A stretch of 64,000 nt of DNA from the sequence record OK272470.1; one strand, given 5' to 3'. Below are positions 1-64,000 of this stretch, in pieces. A program made the translations under genes and the position numbers. How positions within the stretch are numbered: position 1 is the first letter of the stretch; every line of letters begins with the position of its first letter. The notes under the pieces were generated by a model that saw nothing but the letters and a program-made list of their open reading frames with translations, was not told where the DNA came from and ran no database searches. The stretch is from Escherichia phage JLBYU50.

Positions 1-492
1 AACATTCTTTATCTTTCTGTTGGCGGTGGTTTTTTGCAAGACAAGGATGGTAATGATTGGTATCAACTTCAAAAAACCTTGATGGCTGAATATCCCGACG
101 CTTATTTTATTACCTTAGATGATAATAATATTGTACGTGGTGCTACTAAAGATGTTACTACCTATTTCCCTGCCGGACAATCTATTTTAGTTACATATAA
201 TGCACCAGATAAAATAGAAGATGAAAGTAATATTGGCTCTTGGCAATATGTTAAAGGTAAATTTGTTCCTCACAATAGTCTTGCTATTGAAGATGCTACT
301 CTTAAGTTAGAAAAGGAGTTAACTTGGGCTACGAATCAAGTGTCTGCGATTCAAGATTTAGAGGAATTACAAGGTTTATCTGAAGAACAAAAAGATTGGT
401 TAGGAAAAGTTAAACTCTATCGTGCAACATTAATTCAAATTAACGTTGAAGATGCACCTAATATAACTTGGCCTACAAGACCTAAGAAATAG
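1..492 (+). CDS. Tail fibre assembly chaperone (lambda Tfa / T4 gp38-like), 5' partial at window edge
   Basis: Frame is open from position 1. C-terminal ...LGKVKLYRATLIQINVEDAPNITWPTRP resembles the conserved Tfa C-terminus (W..YR..L..VD....I.WP..P). Confidence 0.55.
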   Translation, partial: NILYLSVGGGFLQDKDGNDWYQLQKTLMAEYPDAYFITLDDNNIVRGATKDVTTYFPAGQSILVTYNAPDKIEDESNIGSWQYVKGKFVPHNSLAIEDATLKLEKELTWATNQVSAIQDLEELQGLSEEQKDWLGKVKLYRATLIQINVEDAPNITWPTRPKK

Positions 493-501
493 GGGCAATG
501 T

Positions 502-843
502 ATGGAGCTAACAGAAGTATGGGATATCGCTAAAGAGGCGATTATCCCTCTTATTGGCGTAATCTGGGTGGTCTTCAAACAGAAGATAGATGATATGGCA
601 AGTGATTTGGATAAAATGGAAGACAAATACCGCGAACTAGAAAAGAAGTTGGTGTTTGTTGAATCCACTTATGCTACCAAAGCGGAACTTGCTCAAATGC
701 TTAACCAGATCAACTCTACATTAATGGCAAATAACACTGCCTTAGAACAGAAGATTGAAAAAATAATGGATTTAAAAAATGCTCCTGTTCAATTAATGTT
801 AGAGGAGATTACGAAGCGCACACAAAGTAAGGACAAAAATTAA
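502..843 (+). CDS. Hypothetical small protein with N-terminal hydrophobic helix and coiled-coil
   Basis: 113 aa ORF between tail genes, ends immediately before the next start (ATG overlap at 843). Hydrophobic stretch IIPLIGVIWVVF, then charged heptad-like region. Confidence 0.4.
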   Translation: MELTEVWDIAKEAIIPLIGVIWVVFKQKIDDMASDLDKMEDKYRELEKKLVFVESTYATKAELAQMLNQINSTLMANNTALEQKIEKIMDLKNAPVQLMLEEITKRTQSKDKN

Positions 844-3257
844 TGGCGAATTTTCCAACATATCCTGCTACGACACTAGAACAAGGTGTTGATCTGGTTA
901 TATTCTCGTCTAACCAGATGCATGATGTTATTAATGGGGATGCTACAGCAACTGTAGAAACCGAAACAGGTTTAATACCTACACTGCGTAAAGCACTTGT
1001 TGATAACTTCTTCTTTAAGAGTCCTGTTGCTTGGTCAGCAGGATCAACTGAAACTGTATTTAACCAGTTACGTTATTTTGAAAACGGTATCTTGAGTGGG
1101 TACTATTATGCCCCATCTGCCACTACTGCGAACCCTGTACCTATGCAGGGAACACCTGTAGGAGACAGTAACTGGACTCTGTACGCTCTTAAAACTGAAC
1201 AGTTAGCTTCAGATGTGTATCCTTGGTATTTTAAAGGTGCTACAGGATATGAAACAGAAATCAGTCCTCCTTATATCTTTGATAATGCTATTGTCACCAT
1301 TAACGGTGTAATTCAGATTCAAGGTGAAGCATTTACTATCAAAGATAGTAAAATTATTCTGGCAGAACCATTAGGTTTAGATCCGTCTACTGGTCTACCT
1401 AACAAATTGTTTGCTTTTATTGGTAAAACAACAGCCTCTACTTCTTACGTAGAGAAAAACCTTTTGTCATCCACCACTGGTGCAGCAATGGTTGGTCTTC
1501 CATCTGGAGGCAACCTGTTACAAGCTCAATACTTTGTAACGCCTGAGCAGTTTGGTGCAATTGGTGATGGAGTTACCGATGATACTCAAGCAATTTTAAA
1601 AACCATTACTTTCGCTAACACGAATAACATTCAAGTACGTGCAGATAAGAATTATAGATTCACAAGCTCAATTGCTATGTCTGGTATTCGTTGGTATGGT
1701 GGTACATTCACTGGTAACGGTGGAACAATGATTTCTACTGTGTCCTGTTGGATGGAAAACGTTCGCTTTGAAAAATGTTATGTTAAGATGTTAGGTGGTG
1801 ATTGCCGATTCTATCGTAATATCTTCTCCAATGCAACATCTACAGCAGCATTCTTAATGCAAGCAATGACAAGTGAAGGTACGTTGGACTTCAGTTACAA
1901 CGAAATGTATGGTTGTAAATATGCGATCCTGCAACAAGGTACTGGAGAAGTAATGACCTACGGGCGTTACTCTAACAACTATATTCACGATATTAAAGGT
2001 GATGCTATTGAACTTAACGTAGTTCAAAAACACTACACTGAAGGTTTGATTATCGAGAATAACCACATTGCTAACGTAGATGCTTCTGGACAAGGGGCAA
2101 ACTGGGGTATTGGTATTGGTGTAGCAGGTAGTGGCCCATATGGTGTTGATGTTCCTGATTCACAATATGTACGTAATTTCAGTATCGTTGGGAATAGGGT
2201 TTACAATTGCCGTCAATGTTTACACGTTGAAATGGGTAAAAACTTCACAATACGTGATAATGAAGTTTATCCTAACACAGCAGTTTCAACAGGTACAGGT
2301 TTAACTACTTGTGGTGTTGCATTATACGGATGCCAAGATTTTGAAGTTGATGGTTTAACTGGTTATCTGCTTAATGATCCATCTGTTTCAACACGCATGG
2401 TCTTTATTGACTGGGGTGTTAACAGTGGAAGATATGCGGGGCCACCAATTAACTTTACAATTAAGAATTTGGATATTCCAGAATCTTCAATTGAGATTGC
2501 AACATCTGGATCAGATGACTGGGAAAACTCTACAATTGTTAGTAATATCAATTGTAATGTTTTTAAATGGCGTGGGCTACCATCTAGCTCTACCTTTAAT
2601 AATATTCGTTGCCGTAGTATTGACTTTATTGGTCAACACGGAAGCGGAGAAGGAAGTGGTGGCGGTTTCTATACTCGCAGCCAATTCACGTATATGAAGT
2701 GGGTAGGATGTACAGCACTTAGCGGAGATGAAACAACAGTTTCTTTTGCTAAAATCTACACTGATCGTTGCGATCAGGTTGGAAATAACTTTGGTGTTCC
2801 AACTGCTGTTGATGGTACAGGTCATCGTGGGCCAGTTTTAACTACTATTTCTGAACAATATTTTACAGCTTATGATGAATTCCCAGGTGGGCGTGAATTC
2901 CCTACTGGAACAGTTATTCATTGTGCAAGCGGTAAAAAACATGTTGTTACAGTAGGTGGTGCTTTCTTTAGTGCCAACGAGAAAATAAAAGCAACTGTTA
3001 CAGGTCAAACCTATCTACAGTCTAATGCTTTAAACTGGGCTAGTAATGGCTACGCTAAAGCAGCAGGTACTAAGATTGTTATTCCAGGTGCAGGTGCAAA
3101 TGGCGGCGATCTTGTGACAACTATAGCACGTGCTACATATGTGACAAATAGTTTGTACACAATAGATATTGCAGATCCAATTGTAACACCTACAGCAGAG
3201 AATACACAAATTAAAGCTCTGAACCCTGTTACTTTTGTTACTGTCAATAATGCTTAA
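843..3257 (+). CDS. Tailspike / tail fibre with right-handed beta-helix (pectate-lyase fold) depolymerase domain
   Basis: 804 aa. Motif PEQFGAIGDGVTDDTQAI is typical of pectate-lyase-3/beta-helix tailspikes. Gly/Asn-rich repetitive beta-helix-like sequence. Followed by terminator hairpin at 3262-3284. Confidence 0.7.
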   Translation: MANFPTYPATTLEQGVDLVIFSSNQMHDVINGDATATVETETGLIPTLRKALVDNFFFKSPVAWSAGSTETVFNQLRYFENGILSGYYYAPSATTANPVPMQGTPVGDSNWTLYALKTEQLASDVYPWYFKGATGYETEISPPYIFDNAIVTINGVIQIQGEAFTIKDSKIILAEPLGLDPSTGLPNKLFAFIGKTTASTSYVEKNLLSSTTGAAMVGLPSGGNLLQAQYFVTPEQFGAIGDGVTDDTQAILKTITFANTNNIQVRADKNYRFTSSIAMSGIRWYGGTFTGNGGTMISTVSCWMENVRFEKCYVKMLGGDCRFYRNIFSNATSTAAFLMQAMTSEGTLDFSYNEMYGCKYAILQQGTGEVMTYGRYSNNYIHDIKGDAIELNVVQKHYTEGLIIENNHIANVDASGQGANWGIGIGVAGSGPYGVDVPDSQYVRNFSIVGNRVYNCRQCLHVEMGKNFTIRDNEVYPNTAVSTGTGLTTCGVALYGCQDFEVDGLTGYLLNDPSVSTRMVFIDWGVNSGRYAGPPINFTIKNLDIPESSIEIATSGSDDWENSTIVSNINCNVFKWRGLPSSSTFNNIRCRSIDFIGQHGSGEGSGGGFYTRSQFTYMKWVGCTALSGDETTVSFAKIYTDRCDQVGNNFGVPTAVDGTGHRGPVLTTISEQYFTAYDEFPGGREFPTGTVIHCASGKKHVVTVGGAFFSANEKIKATVTGQTYLQSNALNWASNGYAKAAGTKIVIPGAGANGGDLVTTIARATYVTNSLYTIDIADPIVTPTAENTQIKALNPVTFVTVNNA

Positions 3258-3261
3258 TTAA

Positions 3262-3284
3262 AAAGGGGCGAAAGCCCCTTTATA
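3262..3284 (+). terminator. Rho-independent terminator after tailspike gene
   Basis: AGGGGC-GAAA-GCCCCT followed by TTATAAAA. Confidence 0.55.
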
Positions 3285-3298
3285 AAAGGAGTAGTAAA

Positions 3299-5260
3299 GT
3301 GATTTTAACACGTCCAAATAGTGCCATTGCAGACATGGTAGAGTCTCGCTATAGAAAGCGTAGAAGTTTTGCAAGTGGTTTTACCTTAAGAGATGCTCGT
3401 GAAGCATTGCTCTTTGAAGCTGACGGTAACTACTATCAGTGGAAAGGTTCTCTACCTAAAGTTGTACCTGCTAACTCTACTCCTACATCTACTGGAGGGA
3501 TTTCAGATACAGCTTGGAAAAATGTGGGTAATGCAGATGACATTGCTCAAATAGAATCAGAATTAGATGCTATTGAAGCTGAAATTGAAGATCTTAGAGA
3601 ATCCATTCCAGAAGCTGGTAAATCAGCTTACCAGATTGCCGTAGACAATGGTTTCCAAGGTACTGAGACAGACTGGTTGGCTTCTTTAAAAGGTGATCCA
3701 GGTGCTCCATTAAAGCTGCTAGGGACGCTATCTAATACCAACCAATTACCTACAACTGGAAACAATGCAGGAGATGCATGGATTGTAGGCGAGAATATGT
3801 ATGCTTGGGATGGTACTGCTTGGAGAAAAGTAAACTCACAGGGGCCAGAAGGTAAATCAGCTTATCAAGTTTGGCTTGCAGCAGGAAACCAAGGTACAGA
3901 ACTAGATTATCTTGCTTCAATTAAAGGTGATAAAGGGGAACCTGGCCCAGAGGGGCCACAAGGTGTGCCAGGTAACAATGCTAATGGTTTTGATTACCAA
4001 GGTGCAGCTAATTCCGTTTCAGATCTTCCTTCTGCATCTCCTGGAAACACATCTCAAGCATGGAGTATTGGTACATATCTATACGTGTCAAACGGTGTAG
4101 AATGGATCAATATGGGCGCTATAGTGGGGCCAAAAGGAGATAAAGGCGACAAAGGAGATAAGGGTAACACTGGTGATTCTGCTTATCAAGTCTGGTTAAA
4201 TGCTGGTAACGTTGGTACTATTGACGAATATATTGCCTCTCTGAAAGGAGAAAAAGGTGATAAGGGAGACAAGGGTGATCAAGGTGAGCAGGGTATACAA
4301 GGCTTGACGGGGCCAACTGGTGCAGGGTTGACAATTATTGATATTCTGACTGACACTTCTGAACTACCACAAACTGGAGAAGATGGTGATGGTTATCTGA
4401 TCAATAATGAACTTTGGGTTTGGTTGCAAGGAGCCACACAGTGGACAAATGTTGGTCGTTTAGCTGGTACTCCAATCACTGCAAAAGGACACGTTGCGTC
4501 TGCAAGTGCACTTCCTCCTACAGCCAATTACGGTGATGCTTATCTGACGGAAGATACAGGTCATCTTTACATTTACACCTATGATGAACAAACTCAAACT
4601 GCTGAATATGTAGATATGGGTAGTTTGAAAGGTGATAAGGGTGAAAAAGGTGACGCTGGTACTAACGGTACAGACGGTGCAACTTGGATTGTTAAAACAA
4701 CAGATCCAATCTCTAGTGATGGTAAACAAGGTGATTATGCCTTTAATATCTCCACTGGCGAGGTGTTCTTAAAAACATCTGCAACTGCCTGGACTTCTCA
4801 AGGTACACTGCCTAGCATCACAGATGCACCTAGTGACGGTAAAATTTATGCTCGTAAAGATGGAGCATGGGAAGAACTCACTAGTTCTGTAGATGGTCAA
4901 GATATAGTTCCAACAAAAGTAACAGCTAATTTTATAGAGGTTACAGCATACACCAACAACTCTGTTACAGGTGACTGGACACCTCCAGGAACACATAACA
5001 TGAATGTGTTGAATCTTACTGGTAACGCTACTATAAAAGCATGGCCTGGTGTCGAAGATAGCACAAAACCTAAACCATTCTCTGCAATAGTTTATCTTAT
5101 CCAAGATGCCACTGGGGGTCATACTGTTACTTTAGATCCATCTTACAAAGTAATTGGTTCTAGTGATATTAATACAGATCCTAACGGAGTAACAATACTA
5201 CAACTAACATATTGTGGTATTGGCGATTACGTGGATGCTATTGTTGCTAAACGCACATAA
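3299..5260 (+). CDS. Tail fibre protein with collagen-like G-X-Y repeats
   Basis: 653 aa, GTG start after RBS aaaggag. Collagen-like tracts (GDKGEPGPEGPQGVPG; GPKGDKGDKGDKGNTG; GEKGDKGDKGDQGEQGIQGLTGPTG). Module KSAYQ(V/I)..AGNQGTE.DYLAS(L/I)KG repeated 3 times. Terminator at 5264-5288. Confidence 0.7.
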   Translation: MILTRPNSAIADMVESRYRKRRSFASGFTLRDAREALLFEADGNYYQWKGSLPKVVPANSTPTSTGGISDTAWKNVGNADDIAQIESELDAIEAEIEDLRESIPEAGKSAYQIAVDNGFQGTETDWLASLKGDPGAPLKLLGTLSNTNQLPTTGNNAGDAWIVGENMYAWDGTAWRKVNSQGPEGKSAYQVWLAAGNQGTELDYLASIKGDKGEPGPEGPQGVPGNNANGFDYQGAANSVSDLPSASPGNTSQAWSIGTYLYVSNGVEWINMGAIVGPKGDKGDKGDKGNTGDSAYQVWLNAGNVGTIDEYIASLKGEKGDKGDKGDQGEQGIQGLTGPTGAGLTIIDILTDTSELPQTGEDGDGYLINNELWVWLQGATQWTNVGRLAGTPITAKGHVASASALPPTANYGDAYLTEDTGHLYIYTYDEQTQTAEYVDMGSLKGDKGEKGDAGTNGTDGATWIVKTTDPISSDGKQGDYAFNISTGEVFLKTSATAWTSQGTLPSITDAPSDGKIYARKDGAWEELTSSVDGQDIVPTKVTANFIEVTAYTNNSVTGDWTPPGTHNMNVLNLTGNATIKAWPGVEDSTKPKPFSAIVYLIQDATGGHTVTLDPSYKVIGSSDINTDPNGVTILQLTYCGIGDYVDAIVAKRT

Positions 5261-5263
5261 TCA

Positions 5264-5288
5264 AAGCCCCTTCGGGGGCTTATTGTTT
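5264..5288 (+). terminator. Rho-independent terminator after collagen-like fibre gene
   Basis: AGCCCC-TTCG-GGGGCT followed by TATTGTTT. Confidence 0.55.
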
Positions 5289-5299
5289 AAGGAGATTAA

Positions 5300-8119
5300 A
5301 TGTATCCTATTCCTTTATTTATGTCAACAACATCAGCTTCAGTAGTAACAGCTACATCTATAACCACTTCCTCTATTGGTATTGCAATAGTTGGTAGTAA
5401 AAAGCAACTGACATACACAGTTTCACCGGAAGATGGTGCGTTATTTGATATAGCTTTTTCATCTTCAGATAATACCAAAATGGTTATAGATAATAGTGGT
5501 ATGATGGAGTTTGTTGCCGAAGGTGGTTTTGATGCAATAATGACAGCTAAAAATAATTTAGGTGCTGTCTTAACTGATCAATCTGGTGGTTATGCTTCAG
5601 AATTAAGCGTGTACACTGAAAGTCTATCAGCTATGGATGTAGGCACTACTCAACAGTTGGTTGCTACAATCAGTCCAGAAGGTGCTAAAGATCTTCCAGA
5701 CATGGTAATTACGTACACCACAACAGATCCAGAAGTAGCTACTGTAAGCCCTACAGGATTAATAACTGCTCTTAAAGATGGTAATTGCCGTATAGGTTGT
5801 ACTGCAACTTATCAAGGAACAGTGGTGGCCTCTGATAGTTCTTATTTAGGTGTTAATGCTATTCCTGTTATTTCTAATGTAACAGCCGTGGCAAACAGCT
5901 ATGGAGACGTTCGTGTTGCTTGGGATGTAGCTGATCCGCTAGATGGTGATACTTATACTGTAGAAGTATTAGATTTAAGTAATAATAGTGTTCAGTGGAC
6001 TACAACAACCACGAATACTTACGCTTACTTTGATATCTCTGACTCTATTCCTCTTTATGGGTTTGCTCCAACATACCTTAAAATTAGCGTTAAGAGCACC
6101 AAAGCAGCAGCCGTTATCTTTAATAACTCAATAGCTACAGATGATTCGTTCATTAAAGAAGTTATTGTTTTTGCTGGACAAGATAACGTAAATGCACACT
6201 TTACAGAACTATCTGGTGCAAATAAAGCAGCAATGAGTAGCACAACAGCCCGTAATGCATATGCTACGCAACGTGGTTTAGCAAATGCTGAAGTTCTTCC
6301 GTTAAATACAGCTTCTGGATCATCAGCAGCAGATAAATATGCTGACGATAAAGCTGGAACAGGTACACCAGACAACTACTGGTATGATCTGGATAACACA
6401 GCAGATGGGCCATGCTTAACTAACTTTATCACTAAAGTCACACCTTATGCAAGTAAGGTTAAAGCCATTATTTGGGGACAAGGTGAAAATGATGCTGTAT
6501 CATCATCTTCAACTGTTGCAGGTAGATACAGTAACACTACACGTTACCATGATGCTACGATAGCTATCTTTGATAAGATGCGTACAATAGTTCCTGCTTC
6601 TCAAGCAAAAATTGTTTGGCAGATCCTGGGACGTTCTTATTTATATGGTGTAGAAGTTAATGGTGTGGATTGGCAGAAGTACAGAAATGTACAAAGAACC
6701 ATCTCTACAGCACGTGATGATGTTATCATTGGTTCTTGGGTAGATGGTGCTGAACGTTACAGTGGTTATGTTTATGAAGAAGGTATTGATGGTCGTATCC
6801 ATTATATTTCTTCTGTATACCAAACAGCAGCTACAAAACTTGCTAAATCAGCAGCAGACGGTACAGACCTAACATCAACGTCACCTGTTTGGGTTGATAT
6901 GGCTGTTCCAACTGGAGCAACAGCTACTTCCCAATCTAATCAAGATACAATTTTAGTATGGGATGCTCAAGGCTATAGTAAACACTACTTCCGTAATATT
7001 AACGTCTTAACAGCATCTGTATTAACTGAACAAACGCTTAATACGAACAGCTATACGTTTACCTATGCAGATCAAGTAGAACAATATGGTTTTGCAGCAG
7101 GAACTACTATATTTGATGTTGCATATTATGATGAAGCAAATGATGTGTTATCTCCTTTAGTACGTTTTAATGTTAACGTTACAGCAGGAACCGTAGAAGA
7201 TAAACCTGTAGTGATGGATTATGATTTAACACAAGAAACTCTTCCATCAGATGTTAAGGTTAATGGTGGGAACTCTTTTGCTCGTGCTTCTGGAGATACA
7301 CTTGTAGCCACTAACACCTTGGTTGCTCCGTTGGAGTATGTTGGCACTACCCCTGTAGGTAGACGTGTAACAGCTAACACAGCTACACAAATTTTTGTCA
7401 ACAACGCCTTAACAAGCGCAAGCCCGTGGGTAAAGACCAACTTAACTGTTTCAACTTCATCTGATAAATCTCCGGCTGGAACTACTGCCAATGTATTCAA
7501 ATTAACTCCGACTACAACATCTGGTAGTCATATCTTAACTGCAACATATACTAACGCGTACAACATATATGCCGGACGTAACTGGTCTGCCTCTGTTTTC
7601 TTGAAAGCGAACGGGATTACTAAGGCCAAACTAAGATTAAAAGCAGGAACTGAAGTTAATGAGGGTACTTTTGATTTAGCAGCAGGTACATTTACAGGAA
7701 GTGAAGCTAATATTATATCTATGGGTAACGGTTGGTATCGTGCTATTCTGCATAAAACAGGGATAGCCAAACAGTCCTCCATAAGTTTTGAAATAATTGC
7801 CTTGGATGCAACTGGTGCGGAGATTTTCGCTGGGGATGGTACTAGTAACCTTGCAGTTTGGTTGCCACAGCTTGAAGGTGCTCCTACAGGAGAAACATCA
7901 AAAGCTGGAGCGCCTTATGTCTGCACATATCCTGGAAGTTTAGGAGGAGTATCCTTCACTATACCAAGGAACGGACATACTGGTGTGGATGTTTACTATT
8001 CCAACGGGGACGTTGTTCGTGACGTATTCTCTGGTACGGCATCTACTTGGACAATAAACTACTCCAGCTTGTACGATTGGGGATCAGTCTTTATTACAGG
8101 TTTGAAATATTACGACTAA
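5300..8119 (+). CDS. Tail fibre / adhesin with Big_2 (bacterial Ig-like) domain and possible degenerate SASA/SGNH-esterase-like region
   Basis: 939 aa. Big_2-like segment (VITYTTTDPEVATVSPTGLITALKDGNCRIGCTATYQG). Motifs FAGQDNV and IIWGQGENDA resemble GQSN / QGE(S/N)D blocks of sialate-O-acetylesterase-type domains. Terminator at 8124-8151. Confidence 0.6.
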   Translation: MYPIPLFMSTTSASVVTATSITTSSIGIAIVGSKKQLTYTVSPEDGALFDIAFSSSDNTKMVIDNSGMMEFVAEGGFDAIMTAKNNLGAVLTDQSGGYASELSVYTESLSAMDVGTTQQLVATISPEGAKDLPDMVITYTTTDPEVATVSPTGLITALKDGNCRIGCTATYQGTVVASDSSYLGVNAIPVISNVTAVANSYGDVRVAWDVADPLDGDTYTVEVLDLSNNSVQWTTTTTNTYAYFDISDSIPLYGFAPTYLKISVKSTKAAAVIFNNSIATDDSFIKEVIVFAGQDNVNAHFTELSGANKAAMSSTTARNAYATQRGLANAEVLPLNTASGSSAADKYADDKAGTGTPDNYWYDLDNTADGPCLTNFITKVTPYASKVKAIIWGQGENDAVSSSSTVAGRYSNTTRYHDATIAIFDKMRTIVPASQAKIVWQILGRSYLYGVEVNGVDWQKYRNVQRTISTARDDVIIGSWVDGAERYSGYVYEEGIDGRIHYISSVYQTAATKLAKSAADGTDLTSTSPVWVDMAVPTGATATSQSNQDTILVWDAQGYSKHYFRNINVLTASVLTEQTLNTNSYTFTYADQVEQYGFAAGTTIFDVAYYDEANDVLSPLVRFNVNVTAGTVEDKPVVMDYDLTQETLPSDVKVNGGNSFARASGDTLVATNTLVAPLEYVGTTPVGRRVTANTATQIFVNNALTSASPWVKTNLTVSTSSDKSPAGTTANVFKLTPTTTSGSHILTATYTNAYNIYAGRNWSASVFLKANGITKAKLRLKAGTEVNEGTFDLAAGTFTGSEANIISMGNGWYRAILHKTGIAKQSSISFEIIALDATGAEIFAGDGTSNLAVWLPQLEGAPTGETSKAGAPYVCTYPGSLGGVSFTIPRNGHTGVDVYYSNGDVVRDVFSGTASTWTINYSSLYDWGSVFITGLKYYD

Positions 8120-8123
8120 TAAA

Positions 8124-8151
8124 AAAGGAGCCTAATGGCTCCTTTTCTTTT
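8124..8151. terminator. Bidirectional terminator at convergence of + late genes and - strand block
   Basis: AGGAGCC-TAAT-GGCTCCT flanked by A-run upstream and TTTTCTTTT downstream. Confidence 0.6.
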
Positions 8152-8154
8152 ATC

Positions 8155-8586
8155 TTAATCAGTGAAAATTACGCTTACATCTTCTTTAGAAAAGAGTTTA
8201 TGATCTTCACCTTTTGTCTCAAGAGTTTCATACAGGTTAAGAAGTTCTGAAACATCTTTCTCTACCAGTTTCTTCAATGTTGCAATTTTCTGTTTGCGAT
8301 TCTTAATACGTTCAGCTACAACCTTACGTTGGTATCCAGCAGTACGATAACCTGAGAAAGTTACACCAGTGAGACTTGCAGTTACAGGATCGTAATGACG
8401 TTCAATCTGAAATTTATTAAAAGGTACAGCGTCATCACGAATAATCTTCCCGCCATTACTTACTTGACGAAGACCAGTAACTTGTTCTAGTCGTGCCATA
8501 GAAATCTTTGGAGACAGACCAGAGTCTAGGTTCATACCATTGTTAATCAGTGCTTTCAGGGTGATTTTGCTGTTCAGTGTACTCAT
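8155..8586 (-). CDS. Hypothetical protein (start uncertain; overlaps upstream methyltransferase 3' end)
   Basis: 143 aa ORF on the - strand downstream of the MTase. Basic C-terminal region. No motif recognised. Confidence 0.4.
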   Translation of the reverse strand: MSTLNSKITLKALINNGMNLDSGLSPKISMARLEQVTGLRQVSNGGKIIRDDAVPFNKFQIERHYDPVTASLTGVTFSGYRTAGYQRKVVAERIKNRKQKIATLKKLVEKDVSELLNLYETLETKGEDHKLFSKEDVSVIFTD

Positions 8587-9274
8587 TTAGTCGTTCCTCC
8601 GCTTGCTTAAAAATATTTACATCGGCTTCACAGCCTAAGTATTCTCTACCTGTTAAAAGTGCCGCAACTTGTGTTGTTGCACTTCCAGAGAAGAAGTCTA
8701 AGACTACATCTCCTTCGTTGGTGTGTATATTAATAAGGTCACAAAACAAAGTCAAGTGTTTTTGTGTTGGATGAAAACGATCTGCTCCTTGATAGATAGG
8801 ATACTCAAACACACCCTTATGGTAGGAAGCATTGAAGGTTGGCTTAGAACCTTTAACACAAACAATAGCCATTTCTTTAGCGTTACTAAGGTAGTTAACA
8901 CCACTGTTGATGGGTACAGGGTTTGTTTTAATCCATTCAATAGTACGGAACATACGAAAACCAAGCGGTTCAAGGATTTCACGTAGCTCCTGGATCTTCC
9001 AGATATCATACCAAACTATGCAAGTACCACCTTTTCTAAGCACCCTGTAGGCTTCTTTGAATACTTCTTTAAAGTAAGGAATATCTACAACATCCCAATC
9101 ACCAAAGTTGTAAGATACACGGAATCTATCCGTATCTTTTCCAGTAGGCTCTCCAGATTGAAAATTTGTGTCACGAGAAATAGCATATGGTGGGTCAGTA
9201 AGAATCAAATCTACACTATTGCTTTCGAGGGTTTGCAGGTAGTTTAATGCGGTGTTGTTTACAAATTCGCTCAT
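8543..9274 (-). CDS. DNA methyltransferase (amino-MTase: N6-adenine or N4-cytosine), orphan
   Basis: 243 aa. Motif IV DPPY near N-terminus (ILTDPPYAISRD) and motif I FxGSxTT near C-terminus (LDFFSGSATT). No adjacent restriction endonuclease candidate. Confidence 0.8.
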   Translation of the reverse strand: MSEFVNNTALNYLQTLESNSVDLILTDPPYAISRDTNFQSGEPTGKDTDRFRVSYNFGDWDVVDIPYFKEVFKEAYRVLRKGGTCIVWYDIWKIQELREILEPLGFRMFRTIEWIKTNPVPINSGVNYLSNAKEMAIVCVKGSKPTFNASYHKGVFEYPIYQGADRFHPTQKHLTLFCDLINIHTNEGDVVLDFFSGSATTQVAALLTGREYLGCEADVNIFKQAEERLNEYTEQQNHPESTD

Positions 9275-9293
9275 TATATCTCCTTCAAAGAAA

Positions 9294-9311
9294 AGGAGCC
9301 GTTAGGCTCCT
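9294..9311 (-). terminator. Terminator-like hairpin between SSB-like gene and methyltransferase
   Basis: AGGAGCC-GTTA-GGCTCCT; on the - strand it is followed by TTTCTTT. Confidence 0.45.
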
Positions 9312-9334
9312 TATATTCACACAATATTTAACTA

Positions 9335-10282
9335 TTAGAAACAGTGCAGGAAGTTTCGACCATACTGCAAACCAATAGGAGCAAATGGGATATCATCATC
9401 GAAATCTTGAACAACAGGTTCTGGTTCTTTCGGTGCTGGCTCTTTCTTCTCTACTTTTTTAGTTTCTTTCTTAACTTCTTGTACTGGGGTAGACATTCCA
9501 CGGATAGCAGCAGCTACTTTATCAGACAAAGCAAGAACTTCACGAGCAGCTTCAATAATCTCTTCTGCCGTTACAGTTTTACCTGTATGATCACGACAAG
9601 CGTTAAGAATTGCGTGTCCAACTGAAGCACCAAGATCATAATCAGTCACATCAACGCCACGATCTTTAGCAATTTCTGCTTTCAGAGTAACAGTTGCAGA
9701 TTGTACCACACCAGCCAAGTCGAAAGCATCACCTTTCACACCAGCACGTAGAAGCTCCAGAGCGCCGTTTACAGCGTGTCCTGTTTCAATCCCTACGGTA
9801 TCACGTTTTTTGTAGTTAGGCTTGCTACCTTCGTTATTAGATGGCTTATTTCCACCTTTTGAAGAAGATTGTGCTTGCTGAACACCTTCTGTTGAAAGAA
9901 TAGTGATTTTACCTTTAGAGGAATTGTAGTATGTTTTGCCATTCCATTCAGAAGGTTTAACATCCATAGTTAGTTCTACACCTTTTTCGATAGTAACCCA
10001 CTTGTCACCATCTTTAACTTGCAGGTTTTCATGTTCTGGATGCAGTTTAACTTCACCTAGGCTAACCCAAACACCTTTATCATCAGCACTAGCACCTTTC
10101 TCTTTAATAAGCAGAGATGCTTTGTGAGTTGATTCAATTTTCTTATCTGGCTGACCTGCAACCTTAATATAAGAGACTTTCATTTCATCAAACTTATCCA
10201 GTTTGACATATTCAACGATACCTTCAGCCCAGAATGCTTCTTTTTTAGTACGACGGTCGATTTCAGAATTAATTACTGGCAT
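9335..10282 (-). CDS. Putative single-stranded DNA-binding protein with SSB-like acidic DFDDDIPF motif
   Basis: 315 aa in the replication module. Contains the exact SSB tail motif DFDDDIPF, but followed by 15 further residues. N-terminal half is K/W-rich and beta-rich (OB-fold-like). Terminator hairpin downstream at 9294-9311. Confidence 0.5.
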   Translation of the reverse strand: MPVINSEIDRRTKKEAFWAEGIVEYVKLDKFDEMKVSYIKVAGQPDKKIESTHKASLLIKEKGASADDKGVWVSLGEVKLHPEHENLQVKDGDKWVTIEKGVELTMDVKPSEWNGKTYYNSSKGKITILSTEGVQQAQSSSKGGNKPSNNEGSKPNYKKRDTVGIETGHAVNGALELLRAGVKGDAFDLAGVVQSATVTLKAEIAKDRGVDVTDYDLGASVGHAILNACRDHTGKTVTAEEIIEAAREVLALSDKVAAAIRGMSTPVQEVKKETKKVEKKEPAPKEPEPVVQDFDDDIPFAPIGLQYGRNFLHCF

Positions 10283-10298
10283 AAATTCTCCTCTATAA

Positions 10299-10697
10299 TT
10301 ACATTACTTTAACACAAAACTCTCGTAAAAGAGTAGCGTCAGTTTCTTCCAACAGGTATTTACCAAGACCAATACCAAATCCTATTTCACCACTTTCAAA
10401 ATGGAGGATTTGTATCTTTTCTCCACCAAGATTAATTACTTTTGCTTTTCCAGGATTATCCAAAACATCTCGTATTGTATCCTGTAGTAGCATAAGCTCA
10501 CGTTTTGTGATAGTGGTTTCAGATATCTCTTTGTTTTCTACTCTCACTGTTAAACGATTGTATCCACCAAAGAGACATAGTATTTGAATAAAAAAGGTAT
10601 TATCTTGAGGTTCAACATCTTTTTTGGTTAGCTCAAGACGATTAGTTTCTCTACTGTAGAACGTCTCGACTAAGATTTTAGAACGATTATCTGTCAT
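10299..10697 (-). CDS. Hypothetical protein
   Basis: 132 aa ORF in the - strand operon. No motif recognised. Confidence 0.4.
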   Translation of the reverse strand: MTDNRSKILVETFYSRETNRLELTKKDVEPQDNTFFIQILCLFGGYNRLTVRVENKEISETTITKRELMLLQDTIRDVLDNPGKAKVINLGGEKIQILHFESGEIGFGIGLGKYLLEETDATLLREFCVKVM

Positions 10698-10740
10698 TCA
10701 AGTCCTCATAATAACACATAATTATAATGTTTGTCAACAC

Positions 10741-11334
10741 TTAAATCTTAAATTCTTCGTTGTTAAATGAATCTAGTGTACGTACTTCTGGCTCTTTGGG
10801 AATGAAAACGTCTTTTACAAAGCGGAACATAGGGAAACGTTCTGCCATTTTACGGACGTGTGCTTCTTTACCTGTGTATCGGTGATTAATAGTACAAATA
10901 TTAGTTTTCAGTGCAAATTCAAAATCTGGATGATATACATAATTTTGACCATCCCAGTAACACAAGCAAATAGCTACATCAAAGTTCCATACGATTTCAC
11001 TGCGTACACCTTCTTCCATGATCATAAAGTTAAACTTAAGATCTTTATAGTATGCTTCAAATACCCATTTCAAATGTGGTAGTTCGGCATAAGTGTGTTC
11101 TGTTTGCTTAGTAAGTTGTTTAACATTACGTGCACCAACACCCAACATCAAAAATTTCTCTACTAGTACGATTGTATTGTGGTTAGGCATACGCAAGTAA
11201 ATATCAATATCTTGCGCAGGTTTCTCTAATCGCCAATCACGTACAGCGCCGCCAGCTACAATTGCAAACGGATCTACCAGTTGGCACATACGTAACACTT
11301 CTAAAGCTCGTACTTTTTGATCTTCAATATTCAT
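10741..11334 (-). CDS. Pol-beta superfamily nucleotidyltransferase (CCA-adding enzyme / poly(A) polymerase head-domain-like)
   Basis: 197 aa. Motif VAGGAVRDWRLEKPAQDIDIYL matches the GG(A/S)VRD....D.D signature of tRNA nucleotidyltransferase-family head domains. Confidence 0.6.
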   Translation of the reverse strand: MNIEDQKVRALEVLRMCQLVDPFAIVAGGAVRDWRLEKPAQDIDIYLRMPNHNTIVLVEKFLMLGVGARNVKQLTKQTEHTYAELPHLKWVFEAYYKDLKFNFMIMEEGVRSEIVWNFDVAICLCYWDGQNYVYHPDFEFALKTNICTINHRYTGKEAHVRKMAERFPMFRFVKDVFIPKEPEVRTLDSFNNEEFKI

Positions 11335-11471
11335 ATTTTCTCCTATCTCTTATGGTCTTTGCGTTATTCTAGATGTTCAAACATCTAATTATGAAATGGT
11401 TTAAAAGTGTGGAACAACCTTGGCAATAATAGGTTGTCCCACATAAAAACTCCTTTAAAATCAAAGAGATG

Positions 11472-14051
11472 TCAGTGACAACTAGCCCATGAGTTACCAA
11501 CATCGTAACCAGCAGTGAGAGGTACATTAAGATTGTAATACTCACCAGCTTTATTAACAGCAATAGATGCTAATTCTCCAGCACGACTGTAGGCTGTAAA
11601 CCAACCACCTTTCGGAGATTCATGTACGTTAGCCCAAATCTTGCCAGTACGTTTCTCTTCCTCTTCTTTCCAGGTATTAACTTTATCCAAACATTCTTTA
11701 TCAATTTTCTTTTGTTCTTCTGGATCATCAACTTGAGTCCAACCTAAAGATTCTTTAGAGAACCATTTAAAATGCACCAGATCACGAGTTACTTCAAGCT
11801 GTGCTTCATCGTGGTATGCAATCATTTGTTGAACGAATGACTTATTTTTCCAGTCATCAACAAAAAAGTCAACAGCTAATCCTTCTTCTTCGATAAGATC
11901 ATCGTAGATAACCATTGCTCTTTTTGCACAAATAACACCACCACTCTGGAACAGAGAGTTAAGTATTGCGTGTGCAGATCGTGTAGGTACTTTCCTTCCA
12001 TCAATACCAAGAATGTATTTCTTACCTGTTTTAACCCAAAAATCATGCAGACGTTCTTTAAGAAGAGCAAGAGGTTTTGCAGCTTCCCAGAAAGCATCGT
12101 ATACAAGCTGTCCTGTATACATATCACTACCAATGGTTTTTGCTACTTTTGCAGCTTGAGCACCATAAGTAATACCATACTTAACAGATTTAGCAGGGCT
12201 TCGTTCAAACTTACGACCAATAGTATCAGAAATACGTCGAGCCATCATTGTATGAACATCATTAGGTTTTTCCAACAATAGAGCATTACAATATTCGTGT
12301 GGTTCCTGCTCGTACCGCCAACAGTAGTGTGATTCTATTTTTGCCTCAAGAGAATCAAAGTCATAACCAATTTGGAAGTATTTTGGAACTTCTACACCAA
12401 ATAAGTTACGCATTTCATATCCGTACAGAGATGTTACACGTGGGATATTTGCTACTAACCTATGTTTCATACGAGATGTAGCTGCATCACACGTTGCAGC
12501 AGGAGTTGGTATACGACCATCAGCCCTTACTGCTGCCAGATAACCTTTATCGTAATCCTCTTCATCTTCTTCCCAATCAGCACCACCCCCTAAAATAGAG
12601 TTCCTACGGTGTTTATACGTAAGATACTGCACAATCTGCGTAGCATAAGGAAACTTTTCACCTAGTGCTTCCAAGTTAGGACAAATATCTTTCTCTTGCC
12701 CTTTTGTAAAGGAAGGGTTAGTAAGCACTTTAACACCACGACCTTTAGCTTTAGCAATACGATCTCTTAGTTTCCATTCCAAAGTTTCTGGTGTGCACTC
12801 CAGATGATCACATCTGTCCTGGCAGAAGTTAGATGCTAATGTTTGATCAACGTAGTCACGAATAGCTTTCTCCATTTGTGCTTCATCTTTCTTAATCTTA
12901 GTGCCAGATTTAAGAGTGATATCTTTATCTTTATATTCAGATGGACTCCAACCTAAACCAACTAACCAGTTTTTAATATGTGTAGTGTCATCTAAAGTAG
13001 CAGGTACTGTAGGATCACAAATAGGTTCTTCTGCTGGAATAGGGAGTTTAAACTCTTTACCTAATGCAAATAACCACCAACCATCTTCTTTTTGTACAAG
13101 TTCACCAGAATGTTTCTCTGCAAACTTTATCATGTTACTTGAAGGTTCACCATTCTTTTTAAACTGTAGTTTAGGTGGAATGAATGATTTCAAATAACCT
13201 TTAGTAGCAGGTTTGGGAGGTAGTACAGGTTCTGCCTCTAAACGACATGCTTCCATTCGAGCATCCAGATCACGAATATTATCTTCTGCTTGTTTCATAT
13301 TGAAAGCAAAGCCACGGTGCTCTTGACGTGTAATAATATCAGCTACACGTTGTTCTAAGTTAAATGGTTCAGACCACTTATTATAATCACCCCACTCTTC
13401 CATCAAATAACGGAACACTGCGGTGTTAGCTTTGTTATCGTAAATACAGTAATACAGCATATCTGCTGCAAATGTTTTAAATCTTTCAGTTTCAGGAATG
13501 TTTTTTCTAAAATCAATTTTAACATCCCCTCCAGCTTTCTTAGATAACTCTGCCAGACTATGACCACCGAAGCGATCAGGGTTTAGTGTCTTACTTAAGA
13601 TCATAGTATCACAAATTTCAATGTTACTATTACCCCAAGTATTGTACTTAATACTATAGTTGAGTTTAAAAAATAATTTAATTGCCAGTAAGTCGAAGTT
13701 AATGATGTTGTGTCCAACTACTTTGGTAATTTTATAGTTTGAATTACCTTTAAATTTACCTGTTCCATTTACAAAATCAGGAAAATCTTTAAGAGGGAAA
13801 TGGGTATATTCTAAATGCTCATATTCCTCCAGTCGGTATTCATACTTTCCGTCAGTCTCAATATACGGACGACCATCGAAAAGATATTTATCACCATCAT
13901 GGAAAGCAATAATCTCTCCAGTATCATGACTTTCGCACACAATACAGTGCATTGCAAAACTATCTTTTAAACGATATGGACTTGCCAAGTAATCTACACT
14001 TTCGTCATTAAGCAAGTTGTTACTTTCAATGTCGAAAGTAAAAGCTCCCAT
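11472..14051 (-). CDS. DNA polymerase, family A (with 3'-5' exonuclease domain)
   Basis: 859 aa. Exo I motif FDIES at N-terminus. Pol A motif B (KSVKYGITYGAQA) and motif C (YHDEAQLEV). Confidence 0.9.
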   Translation of the reverse strand: MGAFTFDIESNNLLNDESVDYLASPYRLKDSFAMHCIVCESHDTGEIIAFHDGDKYLFDGRPYIETDGKYEYRLEEYEHLEYTHFPLKDFPDFVNGTGKFKGNSNYKITKVVGHNIINFDLLAIKLFFKLNYSIKYNTWGNSNIEICDTMILSKTLNPDRFGGHSLAELSKKAGGDVKIDFRKNIPETERFKTFAADMLYYCIYDNKANTAVFRYLMEEWGDYNKWSEPFNLEQRVADIITRQEHRGFAFNMKQAEDNIRDLDARMEACRLEAEPVLPPKPATKGYLKSFIPPKLQFKKNGEPSSNMIKFAEKHSGELVQKEDGWWLFALGKEFKLPIPAEEPICDPTVPATLDDTTHIKNWLVGLGWSPSEYKDKDITLKSGTKIKKDEAQMEKAIRDYVDQTLASNFCQDRCDHLECTPETLEWKLRDRIAKAKGRGVKVLTNPSFTKGQEKDICPNLEALGEKFPYATQIVQYLTYKHRRNSILGGGADWEEDEEDYDKGYLAAVRADGRIPTPAATCDAATSRMKHRLVANIPRVTSLYGYEMRNLFGVEVPKYFQIGYDFDSLEAKIESHYCWRYEQEPHEYCNALLLEKPNDVHTMMARRISDTIGRKFERSPAKSVKYGITYGAQAAKVAKTIGSDMYTGQLVYDAFWEAAKPLALLKERLHDFWVKTGKKYILGIDGRKVPTRSAHAILNSLFQSGGVICAKRAMVIYDDLIEEEGLAVDFFVDDWKNKSFVQQMIAYHDEAQLEVTRDLVHFKWFSKESLGWTQVDDPEEQKKIDKECLDKVNTWKEEEEKRTGKIWANVHESPKGGWFTAYSRAGELASIAVNKAGEYYNLNVPLTAGYDVGNSWASCH

Positions 14052-14119
14052 TCTCCCTCCTTAAAATATTTCTAAAGTCTTAATTTGTTAATACTGTACC
14101 ATAAATTAATTGTTTTGTA

Positions 14120-14137
14120 AAGGGGCTTTCGCCCCTT
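14120..14137 (-). terminator. Terminator/attenuator-like hairpin upstream of DNA polymerase gene
   Basis: AAGGGGC-TTTC-GCCCCTT, with T-rich tract on the - strand. Confidence 0.45.
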
Positions 14138-14141
14138 CTTG

Positions 14142-14537
14142 TTATTTATTGTCAGCACTTAATTGTACTTTAATAAGGCAATTAGGGACACCATTGGTAT
14201 TTCTCAAGCCTACACGTTCAATTTTAACTGTCCCTGTTAAGCCACTAAAAGTGGAAACAATGTTATTAATGTTTTCATCCTTACTAGCGATATCAAGAAC
14301 AACTTTATCACTAACATTTTTCAACATACGATCTACAAGCTCTCCCACAAAACCACTGGTAGTTTGAATGAGAAGGTATAGACAACCATCCTCAAACCAC
14401 AAATGTTCACCATAAGCATAACCGTATGGTTCTAACTCCGATCCATCTTGAAATTTAAACTTAGCAATAGTTTTCGTATAATCATACCCTAACGCAGAAG
14501 GGGATACCCCATAGAGGATATTTTCGTTGTCTTTCAT
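14142..14537 (-). CDS. Hypothetical protein
   Basis: Start reassigned to internal ATG (MKDNENIL...) preceded by RBS aaggagag. The longer ORF-track version would overlap the primase-helicase 3' end. Confidence 0.4.
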   Translation of the reverse strand: MKDNENILYGVSPSALGYDYTKTIAKFKFQDGSELEPYGYAYGEHLWFEDGCLYLLIQTTSGFVGELVDRMLKNVSDKVVLDIASKDENINNIVSTFSGLTGTVKIERVGLRNTNGVPNCLIKVQLSADNK

Positions 14538-14547
14538 ATTTCTCTCC

Positions 14548-16320
14548 TTAATAAGAACCATCAGGAATATTCTCTGGGTTACTTGTGTATTGATCGTAAT
14601 CGTGAAGTGTAGCTGTTTTAATCTCATAGAAGAAACTACCTGCTGCACCAGTCTCTGAGAACTCACGGTTCTTTAGAATGTAGCAATATGTGCGGTTACG
14701 TTCCATAGGATCTTCAGCTTGTTTATCACGCTCCAGCGCAATTGTGATACCAGCACCTTTAGCAAGGAAGCTACTACCCATTGCATCATCTTCTACAATA
14801 TGTTCATTACTATTGTTAGAAGACTTTTTAACGTGTGAAATTACAACAATGGTAATTGCGTACTCTTTCATAATGCGTTTGAGCCACGTCGCAAGTTCCT
14901 CTTGTTGTGACACGTCCATACCAGAAAGCAAGTCAGAATAAGGGTCGATAACAAGAATGGTTACTCCGAAATAAATAATCATTTCCAGAACCTTCTCTTT
15001 AATCACATCTACGTTAGCTCCACGATCATCACAAACATAGAAACGTGGTGTTCCATCTTCTCGTTCGTAAAAATCACGAATCTTTTCTTCATTATCTTTT
15101 AAAATCTTTTCCTTCTCTTCTTTCGTTTTACGGTGAAGAGGGATATGCAAGAATGAAGACAGTAAGTTACGAGAATACTTCTTATACGTTGCCTCCAAAG
15201 ATAAAATACCAAGAGTATGTTCTGGGTGTGCAAGAATAATGTGCTTCGTAATCTCGTTAACCAACAGTGTTTTACCGATACTTGTTTTTGCAAGTATAAC
15301 AGTAATTTCTTCTTCTACCAAGCCTCCACCTAACATATTAGAAGCAACACGCATGAATGGAGGAAGGGTGATCATTTTAGCTTCCAGGCATTCCAAGGCT
15401 GCTTCATACAGTACGTTAGAAGCGTAAACACCAGCAGGTGTGTACAGTTTAGCTTTGAAAAAGCGATCAATAAAATGATCAATTTTTCCTTCTACTAGTG
15501 CCTGGTTAGGATCTTTAACATCAGTTAGTTCCATCACGTAAACTTTATTACGTGGTAAGATTTTAACACATTTCTCAACTGCTGCACGTCCAGCGTCATC
15601 ATTGTCCATACATAGAACAATCTTTTTAAATTGGTCTAAGAATTTATAACGATGTTGAAGCTGCTTATGCAGAGATGTTTCGCCACAAGTACCAGATACT
15701 ACAGCAGGAACAGGATATTTACCACCCTTGTTATAATCTTTTAGCATCTGTGTTGCAGCCAGCATATCGTGTTCACCACCAACGATTAGAATAGTACCGC
15801 TGTGGTTACGATATTTAAACTCCCCAAAAAGATCACAATCCTTTCCTGTTTCACCGATAGGATGTGAGAAATCTTTTGGATCGATACGTTGTTTATACCC
15901 CGCAATATTGTAATCTTTAGTTGTAGGGTATAGTGTTGAAATTACTTCGCCAGTAGCTTCATCGTACATATAACGTACACCGAAAGGCTTAGAGATATCT
16001 TCACGAATACCGCGATAACCTTTTGGATTAGTTCCAGTGCTGGCTTTTAGTTTATCATGTACTTCTGGATTAAACTCACTACCCAAGATATCCTCCTCTT
16101 CAATTTCTTCGCCGTGTGCATTTAACCATTTTTGATCAGGGATAGTAAAGCCACAAGAAAAACAATGTGCGCCTCGATGGTCTTCATCGGCATCTAAGCC
16201 ATATACCATCAAATTGTTTTGTGATCGATCACGCCCTCCTTTCATACAACGAGGACACCCAGTATGTCCTTCTTGACTTAGATCAATGTTATACCCATAT
16301 TTATTTACAACATAAGACAC
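14548..16320 (-). CDS. Bifunctional DNA primase / replicative helicase (T7 gp4-like)
   Basis: 590 aa. N-terminal Zn-ribbon (CPRC...CFSC), central TOPRIM-like region (MDNDDAG), C-terminal DnaB-like helicase with Walker A (AKTSIGKT) and Walker B-like (LVIDPYSDL). Confidence 0.85.
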   Translation of the reverse strand: MSYVVNKYGYNIDLSQEGHTGCPRCMKGGRDRSQNNLMVYGLDADEDHRGAHCFSCGFTIPDQKWLNAHGEEIEEEDILGSEFNPEVHDKLKASTGTNPKGYRGIREDISKPFGVRYMYDEATGEVISTLYPTTKDYNIAGYKQRIDPKDFSHPIGETGKDCDLFGEFKYRNHSGTILIVGGEHDMLAATQMLKDYNKGGKYPVPAVVSGTCGETSLHKQLQHRYKFLDQFKKIVLCMDNDDAGRAAVEKCVKILPRNKVYVMELTDVKDPNQALVEGKIDHFIDRFFKAKLYTPAGVYASNVLYEAALECLEAKMITLPPFMRVASNMLGGGLVEEEITVILAKTSIGKTLLVNEITKHIILAHPEHTLGILSLEATYKKYSRNLLSSFLHIPLHRKTKEEKEKILKDNEEKIRDFYEREDGTPRFYVCDDRGANVDVIKEKVLEMIIYFGVTILVIDPYSDLLSGMDVSQQEELATWLKRIMKEYAITIVVISHVKKSSNNSNEHIVEDDAMGSSFLAKGAGITIALERDKQAEDPMERNRTYCYILKNREFSETGAAGSFFYEIKTATLHDYDQYTSNPENIPDGSY

Positions 16321-16332
16321 ATGATTCTCCTA

Positions 16333-16602
16333 CTAAAATGATTCGTTTGTCTCCATAATATATTGCATTTCCAAATCTTCCATATGTTTCTTAAATTGGT
16401 AAACAATTTCCGATGGGGAAATATCTATATCAAAAAGTTCTTTTGTACCAGAATAAAATCTAATACCATCAACAATAAGACCACCATAATAATCCCAATC
16501 ACTTTCTCGTGAGAAAGGGTTAGGTTCTTCATAATAGTAATCTACTTCAACAATAATAGGTTCTTTATTATCTTGTTTATACTCAAAATCAAAAGTGTTC
16601 AT
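16333..16602 (-). CDS. Hypothetical protein
   Basis: 89 aa acidic ORF between primase-helicase and glycosyltransferase genes. Confidence 0.4.
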   Translation of the reverse strand: MNTFDFEYKQDNKEPIIVEVDYYYEEPNPFSRESDWDYYGGLIVDGIRFYSGTKELFDIDISPSEIVYQFKKHMEDLEMQYIMETNESF

Positions 16603-17546
16603 TATAAATCCTCGATAAGCAGTCTGCGGGTTTCATTTAAATCATCAATATTGTAGTTATCTCTTACATACTTAGCAAGAGCCAATCCTTTCTCAATACA
16701 AACATCAGGGGATTCGATTAAGTATTCTACAATATCTTTCCACTCTTTAACTGAATCAGCAAAGAAGATTAGATCTTTAAATTCTTCAGTATAGTAGTTC
16801 TCTCGTGGTGAACAAACGAGTGGCAAACCTTTAGCACCAGCTTCAAGAATTTTTAAATTACTTTTGGCATTATTAAAATGATTATTTACTAACGGAGCTA
16901 TGGAGATTTGATGACCATCGTATGCTTCCATATAGCACTCATAAGGACGAATACCTTCATAAACACAATTTGGTTGAATATCTTCTTTAATTTGCAACCA
17001 TTGAGCACTACTTAACTCTTCGTGATCTCTACGAAATCCACATAAAGTTAAATCTTTACCAAAACTAGGAAGAATAGCTAAATCATGTTTATGTGTTTCA
17101 CTTCCCGCCCAAACCAGTGGACTTTTAGAATAACGATCTTTAGTAAGAACAAACTGTCCTTCATCAAAAGGTAGTCCGTTAGGCACAATATGTACATTAT
17201 CATTGTATTGGCTTAATTCAACCTTTAATGCTGGAGTTGTTGTAGTTACAAGATCGCTTCTTTCAAGGAACCATTTTAGGTCATCTCGGATTTGATTTTC
17301 AAATAATCCTTCCAGCATATGCCCTTCAGGAATAATTAAAGAATCATCCAGATCCATTACCAATTTAAACCCAAGTTGTTTAAGAGCCAGGAAACCTGGC
17401 TTTCCACGGGTTGGTACTCCATTGAACACAAAAATATTATGCTTAGGATTAATGGTCAGTTTGCGTTTATATGGCAAAATGATTCTGTGAAAATCACATA
17501 CACTATACTTTTCATTTCCGCGTGTGTCAAGAATAATATTAGGCAT
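16602..17546 (-). CDS. Glycosyltransferase-like protein (paralog 1)
   Basis: 314 aa. Shares long colinear motifs with the next gene (VWAGSETH.HDL; ISIAPLVNNHFNNAKSNLKILEAGAKGLPLVCSP). Pattern resembles GT-B sugar-nucleotide-binding C-terminal domains. Confidence 0.45.
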   Translation of the reverse strand: MPNIILDTRGNEKYSVCDFHRIILPYKRKLTINPKHNIFVFNGVPTRGKPGFLALKQLGFKLVMDLDDSLIIPEGHMLEGLFENQIRDDLKWFLERSDLVTTTTPALKVELSQYNDNVHIVPNGLPFDEGQFVLTKDRYSKSPLVWAGSETHKHDLAILPSFGKDLTLCGFRRDHEELSSAQWLQIKEDIQPNCVYEGIRPYECYMEAYDGHQISIAPLVNNHFNNAKSNLKILEAGAKGLPLVCSPRENYYTEEFKDLIFFADSVKEWKDIVEYLIESPDVCIEKGLALAKYVRDNYNIDDLNETRRLLIEDL

Positions 17547-17557
17547 ATCGCTCCTTA

Positions 17558-18532
17558 TTAAAGACTTTCAATAACTTGACGACGCAGTTCATTGGCATCT
17601 GCAAGATTATAATTAAGACGAACGTGTTCTGCAAGCATCATACCACGATCTTCTGTGTATCTAGGGTTCCTCATTAGCTTGACAACTTCATAATGCCAAG
17701 ATGCTTTAGAGTCTGCATAGATAACAGCCTTTGCATCTACCGGATTGAAGTACGGCAGCACAGGAGAACAGATAATAGGAAGACCCTTTGCACCTGCTTC
17801 CAAAATCTTCAAATTGCTTTTACAGTTGTTGAAGTCATTATCTACCAGAGGAGCAATTGCAATACTGTGACCGTCATACACAGACATATACTCACCTAAA
17901 TTTTTAATAGCTGGTTTATACTGTGCATTTGGAATTTTACGTTTTACTTTAACCCACTCCGCAGTAGTTAGATACTGACTATTATTTCCAACAGGTGCAG
18001 AAGGATACACTTCATACCCTGCAATTGTCAATAGTGTATCATCAAATGTATTAGCTACAAGAGATAAATCAGGCTCATGGCTTGCTCCTCCAGCCCAAAC
18101 AATAGGCGTGTCAGAATAACGGTCTTTTGTTAAAGTAAATTGACCTTCGTCGTAAGGCAGTGCGTTTCTAATAACGACAACATTACGATTTAAATGACGA
18201 ATTTTGTAAGCTAGGTATTCTGTTGTTACTGTAACAACATCTGCTAACTTAACCATCTCTACAATAGTCTTTGAGTGATTAGTAAATACGCCAGCCATAT
18301 AATGTTCAGGATTAAGCGAATAAAAATCATCTAAATCAACAATAATCTTAACACCTTGTGCCTTCAGGCGTTTAACTTCGTCTGATCCACGAGAATACAC
18401 TCTATTAAAAACTAAAACGTCTTTCTTAGGCTTAAACGTATTTCCCGCAAATGGCATTACAATACGATGGTAATCACAACCACTGCCTAACTTATTATCA
18501 CACTTAAGTACAGGAGTATTAGGATTTACCAT
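17558..18532 (-). CDS. Glycosyltransferase-like protein (paralog 2)
   Basis: Start set at internal ATG (MVNPNTPVLKCDN...) to match paralog 1 N-terminus and avoid overlap. Conserved block IAIAPLVDNDFNNCKSNLKILEAGAKGLPIICSP. Confidence 0.45.
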   Translation of the reverse strand: MVNPNTPVLKCDNKLGSGCDYHRIVMPFAGNTFKPKKDVLVFNRVYSRGSDEVKRLKAQGVKIIVDLDDFYSLNPEHYMAGVFTNHSKTIVEMVKLADVVTVTTEYLAYKIRHLNRNVVVIRNALPYDEGQFTLTKDRYSDTPIVWAGGASHEPDLSLVANTFDDTLLTIAGYEVYPSAPVGNNSQYLTTAEWVKVKRKIPNAQYKPAIKNLGEYMSVYDGHSIAIAPLVDNDFNNCKSNLKILEAGAKGLPIICSPVLPYFNPVDAKAVIYADSKASWHYEVVKLMRNPRYTEDRGMMLAEHVRLNYNLADANELRRQVIESL

Positions 18533-19205
18533 ATTTTTGAGCCTCCTCATAAGAGATAAAAGTTTTACCATTGCGAAGATCCTCCAGTGATTGTTTATAT
18601 TGTTCCCAGTTTACACCAATCCCCTGTTCTTTCTCTTCTTTTGACAGATTCGCAAAAGGTAAAGGATTATCTCCAAACACATCGTCAGGATGGATAAACG
18701 CCATAATTCGAATAGGACATGGTACGCCGTGAATACCTCGATTCAAACCTGCCAGTGGAACACGCTGAATCCACTCTGCATCCTCATATCCATAACCGTG
18801 AGTGTATGAGCGGAAATAGCCAGCTTTCTCAATAACTGCACGGGAATACATACCAAACTGGCACATGCCTAGCTCCCAAATAACCACTTCTCCTTCAATA
18901 CCTTTTACTTTATCTTTAAAATATTCAGGCATACCAAAGAAATCCCAACCGTTTTCCTTCGCCTGTTTTACAAAGTATGTTTCCCAACCTGGTACAACCG
19001 GATAGCAATCATCATCAAAAATAAACCAGTAGTCATACCCTTCATCATAAAACTTTTTCATCAGTTCATTACGGGCATATGCAACACCTTTTCGTTCACG
19101 ATCATACTGTACAACAAAAGTAGCATTAGGATCAGTTACAAGATAATCTTTAAGAGGACGCTTACCTACAGTAATAACACCAACACCAATTTTTGTATTT
19201 TCCAA
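18519..19205 (-). CDS. Glycosyltransferase family 2-like protein (GT-A fold)
   Basis: 228 aa. N-terminal GVGVITVGKR nucleotide-binding-like strand and DxD-type motif (WFIFDDDCYP). Confidence 0.5.
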   Translation of the reverse strand: MENTKIGVGVITVGKRPLKDYLVTDPNATFVVQYDRERKGVAYARNELMKKFYDEGYDYWFIFDDDCYPVVPGWETYFVKQAKENGWDFFGMPEYFKDKVKGIEGEVVIWELGMCQFGMYSRAVIEKAGYFRSYTHGYGYEDAEWIQRVPLAGLNRGIHGVPCPIRIMAFIHPDDVFGDNPLPFANLSKEEKEQGIGVNWEQYKQSLEDLRNGKTFISYEEAQKYGKS

Positions 19206-19214
19206 AATAACTCC

Positions 19215-19778
19215 TTAAATAATTTTATTCATGTCTTGACAATGTAAAAGGTGTGAAACAGCTTTTCTAGGATCATCATTACCTAAACGGTATGTGTGAA
19301 ATAAATATAACCCACGTAGTAAACCTAGCCTTTTATTGTTAGCGTGCAATGCTTTAGAGAAAATTATATCAAACTGTATTGATCTTTCCTCAAAAGGAAT
19401 TTCATTCCACAGACTCTTACGAAAGAGAAGAAAGAATCCTGCTAAGATAGCATCTGTAGGTACTTCCTCTATTGAGTTTCCCCATTCTAGATGTGCTCTT
19501 TTTGCAATCTCAATGTGGTGTAATATATTCGGATCTTCACTTCTTTCATTATTAAATAATTGATATGTTGATCCCAATCTGTTACAAGATGCACCAAGAA
19601 CATCAAAATCAGGATTTGAACGGACTATTGATTCCAGCCAAGCAGGTTGTTCTGGAAGAAGAAACATTGTATCAATGTCTCTTAGGCAAATCCAACTATC
19701 TTCTGGTAAGACACTTATTGTGTCATTGATACCTTTTCCAATATCTCCAGAAAGATAGGGAGTTATGTGAAATATCAT
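19215..19778 (-). CDS. Hypothetical protein, possible fourth glycosyltransferase-like gene
   Basis: 187 aa in the same operon as the GT genes. Weak DxD-like motif (CLRDIDTMF). Assignment tentative. Confidence 0.35.
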   Translation of the reverse strand: MIFHITPYLSGDIGKGINDTISVLPEDSWICLRDIDTMFLLPEQPAWLESIVRSNPDFDVLGASCNRLGSTYQLFNNERSEDPNILHHIEIAKRAHLEWGNSIEEVPTDAILAGFFLLFRKSLWNEIPFEERSIQFDIIFSKALHANNKRLGLLRGLYLFHTYRLGNDDPRKAVSHLLHCQDMNKII

Positions 19779-19835
19779 ACTCCCTCCGTATTATTACTTT
19801 AGCATTTTTAGACTAAAAAGTCCAAATGGTTTTAC

Positions 19836-20030
19836 CTATTGATTACGTTTTGCGAGTTCCATTTGGATAGCTAAACTGTGATCTCGTGCTTCCATATACT
19901 CTTTATATGTTTCATTAAGATGATCACGACAAACATCACGCAGTTTAATCAGTTTATCTGTAGGGATACCACTAAGATCATCCCAAGATTTTACAACTTC
20001 ACCAGTATCATTGATCCCAATGGTTTTCAT
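19836..20030 (-). CDS. Hypothetical small protein
   Basis: 64 aa ORF. No motif recognised. Confidence 0.35.
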   Translation of the reverse strand: MKTIGINDTGEVVKSWDDLSGIPTDKLIKLRDVCRDHLNETYKEYMEARDHSLAIQMELAKRNQ

Positions 20031-20238
20031 CTACAACCTCCTTAATTGCTACAGCACAGTTTTTGCAGATACACTGCCCTTTACCTTTAGAAATCTGGAT
20101 GTAAGGTTCATTTTCATTTTCGCCCTTACGTGAGTCATATATTACAGAATTGAAGCACACAACGCAAATATTTTTTAATATTGTATACTTATCAACTTTC
20201 TTTTTTGTTTTAAAGTTAACTTCAATAACATCAGCCAT
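20008..20238 (-). CDS. Small Zn-ribbon protein (start uncertain)
   Basis: Two CxxC pairs (CVVCFN...CICKNC). Start placed at internal ATG forming an ATGA overlap with the upstream stop; the longer form to 20286 is possible. Confidence 0.35.
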   Translation of the reverse strand: MADVIEVNFKTKKKVDKYTILKNICVVCFNSVIYDSRKGENENEPYIQISKGKGQCICKNCAVAIKEVVDENHWDQ

Positions 20239-20516
20239 CAGTGTAACACTCCCAGTATGTTGCTTTGTGACATAACCATAGAACATTCAACATTATCGTG
20301 ACTACGTGAAAAACGTTCCCAAACATCTTCATCGACTCGTAAAGCTATACAAGGATAGACGTTATCATTGATCATTTCAATTGAATAAACATCTACATTG
20401 TCTTCGTCTTCGATGAACATCATTGCAAACTGTTCTAAATGTTTCCTAATGTAATGTACATCCTCTTCTGTAAGACCAATAACAAGATAACTTGCAACGA
20501 TAACGCCCTCTTTCAT
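20238..20516 (-). CDS. Hypothetical protein
   Basis: 92 aa acidic ORF. No motif recognised. Confidence 0.4.
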   Translation of the reverse strand: MKEGVIVASYLVIGLTEEDVHYIRKHLEQFAMMFIEDEDNVDVYSIEMINDNVYPCIALRVDEDVWERFSRSHDNVECSMVMSQSNILGVLH

Positions 20517-20526
20517 CTATATCTCC

Positions 20527-21036
20527 TTAGCGATAGAATTGATGTTCTTTGTAGCGGTACACTAGAACCATATCTTTTTCCCAGTGTGCTCTTATTGTAG
20601 ATTTTTTAAAGTATAATGCTCCTTTTGTAATATCTAATGCAATTCGTAATTCTGGAAAATGCGTATCGAGATAAAGTAGACGTTCTGCTATAGCCTTAGC
20701 TTCCTTCCACTTATCACGTTCCATAACGTTGAATGTCTTTGTGTAAGAGAATTGTCCTTTTTGAAACAAAACTTCTTTTATAGTATCAGGGAAATATGAA
20801 TCTCTAGCCCTATTCAATACTACATTACCAACAGCAGACATACCGCGCTTTCCTTGATTACGACTTTCTGCATAGATTGCACAAGCTAATAGATTTTCTT
20901 TACTATCACGCTTTGTACACTTGTGAACTACTTTAGCAGTTTTTACGTTTGCAGCTTCGGCTTGCGCCACAACAGGTGTAAATGTAAAAGCAGTTAAGGA
21001 TAGTAACGCAATTGCGACAAAGGTTTTTATTGACAA
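20527..21036 (-). CDS. Secreted cell-wall hydrolase, SleB-like (Hydrolase_2 family)
   Basis: 169 aa. N-terminal signal peptide (MSIKTFVAIALLSLTAFTFTPVVAQA). Motif ACAIYAESRNQGKRGMSAVGNVVLNRA resembles the SleB/CwlJ catalytic domain. Confidence 0.6.
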   Translation of the reverse strand: MSIKTFVAIALLSLTAFTFTPVVAQAEAANVKTAKVVHKCTKRDSKENLLACAIYAESRNQGKRGMSAVGNVVLNRARDSYFPDTIKEVLFQKGQFSYTKTFNVMERDKWKEAKAIAERLLYLDTHFPELRIALDITKGALYFKKSTIRAHWEKDMVLVYRYKEHQFYR

Positions 21037-21128
21037 ACTTGCCTCCTATTTTGTTAAACGAACTTTTATTGTAACACAGAAGAGGCTGTTTTGCAAGTGG
21101 AGGGGGATTATCCCCCTCTTAGACTCTG

Positions 21129-21731
21129 TTAGATATTGTAAACCTTTGTATGAGTTACTACACCATCTTCTACAAAATCAACACGTTCTTGATCCGTAAC
21201 TAGTGCAGACAATACTTTAAATTTAATTTTTACACGTTCAAAAGCTGGTTGACCATCTTTAAGATAATTATGTTCAGTTGTCACTGTCTTGTTTACAAAA
21301 TCAACTTTTGCTTTACCGTTTTCGCGTAAATGGAATGTTTTTCCTGCTTTATACACAATTTCAACATTGCCTTCGAGAGTAATTCCTTCAAAAAGTTCAC
21401 CCTCTTCTTCATTTTCTTCACTTTTGAACAGACGACGAAACTCTTCCATATCAAGATAAACAACATCTTCAGAATAACTATCAGTAAGGTATGTCTTACC
21501 ATCCATTAACCCGAAATATTGCCAGATCGCAGAATAAACATCACTGGTTGATCCAAGGGTTTCTCTGAGTTTAGTTCCACGGATTACTTCATAAACTTCA
21601 AAATTGAAACCAGACTGCAAAGCATTAAACAGTACATCACTAACTTCTAAAGCATAATCTTCATTGTTGTCAATATCCACAAGAAAATTACCGCTACGAA
21701 TAAGTTTTTGACCTTCTAAAGTAATACCCAT
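21129..21731 (-). CDS. Hypothetical protein
   Basis: 200 aa ORF upstream of the SleB-like gene in the Ter-like cluster. No motif recognised. Confidence 0.45.
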   Translation of the reverse strand: MGITLEGQKLIRSGNFLVDIDNNEDYALEVSDVLFNALQSGFNFEVYEVIRGTKLRETLGSTSDVYSAIWQYFGLMDGKTYLTDSYSEDVVYLDMEEFRRLFKSEENEEEGELFEGITLEGNVEIVYKAGKTFHLRENGKAKVDFVNKTVTTEHNYLKDGQPAFERVKIKFKVLSALVTDQERVDFVEDGVVTHTKVYNI

Positions 21732-21783
21732 TGTTTTCTCCTCTTTTATTTAAAATATGCGCCCCGAAGGGCGCTATGATTTA

Positions 21784-22380
21784 TTACTCGAACCAATCGT
21801 CGCCAGCGCCAAACGCTTTAACTACATCGTAAATGTCAAGCCCAGCTTTACCTACACCATATGCTTTCAGTTTCCATTCGTTATCTTCTCGCACCAGGGA
21901 GGCAACGTGGCAAATGGTATTACCTGCAAGTTCTGGAGCCAAGAAGTCAAAATCCAGCAGTTCAACGTTACGTTCATCATCGAAGATTTTAAGGAAACCT
22001 TCGGTAGCGTGACCAAGGCGTTTCTTACCCGTTTCGTCATCAATAGTAATTACGAATGCAATTTCCTGTGCTTCAGCAGAGATATTATCCAGTGTAACAT
22101 CAATCTGCTCCATTTGTCCTACACCATCACGAACATCTTCACCTGCAAAAGTAGAACGTTCAGGATCAAATTTCTGCGCGTAGCACACCAGGTGACGAGG
22201 AGACAACAGTTCCGGCAGACCAGATGCATTGTGTCGGCAAATCAGAGCACTAACATCCAGATCCAGTTTTTCGTTAGATTTCCAAGAGAATTCCAGACGA
22301 ATGCGTTTCAGTGCTGGTGCAATCTTTTTCAGAGAAACTTTTTCGCTAGAACCTTTTTTCAGGGAAATTTTCTGAGTCAT
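21784..22380 (-). CDS. terD: TerD-family protein (tellurite-resistance TerD/TerE/TerZ-like)
   Basis: 198 aa. N-terminal duplicated ISLKKG...VSLKK, IRLEFSWKS and LDLDVSALI blocks match the TerD fold signature. Acidic Ca-binding-like patch (TIDDETGKK). Confidence 0.7.
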   Translation of the reverse strand: MTQKISLKKGSSEKVSLKKIAPALKRIRLEFSWKSNEKLDLDVSALICRHNASGLPELLSPRHLVCYAQKFDPERSTFAGEDVRDGVGQMEQIDVTLDNISAEAQEIAFVITIDDETGKKRLGHATEGFLKIFDDERNVELLDFDFLAPELAGNTICHVASLVREDNEWKLKAYGVGKAGLDIYDVVKAFGAGDDWFE

Positions 22381-22452
22381 AATTTATTATCTCCTTTGTT
22401 GTTAATTTACGTTGTCTATTTTACTAATCTTTTCTACAAAGTCAAGCGTTTT

Positions 22453-23247
22453 TTACGCTTTTGCTCCAAATTTTTTAACCCACTCACCAAACTCTTCGGA
22501 TAACAGTTTATCGTAAAGTTCTTCATCAGACAAGGACAAATCTGCAATACCGATAAAATCAACATTATCGTATTCTTTTGCCAAGTCTTTCAGGAATTTA
22601 AAGTTTGCATTACCTACACCAACCATAAACCAGTAAACAGGTGTATTGCGGTGTTTGTTCAGTAAGCTACGTACTGCTGAAGTATCCATGTTCTCCCCGT
22701 CAGTTTGGAAGAAAATCATTGCAGGAGTACGATCAACTTGTGCATCAGTATCTACAACCTGTTCTACAACAGTACGTGTTACTTCTACAAGTTCTTTTTT
22801 ACCAGTTAGTTTAGCAAGGAAACCTTTAGCTGGAACTTCTTCATACTCAACGACTTCGCGTGTAATATTTTTCATAGGTACACTACCGAAGTATGTATCA
22901 TAAATGTCTTGCATTACTGGAGCATAAGCTGTACCACCATTGATGCAAACATTAGACATACAAGAGCCGACATAATCATCATATACATCAGCCGTTGCAG
23001 GAGGCAGTTCAAAAGAAGAACTATTGAAAGCCCACATGTCAATCTGCGCATTATCATCAAACTTCATACCAAACGGCAGCAGCTTACCTACAAAATCACT
23101 AACAGTGCCATCACGATATAGCTCACACATACTACCCGAAATATCTAAGGCGCTACCGACACGAAGAACAACATCGTTAATCTTTTTCTTACGCAGAGAT
23201 ACAGTAAGAGTTTCTTGACGTTTTTTAAGACTGATTTTATTGGACAT
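22453..23247 (-). CDS. von Willebrand factor A (vWA) domain protein, TerY-like
   Basis: 264 aa. N-terminal ISLKK motif then MIDAS-like DxSxS (VGSALDISGSM) and vWA beta-strands (MIFFQTDGEN; VYWFMVGVG). Confidence 0.6.
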   Translation of the reverse strand: MSNKISLKKRQETLTVSLRKKKINDVVLRVGSALDISGSMCELYRDGTVSDFVGKLLPFGMKFDDNAQIDMWAFNSSSFELPPATADVYDDYVGSCMSNVCINGGTAYAPVMQDIYDTYFGSVPMKNITREVVEYEEVPAKGFLAKLTGKKELVEVTRTVVEQVVDTDAQVDRTPAMIFFQTDGENMDTSAVRSLLNKHRNTPVYWFMVGVGNANFKFLKDLAKEYDNVDFIGIADLSLSDEELYDKLLSEEFGEWVKKFGAKA

Positions 23248-23248
23248 A

Positions 23249-23518
23249 TTATTTCTCCTTTCTGACTGTAATGTTAGTAACTTCTAAATCCACTTCTACC
23301 ACTTCTGTATCATATAAAATACAGTTAAGTTGACCTCTTTGTGAACCGTTCAGACACATTGCTTGGTTTGTATTAACCTTAATAAACACTAAGTTTATGA
23401 ACGTATCTAAACCAGAATCTTGATAGGCAACATAATATACAAATGTATCACCTGTGTCAAGTTCTCCAAAACATTTAGGTTCATCTGATTTGTCGTCTTT
23501 GATATTAAATTTAAGCAC
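23249..23518 (-). CDS. Hypothetical protein
   Basis: 89 aa ORF in the Ter-like cluster. Confidence 0.4.
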   Translation of the reverse strand: MLKFNIKDDKSDEPKCFGELDTGDTFVYYVAYQDSGLDTFINLVFIKVNTNQAMCLNGSQRGQLNCILYDTEVVEVDLEVTNITVRKEK

Positions 23519-24074
23519 TGTCTTCTCCTTTACCTGCTCTCAAGCCTAAATAGAAAGCCTCTCTGGTGATTTTTTGCAACTCGTTTAAAGAGATAGTTAC
23601 AACTAAATCATCTTCAATTTCTAGCTTTGAGTCTTCTTCTGTCTCAATGCAAGTATTATGCACTTTGTGGTAAGGATTGTCAACACGTTTAAATTTATTA
23701 TTTTCAGTGCTGAAGAAGCAATCTGGATCTTCTTCTCCATCACCCCAACCCTGGTTAGGGTCTTCTTCAGATCTTTCTGTTGGGATCTCACCTGTAAAGT
23801 GCTCTTCTAATACCAGAGCAATCCCATCTCCAAGATCGGAAGAGAACATCAAATTACAAACTTCTTCCCAAGGCATAGACCACTTAAATCTTTTACGATT
23901 GCCATGTTTATCTTCTTCGTTAGAGAAAACACTACCATAGCTATCATAATTGCCATACATCTCTTCAACAACTTTACCACCTTTCAAAAGAAATAGGTAG
24001 CAAGGAGAGCCATCGAAAGAGGTAGAAAGAGCAGCATTACCAGACTCTTTGCACAAGAAACTAAAACACCCCAT
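23511..24074 (-). CDS. Hypothetical acidic protein
   Basis: 187 aa, Cys/acidic-rich. No motif recognised. Confidence 0.45.
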   Translation of the reverse strand: MGCFSFLCKESGNAALSTSFDGSPCYLFLLKGGKVVEEMYGNYDSYGSVFSNEEDKHGNRKRFKWSMPWEEVCNLMFSSDLGDGIALVLEEHFTGEIPTERSEEDPNQGWGDGEEDPDCFFSTENNKFKRVDNPYHKVHNTCIETEEDSKLEIEDDLVVTISLNELQKITREAFYLGLRAGKGEDSA

Positions 24075-24274
24075 TATACACCAACCTTAAGATCAATTAT
24101 AGCCAAAGTGGTTTCAGAGTGTGTTTGCTCGTCTACAGGTGCAGTCATGTGATAATACAAAAAATCTTCGGCATCATACCAATCTGACTCTTGACCTTGT
24201 TTCCAACCATCAATGAAAGCATCTTCCATAATTGTTTGTAACTCTTCACGAGTTAAGTGAATATCTTTACTCAT
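24074..24274 (-). CDS. Hypothetical small acidic protein
   Basis: 66 aa ORF, ATGA-type coupling to neighbours. Confidence 0.35.
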   Translation of the reverse strand: MSKDIHLTREELQTIMEDAFIDGWKQGQESDWYDAEDFLYYHMTAPVDEQTHSETTLAIIDLKVGV

Positions 24275-24507
24275 TACACATTCTCCTCTTTTACCAATTC
24301 CATCGTTGAACTATCAAAACCATCTTTAGAAGAATAGGTATAGACAGAACGTAGTTCTCGCAGGACAGTGAATACATTGGGATCATCTAACCAAGCATCC
24401 TGGAGGAGAACATAACGATCTTCATTGTCGTACTGGACAGCAATCATAGAACCAGACAGTTTGTAAATTTTAATATTCATAATATATTTCTCCTTAAAGT
24501 AGACCAC
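24274..24507 (-). CDS. Hypothetical small protein (start uncertain)
   Basis: 77 aa ORF overlapping the TelA-like gene 3' end; an internal start is possible. Confidence 0.35.
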   Translation of the reverse strand: MVYFKEKYIMNIKIYKLSGSMIAVQYDNEDRYVLLQDAWLDDPNVFTVLRELRSVYTYSSKDGFDSSTMELVKEENV

Positions 24508-25597
24508 GTTTAACAGTTTGAATCATACCATCTTCAAGAGATTGCACTTCTTGAATGTAATCAATACGCGCAGCACGGGCTTCAGTGTTGATTCGGTTAG
24601 TTTCTTCCAACATTTTAACTAAGTTTTCTTGATCGCGACGTAATGTCTCAATATCCAATACTTGACGATTAGCAAGTTGTGTAGCTTCAATTTGGTTTTG
24701 TGCCGCCAGATCACTACCCATTGCAATAGCAGCATTAAATTCATTCAGCACATTGTTCTGTGTATCGGCTGCTTTCTTCTGGCGTAGACTTTCAATATAC
24801 ATAGAAAAGTTTGCAGAGTAAGCAGGGATAACATTATTCACAATATTACGGGCTGATCGCATCAAACTTGCAGATACTTTCTGCATACTTTGTACACGTG
24901 GCCCCATCTGAACACACAGTAAGCGTAGGGCTTTCAGGTCTGCAATACGAATTTCAAGCAGATCCATAGTATCACGAGTACGTTGACGCTCTTCTACCTC
25001 ATTTTCAGGCAGTGTATTAAGGCGAACTTCTTCTTTTTCATACGTAGCTGTTAGAAGCTCTATATCTCTGTTTAAGCTAAGAGCATATTTGGCAATAGCC
25101 TCTTCTAAACGTTGCAGATATCGTAAAGAATCTTCTTCTTTTTTCAAGTCTGTTTGGAGTGTCTTTACCAAACCTTCAATACGATTATTGATGGTGTCAA
25201 ATTCTCCAAACAAATCTTCTTTCATACCTAATACTTTCTTAACTAGTTTACCTAAGCCTTTAGATTGCTTAATAGAGTTAGGATCAAGTTGCTTTGCTTG
25301 CTTAATAAGTGCAGTTAAACGTTCACTCATTTCATCCCCCTGAGATGAACGCTGGTGTTTAAGCACTTCAGCATTAAGGTTACGAAGAGTAAGTCCTGCA
25401 TCAGCACCAACTTGTTCAATCTCTTCACGAGACATTGGAGGCAGCATTTGTACAGGTCGTGCAACAGCAGGGGCATATACAGGGCTTGCATCCATAGCAC
25501 TTGGAGCAAATAAAGACTTACTTTTTTCTGTTGTTGCCGTGAATACACTCATTTCAGACGGTTTGCTTTTTACGGCACTGATAAAAGGACTGGACAT
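24494..25597 (-). CDS. telA: TelA-like toxic-anion-resistance family protein
   Basis: 367 aa, largely coiled-coil. C-terminal block QVLDIETLRRDQENLVKMLEE...AARIDYIQE resembles the conserved TelA/KlaB region. Confidence 0.55.
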   Translation of the reverse strand: MSSPFISAVKSKPSEMSVFTATTEKSKSLFAPSAMDASPVYAPAVARPVQMLPPMSREEIEQVGADAGLTLRNLNAEVLKHQRSSQGDEMSERLTALIKQAKQLDPNSIKQSKGLGKLVKKVLGMKEDLFGEFDTINNRIEGLVKTLQTDLKKEEDSLRYLQRLEEAIAKYALSLNRDIELLTATYEKEEVRLNTLPENEVEERQRTRDTMDLLEIRIADLKALRLLCVQMGPRVQSMQKVSASLMRSARNIVNNVIPAYSANFSMYIESLRQKKAADTQNNVLNEFNAAIAMGSDLAAQNQIEATQLANRQVLDIETLRRDQENLVKMLEETNRINTEARAARIDYIQEVQSLEDGMIQTVKRGLL

Positions 25598-25665
25598 TCA
25601 ATTTCCTCCATATTCTTTAGTAGATGGTGATACCTCTGTACCACCATCATAACACAAATTAAGTA

Positions 25666-26517
25666 TTAAACAAACATATCTAAATAATTTGTAGTAATAA
25701 ACGCCCCATCTGCTTCCAGATTAACATAACCAGTAGCATTAGTGGTTAAGAAATCCAGATCGAAGGACTCTTTAACACCCCGTACCTCAACACGAGAGAT
25801 ATCGAATACAGGTAGTGTAACAGCCTCTTCGTGCAATACCGTACCTTTGTAGGTTGCCTTAATGATAAACTTGATATTACCCGTTCCAGCATCATACAAA
25901 ACACTTTCAAACCCTTTGAGAGTATATTTATCACCAGAAGTGAAGTGCAAAGTTGCTTTGTTTACAGTACGTTTTTTACGAGGAGTTCCTTTCACACGTT
26001 TATGATCACTACGTTTTTTGTACTTAGGAATGAATACAAACGATACATTCTGAAGAAAGGTATCAACATCAAGGATTTTAATATCCTCTGTTGCAGCAAA
26101 TTTTGAAGTCGTTGCATCAAAATGCTTTTCCCTGCGATCATACATAAAGATATCAAACCGATCTTCTAAATCAAACAAATTATGTATTTTAATTTCAGAA
26201 TGCTTGCGCATTGCAGCAACCTTGAACTCTTCAAAACGTGGGTGTTCTACAAGTTCTTCAAGTTTTACACCAAAGACAGTATATTGCTTCGGAGTTTTTT
26301 CTGGTGTTGGCATTACAGAAGCATAATCCCCGATTGCGCTCTTAAAGCAAAATTGTTCTTGACCTGTATTTTTACCAACGAATTTACAGTATTCATCATT
26401 GTGCATACTTTCCTTAGTAGTACCAACAAACTCAAAACCATCTTTATTCTTCTCAAGAATTTCTTGATTAAAGATCCAACCTTCCAGGCGATACACTTTA
26501 CCAACTTCTAGTTTCAT
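25666..26517 (-). CDS. Hypothetical protein
   Basis: 283 aa with a basic patch (KKRSDHKRVKGTPRKKRT). No motif recognised. Confidence 0.45.
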   Translation of the reverse strand: MKLEVGKVYRLEGWIFNQEILEKNKDGFEFVGTTKESMHNDEYCKFVGKNTGQEQFCFKSAIGDYASVMPTPEKTPKQYTVFGVKLEELVEHPRFEEFKVAAMRKHSEIKIHNLFDLEDRFDIFMYDRREKHFDATTSKFAATEDIKILDVDTFLQNVSFVFIPKYKKRSDHKRVKGTPRKKRTVNKATLHFTSGDKYTLKGFESVLYDAGTGNIKFIIKATYKGTVLHEEAVTLPVFDISRVEVRGVKESFDLDFLTTNATGYVNLEADGAFITTNYLDMFV

Positions 26518-26552
26518 CTGTTTCTCCTTCTTATTTAATCTGTATTAAATTA

Positions 26553-27143
26553 TTAACGACGACGTGAGCTACTAAAACTACGTTTCGACGAAGAATAACT
26601 TTTCGAAGACTTACTATAAGAGCTAATAGGACTTGAGTAAGACTTACGAGCAGAGTAATCACTATTCACTTTTGTTGTTGATGGGCGTGAATACGTTTGT
26701 ACACTTTGCTGCTTAATTGTGTTTTGTTTAGTGGTTGTATATGTATTTCCTTGTTTATCATAAAAACTATGCTTTTGTGTTGTATATGCTTTGCTATTAG
26801 TTGTAGGAGCAGCGTTGTTATTGATAATTGTTGTATTGCTACCGCCATCTCTATAACCACCACCGCCACTATTACCACTCAACATATGACCAAGAAGCAT
26901 ACCTGTAGCAAACTCACCTACACCAGAAGAACCACTGCCGCCTCCTTGCACAACAACTGTTGAAGGTTGTGCAGGTGCTGCTTGAACAACTTGAGGTGCA
27001 GGTTGATTTACATATTGTTCATCTACCATCTGATTTGGTGTTTGTTGGTAACGTTGATTTTGTACATTTTCAGAATCATCACAACCTACCAGCAATACAC
27101 TACCTAAAACAACTGCAACAATAAAAGATTTAATGTTTTTCAT
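26553..27143 (-). CDS. Lipoprotein with Gly-rich and Ser/Tyr-rich low-complexity regions
   Basis: Start at MKNIKSF after RBS gagggt. Signal peptide with lipobox (LLVGC). Gly-zipper-like segment and Ser-rich basic C-terminus. Confidence 0.5.
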   Translation of the reverse strand: MKNIKSFIVAVVLGSVLLVGCDDSENVQNQRYQQTPNQMVDEQYVNQPAPQVVQAAPAQPSTVVVQGGGSGSSGVGEFATGMLLGHMLSGNSGGGGYRDGGSNTTIINNNAAPTTNSKAYTTQKHSFYDKQGNTYTTTKQNTIKQQSVQTYSRPSTTKVNSDYSARKSYSSPISSYSKSSKSYSSSKRSFSSSRRR

Positions 27144-27336
27144 TTGTAACCCTCTCATTTAAAGTCTCAACACAATTTTTAAAATCCCTAGAGAAACAAT
27201 ACATCTGTTCTCCGTTCCTGTTGATAGTAATTGTATGGTTATCAATATATGTTGTCAAGATAAAAATCAAACAAAACAACCCTAGAGCAAAACAAATATT
27301 TTCAAACAGAATCCAAAGAACACGTAAAACCACCAT
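27130..27336 (-). CDS. Small membrane protein
   Basis: 68 aa with one strongly hydrophobic helix (ICFALGLFCLIFILTTYI). Confidence 0.35.
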   Translation of the reverse strand: MVVLRVLWILFENICFALGLFCLIFILTTYIDNHTITINRNGEQMYCFSRDFKNCVETLNERVTNEKH

Positions 27337-27375
27337 CAGATCACCTCAATAAAGCCCCCGAAGGGGCTTAATGAA

Positions 27376-28353
27376 TTAAGCAACAGCCTGGTCTTCTTTT
27401 TCAGGGAAGATTAAACTTGCAATAACACCCAACCCAAGAGTACCTAACACAATATACATACTGATCGTCGGATCAATGTGTGCTGGTAGGAAACTCACTT
27501 TTGCGTGCAGAGTTTCTGCAAACGGGTGATACATCAGTTTTACACCCACAAATACCAGGACTACGATAACTGCTTTCTCCAGATGAACCAAATACTTCAG
27601 TGCAACACTAAGAACAAAGAACAGAGCGCGTAAACCTAAGATTGCACAGAGCATCGAAGAGAACACCAGCAGAGGTTCTTGTGTCACTGCAATTACTGCT
27701 GGAACAGAGTCTACTGCAAAGATTACGTCAACCATTTCCATTACAAACACACAAACCAGAGCCGGAGTTGCTACACGAACACCATTTTTGATTGTGAAGA
27801 ACTTCTCACCATCCATCTGATCAGATACAGGGAACAGCTTACGAACAATGCGAGTAGCCCAGTGTTTAGAGTAATCAACTTCTGCATCATTATCTCCAGC
27901 GAATACCATTTTAGCCGCACAGAAAAGGATGACAGCACCGAAGAAGATATTAACATACCAGCCCAAACTCAACAAGTAAGTACCTACTGCTACAAACACA
28001 CCTCGGAAGACAATCGCACCTGCAATACCCCAAAGTAGAATCTTGTGTTGCAAGTGTGTGCTTTTAATACCAAAACTTGCGAATACTGCCACAAATACTA
28101 CTAAGTTATCTACAGAAAGAGATTTCTCCAACACATACCCACTCAAGAACAAACTCGCAAAATCAGCACCGTGTTGGAAGTATACAAAACCATAGTAGGC
28201 TAATGATACCCCAATCCAGAAAATTGACCAACCAACTGCCGATTTAAATGAAATCTCTTTGTTTTCTCTGTGTCCAAAGAAATCAATACAAATCGACAAC
28301 ACTAAAATACCCACTAAAACAACCACATCAATAATTGGGAAACCCAGTTGCAT
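27376..28353 (-). CDS. terC: TerC-family integral membrane protein
   Basis: 325 aa polytopic membrane protein. Signature motif EKSLSVDN and several further TM helices. Terminator-like hairpin upstream at 28372-28390. Confidence 0.8.
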   Translation of the reverse strand: MQLGFPIIDVVVLVGILVLSICIDFFGHRENKEISFKSAVGWSIFWIGVSLAYYGFVYFQHGADFASLFLSGYVLEKSLSVDNLVVFVAVFASFGIKSTHLQHKILLWGIAGAIVFRGVFVAVGTYLLSLGWYVNIFFGAVILFCAAKMVFAGDNDAEVDYSKHWATRIVRKLFPVSDQMDGEKFFTIKNGVRVATPALVCVFVMEMVDVIFAVDSVPAVIAVTQEPLLVFSSMLCAILGLRALFFVLSVALKYLVHLEKAVIVVLVFVGVKLMYHPFAETLHAKVSFLPAHIDPTISMYIVLGTLGLGVIASLIFPEKEDQAVA

Positions 28354-28430
28354 TCTTTTCTCCTCTTTAATGCGGAGGACAATCCTCCGCTCTATGTCTT
28401 ATACTATAAACTGTTTTTAAAGAAAGTCAA

Positions 28431-28679
28431 CTAGTTCAGTTCTGTAATTTTAAGTTTATCTTCTTTGTTAATGATAGGGAAAGCTACAGCATCACCTACG
28501 TCATCAATAAAGCAAATAGCAAGGCCACCTTCCACTTTGCTAATCTGACCATTAAAGGCGTGATACGGGGCAGGAACTTGATCTCCATCTTCAAGGAGAA
28601 TAGCCTCGTAAACCTTGCCGATAGTACAATCACGAGTGTTTCTAAATTTTTCAAGCACTTCAACATTTACTTTACGCAT
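28431..28679 (-). CDS. Hypothetical protein
   Basis: Start set to internal ATG (MRKVNVEV...) to avoid overlapping the upstream gene stop. Confidence 0.35.
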   Translation of the reverse strand: MRKVNVEVLEKFRNTRDCTIGKVYEAILLEDGDQVPAPYHAFNGQISKVEGGLAICFIDDVGDAVAFPIINKEDKLKITELN

Positions 28680-28692
28680 ATAAAATCCTCTC

Positions 28693-28899
28693 TTATTTGT
28701 TAGATTGAAAGATACCACGGAGTACCGCAAGAATGAACGTCACACAGACTACACTCCAAAACGTTACAGGAACATGATGCCAGTCTAAGCCGATAATGTC
28801 AATCATATAATTGTATGCTAAAAGCAGTAGCCAACTAGGGATTAACACAATCAAGAACACAACAATAAAACAACCTAATACTGCTAAAACACCTGCCAT
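28693..28899 (-). CDS. Small membrane protein (two predicted TM helices)
   Basis: 68 aa with two hydrophobic segments; holin-like topology cannot be excluded. Confidence 0.4.
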   Translation of the reverse strand: MAGVLAVLGCFIVVFLIVLIPSWLLLLAYNYMIDIIGLDWHHVPVTFWSVVCVTFILAVLRGIFQSNK

Positions 28900-28908
28900 A
28901 CTTTCTCC

Positions 28909-29286
28909 TTATTTCAGTTTGTAAACAATTACATTTAAACCTTTGTTTACTAGAGTTTCTTCGATCATAAGTTTTACAATATTCCAAGAACCTCCAGCCA
29001 AACCACAACCAAGCATTGGTAAACCTACAATTTTACCGCCTGAAGATACAACATCGTCTCCCATACTATCTAGCGCATTGTAGATAGCTTCATAATTCAG
29101 GTCACGCTTACCTTCCTCACGACGACTATAACCATATTGTCCATATAAATTATAAATTGTCAAATTGTTTTCTGTATATTTGGTAAACGTACCTAATTTT
29201 TTATAATCACCACGTTTAGTGGCACAATCTGCTTTAAACGCACCAGGCCACTTGCTTTTAATTTTTGGTGCAATACCACTACCCAT
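28909..29286 (-). CDS. Hypothetical protein with weak macro-domain-like Gly-rich motifs
   Basis: 125 aa. MGSGIAPKI and GCGLAGGSW loosely resemble the phosphate-binding loops of macro (ADP-ribose-binding) domains. Shorter than a canonical macro domain; tentative. Confidence 0.3.
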   Translation of the reverse strand: MGSGIAPKIKSKWPGAFKADCATKRGDYKKLGTFTKYTENNLTIYNLYGQYGYSRREEGKRDLNYEAIYNALDSMGDDVVSSGGKIVGLPMLGCGLAGGSWNIVKLMIEETLVNKGLNVIVYKLK

Positions 29287-30232
29287 AGTGCAAAAACAGT
29301 TGAAGATGCTCTTCTCCTGACTTATGGTCTACAGCTACAACATAACGATTACCGCTAAACAAACCTTGTGCTGTCATACCGTCAATATCGGTATCTGCCG
29401 AAACATCTCCTGTACGATCTACACCGTTAACTTTCAGGAGTTTAACTTCTTTTGCAGCATAGCGGTGTTCAGTAATACTGATACCCATTAATGCAAGTGC
29501 ATCAGAGAATTTGTCATTAGGGTAACGGTTAAGTTCTTCTACTAGTGACTGAACAATATCAAAGTTCAAGTCCACGGAAAGATTATAAAGCGTTTCAAAA
29601 TCTGGTAAAAAGGCTTTGTTCTCCAGATTTTTAGCCAGATAGTCATCCATAGTAGCTTTAGGTAGTTTCTTATAGCTAAAGCTGTAGAAAATACGGCTAG
29701 GACGATTACGCAAAAATTCTGATACATAACCATCATTTTTAGTCAATACAAACAGCTTGTCATAGCCACCAACACCATCCAGCAGGGTAAGCAAACCATC
29801 CTGTGCATCTTTTTCAGCATACAGTTTATCAAATTCATCGATCATAATCATCACAGGTTGTGTGATTTTAGACATAAAATTGATAAAGCCTTCACCATTA
29901 AAAGCACTACCGATAGAAATAGTAGGAATACCCATTTCACGAAGAGCAGAAGATAGCATTTTAGCTTGCAAAGTTTTACCGCTACCCTTCGTACCCTCAA
30001 GGAGAACACCTGTGTTTTTACCTTTGCGGCTAAGGAACGTCTTGATAATACGTTCTGATTTATCATCAGTATCACCGTATGTTACTGAAGGGACTTCCAT
30101 ATCGTTTTTAGGATACAGGAAGAACTCACCACTTTGAGTAACACCTACACCAAAAGTTCCTGCTGGAATTTCTTCAATATCTGTACCAGACTTCTGACGC
30201 AGGAAGATTTGATTGCCGAATACTGTAAACAT
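29279..30232 (-). CDS. AAA-family ATPase (paralog A)
   Basis: 317 aa. Walker A GTKGSGKT, Walker B MIMIDEFDK, classical-AAA second region LLTLLDG and NRPSR. About 45% identical by eye to 44210-45337. Confidence 0.7.
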   Translation of the reverse strand: MFTVFGNQIFLRQKSGTDIEEIPAGTFGVGVTQSGEFFLYPKNDMEVPSVTYGDTDDKSERIIKTFLSRKGKNTGVLLEGTKGSGKTLQAKMLSSALREMGIPTISIGSAFNGEGFINFMSKITQPVMIMIDEFDKLYAEKDAQDGLLTLLDGVGGYDKLFVLTKNDGYVSEFLRNRPSRIFYSFSYKKLPKATMDDYLAKNLENKAFLPDFETLYNLSVDLNFDIVQSLVEELNRYPNDKFSDALALMGISITEHRYAAKEVKLLKVNGVDRTGDVSADTDIDGMTAQGLFSGNRYVVAVDHKSGEEHLQLFLHYG

Positions 30233-30252
30233 AGTTTTCTCCTCTATTTAAT

Positions 30253-30723
30253 TTAGTCAGATTCCCAAATGTTGTCTTTCTTAACCCACATTCGTTGATT
30301 ATCTGAACCTCTATAACGTTTCGTTGTTGGTTGATTCATATCATACTTACCATCTATCACTATGTCAACCAGTTTTTTAATTTTTTCTGGAATTTCTTCA
30401 AAAAGATATCCTGTATATAAGACAATATCTTTTTTGTTTCCAAAACAATCTCTTACCTTTTCAAGAACATACTCTACAGTATCAATGTTCTCTTTGTCAA
30501 GAGGTTCACCACCTAAAACTGTTAATCCTTTAATGAAAGGTCGAGATAAATCTTTCAAGATAAGATCTAATGTTTCAGTAGTGAACTCTTGTCCGTAGTT
30601 ATACGACCAGGCTTTCTGGTTAAAGCAGCCACGGCAACCGTGGCTACAACCGCTCACCCACAAAGAGCATCTTACACCGTCACCGTTGAGCATGTCAACA
30701 GGTTCATATCCGGCGTAATTCAA
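30253..30723 (-). CDS. nrdG: Anaerobic ribonucleotide reductase activating protein (radical SAM)
   Basis: 156 aa. Radical-SAM CxxxCxxC cluster (CSHGCRGC). Directly downstream of the NrdD-like gene with a 4-nt overlap. Confidence 0.85.
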   Translation of the reverse strand: MNYAGYEPVDMLNGDGVRCSLWVSGCSHGCRGCFNQKAWSYNYGQEFTTETLDLILKDLSRPFIKGLTVLGGEPLDKENIDTVEYVLEKVRDCFGNKKDIVLYTGYLFEEIPEKIKKLVDIVIDGKYDMNQPTTKRYRGSDNQRMWVKKDNIWESD

Positions 30724-32519
30724 AAATGTTTCTCCCTTTCTAATACTTCTTGCATTTTACCTTTATTATAAGGGCGAGAGTTAGGGGCAGAAAGGTATCC
30801 TGACACTCTTCTGATCACAGATATGGATTCTTCTTCATGATTACCGCAACTTGGACACTCGAAGCCTTTAGCCGTTGCTTTAAATTCACCATGAAAACCA
30901 CATTTGAAACACTGATCTACAGGTTGGTTCACGCCAAAATAAGGAATTTTATTGTAGGCATAATCTACAAGAGTTTCCAGTGCTTGCAAGTTATTTTTAA
31001 GGTTTGGTGTTTCTACATAACCTATGTTCCCACCATTACTAATTTGTGCAAAACCTTCCTCATAATCCCACTTTTGGAACGGGGTAGTGTGCATCCACAC
31101 AGGTTGATGGAAAGAGTTTGTCAAGTAGTCACGATCAATAGAACCAGGATAGCGATCATTTAATGCTTTGGCAAATTTATAGCACAAGGATTCTGCTGGT
31201 GTTCCATACAAACTAAAAGCTAAACCAGAACGTTCTTTAAATGTGCCACAGATATCCTTCATATATTGAAGGATGTTTTTACCCATTGCTTTTGGATTGG
31301 TGTTACCTGGGTATAAAATCTCCATAGCTTCTGCTAAACCTACGTAACCGATACTAATAGAGGCATAACCACCTTCGAATAGTTTACCAATCTCTTCATT
31401 AGCTTCTAGTCGAGCTAAAGCCCCTTCCATAAACAATGTAGGGTTTTGAGATGCTTTGGTATGTCTAATACGGTTAACACGTAGCATATGTGCCTTATAC
31501 GCCATCTCCATATGTTGTTCCAACAGTTCAGTAAATAAGATGCCCTTTTCACGGGACTCTGCTGCAATGATAGGTAAGTTTAAAGAAACTACGCCTAAGT
31601 TGAAACGACCATCATATTTTTCACCTTGCTCTGTTGCATAGTATGACAAGAAGCTACGGCAACCCATGCTTGTGACGCGACCATCTGAAGATCCTGTAAC
31701 CTCTTTGTTTAAAGGTACAGAGATAAAATCAGGATAAATGCGTTCAGCACAACACTCCATTGCCAGTTGCTTCAAATCATAGTTTGGATCGCCAGCTTTC
31801 ATGTTAACACCATCTTCCAAGAAGAAGATAACTTTAGGAAACACAGGAGTTACTCTATCTTTTCCCAACCCTTGTTTGTGCACCATTAGGTAGTTTTTAG
31901 TGATCATTCTACCAAAAGCAGAGGTATCCAAGCCTAAACTAATTGTTATAAAAGGTGACTGACCATTTACACTCATTAGAGTGTTCACCTGGTAGATTAA
32001 AGTTTGCATTGCATCATAGACCTGTTTATCTACCATACGCATAGCAATATCATAATCACCAACATCAGCATATATTTTATTAAAACTTGCTTTAACGTAT
32101 TGACTAAGCCCAGTATCAACATGTGCACAAGTTTGTCCACCATATTGGCTAGAAGCTACTGCTTGAATAATTTGAGTTAGGACAGTAGTCGCTACACCGA
32201 TAGATTTTGGTTTTTCAATATGTGCATTACCAATACGGAAACCGTTCTCAAGCATATCTTGGTAATTTACCAGGCAACAATTAGTTAAAGGTGAGAGTAA
32301 ATAATCTAAATCGTGGATGTGACCATACCCACTTTTATGCCATTCTGCTAAATCTTCAGGTAAAATATGGGTCATTGCCATGTGCTTGCTTAGGATACCT
32401 GCTAGTAAATCTCGGTGAGTATTAACAATCATTGCAGGTTTGTTTGCATTTTCACGAGTAAATTCTTCGGATGTTTGTTCGAGGAATCCGATTACATCCT
32501 CATATAGTTTTTGGGTCAT
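30720..32519 (-). CDS. nrdD: Anaerobic ribonucleoside-triphosphate reductase (class III RNR)
   Basis: 599 aa. C-terminal Zn-ribbon (CFKC...CPSC) followed by the glycyl-radical motif RRVSGY. Confidence 0.9.
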   Translation of the reverse strand: MTQKLYEDVIGFLEQTSEEFTRENANKPAMIVNTHRDLLAGILSKHMAMTHILPEDLAEWHKSGYGHIHDLDYLLSPLTNCCLVNYQDMLENGFRIGNAHIEKPKSIGVATTVLTQIIQAVASSQYGGQTCAHVDTGLSQYVKASFNKIYADVGDYDIAMRMVDKQVYDAMQTLIYQVNTLMSVNGQSPFITISLGLDTSAFGRMITKNYLMVHKQGLGKDRVTPVFPKVIFFLEDGVNMKAGDPNYDLKQLAMECCAERIYPDFISVPLNKEVTGSSDGRVTSMGCRSFLSYYATEQGEKYDGRFNLGVVSLNLPIIAAESREKGILFTELLEQHMEMAYKAHMLRVNRIRHTKASQNPTLFMEGALARLEANEEIGKLFEGGYASISIGYVGLAEAMEILYPGNTNPKAMGKNILQYMKDICGTFKERSGLAFSLYGTPAESLCYKFAKALNDRYPGSIDRDYLTNSFHQPVWMHTTPFQKWDYEEGFAQISNGGNIGYVETPNLKNNLQALETLVDYAYNKIPYFGVNQPVDQCFKCGFHGEFKATAKGFECPSCGNHEEESISVIRRVSGYLSAPNSRPYNKGKMQEVLEREKHF

Positions 32520-32608
32520 TAATCCTCCGTGGAAAATAAAAGCCAGCTTAATGCTGGCTTTAGGGTGGATCTTTATTTTAAATCTTTTTCGTAAGATTGT
32601 CCTTGATC

Positions 32609-33559
32609 TTAGTCAAGGTTTTTGGTAATACGTGTACAACCGTCAGAAGTCAAACCGTCAACTTGAGTTTCCCAAGTACCATGAATATTTCGGAACAATG
32701 TTGTTACACCTTTTGGTTCATTAATAATGATTGCCATAACAAGTTTAGGATCGATAACAGACATAATCTTTTCCTCAATACCCTCTGTAATAACATTATT
32801 GCGCACAATATTAATTGCATCTTCTTGTACAGTAAGAGCACTTACGTTCTTAAGAGTATATACCTGCTGCGTAGTGTAAATGATACGAACATAGCTTACA
32901 GAACGAGTAGGCACAGGTTTACGCGGTCGGCGAAAACGTGGTTTTGGTGAAGATTCAGTCTTACTTTCATTTTTTGAATAATACTCCTCAAACAGTTTAG
33001 TAAATGTTTTTACATCAACTACAAATCGATCTTTCCTATATGGAGAATTCTTATGTGCACCATTAATACCACTGTTTTCATCGAAGAAAGTAATGTTTTC
33101 TTCAGTTGAATACATTAGATAATGATCTGCATTTTTCCAATGTGGTTGTGGACAATGAGGATTACAAACGGAAAGCAAGTAATTAATATTTTCTTCCGTG
33201 GCCTCAGTATCCAGGAAACACGTATTATGCACAGTCAGTTGTACTTTTTCAGCCATATCTTTTTCTTTATCCTCTTTAGCAAGATATTCAGTACGAATAA
33301 TCTCCAGAAAACCTTCAGGTGTTACTTCCATAAATTTATATTCAGGATGAAGCTCCATATATTCAAATCCACAACCATCTAATTGCTGTAGAAAGTTAGG
33401 GTAGAAGAACAAGTCATTAACACTATGAATCAGATCATTGATTTCTGCTTCAGATGTGTAACCAAAACTTTTGTGAATTGCTTCGTTAAGAATATGCAGG
33501 ATACCCATCTCTTCTGCTGCTTTTTTAACTTCCAGTTTATTAGCGTAAAATGCAATCAT
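32609..33559 (-). CDS. Hypothetical protein
   Basis: 316 aa ORF. No motif recognised. Confidence 0.45.
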   Translation of the reverse strand: MIAFYANKLEVKKAAEEMGILHILNEAIHKSFGYTSEAEINDLIHSVNDLFFYPNFLQQLDGCGFEYMELHPEYKFMEVTPEGFLEIIRTEYLAKEDKEKDMAEKVQLTVHNTCFLDTEATEENINYLLSVCNPHCPQPHWKNADHYLMYSTEENITFFDENSGINGAHKNSPYRKDRFVVDVKTFTKLFEEYYSKNESKTESSPKPRFRRPRKPVPTRSVSYVRIIYTTQQVYTLKNVSALTVQEDAINIVRNNVITEGIEEKIMSVIDPKLVMAIIINEPKGVTTLFRNIHGTWETQVDGLTSDGCTRITKNLD

Positions 33560-33576
33560 TATGTTCTCCTTCTAAA

Positions 33577-34011
33577 TTAGTTTAAAATTTCTTTTGCAAT
33601 GGTAGAAGCAAGTTTTCCATCATATTGATTCGGATACTCTGCTTTAAGGTGTTTCATCATATCTGGCATTTTCTTGCCTGTCAAGGCAAATTCTTCAGCA
33701 ATAGCTCGAAGATCATCTTCAGATAGCATTTCTGGCAAATATTTTTCCAGAGTGGTGATATCACGCATAGCTCGCTCACATTTGCTAATGGAGGCATTAA
33801 CTTTCTTAAGCGAGTCTAGTTCCTCTTTAGCGTGTGCAATACCAATCTTAACAATGTTAATCATAATATCGTCTTCTGATTTATTCAGATTTACCTTTTG
33901 AGTACGAGCAAGGTCAAACTCACCAATAATATTAGTTAACAAAGCAAAAGCACCCTTATCGGTTGTACGTGCTAAGATACGATCTGCTTTCATTTGTGTC
34001 ACAATAGACAT
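33577..34011 (-). CDS. GatB/YqeY-domain protein
   Basis: 144 aa. C-terminal LEKYLPEMLSEDDLRAIAEEFA...GKLASTIAKEILN matches the YqeY pattern (EEYLP..LSE.E...V..A... G.....K). Confidence 0.55.
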   Translation of the reverse strand: MSIVTQMKADRILARTTDKGAFALLTNIIGEFDLARTQKVNLNKSEDDIMINIVKIGIAHAKEELDSLKKVNASISKCERAMRDITTLEKYLPEMLSEDDLRAIAEEFALTGKKMPDMMKHLKAEYPNQYDGKLASTIAKEILN

Positions 34012-34023
34012 TCTATTCTCCTC

Positions 34024-34596
34024 TTATTCGCTAATGCTTTGAATCTTATTTACAACACGGTTTATTGCCAGTGAAGCCCTAGGCTCCGCAATACCTGTTG
34101 CATAGATATAAGGATGACCTTTTGGAGACTCCCTCATACCGAATGAACCTAATTCTAAACCATATTCATCCTCTACGTCAACCCCCATATTAGTGGGTAC
34201 TAAATATGTTTTAACTCCATAATAAGTAGAGAAGAAACAGCGCATAGCGTTAGCATACTCTTCAATTGTAGCATCAGGGTAGAACTCAATCAACTCCAAT
34301 TTCAAGAAAATATTAAAATGAGTATCATCTAAATTTTCTTCTGTGCGGTAACATGGTGTTAGTGCCATATACGGATTACCTACTGCAAATTCAAAACCAT
34401 CCTTCTCCATTTGCAGGAAAGATTGTTCTGCACTAGCTACATAGTATTTACCGTTAGGATGCCCTAATGGGCGATCCTCTTTATTTTCTGGTAGTGTATA
34501 CGCCAGTATATCAGCATCCACGAGATATGGAACTTCTAACATTTGTGCAAATCGACCATAGTAATCAATAGCTTGAGCTATTACTGCAACATTCAT
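34024..34596 (-). CDS. Hypothetical protein
   Basis: 190 aa. Operonic with the YqeY-like gene. No motif recognised. Confidence 0.45.
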   Translation of the reverse strand: MNVAVIAQAIDYYGRFAQMLEVPYLVDADILAYTLPENKEDRPLGHPNGKYYVASAEQSFLQMEKDGFEFAVGNPYMALTPCYRTEENLDDTHFNIFLKLELIEFYPDATIEEYANAMRCFFSTYYGVKTYLVPTNMGVDVEDEYGLELGSFGMRESPKGHPYIYATGIAEPRASLAINRVVNKIQSISE

Positions 34597-34844
34597 GATC
34601 GACCTCCATTGCGGAATGCACGTTTAGTAATGTTTGACATAGTGATCAAATCTTGAAGCGTCATACCAGGAAAATGCTGTTCAAGAACACCTTCAACAGC
34701 GCCTACAATATCTGACAACTCAATAAGTTGCATCAGCTTGCAATCTTGATCAATAGCATCTTGAAGTTCATAAAGCTCTTCTTGAATCTTAGCAACAGAA
34801 CCATACTCCTCTTTGCTAATCTCCTTCAAATGATACCCTGCCAC
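34593..34844 (-). CDS. Putative MazG-like all-alpha NTP pyrophosphohydrolase
   Basis: 83 aa. EE/acidic helix pattern (IQEELYELQDAIDQD...LIELSDIVGAV) resembles the MazG/HisE-type metal-binding helices. Tentative. Confidence 0.4.
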   Translation of the reverse strand: MAGYHLKEISKEEYGSVAKIQEELYELQDAIDQDCKLMQLIELSDIVGAVEGVLEQHFPGMTLQDLITMSNITKRAFRNGGRS

Positions 34845-34854
34845 TTTAACCCCC

Positions 34855-36591
34855 TTAGTTTACCAGTTTATTTATGTCTGGTAAAAGATTTATTTCACCT
34901 AAGAAATCACCTTCACCTTCCTCTAGCCAACTCTCATATGCTTGTGCATGATTATAGTTACCATCAAAAGAATCTGCAACAAATTTTTCTACAGTTTTTC
35001 GAGATGTGCCAGCGCCAAATACACCAAGTTTAATACCATTGATCGGTAAAGTGGTGCTTGTTGGTACTTTCTCTGTTGCAACACGGTTGATATCTATAAT
35101 CTCCTGTACGGTTGTGTTCCATTGTAAGCATTTAACACAACGGGTATGCGCTACATACAGTAGGTTTCGCTCTGCCTCTTCCAGTCCTACCCATTCACCA
35201 GTCTTTTTATCATAGTTGGAAGGAAAATCATTAGCAACAATAACCTGATCCCACTCCAAACCTTTAGACTTGTGTGCTGTAGTCAGTGTGACTTTTGCTG
35301 TAGGAGAATTTCTATGCGTTCTAAGTGTATGTGCTATGGTGTTCGCCTTACCAGAAACTACGATGTTTAACAAGCGTTTAGCATCTGGATCAGCCTCTGC
35401 ACACTCAACAAATTCATCCCAGTCTGCGTAAGGTAATACAGTTTCATGTTTTACTTTCTCAATATCTCCTCTACGAAGAGCATTAACACTATCTACCATA
35501 GAGATAAAATCCCTGGTATCTACGTTAATAATAATTTCTTCCCCATCTGCAATACGATCCATTGCCTCCATAAGCAAGGTTAAATTCTTGCGAAAGATGA
35601 TAGTGTAAGGTTTTGTATAGTCTACAACATCTGATTTGTAGCTACCTACTACAGTATCAAAGCCTTTACCAACCAAAGGATGACGCAAAGGTTCTTTATC
35701 GCTTAAAATCATATTGGCAATGTTTGCCACTTTGGGGCCAAAACGGAAGCAAGCAGTTAATGGAAGCTCTGCCCCATATGTAGATGTTTCCTTCATCATA
35801 TTTTGGCTTCCACGGAACTGGTAGATGCTCTGATATTCGTCACCCACCACTACTACTTGTTTTGCAGATTTAGCATTTCGCAGAATAGACAAGAATGCAG
35901 GGTTAACATCCTGGAATTCATCACCAAAAATAATATCATAACCAAGATCAGCACCAGACAATTCAAACAATTTTACATAGGTGTCATGCGTCATCAAAGT
36001 ATCTGTGTTAGGATCGATGCGCTCTCGCCACAATTGTTTTGCATACTTAACTACTTCTGTAATTAGTTTGTGTTCGTTAATACCTTTTCTTTTAATATCT
36101 GCAAGATGTACACCAGGAAAATGTTTACGGCTAATAAAAGGATCATCCGAAAATTCAAACTTACCTACGGTTTGCTTGATCATTAAACCAATCATAGCAC
36201 GAGTTAAAAGTGTTTTCCCTCGTTTATCAATAAGATTATTAATCTTAAATTTCTTTGCTATCTCGCTACCTGTACCTGCAACGTTAACATACTGTCCTTC
36301 TGGTCGTGACAGTTTTGCACGTAAACGATGATCCAGGAATTGATAGCAAATAGAATGCAATGTACGGCATTCTACATTTAGTGGCATCTTACGTCGTGCT
36401 TCTTCTGCCATGCTTTTATTGAAAGCTAAGTAAAGAATGCGATCTTCTGTACTGTTAGCCAGCAAATAAAGTGTTGACGTTTTGCCTGATCCAGATTTAG
36501 CTTGGATAGTTAAAAAACGATGGTCTGGAAAAGCCTCCTTAATAGCTGTTTGCTCTTCTGTTGGAGTAAAACTCAACTCTTTCTTAGCCAT
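34855..36591 (-). CDS. UvrD/PcrA-like superfamily-1 DNA helicase
   Basis: Start at MAKKELSF after RBS GAGG. Walker A AKSGSGKT, motif II GDEFQD, motif III VVVGDEYQSIYQFRG. Confidence 0.85.
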   Translation of the reverse strand: MAKKELSFTPTEEQTAIKEAFPDHRFLTIQAKSGSGKTSTLYLLANSTEDRILYLAFNKSMAEEARRKMPLNVECRTLHSICYQFLDHRLRAKLSRPEGQYVNVAGTGSEIAKKFKINNLIDKRGKTLLTRAMIGLMIKQTVGKFEFSDDPFISRKHFPGVHLADIKRKGINEHKLITEVVKYAKQLWRERIDPNTDTLMTHDTYVKLFELSGADLGYDIIFGDEFQDVNPAFLSILRNAKSAKQVVVVGDEYQSIYQFRGSQNMMKETSTYGAELPLTACFRFGPKVANIANMILSDKEPLRHPLVGKGFDTVVGSYKSDVVDYTKPYTIIFRKNLTLLMEAMDRIADGEEIIINVDTRDFISMVDSVNALRRGDIEKVKHETVLPYADWDEFVECAEADPDAKRLLNIVVSGKANTIAHTLRTHRNSPTAKVTLTTAHKSKGLEWDQVIVANDFPSNYDKKTGEWVGLEEAERNLLYVAHTRCVKCLQWNTTVQEIIDINRVATEKVPTSTTLPINGIKLGVFGAGTSRKTVEKFVADSFDGNYNHAQAYESWLEEGEGDFLGEINLLPDINKLVN

Positions 36592-36592
36592 T

Positions 36593-37069
36593 TCAACCTC
36601 TCTTAATTTGTTTAACAAGCATAGGAACAAAATCTCGTTTTAAAATTTGTTCAATAATATGATCAGGTAGCTGTTGGAAATTATAATTAAAAGCTACTGT
36701 CTCACCTTTAGGTGTTTCTACCCGCACATATAACATGTTACGAAGTTTATCCACTTGTGCTGTGTATTCTAAACCATGTAATTGATGTAATGCAAACATC
36801 AAATCATCAGTTTCAGTTTGGAATCTATCCCTTCCCTGCATCAAGGACAAGGAAAAAGGTAGATTTTCCCTAAGAGCCACCTTCTTAGGCACTAGTGAAG
36901 GGAAATACTCCCCAATAACTTCCTGTGTAAGCTGAATACACTCTTTTTCAAGCTGGTTTTGTTCCTTGAGTTCACAAACACTCTTTTGTAAAGTATTAAC
37001 CTCTTTTTGCAAAGCTGCTAGTTGAGCACTTAACTTTCTTTTTTGATTACGACCAAAACGTTTAGACAT
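36593..37069 (-). CDS. Hypothetical protein
   Basis: 158 aa. Basic N-terminus and coiled-coil. Confidence 0.45.
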   Translation of the reverse strand: MSKRFGRNQKRKLSAQLAALQKEVNTLQKSVCELKEQNQLEKECIQLTQEVIGEYFPSLVPKKVALRENLPFSLSLMQGRDRFQTETDDLMFALHQLHGLEYTAQVDKLRNMLYVRVETPKGETVAFNYNFQQLPDHIIEQILKRDFVPMLVKQIKRG

Positions 37070-37183
37070 ATTTCCCCCTAGTAAAACCCCTTAACAATTT
37101 GTATTAACTCGGCACAACGGTTGACCAACTTTTCCTCACACAGTACACGTTGTGGCATATGTTGTATAATATACTCCATTTGC

Positions 37184-37594
37184 TCATGCCATGTCCACTT
37201 TTCTTTTTTTGTCCGGGATAACATCACTAGCACGAGAATTATCTTTTAATGTTTGTATAATCCAATTGCTTGGAAAGTGCTCTCCACCTTTCTTAAATGG
37301 TTTATAGTGGCCTAGAGTGAATTGAGAATCCCCTGTTAGAGCACCCAATTTATTTAGATGGATAATCAAACTACGAAACACATAGTATTCATAGATGTTA
37401 TCCACCGTATAGCAAGCATAATATTTCAAGATGCCCTTATCTCGCGGATACTTACCAACATCCAGATTGCACCAGTTGACATTTTCTGGATCATAGTGGT
37501 GTTCCTTAAGCCATATTTCTCTTTCATCAAAGTCTGGATATATTACCGCTCTGCTTACAGAGTCAACAAGTGGAGATTGAGCATCAAAAAACAT
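37184..37594 (-). CDS. Hypothetical protein
   Basis: 136 aa ORF. Confidence 0.45.
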   Translation of the reverse strand: MFFDAQSPLVDSVSRAVIYPDFDEREIWLKEHHYDPENVNWCNLDVGKYPRDKGILKYYACYTVDNIYEYYVFRSLIIHLNKLGALTGDSQFTLGHYKPFKKGGEHFPSNWIIQTLKDNSRASDVIPDKKRKVDMA

Positions 37595-37615
37595 TATATT
37601 TTCCTTATTGGTTTG

Positions 37616-37981
37616 TTAAACGTTTTCTAAATCTTTTAAGGCATTACCCAACGTTAGAACAATAACATCGTTTGCTGCCTCTTCCCCATTGATATTGGTG
37701 AAATTTGGTGTTACAAAAGTAACCATATAAAACTCGTCCACCTGGAAGATAGCAATAACACCATCCATCTTAACATCTTGACGAAAGGAAAAACCAATCA
37801 TCTTCTCTTGCAAAGGCATATCCCCTTCCTTCATTACCGCTAGGGAGTTTTCAGGAATGTTATATTTATCTGCTCCAATGTAGATGTACGTAATGTTATC
37901 TTTATCGTGATGATACAGGGTTGCTTTTTCCATATCTAAACCTGACAGATCAAATACGTTAATTTCTTGTGTAGTCTTCAT
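37616..37981 (-). CDS. Hypothetical protein
   Basis: Start set at internal ATG (MKTTQEINVF) after RBS GGAGG. Confidence 0.4.
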   Translation of the reverse strand: MKTTQEINVFDLSGLDMEKATLYHHDKDNITYIYIGADKYNIPENSLAVMKEGDMPLQEKMIGFSFRQDVKMDGVIAIFQVDEFYMVTFVTPNFTNINGEEAANDVIVLTLGNALKDLENV

Positions 37982-38369
37982 AAATATCCTCCCAAATCCA
38001 ATAATCATCTGTGTAAGTAGGATGCCTTTTATCCCACTCTGTTCTAGCCCAAGCAACCGCTGCTACCAACACATCACCATGACAAGGTTGAGGTGAGCAG
38101 AAGCAAACTAAGTCTTTCCCTTCTAATTCTAACAAATCCTCAAGAGTGATTTTACCACAACGAATTTGTTCCCACAACCACTCTTTATATCTTTGTATAG
38201 TTGACCCTCGTGGTTCATCATCCTTTAACTTAAAAGGATTTGCAAACTTTGAGGCTTTTAACCCCATATGAGGCATAGCTCTGCCAATGTAAACTGCACC
38301 TTCAGGTATTACTTTACCTAAGTGGTAGAAATTCAATACTCTCATATTAACCCAAACACATTTGTGCAA
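37959..38369 (-). CDS. DUF4326-like protein
   Basis: 136 aa. Motif YIGRAMPHMGLKASKFANPF resembles the DUF4326 signature (YIGR...S.WGNPF). Start may be the internal Met at 38345. Confidence 0.45.
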   Translation of the reverse strand: MHKCVWVNMRVLNFYHLGKVIPEGAVYIGRAMPHMGLKASKFANPFKLKDDEPRGSTIQRYKEWLWEQIRCGKITLEDLLELEGKDLVCFCSPQPCHGDVLVAAVAWARTEWDKRHPTYTDDYWIWEDIYEDYTRN

Positions 38370-38697
38370 TCAAGCCCTGTATAAATTTATTAGCTTCTTT
38401 ACTGTCGTAGTCAGTTTCTTCTGGATATCCATCTTCATCGTACACAACTGTACCTTCAATATACCCTGCCTCAATTAAGGCGCGGATCATATCAAATTGC
38501 CAGCATGAGTTACCAAATGGACGTTTACCATTAAAACACTCTTCTTCTTTCCATAACGTAGAGAGTAGTTGTCGGAAATATTCCCGTACAGTGACAGTAC
38601 CAAGATCTGAATCCTCAAACATAACATCCAGGGCATCAGGATTGCTTTTCTCTACATAAGGGATATATTTAACACCATTAATAGTTACATCAAGCAC
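38347..38697 (-). CDS. Hypothetical acidic protein
   Basis: 116 aa ORF. Confidence 0.4.
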   Translation of the reverse strand: MLDVTINGVKYIPYVEKSNPDALDVMFEDSDLGTVTVREYFRQLLSTLWKEEECFNGKRPFGNSCWQFDMIRALIEAGYIEGTVVYDEDGYPEETDYDSKEANKFIQGLIAQMCLG

Positions 38698-39060
38698 TTA
38701 TTTCTCCTTATCATCATATTCTAGGAACATATCTGCACGATATGCTTTACGCTCTTCAAACTTAGCAGGATCTACAACAATAAGCAATACAAGGTTAACA
38801 TCTAAATACTTCTTAACAAATAGAAATAAATCTTTTCCACAGTTAAAACCTATACCAGTATAGGCATCCCCATATTGATCTACTGATTTGATCTTCTTAC
38901 TAACCGTACACTCTATGCTATTCTTTTCTTCTTGGTATAAGGCTTTCCCACCCCAATATGTAAAGAATTTAGTACCGTCAGCACCAAGTTTAAAACCCTC
39001 TGTTGCATGTCCCGCAAATGAAAGTAAGCATAACCAAGTGATCATCAGGTACTTTAGCAT
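38698..39060 (-). CDS. Secreted hypothetical protein
   Basis: Start at MLKYLMITWLCLLSFAGHA (signal peptide) after RBS GGTGG. Confidence 0.4.
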   Translation of the reverse strand: MLKYLMITWLCLLSFAGHATEGFKLGADGTKFFTYWGGKALYQEEKNSIECTVSKKIKSVDQYGDAYTGIGFNCGKDLFLFVKKYLDVNLVLLIVVDPAKFEERKAYRADMFLEYDDKEK

Positions 39061-39061
39061 T

Positions 39062-39544
39062 TTAACCACCCAATTGCAAATGTTTAGAAAGAACAATATC
39101 CCACTGATCACCACAACCGTTATCTATGCGGAACATAATGTACGTATCATCTTCTTCTACGACATATAATACTTCATAGGAATTACAACAGCCTTCCCAA
39201 TTTTTAACAGCCTCTGGTGTATCATGTGTAAAAATTTCATTACCATCATATGACCAAAACAAAGGGGTAAGGTTTTCGAAGGTCAGTGAAGTAGGGTTTA
39301 CTTCATCTTTAACTGCTTCCTCATATTCTTTATGCGTTTGTACTGCTTTAGTTAGTGTACTCATGTCTATCTCCTTTTCTCCTTCTTGACTATGGAGGAT
39401 AGCAAACTCTCTAAACTCCACTTCACGCCACGTTTTTAGGTAGTGCTTTATAATTTTATCAACATCTGCCTGTTCAACATTACTTTTCAAGCAATAGTAA
39501 TCATGGTCTTCGCCCATTCTACCCCATATGCTATACATTGTCAT
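39062..39544 (-). CDS. Hypothetical protein
   Basis: 160 aa ORF. Confidence 0.45.
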   Translation of the reverse strand: MTMYSIWGRMGEDHDYYCLKSNVEQADVDKIIKHYLKTWREVEFREFAILHSQEGEKEIDMSTLTKAVQTHKEYEEAVKDEVNPTSLTFENLTPLFWSYDGNEIFTHDTPEAVKNWEGCCNSYEVLYVVEEDDTYIMFRIDNGCGDQWDIVLSKHLQLGG

Positions 39545-39812
39545 CTGATTGATCCTTTACATTGTTCTTGGCATACACAGGAATAACATCATTATGATCT
39601 TTATTACTTTCATCTGTTAAAGCCCAAAACAACTTACCTGCTGGATGTTTAAAGATGTAAGCAATAGGTTCCTCTTCCTGGGCTTCTTTGCTACGGATAC
39701 CATCCCGCCAGGCAAGCCAAGTGTAGATCATCACTTCTTGACGTTCTTCTTCGTTAGGCCACATATGTGATGGAAAGTTTTTATCAAACCATTGCTTAAA
39801 TTCTTCAGTCAT
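39531..39812 (-). CDS. Hypothetical protein
   Basis: 93 aa ORF. Confidence 0.4.
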   Translation of the reverse strand: MTEEFKQWFDKNFPSHMWPNEEERQEVMIYTWLAWRDGIRSKEAQEEEPIAYIFKHPAGKLFWALTDESNKDHNDVIPVYAKNNVKDQSDDNV

Positions 39813-40047
39813 AGTCTACTCCTTAGCGTACAAAGTTAACTTCTGCTTCTTTCAGCTTTGACACTTCTACATAACCACCATGATCATCTTTAATCCATTC
39901 TTTTCCTTTACGGATGATAACAGGATATGTAGAGTGAGTAAGTTTAGGTACAGATCTTTTTGTTTTAGTGATAGAAATGTTTTGCATAGTAGTCTCCTTA
40001 GTAAATTTTACATAGAGTCTAGATTATTTAGTAGATAGAGTCAATAA

Positions 40048-40314
40048 CTAATTACTGTTAGATCTGTATTCTGTCTTCCATTCACAATGGTAAACTTCAA
40101 CAGGTTCTAACTTCCAATGTTCAGGAACTAATTCAGGGCAATATCTACAAAAGAGAAATAGATAGATAACTAAGACAGGTATTAAATAGTAAAATGGTAT
40201 ACGATCATAACCATACTTACGAGATAACATGTAGACATATAGATAGGGTATAACAATTAATCCTATAACTATAAGTAAGAAGAGAAGTATAAACCTTAGT
40301 GTAGTAACATCCAT
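40048..40314 (-). CDS. Small membrane protein
   Basis: 88 aa with two hydrophobic helices. Confidence 0.4.
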   Translation of the reverse strand: MDVTTLRFILLFLLIVIGLIVIPYLYVYMLSRKYGYDRIPFYYLIPVLVIYLFLFCRYCPELVPEHWKLEPVEVYHCEWKTEYRSNSN

Positions 40315-40477
40315 AGTATTCTCCTATACAGTAATATACTCTGTTCCTGCCCCTCCATGAGTGACAGGAACAATATCTATAGAGAATACTAACTCGCTTC
40401 GCTCGTCACCTTTCAGGTTTAGGGTAGCATGTTTTTCTGAAAAAGTCAATACTCTCCACAAAACTTTACAAAATACT

Positions 40478-40750
40478 TTACATAGGTACAACAGAGTCTG
40501 TTTTGAAGTCGTACATATGATTTACACCTGTGATTTTTGACATAGAGATTGCACGTTTAGCACCTGCAATTACCTGGTCTGTCTTCTTAATCTCTTCACG
40601 GAACTTACGTACAGTTAAAGAGAAGAAACGATGATCCATCCATTGACGATTCACACGATCACGCTTGAAGTGACGGAAATCTTCAATCTGTTTATTGCGC
40701 AATCGGCGCAGTACATGCAATAGTTGATAGTAAGGGTGTTTATTTTTCAT
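40478..40750 (-). CDS. Hypothetical basic protein
   Basis: 90 aa, Arg/Lys-rich. Confidence 0.4.
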   Translation of the reverse strand: MKNKHPYYQLLHVLRRLRNKQIEDFRHFKRDRVNRQWMDHRFFSLTVRKFREEIKKTDQVIAGAKRAISMSKITGVNHMYDFKTDSVVPM

Positions 40751-40753
40751 AAA

Positions 40754-41182
40754 TTATTCTCCAAATCGAAAATCGTCAATATCATCAAACCATACACAAT
40801 GGCGAGTCCTTTCTTTTTCTGTTGCAGACATTGTTTCAACAGCTTTAGGACTAAGCACAACAGGAATGTAACGAACAGGTCGTTCATAATAGTAGCCATA
40901 CTTTTCTGTATTAGCTGCCTCAAAGACTTTACGGCGTTCTTCAAGATCTTCTATGGTGAATCCTACCATATAACCATCATGTTTGCTACCCCATCCTTCC
41001 TCACTTTCAACAATCGGGATATAAAAGCCGTTACGCGTCCCTGACACTGGTTTTTCTTGAGCCTGAAGGCAAGCCTCCCATCCTGCTTTAAAGACGTTAT
41101 AGAGCGATTTACGCACGTTATGAGTGCCGCTTTCGCTTGCTGGATAGAGTTCATTAAATTTGTCTTGAATTTGTTGTGTCAT
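40754..41182 (-). CDS. Hypothetical protein
   Basis: 142 aa ORF. Confidence 0.45.
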   Translation of the reverse strand: MTQQIQDKFNELYPASESGTHNVRKSLYNVFKAGWEACLQAQEKPVSGTRNGFYIPIVESEEGWGSKHDGYMVGFTIEDLEERRKVFEAANTEKYGYYYERPVRYIPVVLSPKAVETMSATEKERTRHCVWFDDIDDFRFGE

Positions 41183-41689
41183 ACTCGCCCCTTAGTGATT
41201 ATTTGACCAGCTAAACAAATAGCTTGTAGTACAATAAAGAAGTAGCCTAATTTTACACTACCCGATACCCAGAATGCAATGTTTGCAAACAAACAAAAAG
41301 CAATATTAAGTCTAAAGAATAACATTTAATCCCCTTCATATTTAGGTAAAGGCATATATGCCACAATAGGAGGGTAATCAAAGTGAAAATGATGGTTCAC
41401 CACGATAATCTTACCCGACATACTTTTATGCACTTCACAATACCCTTTTCACCATCTTCCATTACCACCACATACTCACCTAGTGGAATATCGTATGGAT
41501 CTTCTACTTTTACCCATTCTGTCATTTTGTAAACTCCTCATAGTAAGGTAAAGCCTTGATCAGTTGTTCTGAAGTGCCATTTTGTACCCACGTAACACCA
41601 TTGTCAACAGAAACATACCCTTTTTTGTCAATAAATTTACGCAGACAGCCCGTGAACTTATTTTTGTAGATAACCATGTTTACTCCTTG

Positions 41690-42046
41690 TTACATCCACA
41701 GGTTATGAAAATACTTAGCAAACAAAATGCGACCTTCTAAACGATCTTGCCGCTGTTTTTCATTAACTTCTTCTGGTGGAGTTGAGTCCTTAAAAGAAGA
41801 CTCCATTTTTTCAAGAATTTCTAACCAGTGTTCTGCTGCTCGTTCTTCCATATAAGGTAGATAGTCACCTTTAGCGTGTGGGTACATCCGACGAAGTAAC
41901 CCGCTAGGAATTTTAACATTGTTTGTGGCTATCACTTTTGCACGATATGCAGAAAGTGCATTGTAGATCAGTTTACTTAGTGTCACATCTAGATCAAGAA
42001 GATCACTCTCTTCAAATTGAATTTCATCGTGTACAATTTTCATCAT
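41690..42046 (-). CDS. Hypothetical protein
   Basis: 118 aa ORF. Confidence 0.45.
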   Translation of the reverse strand: MMKIVHDEIQFEESDLLDLDVTLSKLIYNALSAYRAKVIATNNVKIPSGLLRRMYPHAKGDYLPYMEERAAEHWLEILEKMESSFKDSTPPEEVNEKQRQDRLEGRILFAKYFHNLWM

Positions 42047-42327
42047 GCTTTCTCCCGATCTGCCTCTAATTTCAATAAGAAAGCTGTATACTCTTCCGAG
42101 CCTTGGTGTAAAAACATGCGATAAGAGCTTACTAGTTTCTTCGTTGTCGTATAACGTTCCATTTCCCCAACAACACCTCCACCCAAGGTGTAGAGCACAA
42201 CACCCTCAAACCCAACATGAGTTACTACTTCAATCAAATCTGTGTTATCCCAATGGTAGTTAGGTGACACAATAAGATCGCCAACTGCCAATTTAATGTT
42301 TGCTGCTTCGTTTTGTGAATAATACAT
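42043..42327 (-). CDS. Hypothetical protein
   Basis: 94 aa ORF with 4-nt overlap to the downstream gene. Confidence 0.4.
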   Translation of the reverse strand: MYYSQNEAANIKLAVGDLIVSPNYHWDNTDLIEVVTHVGFEGVVLYTLGGGVVGEMERYTTTKKLVSSYRMFLHQGSEEYTAFLLKLEADREKA

Positions 42328-42339
42328 TTGGTTCTCCTC

Positions 42340-42630
42340 TCACATTAAAACACGTTTTGCATTGCTTGGTGCATTGTCGAACATGTTTATCACTTTGTCA
42401 AGTTTGTGTATTAACTCGTTCGTAATGTTCCACTCTTTGTATGATCTCCATTGTTTCTTATTCTCACCTACCTGGTGTAAAACTTTGATGGGTGCATTCA
42501 AACGTACATTGCGTTCTTTGTCCTCTTCAAAAGAGGCTAACCATTTTTCGTTATGTCCATGAACAGCAATAATAATGCCAAAACCATCAAAAGTTTCTGT
42601 AATATTCTTAGTTGCTAGTGTGATGTTCAT
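42340..42630 (-). CDS. Hypothetical protein (first gene of - strand block)
   Basis: 96 aa ORF immediately downstream of the divergent promoter region. Confidence 0.4.
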   Translation of the reverse strand: MNITLATKNITETFDGFGIIIAVHGHNEKWLASFEEDKERNVRLNAPIKVLHQVGENKKQWRSYKEWNITNELIHKLDKVINMFDNAPSNAKRVLM

Positions 42631-42689
42631 ATCTAACCTCTTTTGTTACGATACACACAGAGTACCAGAAATTAATTTCAGATCAAGTA

Positions 42690-42717
42690 TTGACATACTG
42701 TTTTATTGTGCTAATCT
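42690..42717 (+). promoter_or_regulatory. Sigma70-type promoter (TTGACA-16-TAATCT) in divergent intergenic region
   Basis: TTGACA at 42690-42695, 16-nt spacer, TAATCT at 42712-42717. Upstream of the 42750 ORF (RBS gagaggag). Confidence 0.45.
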
Positions 42718-42749
42718 TAATGCATACACAAATGAGAGGAGATAAACGA

Positions 42750-43301
42750 ATGCAAAACATCGATCTTACTTGGATAGAAGCCAAAGAAGCAATGTTAAAA
42801 GGCAAACGCGTTAAACATAAATACTTTTGCGAAGGAGAATGGTTTGAAATGCGTAACCGATCCATTGTAGATGAAAAAGGGAATGACATGCAACAATGGT
42901 TCAAAAATGAAATTTGGCAGGGAACAGGTTGGTCTGTAGTTGAAGAGCAGCCTAGCTCAATCGCACTGTTTAGCCCTATTATGTATCGCGTTATCGGTGC
43001 TTTAGTTGTTGATCACGGGATTGCAGTGGAAAAAGAATACTGGGAAGAGGTATCTTTTTTCAACCTGGCTTCTTATGCAAAAAGCCATATGCACTTGTTT
43101 GAAGAAGGGGATGAATTTGTTCTTCGTATGCGATATGGCAAAGAATTCAGATTACCACTTGATAACGATGTAGACACTGTTGTAAAATGGTTAGCAGAGC
43201 ATTATGCTTACGATGCAATTTGTGGTCGCAGCTTCGGCAACGAACGCTGGGACATGATTTGTGAAAAATATGATTTTGAGCCGGAATACGGAGTTTTATA
43301 A
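42750..43301 (+). CDS. Hypothetical protein (first gene of + strand block)
   Basis: Start at MQNIDLTW after RBS gagaggag. Confidence 0.45.
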   Translation: MQNIDLTWIEAKEAMLKGKRVKHKYFCEGEWFEMRNRSIVDEKGNDMQQWFKNEIWQGTGWSVVEEQPSSIALFSPIMYRVIGALVVDHGIAVEKEYWEEVSFFNLASYAKSHMHLFEEGDEFVLRMRYGKEFRLPLDNDVDTVVKWLAEHYAYDAICGRSFGNERWDMICEKYDFEPEYGVL

Positions 43302-43552
43302 TGTTAAGTATCAAACCTAAAATGATAACAGCAGATGAAGCAGACTTTATTTTCAAATGTGGACATGTATGGAGAGAATTCACAAAAGGGAATGAAGTGG
43401 TGGTTGTTGTCGAACACAAGATATCTATCCAGGATCTGTTTGGACAATATGTTGATGTTATTAAATTAGGTATTGACAAGGGTTTAGTTGAGGTGTTAAC
43501 ATTAGATCAAGTTGAAGCAGAGCACCTCGATAAAGTAGTGGTTGAATTTTAA
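43301..43552 (+). CDS. Hypothetical protein
   Basis: 83 aa, ATG overlaps upstream stop. Confidence 0.4.
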   Translation: MLSIKPKMITADEADFIFKCGHVWREFTKGNEVVVVVEHKISIQDLFGQYVDVIKLGIDKGLVEVLTLDQVEAEHLDKVVVEF

Positions 43553-43760
43553 AATACAGACGGGAGAAAGGTATGAGTTTCTTTGTTACAGTATTTATGG
43601 CTATCTGGATTGTAGTCTCACTCGTTCTTTTCCTGGTGGGTTGTCTGGAAGAGATTAAGAAAGCGGTTATTTGCGGTTTCTTTGGCTTTATTATCTCTCC
43701 TGCCTGGATGTGGTTCTTCATTATGATTGGTTTCCTTAAAAGGTAAGTGAGGAATAAAGA

Positions 43761-44198
43761 ATGAGTAAAACAAACGCAATCGCAGATAAAGCAACTGATG
43801 TACTTCTGAACATGGTTAACGTCACTATTCAAACAATGAGTGATGTTGTGGAGTTTGGAAAACAACAAATTCCAGAAGTAATCCATCAATTATTAGTGTG
43901 GAAAGCAGTATCCGCAGGTTTATGGCAACTTTTTGGTATTTGCTTTATGTTTATTACTTTTATTGCTGTGCGGAACCTCGTAAAAGCAATTAAAGATAAA
44001 GAATGCCTGTGGTCACGAGATCGCTATGGTGAAGTATCTGCTTTACCTATTGTTGGTCTTGTTGTCTGTGCTTTCTTTTTCTTTTTAGGATTTGTTATTT
44101 TCTTTTCGAATTTTGATTGGCTAAAAATCATTATTGCACCAAAAGTGTATCTGATTGAATTTGCTGCTGATTTAATTCGTTCATCTCAACAAAAATAA
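43761..44198 (+). CDS. Membrane protein
   Basis: 145 aa with several hydrophobic helices. Confidence 0.45.
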   Translation: MSKTNAIADKATDVLLNMVNVTIQTMSDVVEFGKQQIPEVIHQLLVWKAVSAGLWQLFGICFMFITFIAVRNLVKAIKDKECLWSRDRYGEVSALPIVGLVVCAFFFFLGFVIFFSNFDWLKIIIAPKVYLIEFAADLIRSSQQK

Positions 44199-44209
44199 AA
44201 GGGGTTAAA

Positions 44210-45337
44210 ATGAAATACACGATTTATGGTGATATTGTAAGTGTAAATAAAGATATGGGCGTGGAATCTAACTATCTTCCACCTGGATTCTATACTGTTA
44301 GTCGTGATCCCCTTGGCAATTATTTTTTAAGCCGTGGTAATCTGACAGGTGTACCGGATGTTTTGTATGGTGAAACAGAAAAACGAGCAAATCACGTTAT
44401 CCGTACATTCCATCGCCGGAGTGCACAAGGTAAAAACACAGGCTTGCTTCTGACAGGAACTAAGGGCAGTGGTAAAACTATGTTAGCCAAACTCATTAGT
44501 CGTGACCTTGTAGAAGAAGGTATTCCAACTATTATGGTTACTCAAGCCTACAGTGATGCTAATTTCATTGAACTTATTAGCAAGATCACCGACAAAGCAG
44601 TGATTATTTTTGACGAGTTTGATAAAGTGTATGAGAAGAAACAAGATCAAGAAGCACTTCTCACTTTGTTAGATGGTACTGGCAGTGGTAATAAACTGTT
44701 TATTCTGACTAAAAACAGTGGTTTTATTTCTGAATTCTTTTTAAATCGTCCTAGTCGTGTGTTTTATAATTTTAATTATGATAAAATCTCACTAGAAACT
44801 ATGATTGACTATTTAGATAAAAACCTAGATAACAAAGCACACTTTGATAATTTCCAAAGACTTTGGGATGTAAGTTTAGAGTTGTCCTTTGATGTGATCC
44901 AAGGTATAGTAGAAGAACTTAATTTCTACCCTGATTTATCCTTTAAAGAATGCATCTCTATGATGGGCGTTTCTTTAGGTGGTGGTAATAAATGGGATAT
45001 CAGCAGTGTTGTTATTAATGGGAAACTTCAGAAAGTTAGCTGGGTATCTAGTTGGCATAACTTTACACCTGCAATCTTTTTAGGTGGCTCGTGCACACTA
45101 GACGTGTACTTGTCATCTCCAAGTGATGCAGACTCTAAAGAAGCCCTTGCTAATAGCTCTTACGTGGTTTTTGATGATGAAGGAGATGCTCGAATTCCAT
45201 TGAATGCGACAAAAATGAAAGCAGATCTTATTACAGGCGGTAAAATCGTTGTGTTTAGTGATGATCCAGAAGATTCTTTCCGTATTGTTCTGGAGCCAAC
45301 TATCACCAATGGTGCAACTTTGGCAAGTGTGTTTTAA
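44210..45337 (+). CDS. AAA-family ATPase (paralog B)
   Basis: 375 aa. Walker A GTKGSGKT, Walker B IIFDEFDK, LLTLLDG, NRPSR; colinear with the - strand paralog at 29279-30232. Terminator at 45353-45378. Confidence 0.7.
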   Translation: MKYTIYGDIVSVNKDMGVESNYLPPGFYTVSRDPLGNYFLSRGNLTGVPDVLYGETEKRANHVIRTFHRRSAQGKNTGLLLTGTKGSGKTMLAKLISRDLVEEGIPTIMVTQAYSDANFIELISKITDKAVIIFDEFDKVYEKKQDQEALLTLLDGTGSGNKLFILTKNSGFISEFFLNRPSRVFYNFNYDKISLETMIDYLDKNLDNKAHFDNFQRLWDVSLELSFDVIQGIVEELNFYPDLSFKECISMMGVSLGGGNKWDISSVVINGKLQKVSWVSSWHNFTPAIFLGGSCTLDVYLSSPSDADSKEALANSSYVVFDDEGDARIPLNATKMKADLITGGKIVVFSDDPEDSFRIVLEPTITNGATLASVF

Positions 45338-45352
45338 GTAAGCCAGCAAATA

Positions 45353-45378
45353 AAAACCCGCTTCGGCGGGTTTTCTTG
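45353..45378 (+). terminator. Rho-independent terminator after AAA ATPase paralog B
   Basis: AACCCGC-TTCG-GCGGGTT followed by TTCTTG. Confidence 0.55.
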
Positions 45379-45411
45379 TATTAATACCAGATTTAATAAA
45401 AGGAGTAGTAG

Positions 45412-46404
45412 ATGGGAACACCAAAATCATGGGAACAATATAAAGAAGAATTAACACCTCTTGCTAAAAATCGCAATATTCAAATCCTGGGTTATGTTGG
45501 TGAATGGAAAGGGAATAAAACAAAACTTGATTTGTTGTGTCATTGTGGGTATAGATGGCAAAGTACAGCTATTACGGACTTTAAACGTGGTGGTGGTTGC
45601 CCCAGTTGTAATTTAGATAGCTTACGCAAACGTATAATCATCCCTGACGATCAACACATACAAGATTTCATGAATACTGGCGCTTTCCAACCAGGAACCA
45701 TCTTCATCAATACAGGGGAACGTACTGGAAATAGTGACAGTATTTGGTGTATAAAATGTCCTATTTGCTCATACGACGAATATGTACAAGCTGGAGTATG
45801 TGATGGTAAGTTTTATTCTACAAAGAGTAGTCTTAAAAACGGGAGTCTCGCTTGTCGTTGTTCTACACGTTATGTGTTTAGCGATCAGCAGTTAACATAC
45901 CGCATGAGAAAGGAGTTGCAGAAAAAAGATTTGATTTTTATTGAATGGGTAGGCAAACCTTCTGTAAGATTAGGTAAGTTTAAATATCTTTGTCTTGTAC
46001 ATGGGGAGCAGATAGGGAGTGCTAGTAACTTATTAAGCCACGGTCGAGGTTGTCCTATGTGTGCTGGTCATAGTCAGCAGCAGTTATATATTAATATTGT
46101 TAAGGATGATAATATTATAGTTGCTCTTAAGTTTGGTATAGCTAAAGATAGTGATAGGCGATTAAACATTCAAAATAGCCGTAATCTGTTTTTTATGGAA
46201 CGTATTTGTTTATATGATTTTAGCACAGTGAAACAGTGTAAGGCTGCTGAAAGAGCTATAAAGAAAAAATTAAAAACTGGTATTTTAACAGCAAGAGAGT
46301 TGAAAGACGGTCATACAGAAACAGTAAGTGTTTCTGATTTGGAAAATCTTCAAAAAATTATTACACAATATGGTGGCAAATTAGTATATAGTAAGGAGGT
46401 GTAA
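45412..46404 (+). CDS. Zn-ribbon repeat protein with C-terminal T5orf172/GIY-YIG-like domain
   Basis: 330 aa. Three Cys clusters (CHCGYRW...CPSC; CIKCPIC; GRGCPMC). C-terminal FGIAKDSDRRLNIQNSRNL resembles the T5orf172 motif (IGRT.N...RL...). Tentative. Confidence 0.45.
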   Translation: MGTPKSWEQYKEELTPLAKNRNIQILGYVGEWKGNKTKLDLLCHCGYRWQSTAITDFKRGGGCPSCNLDSLRKRIIIPDDQHIQDFMNTGAFQPGTIFINTGERTGNSDSIWCIKCPICSYDEYVQAGVCDGKFYSTKSSLKNGSLACRCSTRYVFSDQQLTYRMRKELQKKDLIFIEWVGKPSVRLGKFKYLCLVHGEQIGSASNLLSHGRGCPMCAGHSQQQLYINIVKDDNIIVALKFGIAKDSDRRLNIQNSRNLFFMERICLYDFSTVKQCKAAERAIKKKLKTGILTARELKDGHTETVSVSDLENLQKIITQYGGKLVYSKEV

Positions 46405-46956
46405 ATGCGGATTACTGATAAGTATGTGTTCTTCTTTTCAGCAAAAGATGAATTTAGCAACTGGTATCTATCATCTTTTATTGAACCTTTAGCTCCCAAG
46501 TATAATAATTCTATTACAAGTTCTGTTGAATTTACTTGTGTGGAACAATATATGATGTGGAGAAAAGCATGTTTATTTTATGATTACAACATTGCATCTT
46601 CTATTTTAACCGGAGATCTAAGATATACAGGAGAAAAAGAACAAGCATATTATAAGCGACTAGGCAGATTAGTTAAAGATTATGATGAAGATACCTGGAC
46701 TTCTTTACGGGAGAAGATTGTCAAACGTGGTTTGTATCTTAAATACACACAAAATGAAGATCTCAAAAATAAACTTATAGCCTACGCAGATAAGGAGTTC
46801 GTAGAGGCAAGCCCTTATGATTCTATTTATGGTATCAAAATGGGGATGTGGGATCGGGACGTGGAAAATAAGGATTGTTGGAAAGGACAAAATCTTTTAG
46901 GAAAATGGCATACAGACCTTGCTGTTTATCTAAAAGCACAATCTGATATTTCCTGA
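46405..46956 (+). CDS. NADAR-family protein (YbiA-like)
   Basis: 183 aa. Blocks YVFFFSAKDEFSNWY, CVEQYMMWRKACLF, EASPYDSIYGI match NADAR/DUF1768 (F..FSNFY ... EQ.YM..KA ... EASP.D.IWGIG). Confidence 0.7.
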   Translation: MRITDKYVFFFSAKDEFSNWYLSSFIEPLAPKYNNSITSSVEFTCVEQYMMWRKACLFYDYNIASSILTGDLRYTGEKEQAYYKRLGRLVKDYDEDTWTSLREKIVKRGLYLKYTQNEDLKNKLIAYADKEFVEASPYDSIYGIKMGMWDRDVENKDCWKGQNLLGKWHTDLAVYLKAQSDIS

Positions 46957-47174
46957 TATTTTGAAAATTTTTATTTTTATAAAAAGGGGTGTGGGTTTCA
47001 TGTACGGAAATTCACCCTCTGCACAGTATATCCAGAGTAAGTAGTATTCTATACCCTGTTAATAAAGTATTTAATTTGTTTGTTGGACTATGGTATCTGA
47101 TCTTTAAAAGGCATACTATCTCTTAACTACTACTTATAACAGAACAGTAAAATCATTTTTATAAAAAGTACAAA

Positions 47175-47372
47175 ATTATTTAAAGTTTTTACAGATTTTT
47201 GGGTACAAATTTTGAAAATGAAAAGTTCAAGTTTGGTCAAAATTATTTAAAGTTTTTGTACGTATTTCTATTCAGATTTTGAAAATGAAAACTTCAATTT
47301 TTTAAAAATTCCCCAGTTTATTTAAAGTTTTTTTGCCTTTTTCCGTAGAAAAATCAAAAATGAAAAGTTCAA
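47175..47372. repeat. Three tandem ~65-bp direct repeats (iteron-like)
   Basis: Unit = ATTTAAAGTTTTT + ~20 nt + TTTGAAAATGAAAAGTTCAA, at 47175-47230, 47241-47297 and 47318-47372. Confidence 0.6.
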
Positions 47373-47395
47373 TTTCGTGTTTTTATAGGTGTGTT

Positions 47396-47455
47396 AATGA
47401 GAATCATTTTCGTTTGTAAATGAGAATCATTAGCAAATGAGAATTTTCTCATTTA
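47396..47455. promoter_or_regulatory. Three tandem Fur-box-like sites (AATGAGAATCATT)
   Basis: AATGAGAATCATT at 47396-47408 and 47419-47431, and palindromic AAATGAGAATTTTCTCATTT at 47436-47455. One mismatch from the GATAATCATT core of the enterobacterial Fur box. Confidence 0.4.
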
Positions 47456-47715
47456 GAGAATAACGCGCAGGGGTGGTGTTTGTCTCGCGCTCCCGTGTCC
47501 CCTCGCCATACAATAAGAATAGCATAACCAACAACAAAAGCAAGCGATTATTTTTATCTTTACATTTCTTTACAAATTTATTTTGGACGAGCTACCGGCG
47601 ATCAACCTTCCAACCAGTGCCCCCTGGTATGTTAGCCCCGCCTTTACGCCGTGGGGGTGGCGTTTCCTCTTCTGTATGTAAAACAGTATAAGCCCGATCC
47701 CTGGGCTTGTCAATA

Positions 47716-47982
47716 TTATTTTTTGTTTTCTTGCCAGGATAGGACACCTAACCAAAAATACATGTCGCCCCGCGCCCCTGGCGGGATCTTGCTTTCCCCG
47801 CCGCCACTGCAAGCCCATAGATAACCATTTACGAACGTATCAAAGTGATCTATCTCTTCCACCTTATGATCGCCCAGGTTGAGAACGGTTTCAACCTTTA
47901 AGCCCGTTGCGCTTGCTACCTGGTGCACCGTGCCGCCTTGCCAGCCCAATGAGTGCATGAGATGTAAAGGAGTATTTGTCAT
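47716..47982 (-). CDS. Hypothetical small protein in GC-rich segment (possible HTH regulator)
   Basis: 88 aa ORF, only candidate on the - strand in the early region. Segment GWQGGTVHQVASATGLKVETV is HTH-like. Could instead be non-coding. Confidence 0.25.
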   Translation of the reverse strand: MTNTPLHLMHSLGWQGGTVHQVASATGLKVETVLNLGDHKVEEIDHFDTFVNGYLWACSGGGESKIPPGARGDMYFWLGVLSWQENKK

Positions 47983-48093
47983 GGTATCGCCCTTTCTTTG
48001 ATGTGCGCCCTGGTTGGCGCGGTAGAAAGATAATAGCCGTTTCCTTTATAGATAGCAAGCAAAAAAGAAATGAAAAAAAGATTAAAAAAAATG

Positions 48094-48152
48094 GTTGACG
48101 TTCCTCACCTGGTAGCGTAGTATTCATCTTGTCGAGGGGGCAATAGTGCCGC
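48094..48152 (+). promoter_or_regulatory. Early promoter cassette 1 (TTGACG-17-TAGTAT) with imperfect GC hairpin
   Basis: -35 at 48094-48099, -10 at 48117-48122, imperfect palindrome GGGGCAATAGTGCCGC at about 48136-48152, then RBS and ATG 48177. Confidence 0.5.
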
Positions 48153-48176
48153 TCATAACAGAAGAGAGAAATAATC

Positions 48177-48449
48177 ATGGCATCATATAGCGCATCAATG
48201 ATCGTAACGGGTATCACTGGTAAACCTATGCGCGGTGGCGGATCTTTCGCTAACATCAACATTGACGGGCGTTTATCCCTGGACGCAGCGATCACAGTGG
48301 CACGGGAAACATTTAAAAAAGAATGTAATTTCAATAAACAAGATTATCTCGGTTTCGCTATTGAAAAAACCGCGCGCTTTGTGGATTATAAAAGCCCGAA
48401 AATGATCGACACTACACTAAAAGCGCAAGATGTAGCGTTTTTGCTTTAA
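48177..48449 (+). CDS. Hypothetical early protein
   Basis: 90 aa, preceded by cassette 1 and RBS agagag. Confidence 0.45.
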   Translation: MASYSASMIVTGITGKPMRGGGSFANINIDGRLSLDAAITVARETFKKECNFNKQDYLGFAIEKTARFVDYKSPKMIDTTLKAQDVAFLL

Positions 48450-48452
48450 GGT

Positions 48453-48513
48453 TTGACACTGAAAAATAATTGGGTAATATATACGACATAAGGCGGGGAA
48501 ATGGTTTCCCGCC
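48453..48513 (+). promoter_or_regulatory. Early promoter cassette 2 with palindrome GGCGGGGAAATGGTTTCCCGCC
   Basis: TTGACA 48453-48458, -10 TAATAT 48475-48480, palindrome 48492-48513, then RBS aaagggtaa and ATG 48536. Confidence 0.6.
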
Positions 48514-48535
48514 AAATCAAAGAAAGGGTAATGCA

Positions 48536-48898
48536 ATGAGCAAGCAAATCAATACTATCATGTTTAATCTGGTATCTTTCCGCGATGACGTGAAAAACCT
48601 TTCGCGTGATGCAGTGGATGCACGGATCGAAAGCTATCGCACACAGATCGCAACGTTACCGCTGAAACGTGATCAACATGCCGCTAATATGATGCTGGAT
48701 GCTATGATTAAAAAGATGATTCAGTGTGATATTACCCTGGCTTATGAATATGCTGGCGATCTCTTTGTAACATATAGCAAGCCCGTTCCAGGTATGAGCA
48801 CCACGGAAGAATTGCATGCCTTAAATCTGCGACAAGATGCATGGGATAACATGCGCCGTGTTATGGTATGGGTAGAAAGCGGTAAAATTTACGAATAA
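48536..48898 (+). CDS. Hypothetical early protein
   Basis: Start at MSKQINTIMF, chosen downstream of the promoter and palindrome. Confidence 0.45.
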   Translation: MSKQINTIMFNLVSFRDDVKNLSRDAVDARIESYRTQIATLPLKRDQHAANMMLDAMIKKMIQCDITLAYEYAGDLFVTYSKPVPGMSTTEELHALNLRQDAWDNMRRVMVWVESGKIYE

Positions 48899-48904
48899 AA
48901 ACGG

Positions 48905-48957
48905 TTGACATTGCACTAAAACCTGATAAGCTATCTTAAAGCGGGAACTATTCCCGC
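48905..48957 (+). promoter_or_regulatory. Early promoter cassette 3 with palindrome GCGGGAACTATTCCCGC
   Basis: TTGACA 48905-48910, -10 AAGCTA 48928-48933, palindrome 48941-48957. Confidence 0.55.
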
Positions 48958-48976
48958 TTACATAGGATAAAACTTT

Positions 48977-49123
48977 ATGAAACAATATGTAATGAGTATT
49001 CATACCAAAAACGGCGCTACTGTTACGACTCCGGCACGGTTTGCACTTGTAAACCGTTGCAAGAGACTAAAACGAGAGCTAAAAAATAACCGTGCAACGG
49101 GCTTTAAACGCTGGGGAGGATAA
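48977..49123 (+). CDS. Hypothetical small basic protein (48 aa)
   Basis: ATG 19 nt after the cassette 3 palindrome. Arg/Lys-rich. Not in the ORF track (under 60 aa). Confidence 0.35.
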   Translation: MKQYVMSIHTKNGATVTTPARFALVNRCKRLKRELKNNRATGFKRWGG

Positions 49124-49125
49124 TC

Positions 49126-49386
49126 TTGTTTTTTCTAAAAGTTTTTGATAATGTGATCGCTTTTGAACATGCTACAACGTTCGACCTGGCGAGATACGCT
49201 ATCAGGTTTAAAGATAATGTTTATCCCCGTGCTGGCGGCGGTTACACTATTTTTAATCATCGCAACGCGCAACTGACTGATGTAACTAATCCAGATCCTG
49301 GAGTGTATCGCATAGGCTGGCTACCGTCAAAAGACGCTGCAAGCATGTTTAAGGTGTGTAAACTACTAACAGAAGAGGCGAACTAG
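49126..49386 (+). CDS. Hypothetical early protein (TTG start)
   Basis: TTG start 5 nt after RBS GGAGGA. 86 aa. Confidence 0.35.
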   Translation: MFFLKVFDNVIAFEHATTFDLARYAIRFKDNVYPRAGGGYTIFNHRNAQLTDVTNPDPGVYRIGWLPSKDAASMFKVCKLLTEEAN

Positions 49387-49387
49387 C

Positions 49388-49942
49388 ATGGGGCGTGAAT
49401 ATGTGATCCAGTCCTGGGTAAAGCATGATGCTAATGATCCGCGCATAATACCAGATGACATGATCGATCACATGGTAGGGTATAGCGGGGAGCAGATAGG
49501 AAATCGAGCGGCAAAGAGCAACGGCAACACCAGGACGCGATCCGTTCGTCCTGGATGGCTGGCGAATGGTAACGCTGACATTGCAAGCGCCGCAGATCCA
49601 AGCGATGACGCTAAAAATAATCCCTTGTACAGCATTGATCCGGCTTTTAAGGTGTTGGAAGAGTATCCCGCTAAATTAGCCGCACTAGATAAGGCATACG
49701 AAGAAAAGCGCATGGCCTGGACTGTATACAACACCGCTAAAATGGTGCTAGATGCAAAACTAATTAAAGCCCAGGAGAAGATCAATAAACTTGTTACCAT
49801 AGCGCAAGAGGAAGACCAGGGCGACCAGGAGGAAGAGGAAGAAATCATGCCTACCCTGGAAGAGGAAGAGATCCAGCCATACATGCCGACGGAAGAGGAA
49901 AAAAGACAAGCCTTAAAAAATTATGAAAATTGCATTGTGTAA
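49388..49942 (+). CDS. Hypothetical protein with highly acidic C-terminal region
   Basis: 184 aa. C-terminal EEDQGDQEEEEEIMPTLEEEEIQPYMPTEEEK. Confidence 0.45.
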   Translation: MGREYVIQSWVKHDANDPRIIPDDMIDHMVGYSGEQIGNRAAKSNGNTRTRSVRPGWLANGNADIASAADPSDDAKNNPLYSIDPAFKVLEEYPAKLAALDKAYEEKRMAWTVYNTAKMVLDAKLIKAQEKINKLVTIAQEEDQGDQEEEEEIMPTLEEEEIQPYMPTEEEKRQALKNYENCIV

Positions 49943-49944
49943 GG

Positions 49945-50050
49945 GTTGACATATGCAAACAAGCCCCGTAATATGTACCACATAGAGCGGGGCAACTTCT
50001 CAAAGGTGAAATAAAAAATCAGTTGACACCTGAAATCAGTAAGCTATAAT
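49945..50050 (+). promoter_or_regulatory. Tandem early promoters 4a/4b
   Basis: TTGACA 49945-49950 with TAATAT 49969-49974; TTGACA 50023-50028 with TATAAT 50045-50050. GCCCCG/CGGGGC inverted repeat flanks the first -10. Confidence 0.5.
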
Positions 50051-50087
50051 GCTTATATAGATTGAAACATTACTAAGGAATAAAAGC

Positions 50088-50267
50088 ATGGCTATTATTG
50101 CGAAGACTGAGATCGTAGGTTTAAATTCTATCCTCCTGGCATATGAGGAAGCTATAGAAATGTATGTGGTTTCCTATGGTGATTATATCCGTGAATATAA
50201 TTCTATTGATCTAGCTTTTGAATGCTATATTCGCCAGGTAAATAAAGCATACGATGATTATCGTTAA
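50088..50267 (+). CDS. Hypothetical small early protein (59 aa)
   Basis: ATG after RBS aaggaataaaagc. Not in the ORF track (under 60 aa). Confidence 0.4.
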   Translation: MAIIAKTEIVGLNSILLAYEEAIEMYVVSYGDYIREYNSIDLAFECYIRQVNKAYDDYR

Positions 50268-50286
50268 AAGTTTTAGTCTTGTGCTA

Positions 50287-50315
50287 TTGACAACGAACGA
50301 TAGTACAAGCATAAT
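50287..50315 (+). promoter_or_regulatory. Early promoter 5 (TTGACA-17-CATAAT)
   Basis: TTGACA 50287-50292, -10 50310-50315; no palindrome. Confidence 0.45.
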
Positions 50316-50362
50316 AACTTTTATCGGGAACACTCCTAACTAATCAAAAGAGATTAAAGATT

Positions 50363-50728
50363 ATGGCTAAAAATATTAATGTTTCTGCTTATGCTACCCT
50401 GGCTAACGTTGCTAAAATTGAACTGTCCAGCATTGAAGCGGTACATATTAGCGCCCGTCGCTGGTTTCAAAAGTCTTATGGTAATACTTATTTCTCTTTG
50501 ATGGTTGACGTTGAGATCGGCGGTAAACTGATTGAAGTCGTTAACGTTCCGTTTCAATATGGTTATGGTGATCATTTCGATACCGTTGCCCTGGAAGAGT
50601 TTAGCAAGGTTATCAACCTGGAAGGTAAAGAGTTTTCAAATTATGCTTATCTTTCCCGTTTTTGCCGTGACAATGGGATCGCTGTATACAGTCATGCAAG
50701 CGATGTTAAACGTAAAAAAGATTTATAA
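50363..50728 (+). CDS. Hypothetical early protein
   Basis: 121 aa after RBS aaagagattaaag. Confidence 0.45.
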   Translation: MAKNINVSAYATLANVAKIELSSIEAVHISARRWFQKSYGNTYFSLMVDVEIGGKLIEVVNVPFQYGYGDHFDTVALEEFSKVINLEGKEFSNYAYLSRFCRDNGIAVYSHASDVKRKKDL

Positions 50729-50734
50729 AAAGCA

Positions 50735-50796
50735 TTGACAGCACGAATAAAAAGCGTAAAATGTTTCATATCAGGACGGGGGAATGGTTCCCCCGC
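50735..50796 (+). promoter_or_regulatory. Early promoter cassette 6 with palindrome CGGGGGAATGGTTCCCCCG
   Basis: TTGACA 50735-50740, -10 TAAAAT 50757-50762, palindrome about 50777-50796. Confidence 0.55.
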
Positions 50797-50816
50797 CTAT
50801 AACTAGGTATAATAAA

Positions 50817-51047
50817 ATGGCTAATATGTATATGACCGAAGTTAAAACCGTAAAAGATACTACTACCAATAAAACTACTTACTTACAGCGGATCTGCGGT
50901 GTATGGCAACGTATTAGTAAAGCAAAGTATTATAAATTAACATCATATGCTAATCGTTCGGATTCATTCAGTACTGAAATAAAAGGTAATAAAGTACACC
51001 AATACGGCACTTATTATTATTATAGCCTAGACGCGATTGCAATCTAA
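50817..51047 (+). CDS. Hypothetical early protein
   Basis: Start at MANMYMTE downstream of the palindrome. Tyr-rich C-terminus. Confidence 0.4.
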   Translation: MANMYMTEVKTVKDTTTNKTTYLQRICGVWQRISKAKYYKLTSYANRSDSFSTEIKGNKVHQYGTYYYYSLDAIAI

Positions 51048-51066
51048 GCATATTTTTAAAAAGTAC

Positions 51067-51125
51067 TTGCAAACTAGGTTTAAAGGCGTATAATGTTTTG
51101 CATAGAGAGCGGGAATAGTTCCCGC
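51067..51125 (+). promoter_or_regulatory. Early promoter cassette 7 with palindrome GCGGGAATAGTTCCCGC
   Basis: TTGCAA 51067-51072, TATAAT 51089-51094, palindrome 51109-51125. Confidence 0.6.
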
Positions 51126-51149
51126 CTCACTGAAAAAGAGATTAACATC

Positions 51150-51389
51150 ATGGCTAAATCTAAAATGTACAACGGTCACAAAAACAAAACTCATTGGAAT
51201 GTAAGCCTTTGGATTAATAACGATGAATCGTTATACTTATACGCTGTAGGTTTAATAAATGAGTGTGGCAATAAAGATAAAGCGGCGGATCTAATGTGCT
51301 ACAGATTAAAACAGGATGGGATCACTCATACACCTGATGGTTTCAAGTATAGTAAAACTGCAATCCGTGCCGCTATGGTTGGAATGTAA
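51150..51389 (+). CDS. Hypothetical early protein
   Basis: Start at MAKSKMYNGHK downstream of the palindrome. Confidence 0.45.
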   Translation: MAKSKMYNGHKNKTHWNVSLWINNDESLYLYAVGLINECGNKDKAADLMCYRLKQDGITHTPDGFKYSKTAIRAAMVGM

Positions 51390-51398
51390 TAAAAACAG

Positions 51399-51458
51399 TT
51401 GACAACGTTTTTTAATCTGATAAGATGTATCACATAGGGCGGGAAATGGTTTCCCGCC
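51399..51458 (+). promoter_or_regulatory. Early promoter cassette 8 with palindrome GGCGGGAAATGGTTTCCCGCC
   Basis: TTGACA 51399-51404, TAAGAT 51421-51426, perfect 9-3-9 palindrome 51438-51458. Confidence 0.6.
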
Positions 51459-51480
51459 AAATCAAAGAAAGGTTAACATT

Positions 51481-51708
51481 ATGGCTATCGTTATTGTTCG
51501 CGTATCCGGCACGGTTGGGATCTCCCAGGTAGTAGCAGTTATCACCGAGAAGAAAGGGGATGATCTTCACTCCTCCTTGAATAGCTGGGCGGTCGCTAAC
51601 TTTGGGCAATGGTCGAGCGTTGAGTACATCGAATCCTACCAGGTGCCAACGATTAGCCTAACCGATCTAAATGTTGATCGCTTGTTGTGCCTGGATCAAT
51701 TAAACTAA
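51481..51708 (+). CDS. Hypothetical early protein
   Basis: 75 aa after RBS aaagaaaggt. Confidence 0.45.
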   Translation: MAIVIVRVSGTVGISQVVAVITEKKGDDLHSSLNSWAVANFGQWSSVEYIESYQVPTISLTDLNVDRLLCLDQLN

Positions 51709-51726
51709 AAATAATATTGACAAGAT

Positions 51727-51783
51727 AACTAAAATCAGTAAAATGTAATGCATAGGGCGGCACTATTGCCGCCCCCTAGTGAG
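51727..51783 (+). promoter_or_regulatory. Early promoter cassette 9 with palindrome GGCGGCACTATTGCCGCC
   Basis: TTGACA 51727-51732, TAAAAT 51749-51754, palindrome 51766-51783. Confidence 0.6.
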
Positions 51784-51796
51784 AGAGATTATCAAA

Positions 51797-52012
51797 ATGG
51801 CTAATATCCGCACACTGTTAAAAAATGCAAGTCAAGTTTTATTTTCAGATGACGAGTATTTCAACAAAGACATTACAGGCGTGAAAAATTTAAAAGACGT
51901 GAAGGATGTTATCGGTATCCGTGGATCTTTACGTAAAGGTGACATATACGGTAACAAGGTGCAATATAAATTGTCAAAAGATTATGATTTTACTTTGACA
52001 ATTATTTCATAA
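51797..52012 (+). CDS. Hypothetical early protein
   Basis: Start at MANIRTLLKN after RBS gagagag. Confidence 0.45.
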   Translation: MANIRTLLKNASQVLFSDDEYFNKDITGVKNLKDVKDVIGIRGSLRKGDIYGNKVQYKLSKDYDFTLTIIS

Positions 52013-52018
52013 AACCGC

Positions 52019-52079
52019 TTGCAATACTGCAAAAATAAAGTAAACTGTATTCATTAAGGCGGTGGAATAGCCCACCGCC
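52019..52079 (+). promoter_or_regulatory. Early promoter cassette 10 with palindrome GGCGGTGGAATAGCCCACCGCC
   Basis: TTGCAA 52019-52024, TAAACT 52041-52046, palindrome 52058-52079. Confidence 0.55.
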
Positions 52080-52102
52080 TAACAAAGAGAAGAGGAAACA
52101 TC

Positions 52103-52273
52103 ATGATCACTTTCGCCACCCGTGAAGCCGCTCGCAACGTTGCACGTAAAGTTAACGCCGCCAACCTGGGCGCTACGCTTAAAGCCCCGGTGAAAGATGA
52201 ATCAGGAAAATGGATCTTTCCTGGTCTGCGTCACGCTGATAAGCTGGGAACATTAACGTTAAAAAACAAATAA
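52103..52273 (+). CDS. Hypothetical small early protein (56 aa)
   Basis: ATG after RBS agaggaaaca. Not in the ORF track (under 60 aa). Confidence 0.4.
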   Translation: MITFATREAARNVARKVNAANLGATLKAPVKDESGKWIFPGLRHADKLGTLTLKNK

Positions 52274-52280
52274 TATCCGT

Positions 52281-52339
52281 TTGACAGTAGCATCATTTAT
52301 AAGTAAAGTAACAACAACGGCGGGAAATGGTTTCCCGCC
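52281..52339 (+). promoter_or_regulatory. Early promoter cassette 11 with palindrome GGCGGGAAATGGTTTCCCGCC
   Basis: TTGACA 52281-52286, TAAAGT 52304-52309, palindrome 52319-52339 (identical to cassettes 2 and 8). Confidence 0.6.
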
Positions 52340-52359
52340 ATCAATAAAGAGATAAGATT

Positions 52360-52719
52360 ATGAAATCAGTAAAAGCAATTAAAACTTACATTGTGTCGGC
52401 TATTTCTTTTGATGGTACTACAACCGAAAAAGAAAAGATCACCGAACTGATGCGCCGTTTTAACTCTGAATACTGGTATCCCGATAATCAAAAACGTTAC
52501 AATTATAACGTGATCAAGGCAATAGCCTCATGGTTACAAGGTTTACCGTCAGAAGTCAATATTGCTTTTGATTATAACGAGATCGATCACTTGTTAATTG
52601 AATGGAAGTACATAAAAGAAACAAGCAAAGAAACAACCGTTACCCGTGAGCGGGAAAATTATTGGTTATATATTGCAAGCATGATCGTAACCCTGGCAAA
52701 ACAGCATAACGTGGCGTAA
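52360..52719 (+). CDS. Hypothetical early protein
   Basis: 119 aa after RBS aaagagataag. Confidence 0.45.
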   Translation: MKSVKAIKTYIVSAISFDGTTTEKEKITELMRRFNSEYWYPDNQKRYNYNVIKAIASWLQGLPSEVNIAFDYNEIDHLLIEWKYIKETSKETTVTRERENYWLYIASMIVTLAKQHNVA

Positions 52720-52734
52720 TTAAGAGGAAAAAAC

Positions 52735-52872
52735 ATGAACGCATCACAGCAGATCGAAAAATTCAACCGCAACAAAGCGCGTAAAAATTGGAATGAAGAG
52801 ATCACCAAGAAAGGCGATAAGCGGAACAAAACAAAAAGAGATCGCAGCACAAAAAGACACTGGAACGAATAA
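52735..52872 (+). CDS. Hypothetical small highly basic protein (45 aa)
   Basis: ATG after RBS aagaggaaaaaac. Lys/Arg-rich. Followed by terminator 52877-52900. Confidence 0.3.
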   Translation: MNASQQIEKFNRNKARKNWNEEITKKGDKRNKTKRDRSTKRHWNE

Positions 52873-52876
52873 CAAA

Positions 52877-52900
52877 AAGGGCGCAATAAGCGCCCTTTTA
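52877..52900 (+). terminator. Rho-independent terminator-like hairpin
   Basis: AAGGGCGC-AATAA-GCGCCCTT followed by TTTA. Confidence 0.5.
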
Positions 52901-52990
52901 GCTTATATAGAGGCTTGTTACCCATAGGCAATGGTAACGCCAGGGCAAGCCTATAAATCAACGTTAGACAGCTTTACAGGAGCTTTAAAA

Positions 52991-53173
52991 ATGAAATTAG
53001 ACGAAATAAGCAAGGCACTAGCCCAGGGGCAAAGGTTATGCGCCCGATATCGTGATCAATATGGCTTCATAACTAGCGGCGTGATCCTGGGGATTGAAGG
53101 TAATAAAATTTTTATTGACACGTTGAAAAACGTTGTATATAGTGACAATATAATCTCAATAAAACATATATGA
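52991..53173 (+). CDS. Hypothetical small protein
   Basis: Start at MKLDEISKAL after RBS acaggag. Confidence 0.35.
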   Translation: MKLDEISKALAQGQRLCARYRDQYGFITSGVILGIEGNKIFIDTLKNVVYSDNIISIKHI

Positions 53174-53181
53174 GGCAAGAA

Positions 53182-53583
53182 ATGAAAAAATTATTGATCG
53201 CTGGTTTAATCTCTTTTGGCATGGTTGGAACATCTAGCGCGGCGATATCCTCCACAGTAGCAGAATTAAGCGCCGTTGATGCAATGGAAAACGTCATGAT
53301 CATTAATAACGCGATCCCCGATGAAATCATGGAGGATTCACACATGATCGCTTATGGTGCTGTTACACAATTAACGGCAAAAATAGATAAATCTATTGTT
53401 AATGGCTTAAATGAAGATGTACCATGTGAAATTATTACCAGTGTGCTAACGACTCAAAATTTTACGCCGTGGTTAAAAAGTATTCAAAAGGTACACAGCA
53501 CCGCCGCAGATCGTAGCAATGAAAAACTAGTGTCAGCACTTGCAACGTATACCCTAGCAAAATGCACCGAAATAAAAGATTGA
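53182..53583 (+). CDS. Secreted hypothetical protein
   Basis: Start at MKKLLIAGLISFGMVGTSSAA (signal peptide). Confidence 0.45.
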   Translation: MKKLLIAGLISFGMVGTSSAAISSTVAELSAVDAMENVMIINNAIPDEIMEDSHMIAYGAVTQLTAKIDKSIVNGLNEDVPCEIITSVLTTQNFTPWLKSIQKVHSTAADRSNEKLVSALATYTLAKCTEIKD

Positions 53584-53607
53584 CAATATAGAAAGCACGT
53601 TATAAGA
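53580..53607 (+). promoter_or_regulatory. Promoter 12 (TTGACA-16-TATAAG)
   Basis: TTGACA 53580-53585 overlapping the upstream stop, -10 at 53602-53607. Confidence 0.4.
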
Positions 53608-53630
53608 TACACACAACAAAGGAGAACTAC

Positions 53631-53933
53631 ATGAACGGCATAGCTAAAACGTTTTTTCTTTTTTCTGGTGTAAATGATCCATCAATAAAAGTCGATAGTG
53701 TAAAAGAAAACAATACTATCACCGCTAAATTGTTTCAAGATGAAACAAATAACGTGCTAATCATTAATCTTAAAGAAATAACGAAAGGTTATTATACTAT
53801 TGCTTACCATGCGATCTATCATGCTGGTACTAGCGAGGAAGTGCAAACAAGCAACAACGAAAGCGCGGCGCTACCTGGTGATCTGGTGTTGGGCGTTATC
53901 AGTTTAATTGTCAATGATTTTTTTAAGGAGTAA
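53631..53933 (+). CDS. Hypothetical protein
   Basis: 100 aa after RBS aaaggagaac. Confidence 0.4.
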   Translation: MNGIAKTFFLFSGVNDPSIKVDSVKENNTITAKLFQDETNNVLIINLKEITKGYYTIAYHAIYHAGTSEEVQTSNNESAALPGDLVLGVISLIVNDFFKE

Positions 53934-54116
53934 AACCATGCCCTATTTACATTTATTTTTCGGTATCTTATTGACAGGATCTTTTTTCTTCTGTATGCTT
54001 GTTTCTATTGTAAACCACGTTTTAAGACATTAAGGAAACAGCATGAAAATTATTCCCGTACAGTATAGCGTAATAAATCCAGCATATGAGGAAGGAAGGA
54101 AAACAAGCATGGCTTT

Positions 54117-54461
54117 ATGTTGTATTACTACTATAGCCATGTTATTATACATTGTGTTTTAATAGGTTTTATAGTTGTACGCTTTACAGGCTTTACAATT
54201 TTTTTGTTATGCTTTAAAATATATCTTGAAAACGGCAAAGGCCGCAAACAAAAGGGTAAAACTTATGCGCTGAATCATGCGTTTATCGGCAAGGTTGAAT
54301 ATAGAGAAATGATCGACGAGGAAACAGGGCAAGATTTTAGCGATTATGTTTATATTCGTTCAGAAACATTAGCCGAACGTTTGATCGAGAAAATGAAAGC
54401 AAAAAATAAAATTAATTTAGCTCATTGGATTGATATAACAAACGATTCTGCTTATCAGTAA
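54117..54461 (+). CDS. Hypothetical protein with N-terminal hydrophobic segment (start uncertain)
   Basis: 114 aa ORF ending just before terminator 54478-54504. Overlaps an alternative-frame 39-aa ORF (54043-54162) that has a better RBS. Confidence 0.35.
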   Translation: MLYYYYSHVIIHCVLIGFIVVRFTGFTIFLLCFKIYLENGKGRKQKGKTYALNHAFIGKVEYREMIDEETGQDFSDYVYIRSETLAERLIEKMKAKNKINLAHWIDITNDSAYQ

Positions 54462-54477
54462 ATAACATTTCATACCA

Positions 54478-54504
54478 GGGCGCACAAAGCGCCCTTTCTT
54501 TTTA
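54478..54504 (+). terminator. Rho-independent terminator
   Basis: AGGGCGC-ACAAA-GCGCCCT followed by TTCTTTTT. Confidence 0.6.
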
Positions 54505-54707
54505 CCTAAATAAAGATGATAGCTTTTACCTATCAAAAACGTTCACCGAAAAAAGTGAATAGATCGCGGTATCGAGCTAATCAAGGAGCAGATGAACAAC
54601 CATACCATGAAGATCATAAGGCGCTTACAGCGTGTTTTAGACCGCTTATTTTTAATTTCTTCATGCAACTATCTGGCAAAAACAGCCTTTTTCTCATCTT
54701 TCCTCTT

Positions 54708-54780
54708 AAATGATAATCATTCTTATTTATAGCTGATTATTTATGCAATAAACTGCATAATGCAATAATGATAATCATTC
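54708..54780. promoter_or_regulatory. Two Fur-box-like sites
   Basis: AAATGATAATCATTC at 54708-54722 and AATAATGATAATCATTC at 54764-54780. Each contains the 13-nt core AATGATAATCATT of the GATAATGATAATCATTATC consensus. Confidence 0.45.
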
Positions 54781-55154
54781 TTAACTTATGACCATCTAAC
54801 CTATAAAATAATAAGTTATCTAACTAAATTAAAGCTAACTATTTCACCTTTATTTATAACTTACTGTTACTATCTCATTGATAACCTTATATTAAACAAC
54901 AATAACTAATATAAATCATTATTAAGCTAACTATAATCTATCTAACCTTTAAAACTATAACTATAATCTATCTAATTGTTGCACAAAGTAACTATTAAAT
55001 TGTTAGTAACATTACTAAATAATTAATATCCTATTTATTTATGATCTAATCTTTACCTTCCTATTTATCACCTAACTAATCATTTCATACAATAATTATA
55101 ACAAGAAATATAATTCGCAAGCGTATCATTAGCAGCCTATGCCGGACACATAGG

Positions 55155-55303
55155 CGGCTAATAATAACGCAACTACACACCCCACATAATAACCATCACC
55201 GATAGTTATTATTTGTGCTTATGTAGCTTGCAACAATTGCAAGCGCAACAATATACATGGTATATTGTATCCCTTACATTGTTGCGGTGCGTTATTATTA
55301 GCT
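55155..55303. repeat. Nested inverted repeats in AT-rich non-coding region
   Basis: GCTAATAATAACGC (about 55156-55169) pairs with GCGTTATTATTAGC (about 55285-55298). Inner CGCAACAAT...ATTGTTGCG and CAATATAC-ATG-GTATATTG palindromes. Confidence 0.5.
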
Positions 55304-55602
55304 AATGTTTGGAACATTGGCTATAATATAAGCTATCCAATAATAAACATAGTGGATAATGACACTGATGATCATAATGCGCCACCTTCCAGGGGGCGCT
55401 ATGTGAACACAAAAAATCTTTCTTGTCAAGAAAAATATTACCATTATTGCGCAAAATTATTTATATATGAATAGATGGTTTTTCATACTATTATTGTTAT
55501 TTGTCGGGCATAACTATCCCTATTTGTTGAGCCTACTTTCTTAAAAGCGCAATAAATCAGAATTATCTTGATTTTTAGTGAGTTTTATAGTATAGAAAAT
55601 AT

Positions 55603-55621
55603 GCAAATGATAATCATTATC
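55603..55621. promoter_or_regulatory. Near-consensus Fur box
   Basis: GCAAATGATAATCATTATC matches GATAATGATAATCATTATC at 17 of 19 positions. Confidence 0.5.
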
Positions 55622-55788
55622 AGCTATCTTCCACGGGTGGCACTATTTCACGCCAGATCATTTCATTTGGCAAGGTGTATATAGATGTTTAGACTTGCCA
55701 AGCCATTGATTTACTTAGAATTTATCTGTTTTGTTGTGAGTAGTACCTTTCTTGCTCAGAAAATAATCAAAAGTCTTATAAGTCATTG

Positions 55789-55820
55789 AATGATAATGCA
55801 AATGATAATTATTCTCATTG
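55789..55820. promoter_or_regulatory. Overlapping Fur-box-like repeats
   Basis: GAATGATAATGCAAATGATAATTATTCTCATTG: two AATGATAAT half-sites followed by TCTCATT, the partner of the 47.4 kb boxes. Confidence 0.4.
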
Positions 55821-56111
55821 ATATTTGAGGGGGACGGTCGGCAGAAATCGGGGGCGCTGAAAATCGCGTTAAGCACCTCTCGCAAGCGAGCAGTATTTTG
55901 CGGCAAGTTATTGATATTATTGACTTTACGCTTATGAAAAGGGGGCGTGTCGAAATAAATCGGGTATACCGGAAAATTTTTGTGGCATAGATATTTATTT
56001 GTCTATATTATGTACAAAGGGGTGTGTTAAAAATAATAGGTATATATAGAATAATTGATAGGGAAATCCTATACTAAATCCTTCATTAATGATGTTCCTA
56101 TGTTGCTGTTC

Positions 56112-56140
56112 TTGTAACAGATGAAAAGATGCTATATGAT
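56112..56140 (+). promoter_or_regulatory. Candidate promoter (TTGTAA-17-TATGAT)
   Basis: -35 56112-56117, -10 56135-56140, upstream of RBS aaggag and ATG 56178. Confidence 0.35.
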
Positions 56141-56177
56141 GTGTGGCATGAAACGTAAATTTATAAAGGAGTCTGAT

Positions 56178-56543
56178 ATGTGTGTTCCTCTTAGCAGTCC
56201 ACTGCTGTTAGAATTTTACAAAGCATGGATGGAAGATCATTCCTCAATGCATCGTGAGAATGTTGGTTTGTGTATTTGCCTTATGGATTATCTGGCAACC
56301 ACTATGTCAAAGAAAAAGCCTACGCAAGAAGATATAGAACATTTCAAAATGGTTCGTAGCAAAACGCTGGAAGAGATGAAATGGCAATTCACGTGTGCTG
56401 GGTTATCCTCCTTCCTGCCCTTTAATGATGATCTTCTGTGTTATGAAGATGAAGGTAAGAAACATTCTTGCCATACTAACCAAGGAAGATTGCAGTGGGT
56501 GAAAGACAGAATCGAAGATGCAAATAATGCTTGCATTGAATAG
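56178..56543 (+). CDS. Hypothetical protein, paralog family A (member 1)
   Basis: Start at MCVPLSS after RBS aaggag. Shares LL.FY..W......GLC.CL.D.L ... PFN ... RL.WV.DRI with 58467 and 59459 ORFs. Confidence 0.45.
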   Translation: MCVPLSSPLLLEFYKAWMEDHSSMHRENVGLCICLMDYLATTMSKKKPTQEDIEHFKMVRSKTLEEMKWQFTCAGLSSFLPFNDDLLCYEDEGKKHSCHTNQGRLQWVKDRIEDANNACIE

Positions 56544-56613
56544 AAATGTCTGTACACTGTGTTCCATAAGATATGCAATATCGCGCATAACAAACTACTA
56601 ATGAGAGGTGTAA

Positions 56614-57072
56614 ATGAAAACTGTATCTTTGTATCTTGCTAACACGGAGCGTGTACATAATCTTGTAAAAGAATGCGGTGTGAGTGTTCAATTTAACATA
56701 GGAAAGCCTTCCGTGGTGACAGGCAGTGAGATGTGTGTTATTGATTTCCTCAATGAATATTTTCGTGGAAAACCTATTGCTCGTCACTTCATTCAAGAAA
56801 TGCGAGATGTACTACAGGCTTATGAATTCTACCCAGAAATTTGTGAACGCTATGAAACTATTCTTAGTTCTGTAGAAGATCCAGATACTAGTGAAACAGG
56901 TGTTTCCCACTTACTGTGGATGTTGAATGAAATTCAGGATGGGTGTAATGGTATGTCTGAAACCAAACGCCATCGTTGGCTAGGCTATATTCAGGGTGTT
57001 ATGGTTATGAAAAACCTTATTACCGTTGATGATGAACGTAATGCTACACGCCCCGTCTTTAATGGAGCATAA
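56614..57072 (+). CDS. Hypothetical protein
   Basis: 152 aa after RBS gagagg. Confidence 0.45.
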   Translation: MKTVSLYLANTERVHNLVKECGVSVQFNIGKPSVVTGSEMCVIDFLNEYFRGKPIARHFIQEMRDVLQAYEFYPEICERYETILSSVEDPDTSETGVSHLLWMLNEIQDGCNGMSETKRHRWLGYIQGVMVMKNLITVDDERNATRPVFNGA

Positions 57073-57073
57073 C

Positions 57074-57289
57074 ATGAAAAGCATTCAGGTGTGTATTGAA
57101 AATAATTGTGGTTATCTGGGGTTGACACATGTTGCTTTCCCTCTTATGTTAGATGCTGATATCGCTTACAGCGGAGTTGCTTATGTGTCATTCAAGACAA
57201 TGAGCCAAGTACCTGGCTGGAAGTGGGAAGTAGTTGATGTTGTTGAAGGAGAAGATTATGTTTTCCTTCCACACGAATATACTGTTTAA
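57074..57289 (+). CDS. Hypothetical small protein
   Basis: Start at MKSIQVCIEN after RBS ggag. Confidence 0.4.
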   Translation: MKSIQVCIENNCGYLGLTHVAFPLMLDADIAYSGVAYVSFKTMSQVPGWKWEVVDVVEGEDYVFLPHEYTV

Positions 57290-57304
57290 AGAGAGGAAAA
57301 GAAG

Positions 57305-57481
57305 ATGGATAAACAAACTACTGTGTACTTAGTAACAAAGAATACCCCAGGCTGGAGCCAATGCAGCACTGTACCTTACAAGATCTGTGCAACATTAGAA
57401 CTAGCACAACGCGCAGAAGCAGAAGTGGATGCCATGCAACACAGCTATGGTGAGATCATTCCTTTTACTCTTGAACAATAA
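57305..57481 (+). CDS. Hypothetical small protein (58 aa)
   Basis: ATG after RBS agagaggaaaag. Not in the ORF track (under 60 aa). Confidence 0.35.
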   Translation: MDKQTTVYLVTKNTPGWSQCSTVPYKICATLELAQRAEAEVDAMQHSYGEIIPFTLEQ

Positions 57482-57492
57482 GGAGTTGTGTA

Positions 57493-57945
57493 ATGTTTGA
57501 AATTGGTAAAGTGTATCGTTTTAAAAACCCATCCTATATCCGTAAGTTTGCTAACATGTCTGAGTGCAATAGCAGGATTGCTTCTTTCTTAGGTGATTCC
57601 TATTTCCGTGTATTAGATGTGGATGATTGGTATGGTGTCACTGCTTTGCAATCCTTAGCAGGAGAACAAGAAATTATCGCTCAAAATGAAGGAGACTTTC
57701 TTCAGTGTTACACGTTGCTTGCAAAAAGTGAATTTGAGTATTTTGTAGAAGTCTTAGAGGAAGCACCAAAAAGTAAACACGAAGAGAAATACCTGCTTGT
57801 AGTGGATGGAGTTCCGATCATGGAAACTATCTCCCGTGAGGAAGTTGAAAAAGAGGCGAAACGTTACAAGCTGGATCGTACACAGAGTGTAGTTGAAGTC
57901 TATTCTCTTGTTGGTGTTGCAGATATTAGTGTGAACATCGTATAA
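57493..57945 (+). CDS. Hypothetical protein
   Basis: 150 aa after RBS aaggag. Confidence 0.45.
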   Translation: MFEIGKVYRFKNPSYIRKFANMSECNSRIASFLGDSYFRVLDVDDWYGVTALQSLAGEQEIIAQNEGDFLQCYTLLAKSEFEYFVEVLEEAPKSKHEEKYLLVVDGVPIMETISREEVEKEAKRYKLDRTQSVVEVYSLVGVADISVNIV

Positions 57946-57948
57946 TAT

Positions 57949-58161
57949 ATGTGTAATGACAGATACATTCTTCGTGTATCTGATAAGTCTCCTATGTTTG
58001 ACTGGCGGGGCTGGTGGCTACTAGCTCCGATGCAAGGTCTGACAGACGTGGAAAAGGAGGCTTATGTGTATACAAAAGAAGAGATAGAAGATAGTCTTTA
58101 TTTGACAGATAACATTAAGAATGGTATCTTTGAGTGTAAATTGAAAGGAGAGGAAGAATGA
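57949..58161 (+). CDS. Hypothetical small protein
   Basis: 70 aa, tightly packed. Confidence 0.4.
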   Translation: MCNDRYILRVSDKSPMFDWRGWWLLAPMQGLTDVEKEAYVYTKEEIEDSLYLTDNIKNGIFECKLKGEEE

Positions 58162-58457
58162 CTGTTACAGAAAAACTGCGTTGTATTGCAAAGCAAAGTG
58201 GAGAAGGTTTATGGTTTCCTATTGATGAAGTTATTCAGGACTGTTATGACCAGGCTAAGACTGGCAAATACTCCAAAGCATTTAAACCATCTGTTTTCGG
58301 TTTGGATGACTATCCGACAAATGAACAAGCAAAGAAACGCCAAGTTGATTTGATTGATCTTGCTATGGAAGCACTACGAGAGCGTGGGCTTAGTAAGGTG
58401 TATGCTTTAAACACCAAAGAGGGTTTTGTAGATTCAGTGATCGTAGATTGGCATTAA
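58158..58457 (+). CDS. Hypothetical protein
   Basis: 99 aa, ATGA overlap with upstream gene, RBS aaggagagg. Confidence 0.45.
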   Translation: MTVTEKLRCIAKQSGEGLWFPIDEVIQDCYDQAKTGKYSKAFKPSVFGLDDYPTNEQAKKRQVDLIDLAMEALRERGLSKVYALNTKEGFVDSVIVDWH

Positions 58458-58466
58458 GGAGAAGCC

Positions 58467-58835
58467 ATGCAAGAGAATAATAAAGTGTGTAACATGAAAA
58501 GCAGCCCCTATTTGCTACAATTTTATGAATGGTGGTTAGAACAAGAAGATACAAACTTTAGCAAAAAGCATTATGGTCTTTGCACGTGTCTTGTAGACTT
58601 CTTGTACAATATTGCTTGGATAAAAGATGTTGAGAATGTAGCAAAGCTCCAATCCTCTGTACGAGAGGAAATGAAGGAACAGTTTAAGAAAGCAGGTTTG
58701 AACCATTTACACCCATTTAATACAGATTTCTCACATTACTTTACGGAAACAGAGCTAGGCATTGCACACCTTAATAAAGAACGTGTACAATGGGTGATTG
58801 ATCGTATTCGTGATATGGAGGAATATAATGGTTAA
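58467..58835 (+). CDS. Hypothetical protein, paralog family A (member 2)
   Basis: 122 aa after RBS aaggagaag. Motifs LLQFYEWW, GLCTCLVDFL, HPFN, RVQWVIDRI. Confidence 0.45.
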   Translation: MQENNKVCNMKSSPYLLQFYEWWLEQEDTNFSKKHYGLCTCLVDFLYNIAWIKDVENVAKLQSSVREEMKEQFKKAGLNHLHPFNTDFSHYFTETELGIAHLNKERVQWVIDRIRDMEEYNG

Positions 58836-59046
58836 GTTTAAAACTTTCTGTGCAATCACTGTTTGTCTTATTCTTGCATACGTGTTATTCTCTGGTATCG
58901 TTCGTTTAGGTGAGTATATGGCAAGAGAAGCTCGTGAAAGCGAAGCTAAAAAAGAACAGTGTATTGTGTTAAAGCATCAAAGGGATGCTGAAAAGTTTCT
59001 CGCACTTGATTGCAATCGTTATGTATCTTATCAAATGTATGAGTAA
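58828..59046 (+). CDS. Small membrane-anchored protein, paralog family B (member 1)
   Basis: Start at MVKFKTF after RBS ggagg. TM helix then EQCIVLKHQRDAEKFL, paralogous to 63540-63764. Confidence 0.4.
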   Translation: MVKFKTFCAITVCLILAYVLFSGIVRLGEYMAREARESEAKKEQCIVLKHQRDAEKFLALDCNRYVSYQMYE

Positions 59047-59055
59047 GGAGGATTT

Positions 59056-59280
59056 ATGGTAAAACGTCTGGAATGGGATGCGTGTACTGCTCACGCTTGT
59101 CACTGTGATATTGTGGAAGATCCTAATGGAGAAATGGTGTATTATGAGGATTACGAAGCATTGCATAATGCTGTGATCGCTTTACTGGATGATATTAGCT
59201 CACGCTATCCAGGACAACAGTTTACGTGTCCACATATCCAACTATTAGCCAAACTTACGGAGTATCCAAGTGTTTCATAA
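59056..59280 (+). CDS. Hypothetical small protein
   Basis: 74 aa after RBS aaggagg. Confidence 0.4.
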   Translation: MVKRLEWDACTAHACHCDIVEDPNGEMVYYEDYEALHNAVIALLDDISSRYPGQQFTCPHIQLLAKLTEYPSVS

Positions 59281-59458
59281 TATGGGTGTCCCTGAACAAC
59301 TCCTCTTTATCGTAGGATTAGTAGGCTTACTGGCGGCTGGCGCTAAAGCCGCTTCTCACACGCATCACATAATGTTAAGATTTCTATTCCTACTCCCTTC
59401 TATCCTCGTACTATTAGTCATACTGATCGATAACATTTTGCACAATTAAGGAGAGGTT

Positions 59459-60043
59459 ATGAGTAAAATTATACCAAGCAGTTATGAATTATTGCAGTTT
59501 TATGTATATTATATAGACTGGGTTAATAGATCGAATGTTAAAGACAATGCGATGTTTAGTAAAAACATATGTTTAACAGAAAGTATCTTCCGTTACTGGC
59601 ACACAGGTAGAAAGTGTACACACAGTGAAGCTATGCGCATTGTAGGAGAATATCTGGAGCAATTGCAAAAAGCAGAGCTACCTGTCCTTCACCCATTCAA
59701 CGAATCTAAAGAAGAATTAGAACAAGAATGTAGGGAAGGTAAGTGCCATTTGAATGAAAAACGTATAGAATGGGTGAGGCAACGTTTAGCCGATGCAGGG
59801 AATCCTCCTAGTGACTCTGACTATACGTGGTATGATGTAGAGGGTTTAGTTCAAGGTTTTGAGGCTTGTGCTATAGATAATACCAACTTTGCCAAAGTTT
59901 TATGCGAGGCTTATGACCTGGCAGATAAAATCCGAAATCACGGATGGAAACAAGAGCATAAAGAATCATATGAACGCCTTGACAAGATTTTCAAACAGAT
60001 CTATTCTAACCACAAGAAGATGTTCCAAATGGAGGATGTGTAA
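59459..60043 (+). CDS. Hypothetical protein, paralog family A (member 3, extended)
   Basis: 194 aa after RBS aaggagagg. Motifs LLQFYVYYIDW, HPFN, RIEWVRQRL. Confidence 0.45.
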   Translation: MSKIIPSSYELLQFYVYYIDWVNRSNVKDNAMFSKNICLTESIFRYWHTGRKCTHSEAMRIVGEYLEQLQKAELPVLHPFNESKEELEQECREGKCHLNEKRIEWVRQRLADAGNPPSDSDYTWYDVEGLVQGFEACAIDNTNFAKVLCEAYDLADKIRNHGWKQEHKESYERLDKIFKQIYSNHKKMFQMEDV

Positions 60044-60729
60044 TGAAAGAGATTATGTTTGAAGGTCATCGTTACGAAGTTCCAGATAATGCGAACTTCA
60101 TGGCTCGTGATATCACTGGAGATGTGTTCTGGTTTGAAGATGAACCTGTATTTTCTTCGAACAAACACTGGTTTTCACAACAATCTTCTTCGGAAAATAT
60201 GACTTTTGGTTATGTAGAACCTAAAGTCCGTTGCAGAGCAGCTTCTTCTTTGGTAAAAATTGCGCAGGATGATCAAGAAAATACTCCAGATGTTGTTAGT
60301 GCACTACTGAAGTACATTGCAGAACTTGAAAATAAAATTAAAGAAGCAGAAACTAAGGTGAAAGCACGATCAGCAATCATTGAATCTATGTCTGAACGTA
60401 TTTTAGAACTAGAAGATTTGTGTGGAGAGGCTTATCAAGTGGTTGGTGCACTGGCTTGTGAAGCAGAAATGTTTGAAACTTCAGAACAAGTTTCACATAT
60501 GTTAGATAATTTGAGTGAATGTAAAATGATTCATGATGATGTATTGCCATTTTGTTGCAATGTTAACAAAACAGAGCAAACAGAAGATTCAGAAACAGTT
60601 TATGTTCCGCTAATGTGTGTTCCAGATCATCTAAAAGGTGTATTCTCTTATAAATGGTCACTGTTGAGCGTTAATAATTGTGGTGAAAACTATTCTGCTA
60701 ACATTGAATTGCTAAAACACGTTAAATAA
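60043..60729 (+). CDS. Hypothetical protein
   Basis: 228 aa, ATG overlapping upstream stop. Confidence 0.45.
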   Translation: MKEIMFEGHRYEVPDNANFMARDITGDVFWFEDEPVFSSNKHWFSQQSSSENMTFGYVEPKVRCRAASSLVKIAQDDQENTPDVVSALLKYIAELENKIKEAETKVKARSAIIESMSERILELEDLCGEAYQVVGALACEAEMFETSEQVSHMLDNLSECKMIHDDVLPFCCNVNKTEQTEDSETVYVPLMCVPDHLKGVFSYKWSLLSVNNCGENYSANIELLKHVK

Positions 60730-60739
60730 GGAGAGTAAG

Positions 60740-61144
60740 ATGTGGTCTGTTAAAATCAAATATAATGCGCAGTATTATGGTGGAAAACCTTACGAAGTTG
60801 TTATTTGTGATTGTATCTCTAAAGAAGTTGCACAGCTTTGTGGCGCTGGTGTTAGTGAAGCTATGAACAAAATGCATAATTCTACTGTGCGTTTCCTGGA
60901 TCGGGATATTCCAGAAGATGTAAATGACTATGGTTACGAAGTTATTTACAGTGAAGGTAAGAAGCTCTCTATTGAAGATGCACTTAAAGCACTACCTGCT
61001 ATGTGCAACCCGACACCAGAAGCAGTTAAAGAGATTTTACCAGAATCCAACCCCGATGAATATGCTTCTATGGTTGCTTCAGATATGTGGAATCTCTGTC
61101 GAGAAACTATGATTAAAAATCTTGTGGAAATGGCACATGAGTAA
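60740..61144 (+). CDS. Hypothetical protein
   Basis: 134 aa after RBS aaggagag. Confidence 0.45.
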   Translation: MWSVKIKYNAQYYGGKPYEVVICDCISKEVAQLCGAGVSEAMNKMHNSTVRFLDRDIPEDVNDYGYEVIYSEGKKLSIEDALKALPAMCNPTPEAVKEILPESNPDEYASMVASDMWNLCRETMIKNLVEMAHE

Positions 61145-61355
61145 AACGCACTTTATACATCCGTTTGATCCAAAGAACAAGGCGGTTATACACCGCCGTT
61201 GGACTGAAACGCGCATTACAAAATGTCCTGTGCCAGCAGCACAGGAATATAACAAAACATATAAAGCAGAATTTGTGGAGTATACCTTTGTGAATAACAA
61301 AGGGAAGGAGGTTTATGTTCCAGAATACTGCCTTTGGATAAAATGGGAGGAATAA
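61122..61355 (+). CDS. Hypothetical protein
   Basis: 77 aa ORF overlapping upstream 3' end. Confidence 0.4.
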   Translation: MWKWHMSKTHFIHPFDPKNKAVIHRRWTETRITKCPVPAAQEYNKTYKAEFVEYTFVNNKGKEVYVPEYCLWIKWEE

Positions 61356-61522
61356 TGCAAGCATTTTTTATCGACAAGTTCAACAAAAATATGAACACGT
61401 GGATGGCAACATTCACTATGCAATTTGCGTCGTTTAAAGAAGCTCAAGAATGGTGCGATCAACACAAGGATTTTGATTTTTACTATCAAGTAAATCTAAA
61501 TCTCTCTTCAGAGGAGAAATAA
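61355..61522 (+). CDS. Hypothetical small protein
   Basis: Start at MQAFFIDKF (TAATG overlap) after RBS gggagg. Confidence 0.35.
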   Translation: MQAFFIDKFNKNMNTWMATFTMQFASFKEAQEWCDQHKDFDFYYQVNLNLSSEEK

Positions 61523-61523
61523 T

Positions 61524-61868
61524 ATGTTGGCTGATATTGAAATCCTTATGTACCGACAAGGTATGATCAAAATGTGGCTAGATTCTTTTAGTAACATATA
61601 CTCCACAGTACGATCAGCAGATGAGCGTAAAACGCTTATTTTATCTGCTATTGTTGATAAACAACGTTTCTTCAAGGAAATTTTACAAACAGGCTTCTCC
61701 GATGCAGGAGTAGAGATTGCAACTCTTAGTCTTGGGGTGCTGTCTTACTTGGAATCCGTTGTTTTATATGTCTTCTCTTTAGAAGAACACTTGCAATTTG
61801 AAGCATTAAAACTTATCTTAGATGCTGCAATTGATATAGAACAAAATCGAATTGATTCTTTTGAATAA
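61524..61868 (+). CDS. Hypothetical protein
   Basis: 114 aa after RBS gaggag. Confidence 0.4.
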   Translation: MLADIEILMYRQGMIKMWLDSFSNIYSTVRSADERKTLILSAIVDKQRFFKEILQTGFSDAGVEIATLSLGVLSYLESVVLYVFSLEEHLQFEALKLILDAAIDIEQNRIDSFE

Positions 61869-61884
61869 AGATAAGGAGAAAACT

Positions 61885-62343
61885 ATGCAAGAGGTTAAAC
61901 ATTATCCACATGGTCGTAGTTTTGTAGCTGTATGGCATGTTCCTGCTCGTAATGAACTGTTTTGCGCATCTTTTCATTACAAAGATGGACAATATTTCAC
62001 CTATGACGAGACGATGGATGATTTTATCCCAGAGTGCGATCATGGGTATACACCAATGTTCTTTAAACGTATGAAAGCTCGTTTCTTCGTTACAGATGTT
62101 GATGGTGAACCTACTTGGCATATCGAAGAAGATTGGCAAGATTCTGTGGATATTAAAGAAGCCCCAGAATGGGCTACATTACTGGTACACGTCAAAACCC
62201 CTACTCTTGACGTTATGGCGTGGGTTAATCATGATGATACCCATTACCAATACATAAATGGTAGCACAGAGATTTCTGGTGAGATTATTGGTCGTTGGAA
62301 GCCTACGAATCAGGTTGCTATTGTCGGGTATAAGACAGTATAA
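61885..62343 (+). CDS. Hypothetical protein
   Basis: Start at MQEVKHY after RBS aaggag. Confidence 0.45.
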   Translation: MQEVKHYPHGRSFVAVWHVPARNELFCASFHYKDGQYFTYDETMDDFIPECDHGYTPMFFKRMKARFFVTDVDGEPTWHIEEDWQDSVDIKEAPEWATLLVHVKTPTLDVMAWVNHDDTHYQYINGSTEISGEIIGRWKPTNQVAIVGYKTV

Positions 62344-62344
62344 T

Positions 62345-62539
62345 ATGAAAAATAGTGTAGATTGGGATGATTTATCCGATTTTGAAAAATGGTTCTTAGG
62401 TAGTGGTTGTTATGCAGATGGGGATCTCGAAAGAGATCCCTCTGGAAACTACACTATGCCATTAACCCAAGGTTTTTATGAGTGCTGGTGCGCAGCACAA
62501 AACAACGTACTGAATAAGGAGACAACACAATGCAATTAA
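62345..62539 (+). CDS. Hypothetical small protein
   Basis: Start at MKNSVDWDD (TAATATG junction). Confidence 0.35.
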   Translation: MKNSVDWDDLSDFEKWFLGSGCYADGDLERDPSGNYTMPLTQGFYECWCAAQNNVLNKETTQCN

Positions 62540-62769
62540 ACATCGGACAACCAATTTTTGATGCAGATACTGGTCAATATGCAGTGATTGTTGCTCGTAT
62601 GAGCGGTGATGACCTTATTGTTTCAGAACTACTCGGATCAGATCCGCAACTCCGCGTAGTATGTGACCTATATCTTCGAGACGAAAGTGATCGCATTGCA
62701 CTGAAAGAAGATGGTATGCTCTACTACACCTGGACTAGAGATCCTGGGGTAACGGAGGTAGAGGTATAA
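62530..62769 (+). CDS. Hypothetical small protein
   Basis: 79 aa after RBS aaggag. Confidence 0.4.
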   Translation: MQLNIGQPIFDADTGQYAVIVARMSGDDLIVSELLGSDPQLRVVCDLYLRDESDRIALKEDGMLYYTWTRDPGVTEVEV

Positions 62770-63056
62770 TGGTAAGGAATAGGGGTTTACATAAAAGAAG
62801 ACACCTTACTTACTGGCATCGTAAAGTACATGAACCTGTATCAAAGAAAGAATGGCAATATCTGCCTTATGGGAAGGAGCGAAGAAAGTATCTGTTAGCT
62901 CACTTAAGGGTACATGGTTCTCTTCCTGTTAACAGTAAGTGGCAATTGCAAACAGCTTATGACGAAGATATGAAATATCTGTTAAAGAGAGGCATTATTT
63001 GCCTTGTTAAGATAGGACGATGGAAATCTCGTCAATCTTATATCGTACTTAAATAG
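62769..63056 (+). CDS. Hypothetical basic protein
   Basis: 95 aa, Lys/Arg-rich (HKRRHLTYWHRKVH). Confidence 0.4.
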   Translation: MVRNRGLHKRRHLTYWHRKVHEPVSKKEWQYLPYGKERRKYLLAHLRVHGSLPVNSKWQLQTAYDEDMKYLLKRGIICLVKIGRWKSRQSYIVLK

Positions 63057-63064
63057 GAGAAACC

Positions 63065-63316
63065 ATGAATATCAAAGATGTTGTAGCATACGTAGAAGAT
63101 GAAGTTAAAAAACATACAAGTTTATTGAAAGTAATGGTTGTGGTTAAAGATGGTATTGGACAAGTAAACGTACAACATGTCTTATCTGACACTGTATATA
63201 ATGTGTTTGAATGTAAAGAAACACCTCATGGAGTACGTGTGGTTTATATTGATAACAATTTCAAAGAATGTGTGAGACATACCTTAAAAAATGAACTAAG
63301 GATCACAATCTTATGA
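63065..63316 (+). CDS. Hypothetical protein
   Basis: 83 aa after RBS aggag. Confidence 0.4.
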   Translation: MNIKDVVAYVEDEVKKHTSLLKVMVVVKDGIGQVNVQHVLSDTVYNVFECKETPHGVRVVYIDNNFKECVRHTLKNELRITIL

Positions 63317-63539
63317 GTTATTATGTTGTACCTTATGCCAATAAGTGGAGAGTAAGAGAAACTTGTTTTCTATTCTCCTGGTGGGCTACGTTCGGAGATG
63401 GTTGTGGAAATGATACAGGAAAGCCTGTAGAGTACGACACAAAAGAAGAATGTGAACAGTGGATAAAATTAACACAAAGATGTTGACACGATCTTAACTT
63501 CTTGTTAGTATCAATGTGTACTAACGATAAGGAGGGTTT

Positions 63540-63764
63540 ATGAAGTCTGTAAACAAGTTGCAACAATTTTTGTTATCAACAGCAATCTTTTTGCTTTTGT
63601 TAATTGGTATTCTGTATGGTGCATCTAACTTATACAATCTACATAATGATGTAGAACAGAATAAAGAGAAGTGCATCATTCTAAAACACAAGAAACAAGC
63701 AGAAGATTTCTTAAAGAATAAGTGTTACAACTACATTGATTATGAGGAGACAAACAATGATTAA
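63540..63764 (+). CDS. Small membrane-anchored protein, paralog family B (member 2)
   Basis: 74 aa after RBS aaggagg. TM helix then EKCIILKHKKQAEDFL. Confidence 0.4.
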   Translation: MKSVNKLQQFLLSTAIFLLLLIGILYGASNLYNLHNDVEQNKEKCIILKHKKQAEDFLKNKCYNYIDYEETNND

Positions 63765-63999
63765 AGAATTAGGTATGCGAGTATACAGTGAGTGGACTCC
63801 AAGCAATGGCCCAGGAGTTGTTGCAGCTAAATGTATCAATGGTCGTATTGAGTACCTGGAAGGGTATGAAGATAATGAAGAGTTAGTAGATTATGCTAAA
63901 TCTTTTATTGAAGATGATACAGACTTTATTGTATTATATGACACAGGAGAGTTAGAGTATGGATATGATGGAGATGGGGATATCTTTGAACTTCAGTAA
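63757..63999 (+). CDS. Hypothetical acidic protein
   Basis: Start at MIKELGMRVY after RBS gaggag. Confidence 0.4.
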   Translation: MIKELGMRVYSEWTPSNGPGVVAAKCINGRIEYLEGYEDNEELVDYAKSFIEDDTDFIVLYDTGELEYGYDGDGDIFELQ

Positions 64000-64000
64000 G

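Follow-up and report, generated by a model that had tools for sequence, protein, structure and literature searches.

What do the four consecutive glycosyltransferase (GT) genes beside the replication genes of Escherichia phage JLBYU50 (OK272470.1) add their sugars to? The initial annotation of the 64,000-nucleotide stretch analysed here (the window) offered two answers, DNA hypermodification against restriction and, alternatively, modification of the host envelope. The question concerns the genera Justusliebigvirus and Phapecoctavirus, whose members infect a very broad range of hosts and are in use in therapeutic and biocontrol cocktails, and in which conservation of the four GT genes matches that of the replication genes; four rml genes lie in another part of the genome. 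The evidence set out below suggests a glycan-building cassette that probably acts on a non-DNA acceptor; the reading that we prefer, tentatively, is that it would assemble an oligosaccharide in the cytoplasm on phage virion proteins.

All four open reading frames proposed at 16602-19778 are present as consecutive GT genes on the minus strand (Table 1), each start codon is preceded by a Shine-Dalgarno sequence, and neighbouring genes are tightly packed or overlapping, the start of the GT2 gene overlapping the end of the GT3 gene by 14 nt. With the genes on the minus strand, transcription runs from the cassette towards the primase/helicase and DNA polymerase genes; the cassette is thus upstream of both and was wrongly placed downstream. 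The idea that its genes form a single functional unit was right. The ATG of the acidic 89-aa ORF overlaps the GT1 stop codon, so that this ORF is probably translationally coupled to GT1; it is probably not specific to the cassette, since PVP-SE1 has an annotated homologue of it but no annotated GT-gene similarity. A TerD/vWA-TerF/TelA/TerC module lies immediately upstream of the cassette, and sites detected in a scan of 14000-22500 for promoters and terminators did not outnumber those expected by chance. None of the four GT proteins has a transmembrane segment (maximum 19-residue hydropathy 0.83-1.21), and none was matched in an NCBIfam search. Three of them are acidic, with isoelectric points of 5.2-5.6, and that of the GT2 protein is 8.2, values that are weakly informative on DNA binding.

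Table 1. Genes of the glycosyltransferase cassette and its replication-gene neighbours, in window coordinates.
Feature	Position	Strand	Description
GT4, first cassette gene	19215..19778	-	187 aa, phi92 gp166 orthologue, small GT2-like GT-A
GT3	18519..19205	-	228 aa, TTG start, phi92 gp165 orthologue, GT-A
GT2	17558..18532	-	324 aa, phi92 gp164 orthologue, GT-B paralogue
GT1	16602..17546	-	314 aa, phi92 gp163 orthologue, GT-B paralogue, GT4-like fold
Acidic ORF	16333..16602	-	89 aa, phi92 gp162 orthologue, phrog_4240 E 8e-35
Primase/helicase	16320->14548	-	
DNA polymerase	14051->11472	-	

GT1 and GT2 are GT-B paralogues (41% identity, BLASTP E 1e-83) with the block KSNLKILEAGAKGLP in common (NNHFNNAKSN in GT1, DNDFNNCKSN in GT2), as had been claimed. 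An alternative upstream ATG at 18571 would extend GT2 to 337 aa; the start at 18532, chosen in the initial annotation, is preferred because of the alignment to GT1. Both proteins match phrog_7162 'glycosyltransferase' with E values of 1e-145 or lower (GT2: 3.9e-149), and against a cut-off of 25 bits for Pfam Glyco_trans_1_2 GT1 scores 28.4 and GT2 14.7. The AlphaFold model of GT1 (pLDDT 94.5) has a GT-B fold with two Rossmann domains, and the solved structures closest to it belong to family GT4. The invariant residues of GT1 are H20-R21, D65/D67/D68, N123, H152, D155, K228-S229, K232 and E235; only the second Glu (E235) of the canonical E-x7-E motif is invariant in this GT-B family, the position eight residues before it not being Glu and K228, S229 and K232 being invariant instead. 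Comparison of the family profile with PDB sequences returned nothing useful (TreT at E 0.011). The fold matches are generic, the best GT-B neighbours including enzymes with lipid-linked, polysaccharide and small-molecule acceptors.

The GT-A/GT2-like character and DxD motif claimed for GT3 are borne out by a model with a GT-A fold (pLDDT 87.4) and by a family alignment in which R16 is conserved and F63-D64-D65-D66 and Y138-G-x-E141-D142 are invariant. Among viral models, a Foldseek search with the GT3 model yielded only GT2/GT25-like proteins that were generic or unnamed, the family profile gave noise against PDB sequences, and a GT3-GT4 profile-profile comparison aligned the DxD regions, not significantly. 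It is in GT3 that DNA first appears as a candidate acceptor, through the Pfam family TAGT (PF20691), whose members glycosylate DNA. Weak TAGT matches occur in 17 of 18 GT3-family members (best E 6.8e-5), and GT3 also weakly matches the PHROG of the T-even beta-glucosyl-HMC-alpha-glucosyltransferase; the TAGT score of GT3, however, is below threshold (23.3 bits, gathering cut-off 27.5) and covers residues 16-75 only, some 60 residues around the DxD motif. An R...DDD...ED pattern is common to GT3 and DNA-modifying GT-A enzymes (bioRxiv 10.1101/2023.12.21.572611).

GT4, at first only a 'possible transferase', is a GT2-like GT-A domain, with D34-x-D36, N66-R67, H161-x-Y163-R164 and H176 invariant in the family alignment and a match to phrog_14179 (E 5.5e-113). 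The equivalent domain of its homologue P0136 passes Pfam Glyco_tranf_2_3 with 42.9 bits (cut-off 27). The family comprises 1193 representative homologues, many with fused TOD1/MUCI70, GT2 or Methyltransf_24 domains, and its profile gave noise against PDB sequences.

Judged by its sequence, the cassette corresponds to phi92 gp166-gp163, and the enzyme assignment is not new, these genes having been annotated as GTs already (as trehalose-synthase-like, GT-B, ppGalNAc-T2-like and GT fold). Window positions 14500-21100 are 98.5-99.2% identical in nucleotides to more than 50 Justusliebigvirus (phi92-like) genomes. Hits to 'Campylobacter phage' entries were disregarded, these records being probably mislabelled. 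In Phapecoctavirus the orthologues of the four GTs have 66-76% protein identity, with gene order and flanking genes unchanged. Relative to these orthologues, pN (nonsynonymous) is 0.16-0.24 and pS (synonymous) 0.65-0.84 for the GTs, and 0.20 and 0.74, respectively, for the primase/helicase. The GT genes are real, since pN is far below pS as in the primase/helicase, and purifying selection on the cassette is as strong as on that gene. No study of the function of these GT genes in any member of either genus emerged from the literature searched. RmlB, RmlA, RmlC and RmlD, the enzymes of dTDP-L-rhamnose synthesis, were confirmed with Pfam in phage J-01, which is 99% identical, and rml genes are present in both cassette-carrying genera (Olsen 2020, PMC7552041). 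Phapecoctavirus ESCO37 naturally lacks rmlA/B. The rmlBACD genes of the relatives are located outside the window.

These rml genes are the basis on which DNA rhamnosylation has already been proposed for this phage group (Olsen 2020, PMC7552041), and in J-01 they sit among nucleotide-metabolism genes, a position that suits such a role. The adjacency of the cassette to the primase/helicase and DNA polymerase genes, which persists in a relative with a GT-B of only 39% identity, is in keeping with it, and there is precedent in RB69 and DLP3, where several GTs and a phage sugar-nucleotide pathway act on DNA (PMC13326640). As a global modification, however, DNA hypermodification is contradicted by five lines of evidence. 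Maffei 2021 (PMC8594841) found the phi92-like phages Bas60-62 'exceptionally susceptible' to restriction-modification, whether of type I, II or III, and HincII, which has 52 sites in the window, digests the DNA of Justusliebigvirus and Phapecoctavirus, Tevenvirinae being refractory in the same study (PMC10269720). Restriction sites are avoided to an extreme degree in the window, 24 of 64 palindromic hexamers being absent with a median O/E of 0.35 (5 of 64 and 0.64 in the T4 control). The base-modification enzymes on which the initial suggestion would depend were not found: no source of hydroxylated bases, whether a ThyA-type hydroxymethylase or hydroxylase or a TET/JBP enzyme, occurs in the window neighbourhood, in the annotations of the complete J-01 genome or in those of phi92 region 98613-148612, none is annotated in the genus, and the only thymidylate synthase in J-01 is ThyX-type (Pfam Thy1). 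Structural comparison, finally, revealed no specific affinity to the T4 alpha- and beta-glucosyltransferases or to the HY126 DNA arabinosyltransferase; T4 AGT, T4 BGT and the HY126 enzyme rank 16th, 28th and 38th among the GT-B structural matches. Global DNA hypermodification is poorly supported, and it is improbable that the GTs put rhamnose or hexoses on hydroxylated bases of the phage DNA even at some sites. The acceptor is most probably not DNA. Glycosyltransferases beside replication genes are easily labelled 'DNA hypermodification', and caution is called for; here restriction phenotypes and the avoidance of restriction sites speak against the label.

The other suggestion of the initial annotation, envelope modification, is the main rival to the virion-protein reading, though an unlikely one. 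Its classical form, O-antigen modification of the Gtr type (GtrABC), was ruled out, because none of the four GT proteins has a membrane segment, and the phage group is lytic. GtrABC of temperate phages consists of an integral-membrane flippase GtrA, a membrane-anchored GtrB and a polytopic GtrC. What may be envisaged instead is that soluble GTs, on the cytoplasmic side of the inner membrane, use lipid-linked or lipid A-core intermediates as acceptors, candidates being LPS core, ECA, NGR glycan and capsule. Rhamnose or hexose added there would mask the phage's own glycan receptors and reduce superinfection or the loss of progeny on debris. Structural neighbours of GT1 such as PglA, PglH, PimA, HepE and WaaG-type GT4 enzymes, which use lipid-linked or polysaccharide acceptors, are consistent with this activity, as are the resemblance of GT3 to GlfT2, TarP/TarS and RmlT and the placement of the cassette among early/middle genes. 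Surface glycans (LPS core glucose, ECA/NGR) are receptors of these phages (PMC8594841, PMC11990801), and a phage-borne rml pathway would free the phage from dependence on the host O-serotype. The cassette, however, has no flippase, Gtr-like membrane protein or polyprenol-phosphate transferase, a single infection cycle of a strictly lytic phage gives scant time for replacing outer-membrane glycans already present, and the homologues elsewhere cluster with head and packaging genes rather than with lysis or lysogeny genes. For a phage that is strictly lytic, envelope modification would, if true, be unusual.

Sucrose-phosphate synthase, TreT (trehalose synthase), GlgM and BshA, all with small-molecule acceptors, are also among the top structural neighbours of GT1, and they raise the improbable alternative that the product is a soluble glycoside or a modified macromolecule outside the virion. 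Candidates are a disaccharide or compatible solute, a nucleoside-like glycoside made with the neighbouring Ter module, and glycosylated host protein or RNA. In PaulScherrer the GT-B pair is annotated as 'putative disaccharide synthase', the phi92 annotation agrees, and the position of the Ter module immediately upstream would suit the second candidate. A disaccharide, however, needs fewer than four different GTs, the cassette has no evident gene for making an acceptor, and the homologues cluster with methyltransferases, aminotransferases and deacetylases, which are typical of complex glycoconjugates.

Glycosylated mycobacteriophages and giant viruses have their own sugar-nucleotide pathways and GTs and glycosylate virion proteins in the cytoplasm. 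Homologues of the cassette genes in other phages offer some evidence for a system of this kind. A GT3-like GT-A and a GT-B form a conserved two-gene module, which in the metagenomic phage L011 immediately precedes terS-terL-portal-protease-capsid and has the same orientation. In L027 a GT-B homologue follows terL immediately, and in L018 a GT4 homologue, a GT2, a polysaccharide deacetylase and two Methyltransf_24 genes stand between terL and portal/capsid, an arrangement resembling the portal-protease interval of Corndog with its O-methyltransferase and GTs (PMC4351075); in L019 a glycan cluster of more than 12 genes begins with a GT4 homologue. Such packaging-gene contexts are not specific for a virion acceptor, since DNA-modifying GTs can also adjoin terminase genes (bioRxiv 10.1101/2023.12.21.572611). 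The GT3 family also shows homology, at 71 bits, with a GT-A domain in a mycobacteriophage of cluster F1, that of Pacc40 gp98. The gp98 gene occupies a locus at which Che8 has GTs of its own, and these, according to PMC11256854, citing Freeman 2023, glycosylate the Che8 virions. The link to verified virion glycosylation is indirect, because hhalign, BLASTP and hmmsearch found no significant similarity to Che8 gp108-110 or Corndog gp35-38 (best E 0.004 in a 15-sequence database). No virion glycan of phi92-type phages was reported in the literature searched, the phi92 proteomics/cryo-EM paper lying outside that search. The presence of a Ser/Thr-rich (Ser/Asn-rich) C-terminal tail on the tail sheath protein, a candidate O-glycosylation site, does not follow that of the cassette: such a tail is found in J-01 and Klebsiella phage 05F01 and is absent in cassette-carrying phAPEC8, and the sheath proteins of Vequintavirus and Seunavirus have other C-terminal tails.

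The proposed pathway may be outlined as follows. It builds on what was observed, namely enzyme classes, paralogy, conservation, purifying selection, the link to an rml pathway of the same genomes and the contexts of homologues. The operon-like cassette provides two GT2-like GT-A enzymes first, typically inverting, and then two GT4-like GT-B paralogues, typically retaining, all of them soluble, cytoplasmic and presumably expressed with the early/middle replication genes. We infer that they act one after another and assemble a short oligosaccharide, of some four residues at most, that the donors would include dTDP-L-rhamnose, for which the relatives encode RmlBACD of their own, and, above all, that the acceptor may be one or more virion proteins of the phage, which would receive the glycan in the cytoplasm ahead of assembly or in its course. 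Against a virion acceptor speaks the position of the cassette among replication genes, a long way from the late structural genes. More specifically, it is possible, if doubtful, that phi92-like and phAPEC8-like coliphages use the cassette and their own dTDP-rhamnose pathway to put a rhamnose-containing oligosaccharide on virion proteins. If true, it would provide the first case of a glycosylated virion among phages with Gram-negative hosts, would extend particle glycosylation beyond actinobacteriophages, with relevance to immune shielding, and could affect the gut stability and antibody recognition of phages in therapy cocktails.

Within Stephanstirmvirinae, Justusliebigvirus and Phapecoctavirus carry the same genes as JLBYU50 and do not differ substantively from it in them. 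DNA glycosylation of the T-even and RB69/DLP3 type, with alpha-GT, beta-GT and arabinosyltransferases, likewise involves several GTs, including GT-B folds, near DNA-metabolism genes of large lytic coliphages, as well as a phage-encoded sugar-nucleotide pathway (here in the relatives' genomes; PMC13326640). In contrast to those systems, this group has no annotated hydroxy(methyl)ating ThyA homologue, phi92-like DNA is restriction-sensitive (PMC8594841; PMC10269720) with strong site avoidance in the window, and the GT-B fold is closer to ordinary family GT4 enzymes. With the TET/5mYOX-associated GTs (TAGT) GT3 shares the GT-A fold and the R...DDD...ED pattern; it differs in that its match is short and does not reach the gathering threshold, and neither a TET/JBP dioxygenase nor a C5-methyltransferase partner was found around the cassette or in annotated relatives. 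Giant-virus capsid and fibril glycosylation (e.g., PBCV-1 A064R) resembles the cassette GTs at the fold level only. The mycobacteriophage virion-glycosylation systems of Che8 and Corndog differ from the present cassette, which lies in a replication module and belongs to a phage of a Gram-negative host, but they share with it a phage-encoded set of soluble GTs, and distant homologues of GT1 and GT4 in other phages stand, as in Corndog, in head modules with O-methyltransferases.

The cassette of four glycosyltransferase (GT) genes is real and had been annotated before in relatives, since the phi92 orthologues gp163-gp166 already carry glycosyltransferase notes; its function is a prediction. Window positions 14500-21100 share 98.5-99.2% nucleotide identity with over 50 Justusliebigvirus phages of Escherichia (Stephanstirmvirinae), among them vB_Eco_J-01, Nernie, PaulScherrer (Bas60) and phi92, and the PaulScherrer record labels the two larger cassette genes "putative disaccharide synthase". 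Databases and literature already contain both the genes and the hypothesis of DNA glycosylation, which makes the finding, in its original form, a known one. A Shine-Dalgarno sequence precedes each of the four ORFs, the start of GT2 and the end of GT3 overlap by 14 nt, the GT1 stop overlaps the start codon (ATG) of an acidic ORF of 89 aa, and a consensus scan of the cassette block detected promoter and terminator signals no more often than by chance. An alternative in-frame ATG at 18571 would extend GT2 to 337 aa, and the start at 18532 is favoured because residue 17 of the extended protein is where the alignment with GT1 starts. The initial annotation placed the cassette downstream of the replication genes; on the minus strand it is in fact transcriptionally upstream of primase/helicase and DNA polymerase. 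The polymerase gene is intein-less (859 aa), as in J-01; the PaulScherrer orthologue (3315 nt) is annotated as intein-containing, and the phi92 polymerase, of the same length, probably carries an intein as well.

Features of the glycosyltransferase cassette and its surroundings (window coordinates unless stated)
Feature	Position	Strand	Remarks
DNA polymerase	14051 to 11472	minus	after primase/helicase
Primase/helicase	16320 to 14548	minus	after 89-aa ORF
GT1	17546 to 16602	minus	314 aa; orthologue of phi92 gp163, note "trehalose-synthase TRET fold"
GT2	18532 to 17558	minus	324 aa; orthologue of phi92 gp164, note "GT-B fold"
GT3	19205 to 18519	minus	228 aa, TTG start; orthologue of phi92 gp165, note "polypeptide N-acetylgalactosaminyltransferase 2 fold"
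GT4	19778 to 19215	minus	187 aa; orthologue of phi92 gp166, note "glycosyl-transferase fold"
Cell-wall hydrolase	20527-21036		Pfam Hydrolase_2, SleB-like, N-terminal signal-like sequence
Ter module	21784-28353	minus	tellurite-resistance-type
TerD	21784-22380	minus	
vWA-TerF-like	22453-23247	minus	
TelA	24494-25597	minus	
TerC membrane protein	27376-28353	minus	
Tk.4-like macro-domain/phosphatase remnant	28909-29286		truncated by deletion
AAA ATPase	29279-30232		truncated by deletion
Deletion junction	29301/29302		2,460 bp, vs J-01 and phi92
rmlB-rmlA-rmlC-rmlD	J-01 100630-103891 (segment L007, 1231-4492)		outside window

The Ter module lies immediately upstream of the cassette in the direction of transcription, with unannotated ORFs between its named genes, and any link between it and the glycosyltransferases is speculative. 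The cell-wall hydrolase gene sits in the early/middle block, three small ORFs upstream of the cassette and apart from the annotated Rz-like spanin gene of J-01. Beyond the Ter module, a clean deletion, possibly natural variation and possibly an artefact of assembly, takes out a PRTase-like gene, a hydrolase gene and two small genes and truncates the two genes at its edges.

Structural neighbours of GT1 include HepE, PglA, BshA, PglH and PimA (figures of 23.1, 22.8, 22.7, 22.5 and 22.0, respectively). GT4 itself has no Pfam match, but D34-x-D36, N66-R67 and H161-x-Y163-R164 are invariant in its family, and an exhaustive profile search retrieved 1193 representative homologues. Many of these homologues measure 370-650 aa and carry the domain as a fusion with TOD1/MUCI70-like, GT2-family or Methyltransf_24 domains, and in one of them (P0136) the domain equivalent to GT4 passes Pfam Glyco_tranf_2_3. 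The "fourth possible transferase" of the initial annotation is therefore a genuine enzyme of the GT2-like class. Hydropathy analysis found no membrane-spanning hydrophobic segment in any of the four proteins. As the cassette lacks membrane components, O-antigen modification of the classical Gtr type is excluded; remodelling of host envelope glycans at the cytoplasmic face, another form of the envelope modification first proposed, appears doubtful.

DNA has been the other suggested acceptor, and the adjacency to replication genes on which this suggestion drew is borne out; a metagenomic relative with a GT-B of only 39% identity even retains the order GT-A, GT-B, small ORF, primase/helicase, PolA. 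Weak matches to Pfam TAGT (TET-associated GT), all sub-threshold and limited to some 60 residues surrounding the DxD motif, occur in 17 of 18 GT3-family members, and GT3 weakly matches the PHROG of the T-even beta-glucosyl-HMC-alpha-glucosyltransferase. GT3 also shares an R...DDD...ED pattern with DNA-modifying GT-A enzymes, a pattern found equally in GT2-, GT7- and GT27-family enzymes (bioRxiv 10.1101/2023.12.21.572611). Against this stands the exceptional sensitivity of the phi92-like phages Bas60-62 to restriction-modification, despite their putative dTDP glycosylation machinery (Maffei et al., PMC8594841). In RFLP typing of an independent collection, HincII cuts the DNA of Justusliebigvirus ESCO8, ESCO9 and ESCO32 and of Phapecoctavirus, and only three phages are refractory, of which ESCO47 and ESCO58 are named as Tevenvirinae (PMC10269720); the third, ESCO10, is taken to be the study's third Tevenvirinae genome. 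ESCO9 is 98.7% identical to the window over the cassette, and the window holds 52 HincII sites. Moreover, the genus encodes a ThyX-type thymidylate synthase, not a ThyA homologue, and no base-hydroxylating enzyme or TET/JBP-like protein was found in the scanned neighbours, the complete annotated J-01 genome or the phi92 region examined.

The composition of the sequence points in the same direction. Of the 64 palindromic hexamers, 24 are missing from the 64-kb window, including those of HindIII (about 21 expected), BamHI, PstI, XhoI, SacI, NcoI, KpnI and SalI, vs 1.5% of the non-palindromic hexamers, and the median observed/expected ratio is 0.35 for palindromic vs 0.93 for non-palindromic hexamers (Mann-Whitney p 1e-15). 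CCGG and GGCC are also depleted, but GATC is not. Another 50 kb of J-01 (segment L006, 49400-99399) displays like avoidance, whereas 50 kb of T4, the DNA of which contains glucosyl-hmC, is much more weakly depleted (5/64 absent, median 0.64). Such a purge counts against a bulky base modification, since a protected lineage would not be expected to lose sites so thoroughly. Considering the restriction sensitivity, the cutting by HincII, the palindrome avoidance and the lack of an evident hydroxylating enzyme, global DNA hypermodification by the cassette is distinctly unlikely, though sparse or non-protective modification may occur.

The cassette is strongly conserved. The same four genes, in identical order and with identical flanking neighbours, occur in Phapecoctavirus; synonymous differences to these orthologues are saturated (pS 0.65-0.84) vs a pN of 0.16-0.24, a pattern similar to that of primase/helicase (pN 0.20). 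In tblastn searches, the listed matches of GT1 and GT3 fall in Justusliebigvirus, Phapecoctavirus and a small number of Klebsiella phages, of which phi1_175008 at least likewise belongs to Stephanstirmvirinae, and the more distant Vequintavirus is absent among them. Three records labelled "Campylobacter phage", A145, A110a and B15 (MG065645, MG065689, MG065650; genomes of about 146-151 kb), contain GT genes 99% (A145, A110a) or 76% (B15) identical to the cassette, and look like Justusliebigvirus/Phapecoctavirus genomes filed under the wrong host, or like contaminants. J-01 (99% identical) possesses a complete rml set adjoining aerobic ribonucleotide reductase nrdAB and thioredoxin, all four Rml proteins being strong Pfam passes. 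A complete dTDP-rhamnose pathway has been found in exactly the two cassette-bearing genera, and rhamnosylation of hydroxymethylated bases has been suggested (Olsen et al., PMC7552041). This co-occurrence makes a link between cassette and rhamnose plausible. One Phapecoctavirus, ESCO37, is viable despite a natural lack of rmlA and rmlB (PMC10269720). Strong selection maintains eight glycan-related genes in two broad-host-range genera of lytic coliphages, the DNA of which behaves as unmodified.

We consider it likely that the four soluble cytoplasmic enzymes jointly assemble a glycan on an acceptor other than DNA, with dTDP-L-rhamnose made by the phage probably among their donors. The most informative hints to this acceptor come from the genomic contexts of distant homologues. 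In L019 and L013, the homologues form part of extensive clusters for glycan synthesis, which also contain aminotransferase, epimerase, radical-SAM, Stealth and additional GT genes. Synthesis of a soluble glycoside, or action on yet another target, is improbable. In Burkholderia dolosa (contig JAIMDN010000082, region 3025-8440), a chromosomal GT-B homologue, 35% identical and with the motifs of the phage enzymes (CxYHR, DLDD, KSNLKxLEAGAKGL), directly follows the gene of an intimin/invasin-like adhesin with its Ig-like continuation. This position hints either that a protein, the adhesin, is the acceptor or that the homologue was taken up from a phage.

Among non-DNA acceptors, virion proteins can tentatively be put forward as the leading candidate; if true, this would be the first case of virion glycosylation in a phage of a Gram-negative host. 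To our knowledge, glycans have not been reported from phi92 virions, and the presence of a Ser/Asn-rich sheath tail shows no correlation with that of the cassette. A GT3-like GT-A gene and a GT-B gene form a conserved pair, which in a metagenomic phage of about 36 kb (L011; 65 bits to the GT3-family profile, GT-B 32% identical) sits immediately upstream of the genes for terS, terL, portal, protease and capsid, on their strand and divergent from the replication genes. Elsewhere, a GT-B homologue immediately follows terL (L027) or lies a few kb upstream of terS, which is adjoined by acetyltransferase and GT2-family genes (L025). However, DNA-acting glycosyltransferases may also adjoin terminase genes (bioRxiv 10.1101/2023.12.21.572611). 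Direct comparison of the cassette proteins with Che8 gp108-110 and Corndog gp36-38 revealed no significant similarity. Homology (71 bits) links the GT3 family with the GT-A domain of gp98 from mycobacteriophage Pacc40 (cluster F1), the gene of which lies at the position where Che8 carries glycosyltransferases reported to glycosylate capsid and tail tube (PMC11256854, citing Freeman et al. 2023). In L018, the space between terL and the portal/capsid genes holds a GT4 homologue together with GT2-family, polysaccharide deacetylase and two Methyltransf_24 genes, with UDP-galactopyranose mutase upstream, an arrangement strongly resembling that of mycobacteriophage Corndog, whose O-methyltransferase and glycosyltransferases between portal and protease were suspected of capsid modification (PMC4351075).

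Follow-up and report, generated by a model that had tools for sequence, protein, structure and literature searches.

A conserved Ter gene set in Escherichia phage JLBYU50 and a deletion beside terC in this isolate

The window analysed here comprises 64,000 nucleotides of Escherichia phage JLBYU50 (sequence record OK272470.1), a phi92-like member of Justusliebigvirus and a virulent myovirus of E. coli. The minus-strand block at 20527-28353 of this window is identified with high confidence as a shortened form of the Ter stress-response system of bacteria that is borne by phages, consisting of TerC, TelA, a TerF-type vWA protein and TerD, and with the same high confidence as a Ter gene set conserved across the subfamily Stephanstirmvirinae. 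The block is a known feature and not a novel one, because it is present and annotated in more than 130 sequenced relatives and is discussed in the phage literature. The sole novelty emerging from the analysis is a deletion next to terC. As to function, the Ter set would most likely act as an early-expressed, metal-dependent inner-membrane complex that protects or closes the envelope.

All genes named in the earlier note, which was made from the sequence alone, were found on the minus strand where it had placed them. Its four Ter assignments held, with the Pfam threshold exceeded in every case and that of NCBIfam for TerC as well. TerC (27376-28353, 325 aa) matches PF03741 with E 1e-38 (133 bits, cutoff 27.8) and TIGR03718, the NCBIfam model 'TerC/Alx family metal homeostasis membrane protein', with 323 bits (cutoff 246.4). 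Hydropathy gives about eight hydrophobic segments in a multi-pass topology. The protein carries the motifs LEKSLSVDN and FAVDSVPA, the EKSLSVDN signature remarked on before being residues 76-83, and shares 47% identity along its whole length with TerC of an E. coli plasmid ter operon, with both motifs kept. Profile scores, membrane topology and paired motifs place it among the TerC/Alx-family integral membrane proteins, and it is predicted to be a metal-translocating protein of the inner membrane. TelA (24494-25597, 367 aa) is assigned by PF05816 (E 5e-34, 118 bits, cutoff 30), with residues 57-362 aligned to positions 13-330 of the 332 in the profile, and by PHROG 5890, 'tellurite resistance'. 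The nearest bacterial TelA/YaaN proteins share just 21-27% identity with it. No solved TelA structure was found; an AF2 model of low confidence (pLDDT 59) predicts long helices and 50 disordered residues at the N-terminus. The vWA protein (22453-23247, 264 aa) exceeds the threshold of the vWA-TerF-like profile PF10138 (E 1e-38, 133.9 bits, cutoff 29.4) and has a complete MIDAS motif of the DxSxS, T, D form (D35-x-S37-x-S39, T106, D183), which is invariant in an alignment of four phage homologues. Its identity to E. coli TerF is 28%, over the C-terminal half of the latter (residues 177-404, inter-domain linker included). The TerD-like N-terminus described earlier is real: 11 of the first 20 residues are identical to those of TerD, KISLKK among them.

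TerD (21784-22380, 198 aa) is assigned by PF02342 (E 4e-28, 98.6 bits, cutoff 25.3; residues 5-180) and matches the solved structures 2KXT (Klebsiella TerD, E 8e-15) and 3IBZ (E 8e-13). In an NMR study of Klebsiella TerD, the loop GDN(R/L)TGEGDGDDE was reportedly found to bind Ca2+. This canonical loop is not present in phage TerD. In the 2KXT match, GDNRTGEGDGDDE is aligned with GED-VRDGVGQME, in which three acidic residues of the second half are changed to V, Q or M or deleted; the DLD motif is kept. With the loop degenerate, canonical Ca2+ sensing may not apply.

The degenerate loop would suit a reading of the block as a bacterial ter locus that was acquired horizontally and is decaying into non-functional remnants, as would the tolerance of the isolate to the loss of the adjoining PRTase_3 and HAD genes described below. 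Such decay is barely credible in view of the remaining evidence. The four Ter ORFs are intact in at least 131 genomes of two genera, and the MIDAS and TerC motifs are conserved. Compared with phi92, the four genes show 63 synonymous and 9 nonsynonymous differences in total (TelA 19 and 2, TerC 16 and 4, TerD 12 and 1), an excess that effectively refutes decay, and compared with ESCO13 their dN/dS is 0.07-0.17. These values indicate strong purifying selection on the four Ter genes, which argues that they are functional.

The block of 7.8 kb shows 97.5-98.7% nucleotide identity over its full length in 54 deposited genomes and is the same as phi92 gp170-gp182. It is syntenic in 77 Phapecoctavirus genomes, and an annotation as tellurite/tellurium resistance already exists; in ESCO13, which belongs to that genus, synteny is gene for gene and the Ter proteins are 67-81% identical to those of JLBYU50. 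The four-family set was found in 176-244 of 50,697 phage records. Sets of TerC, TerD, TerF-vWA and TelA have already been published from jumbo phages, phiPsa374 and phiKp34, and superinfection exclusion was put forward as their function (PMC7824862 and PMC9796965 among the sources). The set is thus not unexpected on a phage, as had been supposed, since it is common in relatives and already annotated and discussed. The possibility raised at the same time, that this is a common and already characterized module, holds for its occurrence and annotation but not for experimental characterization, and no experiments on any phage Ter module were found in the literature searched. Two phages unrelated to this one, phiPsa374 and Caulobacter phage CcrSC, have the same four families in compact operons, so the clustering of Ter genes is not a matter of chance.

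The four families are shared with phiPsa374 (Otagovirus, gp11-15), CcrSC (gp435-438), phiKp34 (gp124-135) and the jumbo phages (PMC7824862), all of which, like JLBYU50, are virulent and lack TerB. The phiPsa374-type operons consist of four to five adjacent genes, whereas in JLBYU50 the Ter genes extend over 6.6 kb and have eight other ORFs between them, and the proteins are only 21-33% identical. The membrane protein of CcrSC is of the DUF475 type, TerC of phiPsa374 is short (223 aa), and TerD of both phages keeps the DNRxG...DDE loop, which JLBYU50 TerD does not have. In comparison with the enterobacterial locus (terZABCDEF with terWXY and biosynthetic genes, on IncHI2 plasmids and O157 islands), identity is 28% for TerD, besides the values for TerC and the vWA protein given above. 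In agreement with the earlier note, Pfam profiles gave no match to TerB among the 20 ORFs scanned at 19.8-30.2 kb, and TerZ, TerA and TerE, which belong to the minimal resistance operon, are absent from the scanned block. ATP-grasp, HpcH aldolase, StiP and TerW of the enterobacterial locus are also missing. The vWA protein does not have the N-terminal TerD domain of TerF, and TelA is present in JLBYU50 but not in the enterobacterial plasmid locus. The chromosomal stress operon yceCDEFGH of Bacillus subtilis encodes three TerD paralogues, a TerC (MeeF) and a TelA (YceH). This operon resembles JLBYU50 in combining TerD, TerC and TelA without TerB, but it has no TerF-type vWA gene and is chromosomal rather than phage-borne.

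Neither Pfam nor NCBIfam gave a match for the interleaved ORFs, which in this sense were rightly called unannotatable. Four small ORFs (77, 66, 187 and 89 aa) between telA and the vWA gene (23249-24507) are probably co-transcribed, because their stop and start codons overlap or abut. Phapecoctavirus keeps those of 187, 89 and 66 aa but not the 77-aa ORF. The variable segment between terC and telA (25666-27336) encodes a 283-aa protein (25666-26517), a glycine/serine-rich lipoprotein (26553-27143) and a 68-aa protein with a single TM segment by hydropathy (27130-27336); its ESCO13 homologues are weak or partial, at 35-49% identity. Among 1.84 billion representative proteins, only 16 clusters are related to the 283-aa protein. 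For the lipoprotein, which had been predicted before, a lipobox (LLVGC) was found; it differs from phi92 by 9 synonymous and 1 nonsynonymous change. The proposal that the co-clustered proteins are new Ter partners found little to sustain it. Most of these proteins are either lineage-specific or, like the 187-aa protein and the hydrolase described below, common in phages that have no Ter genes; the family of the 187-aa protein is widespread in phages and occurs outside Ter contexts. A 200-aa ORF (21129-21731) is confined to Justusliebigvirus among the matches listed, with at least 94% identity in all of the at least 120 matches listed; it has no ESCO13 homologue and differs from phi92 by 11 synonymous and 14 nonsynonymous changes. 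None of the interleaved ORFs was detected by phmmer in the Ter locus of CcrSC, and by gene length alone none fits into the compact phiPsa374 operon.

The SleB-like peptidoglycan hydrolase (20527-21036) was correctly recognized, with a Pfam Hydrolase_2 match of E 6.5e-20 and an N-terminal hydrophobic signal sequence. It belongs to PHROG 938, endolysin. In phage BME3 the SleB-like hydrolase is described as the second of two endolysins, and the same Justusliebigvirus paper places another endolysin, of lysozyme type, in the structural module (PMC12210895). With its domain confirmed, the hydrolase is a candidate for lysis beside the lysozyme-type endolysin. Its membership of the Ter module, as first claimed, is ruled out by homologues in 1,147 phage records, mostly from groups without Ter genes; T5-like, rV5-like and PVP-SE1 phages have hydrolase homologues but no matches to TelA, the vWA protein or TerC. 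The small ORFs, the lipoprotein and the hydrolase appear to be ordinary early-region neighbours of the Ter genes and candidate components at most.

The promoters reported here are predictions, made solely by matching the sigma-70 consensus. One (TTGACT-16-TATAGT, 28430-28403) lies in the gap upstream of terC, with a leader hairpin, GCGGAGGA-TTGT-CCTCCGC (28390-28372), after it, the two together spanning 28372-28430; no riboswitch was detected. Another (TTGACT-16-TAAAAT, 22445-22418) precedes terD, which has a predicted terminator-like hairpin, GCGCCC-TTCG-GGGCGC with a T-rich tail (21774-21759). The consensus scan points to several transcription units in the block rather than one operon. From such promoters, host RNA polymerase would transcribe the Ter genes early in infection. 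TerC would be inserted in the inner membrane, and on it the cytoplasmic vWA protein, TerD and TelA would build a layer beneath the membrane, dependent on divalent metal. This layer would alter membrane permeability, and the infected cell would then resist later insults to the inner membrane, for example a pore-forming toxin or a superinfecting phage injecting its DNA. The proposed effect matches the phenotype of bacterial ter operons, which inhibit phages and confer resistance to colicins A, B and K according to work cited in PMC9933665. Phage Ter operons have been proposed to counter superinfecting phages (PMC7824862), and the membrane-associated module with a possible exclusion or envelope role put forward in the earlier note coincides with this published hypothesis. 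A functional analogy, with no sequence or structural relationship to Ter proteins, is offered by T4 Imm/Sp and further superinfection-exclusion proteins of phages, which act early and at the membrane to shut the infected cell against secondary infection, as phage Ter genes are proposed to do. The recurrence of the four-gene set in unrelated phages, the purifying selection, the intact MIDAS and the predicted promoters ahead of terC and terD speak for the membrane layer. The degenerate Ca2+-binding loop of TerD, the division into several transcription units, the occurrence of TerC alone in some phages and the lack of a matching PADLOC defence model speak against it. The mechanism as such is held with moderate confidence; block identity and membrane layer taken together, as one explanation, come slightly short of an even chance.

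The TIGR03718 score of TerC, above the curated cutoff of a metal homeostasis model, and the intact MIDAS also suit a set of metal-handling auxiliaries, in which TerC would export Mn2+ or another divalent metal and load Sec-exported proteins, like TerC/Alx/MeeF, with TerD, the vWA protein and TelA as cytoplasmic metal-binding accessories. The phage would benefit through the export or correct metal loading of its envelope proteins (e.g. the hydrolase and the lipoprotein) or through metal control in the cytoplasm during infection. There is a precedent in B. subtilis, whose TerC proteins are associated with the SecYEG holotranslocon and supply exported enzymes with Mn2+ (PMC10550928). The block itself encodes two Sec-exported proteins, and some Proteus, Pectobacterium and Vibrio phages have TerC without matches to TelA or the vWA protein, which fits a stand-alone metal-transport role equally well. 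This explanation is unlikely, if deserving of serious weight: it leaves unexplained why four unrelated phage groups carry TelA, the vWA protein and TerD together with TerC, and the hydrolase is widespread in phages without TerC. SleB-type hydrolases have no known metal requirement. Moreover, the E. coli host already has a TerC-family protein of its own, Alx.

The early-type promoters, as predicted, would also serve counter-defence, in which the Ter set would keep the inner membrane intact and energized until programmed lysis and so blunt abortive-infection effectors that depolarize or perforate it. According to PMC9933665 a bacterial ter operon raises membrane-stress tolerance in addition to its protection against the colicins, and in jumbo gut phages terD genes are highly transcribed, one of them beside a pspA-like membrane-repair gene (PMC12880540). 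This evidence is wholly indirect, however, no block protein matched a known anti-defence family, and the predictions overlap those of the membrane layer, from which this role may not be separable; it is considered rather improbable. PADLOC gave no defence model matching the block. A benefit to the host, as a moron conferring tellurite, xenobiotic or oxidative-stress resistance on cells in a pseudolysogenic or carrier state, has been raised as a possibility (PMC7824862), and Klebsiella TerC contributes to tellurite and zinc resistance (PMC12054061). It is very improbable here: the phage group is virulent, nothing related to lysogeny was seen in the annotated region, four genes of the minimal resistance operon (TerB, TerZ, TerA and TerE) are missing from the ORFs scanned, and the authors of the phiPsa374 study thought it unlikely that the same set of genes confers resistance to tellurium (PMC9796965).

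The set had been described as near-complete. The four Ter genes are real, but the PRTase_3, HAD and macrodomain genes of the relatives have been lost by deletion. BLASTN against phi92 revealed that 2,460 bp are missing at the junction 29301|29302, where the alignments of all 54 relatives break; none of these has the deletion. The junction is also present in an independent read assembly (SRR25464451). The scar (28909-30232, minus strand) is made up of a truncated macrodomain ORF (125 aa, 28909-29286) and a truncated AAA ATPase ORF (317 aa, 29279-30232). PRTase_3, HAD, an HTH gene and a small ORF are removed, while the macrodomain protein has lost its N-terminus and the AAA ATPase its C-terminus. 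In phi92, PRTase_3 (E 6e-41), HAD (E 1e-5) and a macrodomain gene lie beside terC, and the same genes adjoin terC in ESCO13. PRTase and HAD genes next to terC are common to the bacterial ter locus and the phage relatives, with no detectable similarity between phage and plasmid HAD. PRTase_3 and HAD form the proposed nucleoside-signal biosynthesis part of Ter systems in the summary of Anantharaman et al. (2012) given in PMC7824862. Of the parts that define a complete Ter system in that summary, TerB is missing among the 20 ORFs scanned and the PRTase/HAD pair is missing from the window, the latter because of the 2,460-bp deletion. If the Ter core still acts in this isolate, it would do so without PRTase_3, HAD and macrodomain input.

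All protein families named for the Ter block (window 20527-28353, minus strand, 7.8 kb) in the earlier note were confirmed by profile searches. These are TerD (21784-22380, minus strand; PF02342, E 4e-28), a TerF-type vWA protein (22453-23247, minus strand; PF10138, E 1e-38), TelA (24494-25597, minus strand; PF05816, E 5e-34), TerC (27376-28353, minus strand; PF03741, E 1e-38) and a Hydrolase_2/SleB-like enzyme (20527-21036, minus strand), for which hydropathy also indicated an N-terminal signal sequence. The earlier description also holds for the lipoprotein (lipobox LLVGC) and for the ORFs that cannot be annotated. The block, which is part of a long minus-strand gene run, lies between glycosyltransferase genes and the anaerobic ribonucleotide reductase genes nrdD/nrdG. 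TerC scored 323 bits against a cutoff of 246 for the NCBIfam 'TerC/Alx family metal homeostasis membrane protein', and shares 47% identity along its entire length with TerC of an E. coli plasmid ter operon, with both signature motifs kept. In the vWA protein the MIDAS motif is complete in the alignment (D35-x-S37-x-S39, T106, D183). The idea that terC was captured recently from E. coli was rejected, as nucleotide identity to the plasmid terC is about 68% and extends over 195 bp only.

The same 7.8-kb block is present at full length, with 97.5-98.7% identity, in 54 deposited Justusliebigvirus genomes (phi92, muut, alia, PaulScherrer and others), and is gene-for-gene syntenic in 77 genomes of Phapecoctavirus, the other Stephanstirmvirinae genus compared. 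Protein identities to ESCO13, a representative of the latter, are 79% for TelA, 71% for TerC, 67% for the vWA protein and 81% for TerD. TerC of most Phapecoctavirus is about 71% identical to that of the window, whereas phiWec188 and vB_EcoM-P3322 reach about 95%; this pattern suggests that terC has recombined between the two genera. Four records labelled 'Campylobacter phage' with the host C. jejuni (MG065639, MG065645, MG065656 and MG065689) are 97.8% identical to the Ter block, and probably represent mislabelled or contaminant phages.

Among 50,697 phage records searched with tblastn, homologues were found in 244 for TelA, 182 for the TerF-type vWA protein and 176 for TerC of the window type. 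In two unrelated phages from other groups, the four families are combined in compact operons: TelA, an 84-aa ORF, vWA, TerC and TerD in phiPsa374 (Otagovirus), and TelA, vWA, a DUF475/TerC-type protein and TerD in Caulobacter phage CcrSC. Records of the relatives already bear the labels 'tellurite resistance', 'tellurium resistance protein TerC', 'putative stress protein' and 'vWA domain-containing protein', and a metagenome paper from 2015 listed gp172, gp173 and gp178 of phi92 as TerD, TerD and tellurite-resistance proteins. The presence of the same gene set in a virulent phage was pointed out for phiKp34 and for phiPsa374 (PMC9796965), and terD genes of gut jumbo phages were reported in 2026 to be highly transcribed (PMC12880540). 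The claim that a near-complete Ter set on a virulent phage is unexpected therefore fails: this is a known phage Ter block, widely sequenced and already discussed. It is common and has been described, but not characterised; no experiments on any phage Ter module were found in the literature search. The suggestion of a phage-controlled envelope system, active for instance in superinfection exclusion, is reasonable but not original; use of phage Ter genes against superinfecting phages has been proposed (PMC7824862).

The four Ter genes have diverged from those of phi92, the reference relative, mainly at synonymous sites, with 12 synonymous and 1 nonsynonymous differences in terD, 16 and 2 in the vWA gene, 19 and 2 in telA, and 16 and 4 in terC. 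Against ESCO13, dN/dS values are 0.07-0.17. From these substitution patterns, the four genes are judged to be functional, and the alternative that they are non-functional remnants is ruled out by the selection acting on them. TerD has an unusual feature in its loop, which reads GDNRTGEGDGDDE in the canonical form of Klebsiella TerD and GED-VRDGVGQME in the window. The acidic second half of the loop (residues about 78-92) is degenerate in Justusliebigvirus and Phapecoctavirus, including ESCO13, whereas TerD of phiPsa374 and CcrSC keeps the canonical acidic loop. The canonical loop is reported to bind Ca2+ from an NMR study of TerD, and this binding may have been lost in the window TerD. The N-terminus said to be shared by TerD and the vWA protein is real, with 11 of the first 20 residues identical, and this peptide of the vWA protein aligns to the interdomain linker of E. 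coli TerF, between its TerD and vWA domains.

The proposal that the other genes of the block encode new Ter partners was mostly not borne out. A total of 1,147 phage records contain homologues of the SleB-like hydrolase, among them T5-like, rV5-like and PVP-SE1 phages without Ter genes, and the enzyme was treated in a Justusliebigvirus paper as the second of two endolysins (PMC12210895). In the 187-aa ORF (23511-24074), about 135 N-terminal residues form a highly conserved domain (294 matches, 30 invariant columns) with the motifs MGCFSF-C, GNYDSYGRVF and DPNQGWG; in phage contigs this family sits beside genes for a metallophosphatase, a kinase or replication, and Ter genes are absent from the vicinity. 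Among the matches listed, the 200-aa ORF is restricted to Justusliebigvirus; it is fast-evolving, with 11 synonymous and 14 nonsynonymous differences from phi92. Its product is 100% identical to a protein of Escherichia phage JLBYU50, the probable source. For the 283-aa ORF, a search of 1.84 billion representative proteins gave just 16 related clusters. By phmmer, none of the unknown ORFs had a match in the CcrSC locus, and the phiPsa374 operon, compared by gene length only, has space for just one 84-aa ORF. Stop and start codons overlap or abut from telA through the 77-, 66-, 187- and 89-aa ORFs to the vWA gene. This tight packing favours co-expression of these genes, but is usual in phage early regions. 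The 89-aa ORF (23249-23518, minus strand) shows 8 nonsynonymous and 0 synonymous changes relative to its phi92 orthologue, which are small numbers, and may be under diversifying selection; ESCO13 carries two paralogues, 61% and 34% identical.

The lipoprotein (26553-27143, minus strand) contains a glycine-zipper-like stretch, GVGEFATGMLLGHMLSGNSGGGG, and a serine-rich basic tail, and has a weak match to DUF2076. Its sole ESCO13 counterpart is 35% identical. With 9 synonymous and 1 nonsynonymous differences from phi92, it is under purifying selection. On either side of terC a membrane protein of 68 aa is encoded. That at 28693-28899 (minus strand) has two hydrophobic segments and is a candidate holin, annotated as such in phage BME3; that at 27130-27336 (minus strand) has a single segment and a weak DUF6693 match. 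A spanin composed of a 68-aa transmembrane protein and the lipoprotein was rejected, the former being too short to cross the periplasm and the latter having no C-terminal transmembrane segment. No protein of the Ter block gave a meaningful PADLOC match to the models of known defence systems.

A consensus scan predicted near-consensus sigma-70-type promoters in two intergenic regions: TTGACT-16-TATAGT ahead of terC, with a leader hairpin behind it, and TTGACT-16-TAAAAT ahead of terD. A weaker promoter, with 9 of 12 hexamer positions and a TG-extended -10, was predicted upstream of the hydrolase gene, and 3' of terD a GC-rich hairpin leads into a T-rich tail. Based on this predicted layout of promoters and hairpins, the block comprises several transcription units, which are probably read early in infection by host RNA polymerase. 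No alx-type riboswitch was detected upstream of terC, either at the Rfam gathering threshold over the whole window or at relaxed thresholds on the leader.

The deletion of PRTase_3, HAD and macrodomain genes beside the block is the sole feature specific to the window. Relative to phi92, 2,460 bp are missing at a clean junction (29301/29302) without obvious microhomology, and 54 of 54 related genomes break exactly at this point. The same junction is present in an independent Logan read-set assembly of run SRR25464451, which shows that the deletion is real. An exact-sequence search also traced two proteins of the window to this one run. The deletion takes away the first 113 residues of the macrodomain protein and the final 76 of an AAA ATPase, together with a small ORF and the genes for a PRTase_3 phosphoribosyltransferase (PF15610, E 6e-41), a HAD hydrolase and an HTH protein; truncated macrodomain (28909-29286) and AAA ATPase (29279-30232) genes are left at the junction. 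The phi92 record (L001 17457-17544) carries a 'hypothetical tRNA' within the retained part of the ATPase gene; ARAGORN found no tRNA genes in window 1-64000. In ESCO13 the HAD, PRTase_3 and macrodomain genes are retained directly upstream of terC, so this trio is considered ancestral to the block of the subfamily. In the model of the Aravind group, PRTases and HAD phosphoesterases form the 'signal-biosynthesis' part of Ter systems (PMC7824862). The Ter system of the relatives is thus fuller than the earlier note supposed, and that of this isolate is shortened.

Bacterial ter operons are linked to phage inhibition, resistance to colicins A, B and K, and tolerance of membrane-active stress (PMC9933665). 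The four intact Ter proteins under selection, among them a TerC/Alx-type membrane protein and one with a complete metal-binding MIDAS site, and their joint recurrence in unrelated phages are the basis for a possible mechanism. The phage would express the Ter set early, TerC would nucleate a metal-dependent layer of TelA, vWA protein and TerD beneath the membrane, and this layer could make it harder for secondary DNA injection or pore formers to harm the inner membrane. The membrane might instead be stabilised against abortive-infection effectors; tellurite or xenobiotic resistance of benefit to the host is unlikely. TerC proteins are LysE-superfamily metal transporters with seven transmembrane segments that associate with the Sec holotranslocon (PMC10550928), and a TerC-centred metal export or exoenzyme metalation is a further alternative; phages of Proteus, Pectobacterium and Vibrio in which a TerC gene stands alone speak for it. 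A rather improbable reading is that the TerC-TelA-vWA-TerD core is a self-sufficient membrane gate or protector without the PRTase/HAD 'signal' genes.

How Ter systems work has been without an agreed explanation since the 1990s; they are tied to resistance against tellurite, colicins and phages and to gut fitness of Klebsiella. The window adds little, as it shares its Ter module with 54 sequenced relatives; its one useful addition is that PRTase_3, HAD and macrodomain genes next to the module have been deleted naturally. That the four-gene core is maintained under strong purifying selection in virulent phages of several unrelated groups argues that the core itself has a role in infection, and phi92-like phages are convenient for testing the core, since several grow on E. 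coli K-12. If the core were self-sufficient, the isolate would be a natural mutant lacking only the PRTase/HAD genes, it and its ~98%-identical relatives would make Ter function amenable to study in E. coli K-12, and the degenerate TerD loop and the N-terminal KISLKK peptide shared by TerD and the vWA protein would point to an assembly mechanism other than the Ca2+-sensing one.

Follow-up and report, generated by a model that had tools for sequence, protein, structure and literature searches.

An exported SleB-like murein hydrolase of Escherichia phage JLBYU50, probably accessory to a separate lysozyme

The gene and its predicted fold

The window analysed here is a stretch of 64,000 nucleotides from Escherichia phage JLBYU50 (record OK272470.1). 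A sequence-only reading of this DNA placed an open reading frame at 20527-21036 and proposed it as the gene of a secreted endolysin; the frame lies on the minus strand with exactly these ends, and its product is 169 amino acids long. The coding sequence is 100% identical at the nucleotide level to gene gp170 of Escherichia phage phi92 (genus Justusliebigvirus; protein accession YP_009012502), and it is called gp170 below. Genes of this type are already known as annotations: the Justusliebigvirus and Phapecoctavirus orthologs are labelled 'endolysin', 'putative cell wall hydrolase' or 'sleB'. The TTG start codon is spaced 5 nt from an AGGAGG Shine-Dalgarno sequence, and a dN/dS of 0.17 against a Phapecoctavirus ortholog indicates purifying selection. 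Its coding features are as follows.

20527-21036, minus strand: coding sequence of a SleB/CwlJ-family (Hydrolase_2) murein hydrolase, with a TTG start and a TAA stop at 20527-20529
20959-21036, minus strand: predicted Sec signal peptide (codons 1-26), with an MSIK n-region, a TFVAIALLSLTAFTFT h-region and a PVVAQA c-region
20530-20958, minus strand: predicted mature protein (residues 27-169; 16.8 kDa, pI 9.7), a basic linker and a SleB-like domain
20917-20919 and 20881-20883, minus strand: codons of a conserved Cys pair, C40 and C52, in the predicted mature protein
20866-20868, minus strand: codon of the predicted catalytic Glu57, from alignment with the Glu of SleB 'YGESRGE'; invariant in all orthologs examined

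Over residues 61-168 the product scores 72.1 bits with Pfam Hydrolase_2 (PF07486; cut-off 27, E=6.5e-20), and it also matches PHROG 938, 'endolysin' (1.5e-20); in the PDB, phmmer finds nothing but the catalytic domain of SleB (4F55, 4FET). The SleB equivalog model TIGR02869 aligns through its C-terminal domain alone and scores 51.9 bits where 236.5 are required, and a Pfam search finds no PG_binding domain in gp170. An AlphaFold2 model has a mean pLDDT of 80.9, with values above 90 across most of residues 41-169 and below 50 for residues 1-32. When this model is submitted to Foldseek, SleB (4FET, 4F55) comes out on top with a probability of 1.00 and a target-normalised TM score of 0.71-0.76, and the first match after the SleB structures has an E-value of only 4.

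In the phmmer alignment, Glu57 of gp170 ('AIYAESR') pairs with the Glu of SleB 'AVYGESRGE'. No substitution of this residue, which lies within a Y-x-E-x-R motif of the N-terminal helix, occurs among 21 close homologs or 9 distant sequences, and 12 further residues are invariant from SleB through the phage orthologs. Domain match, predicted fold and invariant Glu57 together bear out the assignment to the SleB/CwlJ type that was made from the motif. SleB itself is a lytic transglycosylase for which the catalytic Glu is essential (PMC12331253), and gp170 is most likely one too, using Glu57. That it might instead be catalytically dead, or a wall-binding protein with a purely structural role, is extremely improbable in view of the invariance of Glu57 and of the core residues common to SleB, of a dN/dS of 0.12 over the mature part, and of the toxicity in E. 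coli expression reported for the ortholog of Pectobacterium phage CB7, a protein with a predicted signal peptide of its own (PMC7344957).

An export signal retained among orthologs

The N-terminus of gp170, MSIK-TFVAIALLSLTAFTFT-PVVAQA|EAA, is laid out as the n-, h- and c-regions of a signal peptide and has the sequence features of type I, with a Pro at -4 to -6 and an AxA. Three small-x-small cleavage sites are possible, after A24, A26 and A28. Across 20 close relatives (in an alignment read by eye) the c-region varies and a small-x-small site is always present. More generally, an N-terminal export signal occurs in every ortholog examined and is retained down to about 35% identity: signal peptides are found in phi92-like phages, Phapecoctavirus, Vequintavirus nomo, the PVP-SE1-like phage R7, Mydovirus KpS8, A7_1 and two T5-like phages, and the PAK_P1 ortholog has an N-terminal membrane anchor in which a cleavage site is not obvious. 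The ortholog signal peptides are short and classical, ending in VVA|A, VLA|K, TYA|K, SHA|T or AQA|K. Such conservation agrees with the earlier description of a cleavable-looking signal peptide that targets the protein to the periplasm, and cleavage by signal peptidase I is probable.

Survival of small-x-small sites, through sequence turnover, after the helix-breaking Pro21 argues against the alternative that the N-terminus is an uncleaved SAR anchor, which would hold an inactive enzyme on the inner membrane until depolarisation released it. Several ortholog h-regions comprise only 10-13 residues and are therefore too short to span a membrane; this is the case for the short classical signal peptides of the nomo, KpS8, A7_1 and T5-like orthologs. 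No pinholin gene adjoins gp170, and its hydrophobic segment, unlike known SAR domains, is not Gly/Ala-rich. An SAR anchor is thus rather unlikely, even though the span of roughly 19-20 residues contains conserved Ser/Thr (T15 and T18 are invariant), the PAK_P1 homolog has its anchor, and the summed insertion energy lies near the values for the SAR domains of P1 Lyz and phage 21 R: a simple insertion scale gives 0.93 kcal/mol for the 19-residue hydrophobic span of gp170, with SAR domains scoring 0.46-0.78 and classical signal peptides 2.4-8 kcal/mol. On the preferred reading, that of a cleaved signal, the precursor would be exported via Sec by its N-terminal signal peptide and cut by signal peptidase I after A24, A26 or A28, yielding a basic 16.8-kDa periplasmic enzyme that a C40-C52 disulfide may stabilise.

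Upstream elements and the Ter-like neighbourhood

The region upstream of gp170 contains the following elements.

21041-21047, minus strand: AGGAGGC, the Shine-Dalgarno sequence, unchanged across five diverged genomes
21068-21096, minus strand: sigma-70-type promoter-like site (TTGCAA, 17 nt, TGtTACAAT with an extended -10)
21080-21086, minus strand: GCCTCTT, a candidate anti-Shine-Dalgarno element in the promoter spacer, complementary to the Shine-Dalgarno sequence
21100-21118, minus strand: G+C-rich hairpin GAGGGGGATAATCCCCCTC, directly 5' of the promoter, with no T-run

Promoter (including its architecture), GCCTCT element and Shine-Dalgarno sequence are kept in five diverged genomes whose proteins are 61-98% identical, and an equivalent of the hairpin is present in four of the five. 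The TTG start recurs in all five Stephanstirmvirinae-like genes, and three of four Vequintavirinae genes start with TTG or GTG. Promoter-like sites as such are not more frequent in the region than in shuffled sequence (61 versus 48.7 +/- 8.2), and searching the whole window against Rfam yields no family above threshold. Because both sides of the putative anti-Shine-Dalgarno helix are invariant, it shows no covariation. The GCCTC element was not found in the promoter-like spacers of the structural-gene intergenic regions inspected in this phage group. The promoter type itself, TTGnCA-17-TGnTAnnnT, also precedes structural genes of the group; dating gp170 expression by promoter type was therefore rejected, since timing cannot be inferred from a type that structural genes share. 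A search of the literature for transcription timing in these phage genera gave nothing usable.

That the TTG never varies, that the gene has a promoter to itself and that the candidate anti-Shine-Dalgarno element is conserved all suggest that gp170 is tightly controlled. In the mechanism that these elements suggest, the dose of gp170 would be limited by the weak, invariant TTG, the upstream hairpin and the private sigma-70-type promoter. GCCTCTT, which lies within the promoter spacer, would pair with the Shine-Dalgarno sequence solely on read-through transcripts and so render these translationally silent; translation would then be limited to transcripts from gp170's own promoter.

These elements also bear on the proposal, made from sequence alone, that lysis is functionally linked to the Ter-like membrane proteins. 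In every Stephanstirmvirinae-like genome or contig examined that reaches upstream of the gene, down to 61% protein identity, TerD is followed, with or without gp171, by the SleB-like gene. This conserved order is what commends the idea that gp170 works within the Ter-like module (TerD, vWA-TerF, TelA and TerC), for instance by opening the wall for an envelope complex, with gp180, gp181 and gp184 as partners. Yet a terminator-like hairpin lies 3' of TerD, the G+C-rich hairpin and private promoter set gp170 apart from the genes upstream of it, and the adjacency to TerD is confined to Stephanstirmvirinae-like genomes: the Vequintavirinae, T5-like and Pakpunavirus orthologs have no Ter neighbours, being found upstream of rIIA/rIIB in nomo (Vequintavirus) and the PVP-SE1-like R7, and amid replication and recombination genes in T5-like phages. 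A role within the Ter-like module is thus very improbable, and the proposed link between lysis and Ter finds no support.

Nor do the lysis partners suggested earlier fare better, even though the small transmembrane proteins at 27130-27336 and 28693-28899 (gp181 and gp184, both of 68 amino acids) and the lipoprotein at 26553-27143 (gp180) are present in the window as described. Asp at positions +2 and +3 is the inner-membrane retention signal for E. coli lipoproteins. The gp180 lipobox, LVGC, is followed by Asp-Asp (+2 and +3), so that gp180 is predicted to stay in the inner membrane and hence not to be an outer-membrane o-spanin; gp181 has about 40 residues beyond its transmembrane segment, unlike an i-spanin with its long coiled-coil periplasmic domain. 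Moreover, gp180, gp181 and gp184 hold their positions beside TerC in both Stephanstirmvirinae genera compared, including Phapecoctavirus, and were not found in the sampled neighbourhoods of Vequintavirinae orthologs. The neighbours of gp170 itself (gp171 and gp169-gp167) have no hydrophobic or transmembrane segments, and no holin or spanin gene clusters with it.

Lysis genes elsewhere in the lineage

The T4 E, lambda R, P22 gp19, T7 and T5 lysins have no match among the open reading frames of the window, which corresponds to positions 78252-146096 plus 1-3331 of the relative VivaForever. The lysozyme and spanin genes of VivaForever fall outside that span. A lysozyme that lacks an export signal and shares 52% identity with T4 E (phi92 gp061), with its Glu/Asp/Thr triad intact and a Pfam Phage_lysozyme domain, is present in 55 of 55 Justusliebigvirus records of the phage collection, which take in the 20 DNA matches closest to the window. 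In VivaForever this gene (62012-62512) lies within a nucleotide-metabolism block, about 66 kb from the SleB-like gene; it stands free, and this T4 E homolog, not a tail lysozyme, proves to be the second lysin. A tail or baseplate lysozyme was considered as a candidate and set aside, inasmuch as Pfam finds no lysozyme domain in ten VivaForever structural-module proteins. In these phages the T4 E-type lysozyme often carries the mistaken label 'baseplate hub subunit and tail lysozyme', or is called a 'hypothetical protein'.

An overlapped i-spanin/o-spanin pair of the Rz/Rz1 type adjoins the large terminase gene of VivaForever (30113-30779), about 98 kb from the SleB-like gene. The i-spanin is 143 amino acids long and has PHROG 4297 ('Rz-like spanin', 1.9e-40) as its match, and the o-spanin lipobox reads MMTGC-AS; the phi92/phAPEC8 spanin family is included in a published spanin census, and two lytic proteins have been reported for BME3 and likewise for a Phapecoctavirus. 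When T4 holin T and lambda S are compared with all VivaForever open reading frames, no match appears. The sequence-only reading was correct that the window contains no canonical lysis cassette. The search for another endolysin that it called for finds a T4 E-like lysozyme and spanins in relatives, dispersed rather than in one cassette, and so half of what it named as evidence against its proposal. JLBYU50 would be expected, from these relatives, to carry both at loci outside the window.

In rV5-like, PVP-SE1-like, T5-like and Pakpunavirus phages, too, an exported SleB-like protein occurs together with a separate lysin. The endolysin of T5-like phages is an L-Ala-D-Glu peptidase, distinct from the SleB-like protein; in the one region of the IrmaTschudi record that was searched, a T5-like endolysin was not found. 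Lineages with a SleB-like protein have rV5 gp89, PVP-SE1gp146 and Pae87 as their described lysins. The last of these was also tried as a solved Hydrolase_2 phage lysin and rejected, as its family is Muramidase (PF11860); for the Hydrolase_2 protein of PAK_P1, SleB is the sole PDB match.

Hence gp170 is not the phage's only lysin and is probably not its main one. It departs from a canonical cytoplasmic endolysin in its export signal, in standing outside any holin/spanin cluster, and in the presence of a second muralytic enzyme in relatives. The candidate endolysin of the earlier reading therefore stands as an exported SleB/CwlJ-type hydrolase and not as the occupant of a missing endolysin's place. 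Because close relatives carry a T4-type lysozyme and spanins elsewhere, gp170 is probably a second, accessory hydrolase; the account judged likeliest here, with moderate confidence, is that of an accessory, holin-independent, Sec-exported periplasmic murein hydrolase under tight expression. The gp061 lysozyme, being cytoplasmic, would need a holin and would act alongside the Rz/Rz1-type spanin pair, while gp170 might weaken or remodel the sacculus ahead of lysis, or back up the lysozyme.

A rival to this account is that gp170 is the principal endolysin, delivered early by Sec and set free once the membrane potential has been collapsed by a holin or pinholin, with the lysozyme being redundant or otherwise employed. 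The label 'endolysin' in PHROG 938 and in many GenBank records favours it, as do the R7 and A7_1 orthologs, each followed immediately by a gene for a small, holin-like two-TM protein with a basic C-terminus, in the manner of a lysin-holin pair. For these two-TM proteins, neither the window nor VivaForever yields a detectable homolog, nor is homology detectable among them, gp181, gp184 and the VivaForever proteins 6520 and 76413. A principal endolysin is, moreover, hard to reconcile with the retention of an intact T4 E-type lysozyme throughout Justusliebigvirus, with the described or characterised lysin being the other protein in rV5-like, PVP-SE1-like and Pakpunavirus phages, with flanks devoid of membrane-protein genes, and with a weak TTG start, which would be odd for an enzyme required in bulk. 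This rival is accordingly considered unlikely, and the label 'endolysin' for phi92 gp170-type proteins is probably misleading.

At least four large lytic phage lineages keep both an exported SleB-like hydrolase and an endolysin, which suggests a further function in the envelope of the infected cell. It is possible, as a tentative generalisation that may well prove wrong, that Sec-exported SleB-like transglycosylases (of phi92-like, rV5/PVP-SE1-like, T5-like and Pakpunavirus phages) form a non-endolysin class devoted to dose-limited, pre-lysis remodelling of the periplasmic wall in large virulent phages of Gram-negative hosts, with anti-Shine-Dalgarno insulation in the phi92 group. If so, their roles might include lysis timing, cell enlargement or a wall change against superinfection, and in the phi92 group a spacer-hidden anti-Shine-Dalgarno element and a fixed TTG would insulate translation from read-through. 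As a small, basic, periplasm-targeted and predicted glycan-strand cutter from a family with almost no Gram-negative biochemistry, gp170 may also interest those working on enzybiotics. None of this overturns the current understanding of lysis.

Among known systems, phi92 differs in no respect: the gene is identical and the order from TerD to the glycosyltransferases is the same. The Bacillus spore cortex-lytic enzymes SleB/CwlJ (4F55, 4FET) have the catalytic-domain fold and catalytic Glu in common with gp170, which, unlike them, lacks an N-terminal PG_binding_1-type domain and has an additional helical insertion at residues 107-133; the setting differs too, as the E. coli host has neither a muramic-delta-lactam cortex nor the partner YpeB. 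The CB7_83/Vequintavirinae proteins (rV5 group, PVP-SE1 gp243, CR3_087), 33-41% identical to gp170, have the same domain, signal peptide and Cys-X11-Cys pair (which precedes the catalytic helix) and, like the gp170 lineage, occur in phages with a separate endolysin and with spanins beside the terminase gene; the difference lies in their surroundings, those of nomo and R7 being rIIA/rIIB rather than Ter genes, and some in this group being followed by the small two-TM gene that gp170 lacks. Within phi92, gp061 and gp170 are both glycan-strand-degrading (gp170 by prediction), single-domain proteins of about 17-19 kDa, but gp061 is of the GH24 type (Phage_lysozyme), has no export signal and starts with ATG. 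Finally, the Sec-exported endolysin Lys44 of Oenococcus phage fOg44, which has a cleavable signal peptide, and the SAR endolysins P1 Lyz and phage 21 R reach the wall compartment independently of a holin, as is predicted for gp170; these belong to other catalytic families and are the sole lysins known from their phages, whereas in the gp170 lineage a canonical cytoplasmic lysozyme is additionally present.

The SleB-like gene and its enzyme family

The window derives from an Escherichia phage related to phi92, in the genus Justusliebigvirus and the subfamily Stephanstirmvirinae; its positions 19000-23000 share 98.5-99.0% identity with VivaForever, phi92 and the remaining top matches, and 55 records match this interval at an identity of at least 95%. 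The gene of interest, whose coordinates the sequence-only reading had given exactly, is as follows:

20527-21036, minus strand: SleB-like ORF, 169 aa, with a TTG start 5 nt downstream of AGGAGG

This gene is already known and annotated: it is completely identical in nucleotide sequence to phi92 gp170, which RefSeq labels 'endolysin' and other records 'putative cell wall hydrolase' or 'sleB', and both the signal peptide and the two-lysin arrangement are in print for relatives. The reading favored here, which we regard as probable rather than assured, is that its product is an accessory periplasmic wall hydrolase acting beside a T4 E-type lysozyme and a spanin pair--that is, a SleB/CwlJ-family lytic transglycosylase that would be exported by the Sec pathway and then processed by signal peptidase.

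The protein matches Pfam Hydrolase_2 (PF07486; E=6.5e-20) and PHROG family 938 ('endolysin'), and its sole sequence relatives in the PDB are the Bacillus SleB catalytic domains 4F55 and 4FET. Its AlphaFold2 model (mean pLDDT 80.9; residues 1-32 alone are unstructured) retrieves SleB alone in Foldseek, with a probability of 1.00 and a target-normalised TM of 0.71-0.76. SleB acts as a lytic transglycosylase and cannot do without its catalytic glutamate (PMC12331253), and Glu57 of the phage protein (in 'AIYAESR') aligns on the Glu of SleB 'AVYGESRGE'. That the protein is inactive is scarcely credible, given that Glu57 and a further twelve residues are the same in SleB and in the T5-like, Pakpunavirus, Vequintavirinae and phi92-like proteins and that the gene is under purifying selection (dN/dS 0.17 versus Phapecoctavirus UP17). 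An orthologous relationship to spore SleB was rejected, as the SleB equivalog model scores 51.9 bits versus a cut-off of 236.5; unlike spore SleB, the phage protein lacks an N-terminal wall-binding domain.

A separate observation concerns window 20930-21020 (codons 6-35), where nucleotide identity with UP17 is 90-97%, the remaining gene and its flanks being at 60-75%; dS versus UP17 is 0.13 for codons 1-26 and 1.57 for the mature part. This island, which could reflect either RNA-level constraint or a local recombination tract, weakens when more divergent contigs are included.

Predicted export and expression signals

The predicted signal peptide and those of distant orthologs are:

Residues 1-26, minus strand: MSIK / TFVAIALLSLTAFTFT / PVVAQA, then EAANVK
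Vequintavirus nomo: MKIKIFAIILSALLSLPVVA, then AP
Mydovirus KpS8: ...SLATTPVLA, then KD
Escherichia phage A7_1: ...LSLAPGVTYA, then KE
T5-like IrmaTschudi: MKAALLLIAALTYSFNSHA, then TY
T5-like K7rec11: ...SFHAQA, then KI

Among 20 relatives of 61-98% identity, the hydrophobic core is near-invariant and the c-region is variable (VTATA, VYAG, VIGIA, IMVHA, AALA, GYS, VVEA); as read by eye from the alignment, a small-x-small site a few residues past the Pro is kept throughout. The signal peptides of the distant orthologs are short and classical, and the PAK_P1 homolog has a membrane anchor at its N-terminus; the occurrence of N-terminal export signals across orthologs thus marks export as a conserved property of these phage proteins. 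A Cys-X11-Cys pair (C40, C52) directly before the catalytic helix, which the phi92-like and Vequintavirinae proteins share, would fit an oxidising compartment. An uncleaved, SAR-type anchor is retained as a rival because a simple insertion scale gives the 19-residue span FVAIALLSLTAFTFTPVVA a SAR-like score (0.93 kcal/mol, where SAR domains score 0.46-0.78 and classical signal peptides 2.4-8). Such tethering, which is a question of topology and overlaps the other readings, is doubtful in view of the retained small-x-small sites and of the short, classical signal peptides of the distant orthologs.

The gene is preceded by a 92-nt spacer which, read on the coding strand, contains:

21100-21118, minus strand: G+C hairpin, the first element of the spacer
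21096-21068, minus strand: promoter-like site, TTGCAA, 17 nt, TGtTACAAT
21041-21047, minus strand: Shine-Dalgarno AGGAGGC, then the TTG start codon

Five genomes (proteins 61-98% identical) conserve the -35 hexamer, the extended -10, the Shine-Dalgarno, the TTG and a AAGCCTCT block, while the surrounding bases drift. This block lies inside the promoter spacer (in other relatives' loci at L009 8900-9000, L014 2986-3085, L015 4901-5000 and L016 5-104), and its GCCUCUU forms the complement of AGGAGGC, the Shine-Dalgarno, the two being paired in both single-sequence and consensus folding; the helix has no covariation support because its pairs are invariant. The block is a candidate anti-Shine-Dalgarno element that would silence read-through transcripts only: a transcript from the gene's own promoter would lack GCCUCUU, and a read-through transcript begun farther upstream would include it, so that its ribosome-binding site would be sequestered. 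No GCCTC element was found in the promoter-like spacers of structural-gene intergenic regions of the same phage, and promoter-like sites in the overall scan were not above chance.

All five Stephanstirmvirinae-like genes start with TTG, as do, with TTG or GTG, three of the four Vequintavirinae genes, and terminator hairpins directly precede several SleB-like orthologs. Together, the TTG start, the hairpins, the promoter-like site and the putative anti-Shine-Dalgarno suggest a deliberately low, insulated dose, which would suit an exported wall hydrolase and which fits the reported toxicity in E. coli of the SleB-like CB7_83 (PMC7344957). The same promoter type occurs in front of structural genes as well and is thus no guide to expression timing. 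In VivaForever, a terminator hairpin and then TTGACA-17-TGnTAnnnT stand before structural genes (for example at 15751-15865, 21697-21740, 26258-26353 and 27923-28019), as on the replication side; the sigma-70-like promoters reported genome-wide in rV5 (PMC3606486) are thus echoed in the VivaForever structural module.

Lysozyme, spanins and the Ter module

The window contains no lysis cassette, as had been stated from sequence; the genome outside it was read from near-identical relatives. VivaForever 62012-62512 (L003 12012-12512) encodes a 166-aa protein that is 52% identical to T4 lysozyme (T4 E), has the Glu/Asp/Thr catalytic triad and a Pfam Phage_lysozyme match, and lacks a signal sequence. 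It corresponds to phi92 gp061 (phi92 23603-24100), which is present at an identity of at least 95% in 55 phage records, all 20 best DNA matches to the window among them; the SleB-like protein is therefore improbable as the main secreted endolysin. Adjoining the large terminase gene of VivaForever is an overlapped spanin pair, namely an i-spanin (143 aa, N-terminal transmembrane domain, PHROG 4297) and an o-spanin (MRKHLLALCLVLALMMTGC, then AS; PHROG 1267); a spanin census includes the phi92/phAPEC8 two-component family (PMC6139136). No holin was identified for this phage group, either by comparing T4 holin T and lambda S with the VivaForever ORFs or in the literature on relatives. Genome notes on these phages name two lytic proteins, the lysozyme and the SleB-like hydrolase (PMC12210895; PMC10793346). 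The proposal of a candidate secreted endolysin thus survives as an exported SleB-type hydrolase and probably gives way, as regards the endolysin, to the separate lysozyme and spanins of the relatives; another lysis system, one of the two grounds on which the sequence-only reading would have been refuted, does exist in substance in these relatives, dispersed rather than clustered.

The labels of gp061 are inconsistent ('endolysin', 'e lysozyme murein hydrolase', 'baseplate hub subunit and tail lysozyme', 'baseplate hub', 'PhoH family protein', 'hypothetical protein'). That gp061 is a gp5-type hub protein was rejected, since a length of 166 aa and its 52% match to T4 E are those of a soluble, free-standing lysozyme.

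A Ter-type stress module occupies window 21784-28353 on the minus strand:

21784-22380, minus strand: TerD
22453-23247, minus strand: vWA-TerF
24494-25597, minus strand: TelA
27376-28353, minus strand: TerC

Lineage-specific membrane proteins flank TerC, with gp184 upstream and gp181 and the predicted inner-membrane lipoprotein gp180 downstream; all three likewise stand beside TerC in UP17. Metagenomic contigs at 61% identity also carry TerD and vWA-TerF, with TelA present in one of them, and the contigs end before TerC. Between TerD and gp171 (21759-21774) lies a perfect G+C hairpin, GCGCCCCGAAGGGCGC, that is terminator-like on both strands.

These three membrane proteins had been proposed as lysis partners. 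In E. coli, Asp at +2 keeps a lipoprotein in the inner membrane; because the lipobox LVGC of gp180 (start at 27143) is followed by Asp-Asp, gp180 is not an o-spanin. The 68-aa proteins gp181 and gp184, with one and two transmembrane segments respectively and PHROGs of unknown function, could not be related to any of the holins with which they were compared. Together with their constant place beside TerC, this speaks against the proposed partnership.

In every Stephanstirmvirinae-like genome or contig examined that reaches far enough upstream, TerD is adjacent to the SleB-like gene, even where protein identity falls to 61%, as would be expected of a Ter-module component. A functional link to the Ter module is nevertheless very unlikely, as orthologs in other lineages have different neighbours: the ortholog is directly upstream of rIIA/rIIB in nomo and in Salmonella phage R7, after RNA ligase at the record end in KpS8, and among RNase H and exonuclease genes in T5-like phages. 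The adjacency is thus lineage-specific, and in the window hairpins and a promoter-like site intervene.

Elsewhere in the window, at 29301/29302 (ORFs 28909-29286 and 29279-30232, minus strand), about 2.46 kb is absent relative to VivaForever and phi92 (VivaForever 117660-120119). Lost are phi92 gp186-gp189 (a PRTase-like protein, a hydrolase, a small protein and an HTH protein), and both the AAA ATPase gp190 and the phosphatase/macrodomain protein gp185 are truncated. The junction is contiguous in 0 of 54 matching phage records, and no meaningful microhomology occurs at the breakpoint.

SleB-like enzymes beside endolysins in other phages

In the Vequintavirinae-type phages R7 (L006 7524-7697) and A7_1 (L011 2986-3198), a small ORF (57 and 70 aa, respectively) lies directly 3' of the SleB-like gene. 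With a pair of hydrophobic segments and a C-terminus rich in Lys and Arg, each product looks like a class II holin; no relationship was detectable between the two or with any protein of the window. The annotated start of the R7 SleB-like CDS (L006 6947-7519) is upstream of a terminator hairpin; homology to KpS8 makes the TTG at about 6989 (LKIKAIIL...) the probable true start.

The two-lysin pattern recurs in other phages. The 'obvious lysin' of rV5 is gp89, a Phage_lysozyme (PMC3606486); the characterised endolysin of PVP-SE1 is gp146 (PMC3352856), and its homolog of phi92 gp170 is gp243; CB7 has both a T5-type peptidase and CB7_83 (PMC7344957); and the characterised lysin of Pakpunavirus JG004, Pae87, is a Muramidase-family protein (PF11860), and a separate Hydrolase_2 protein is found in the related PAK_P1. 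Four lineages of large lytic phages thus retain an exported SleB-like enzyme besides their endolysin.
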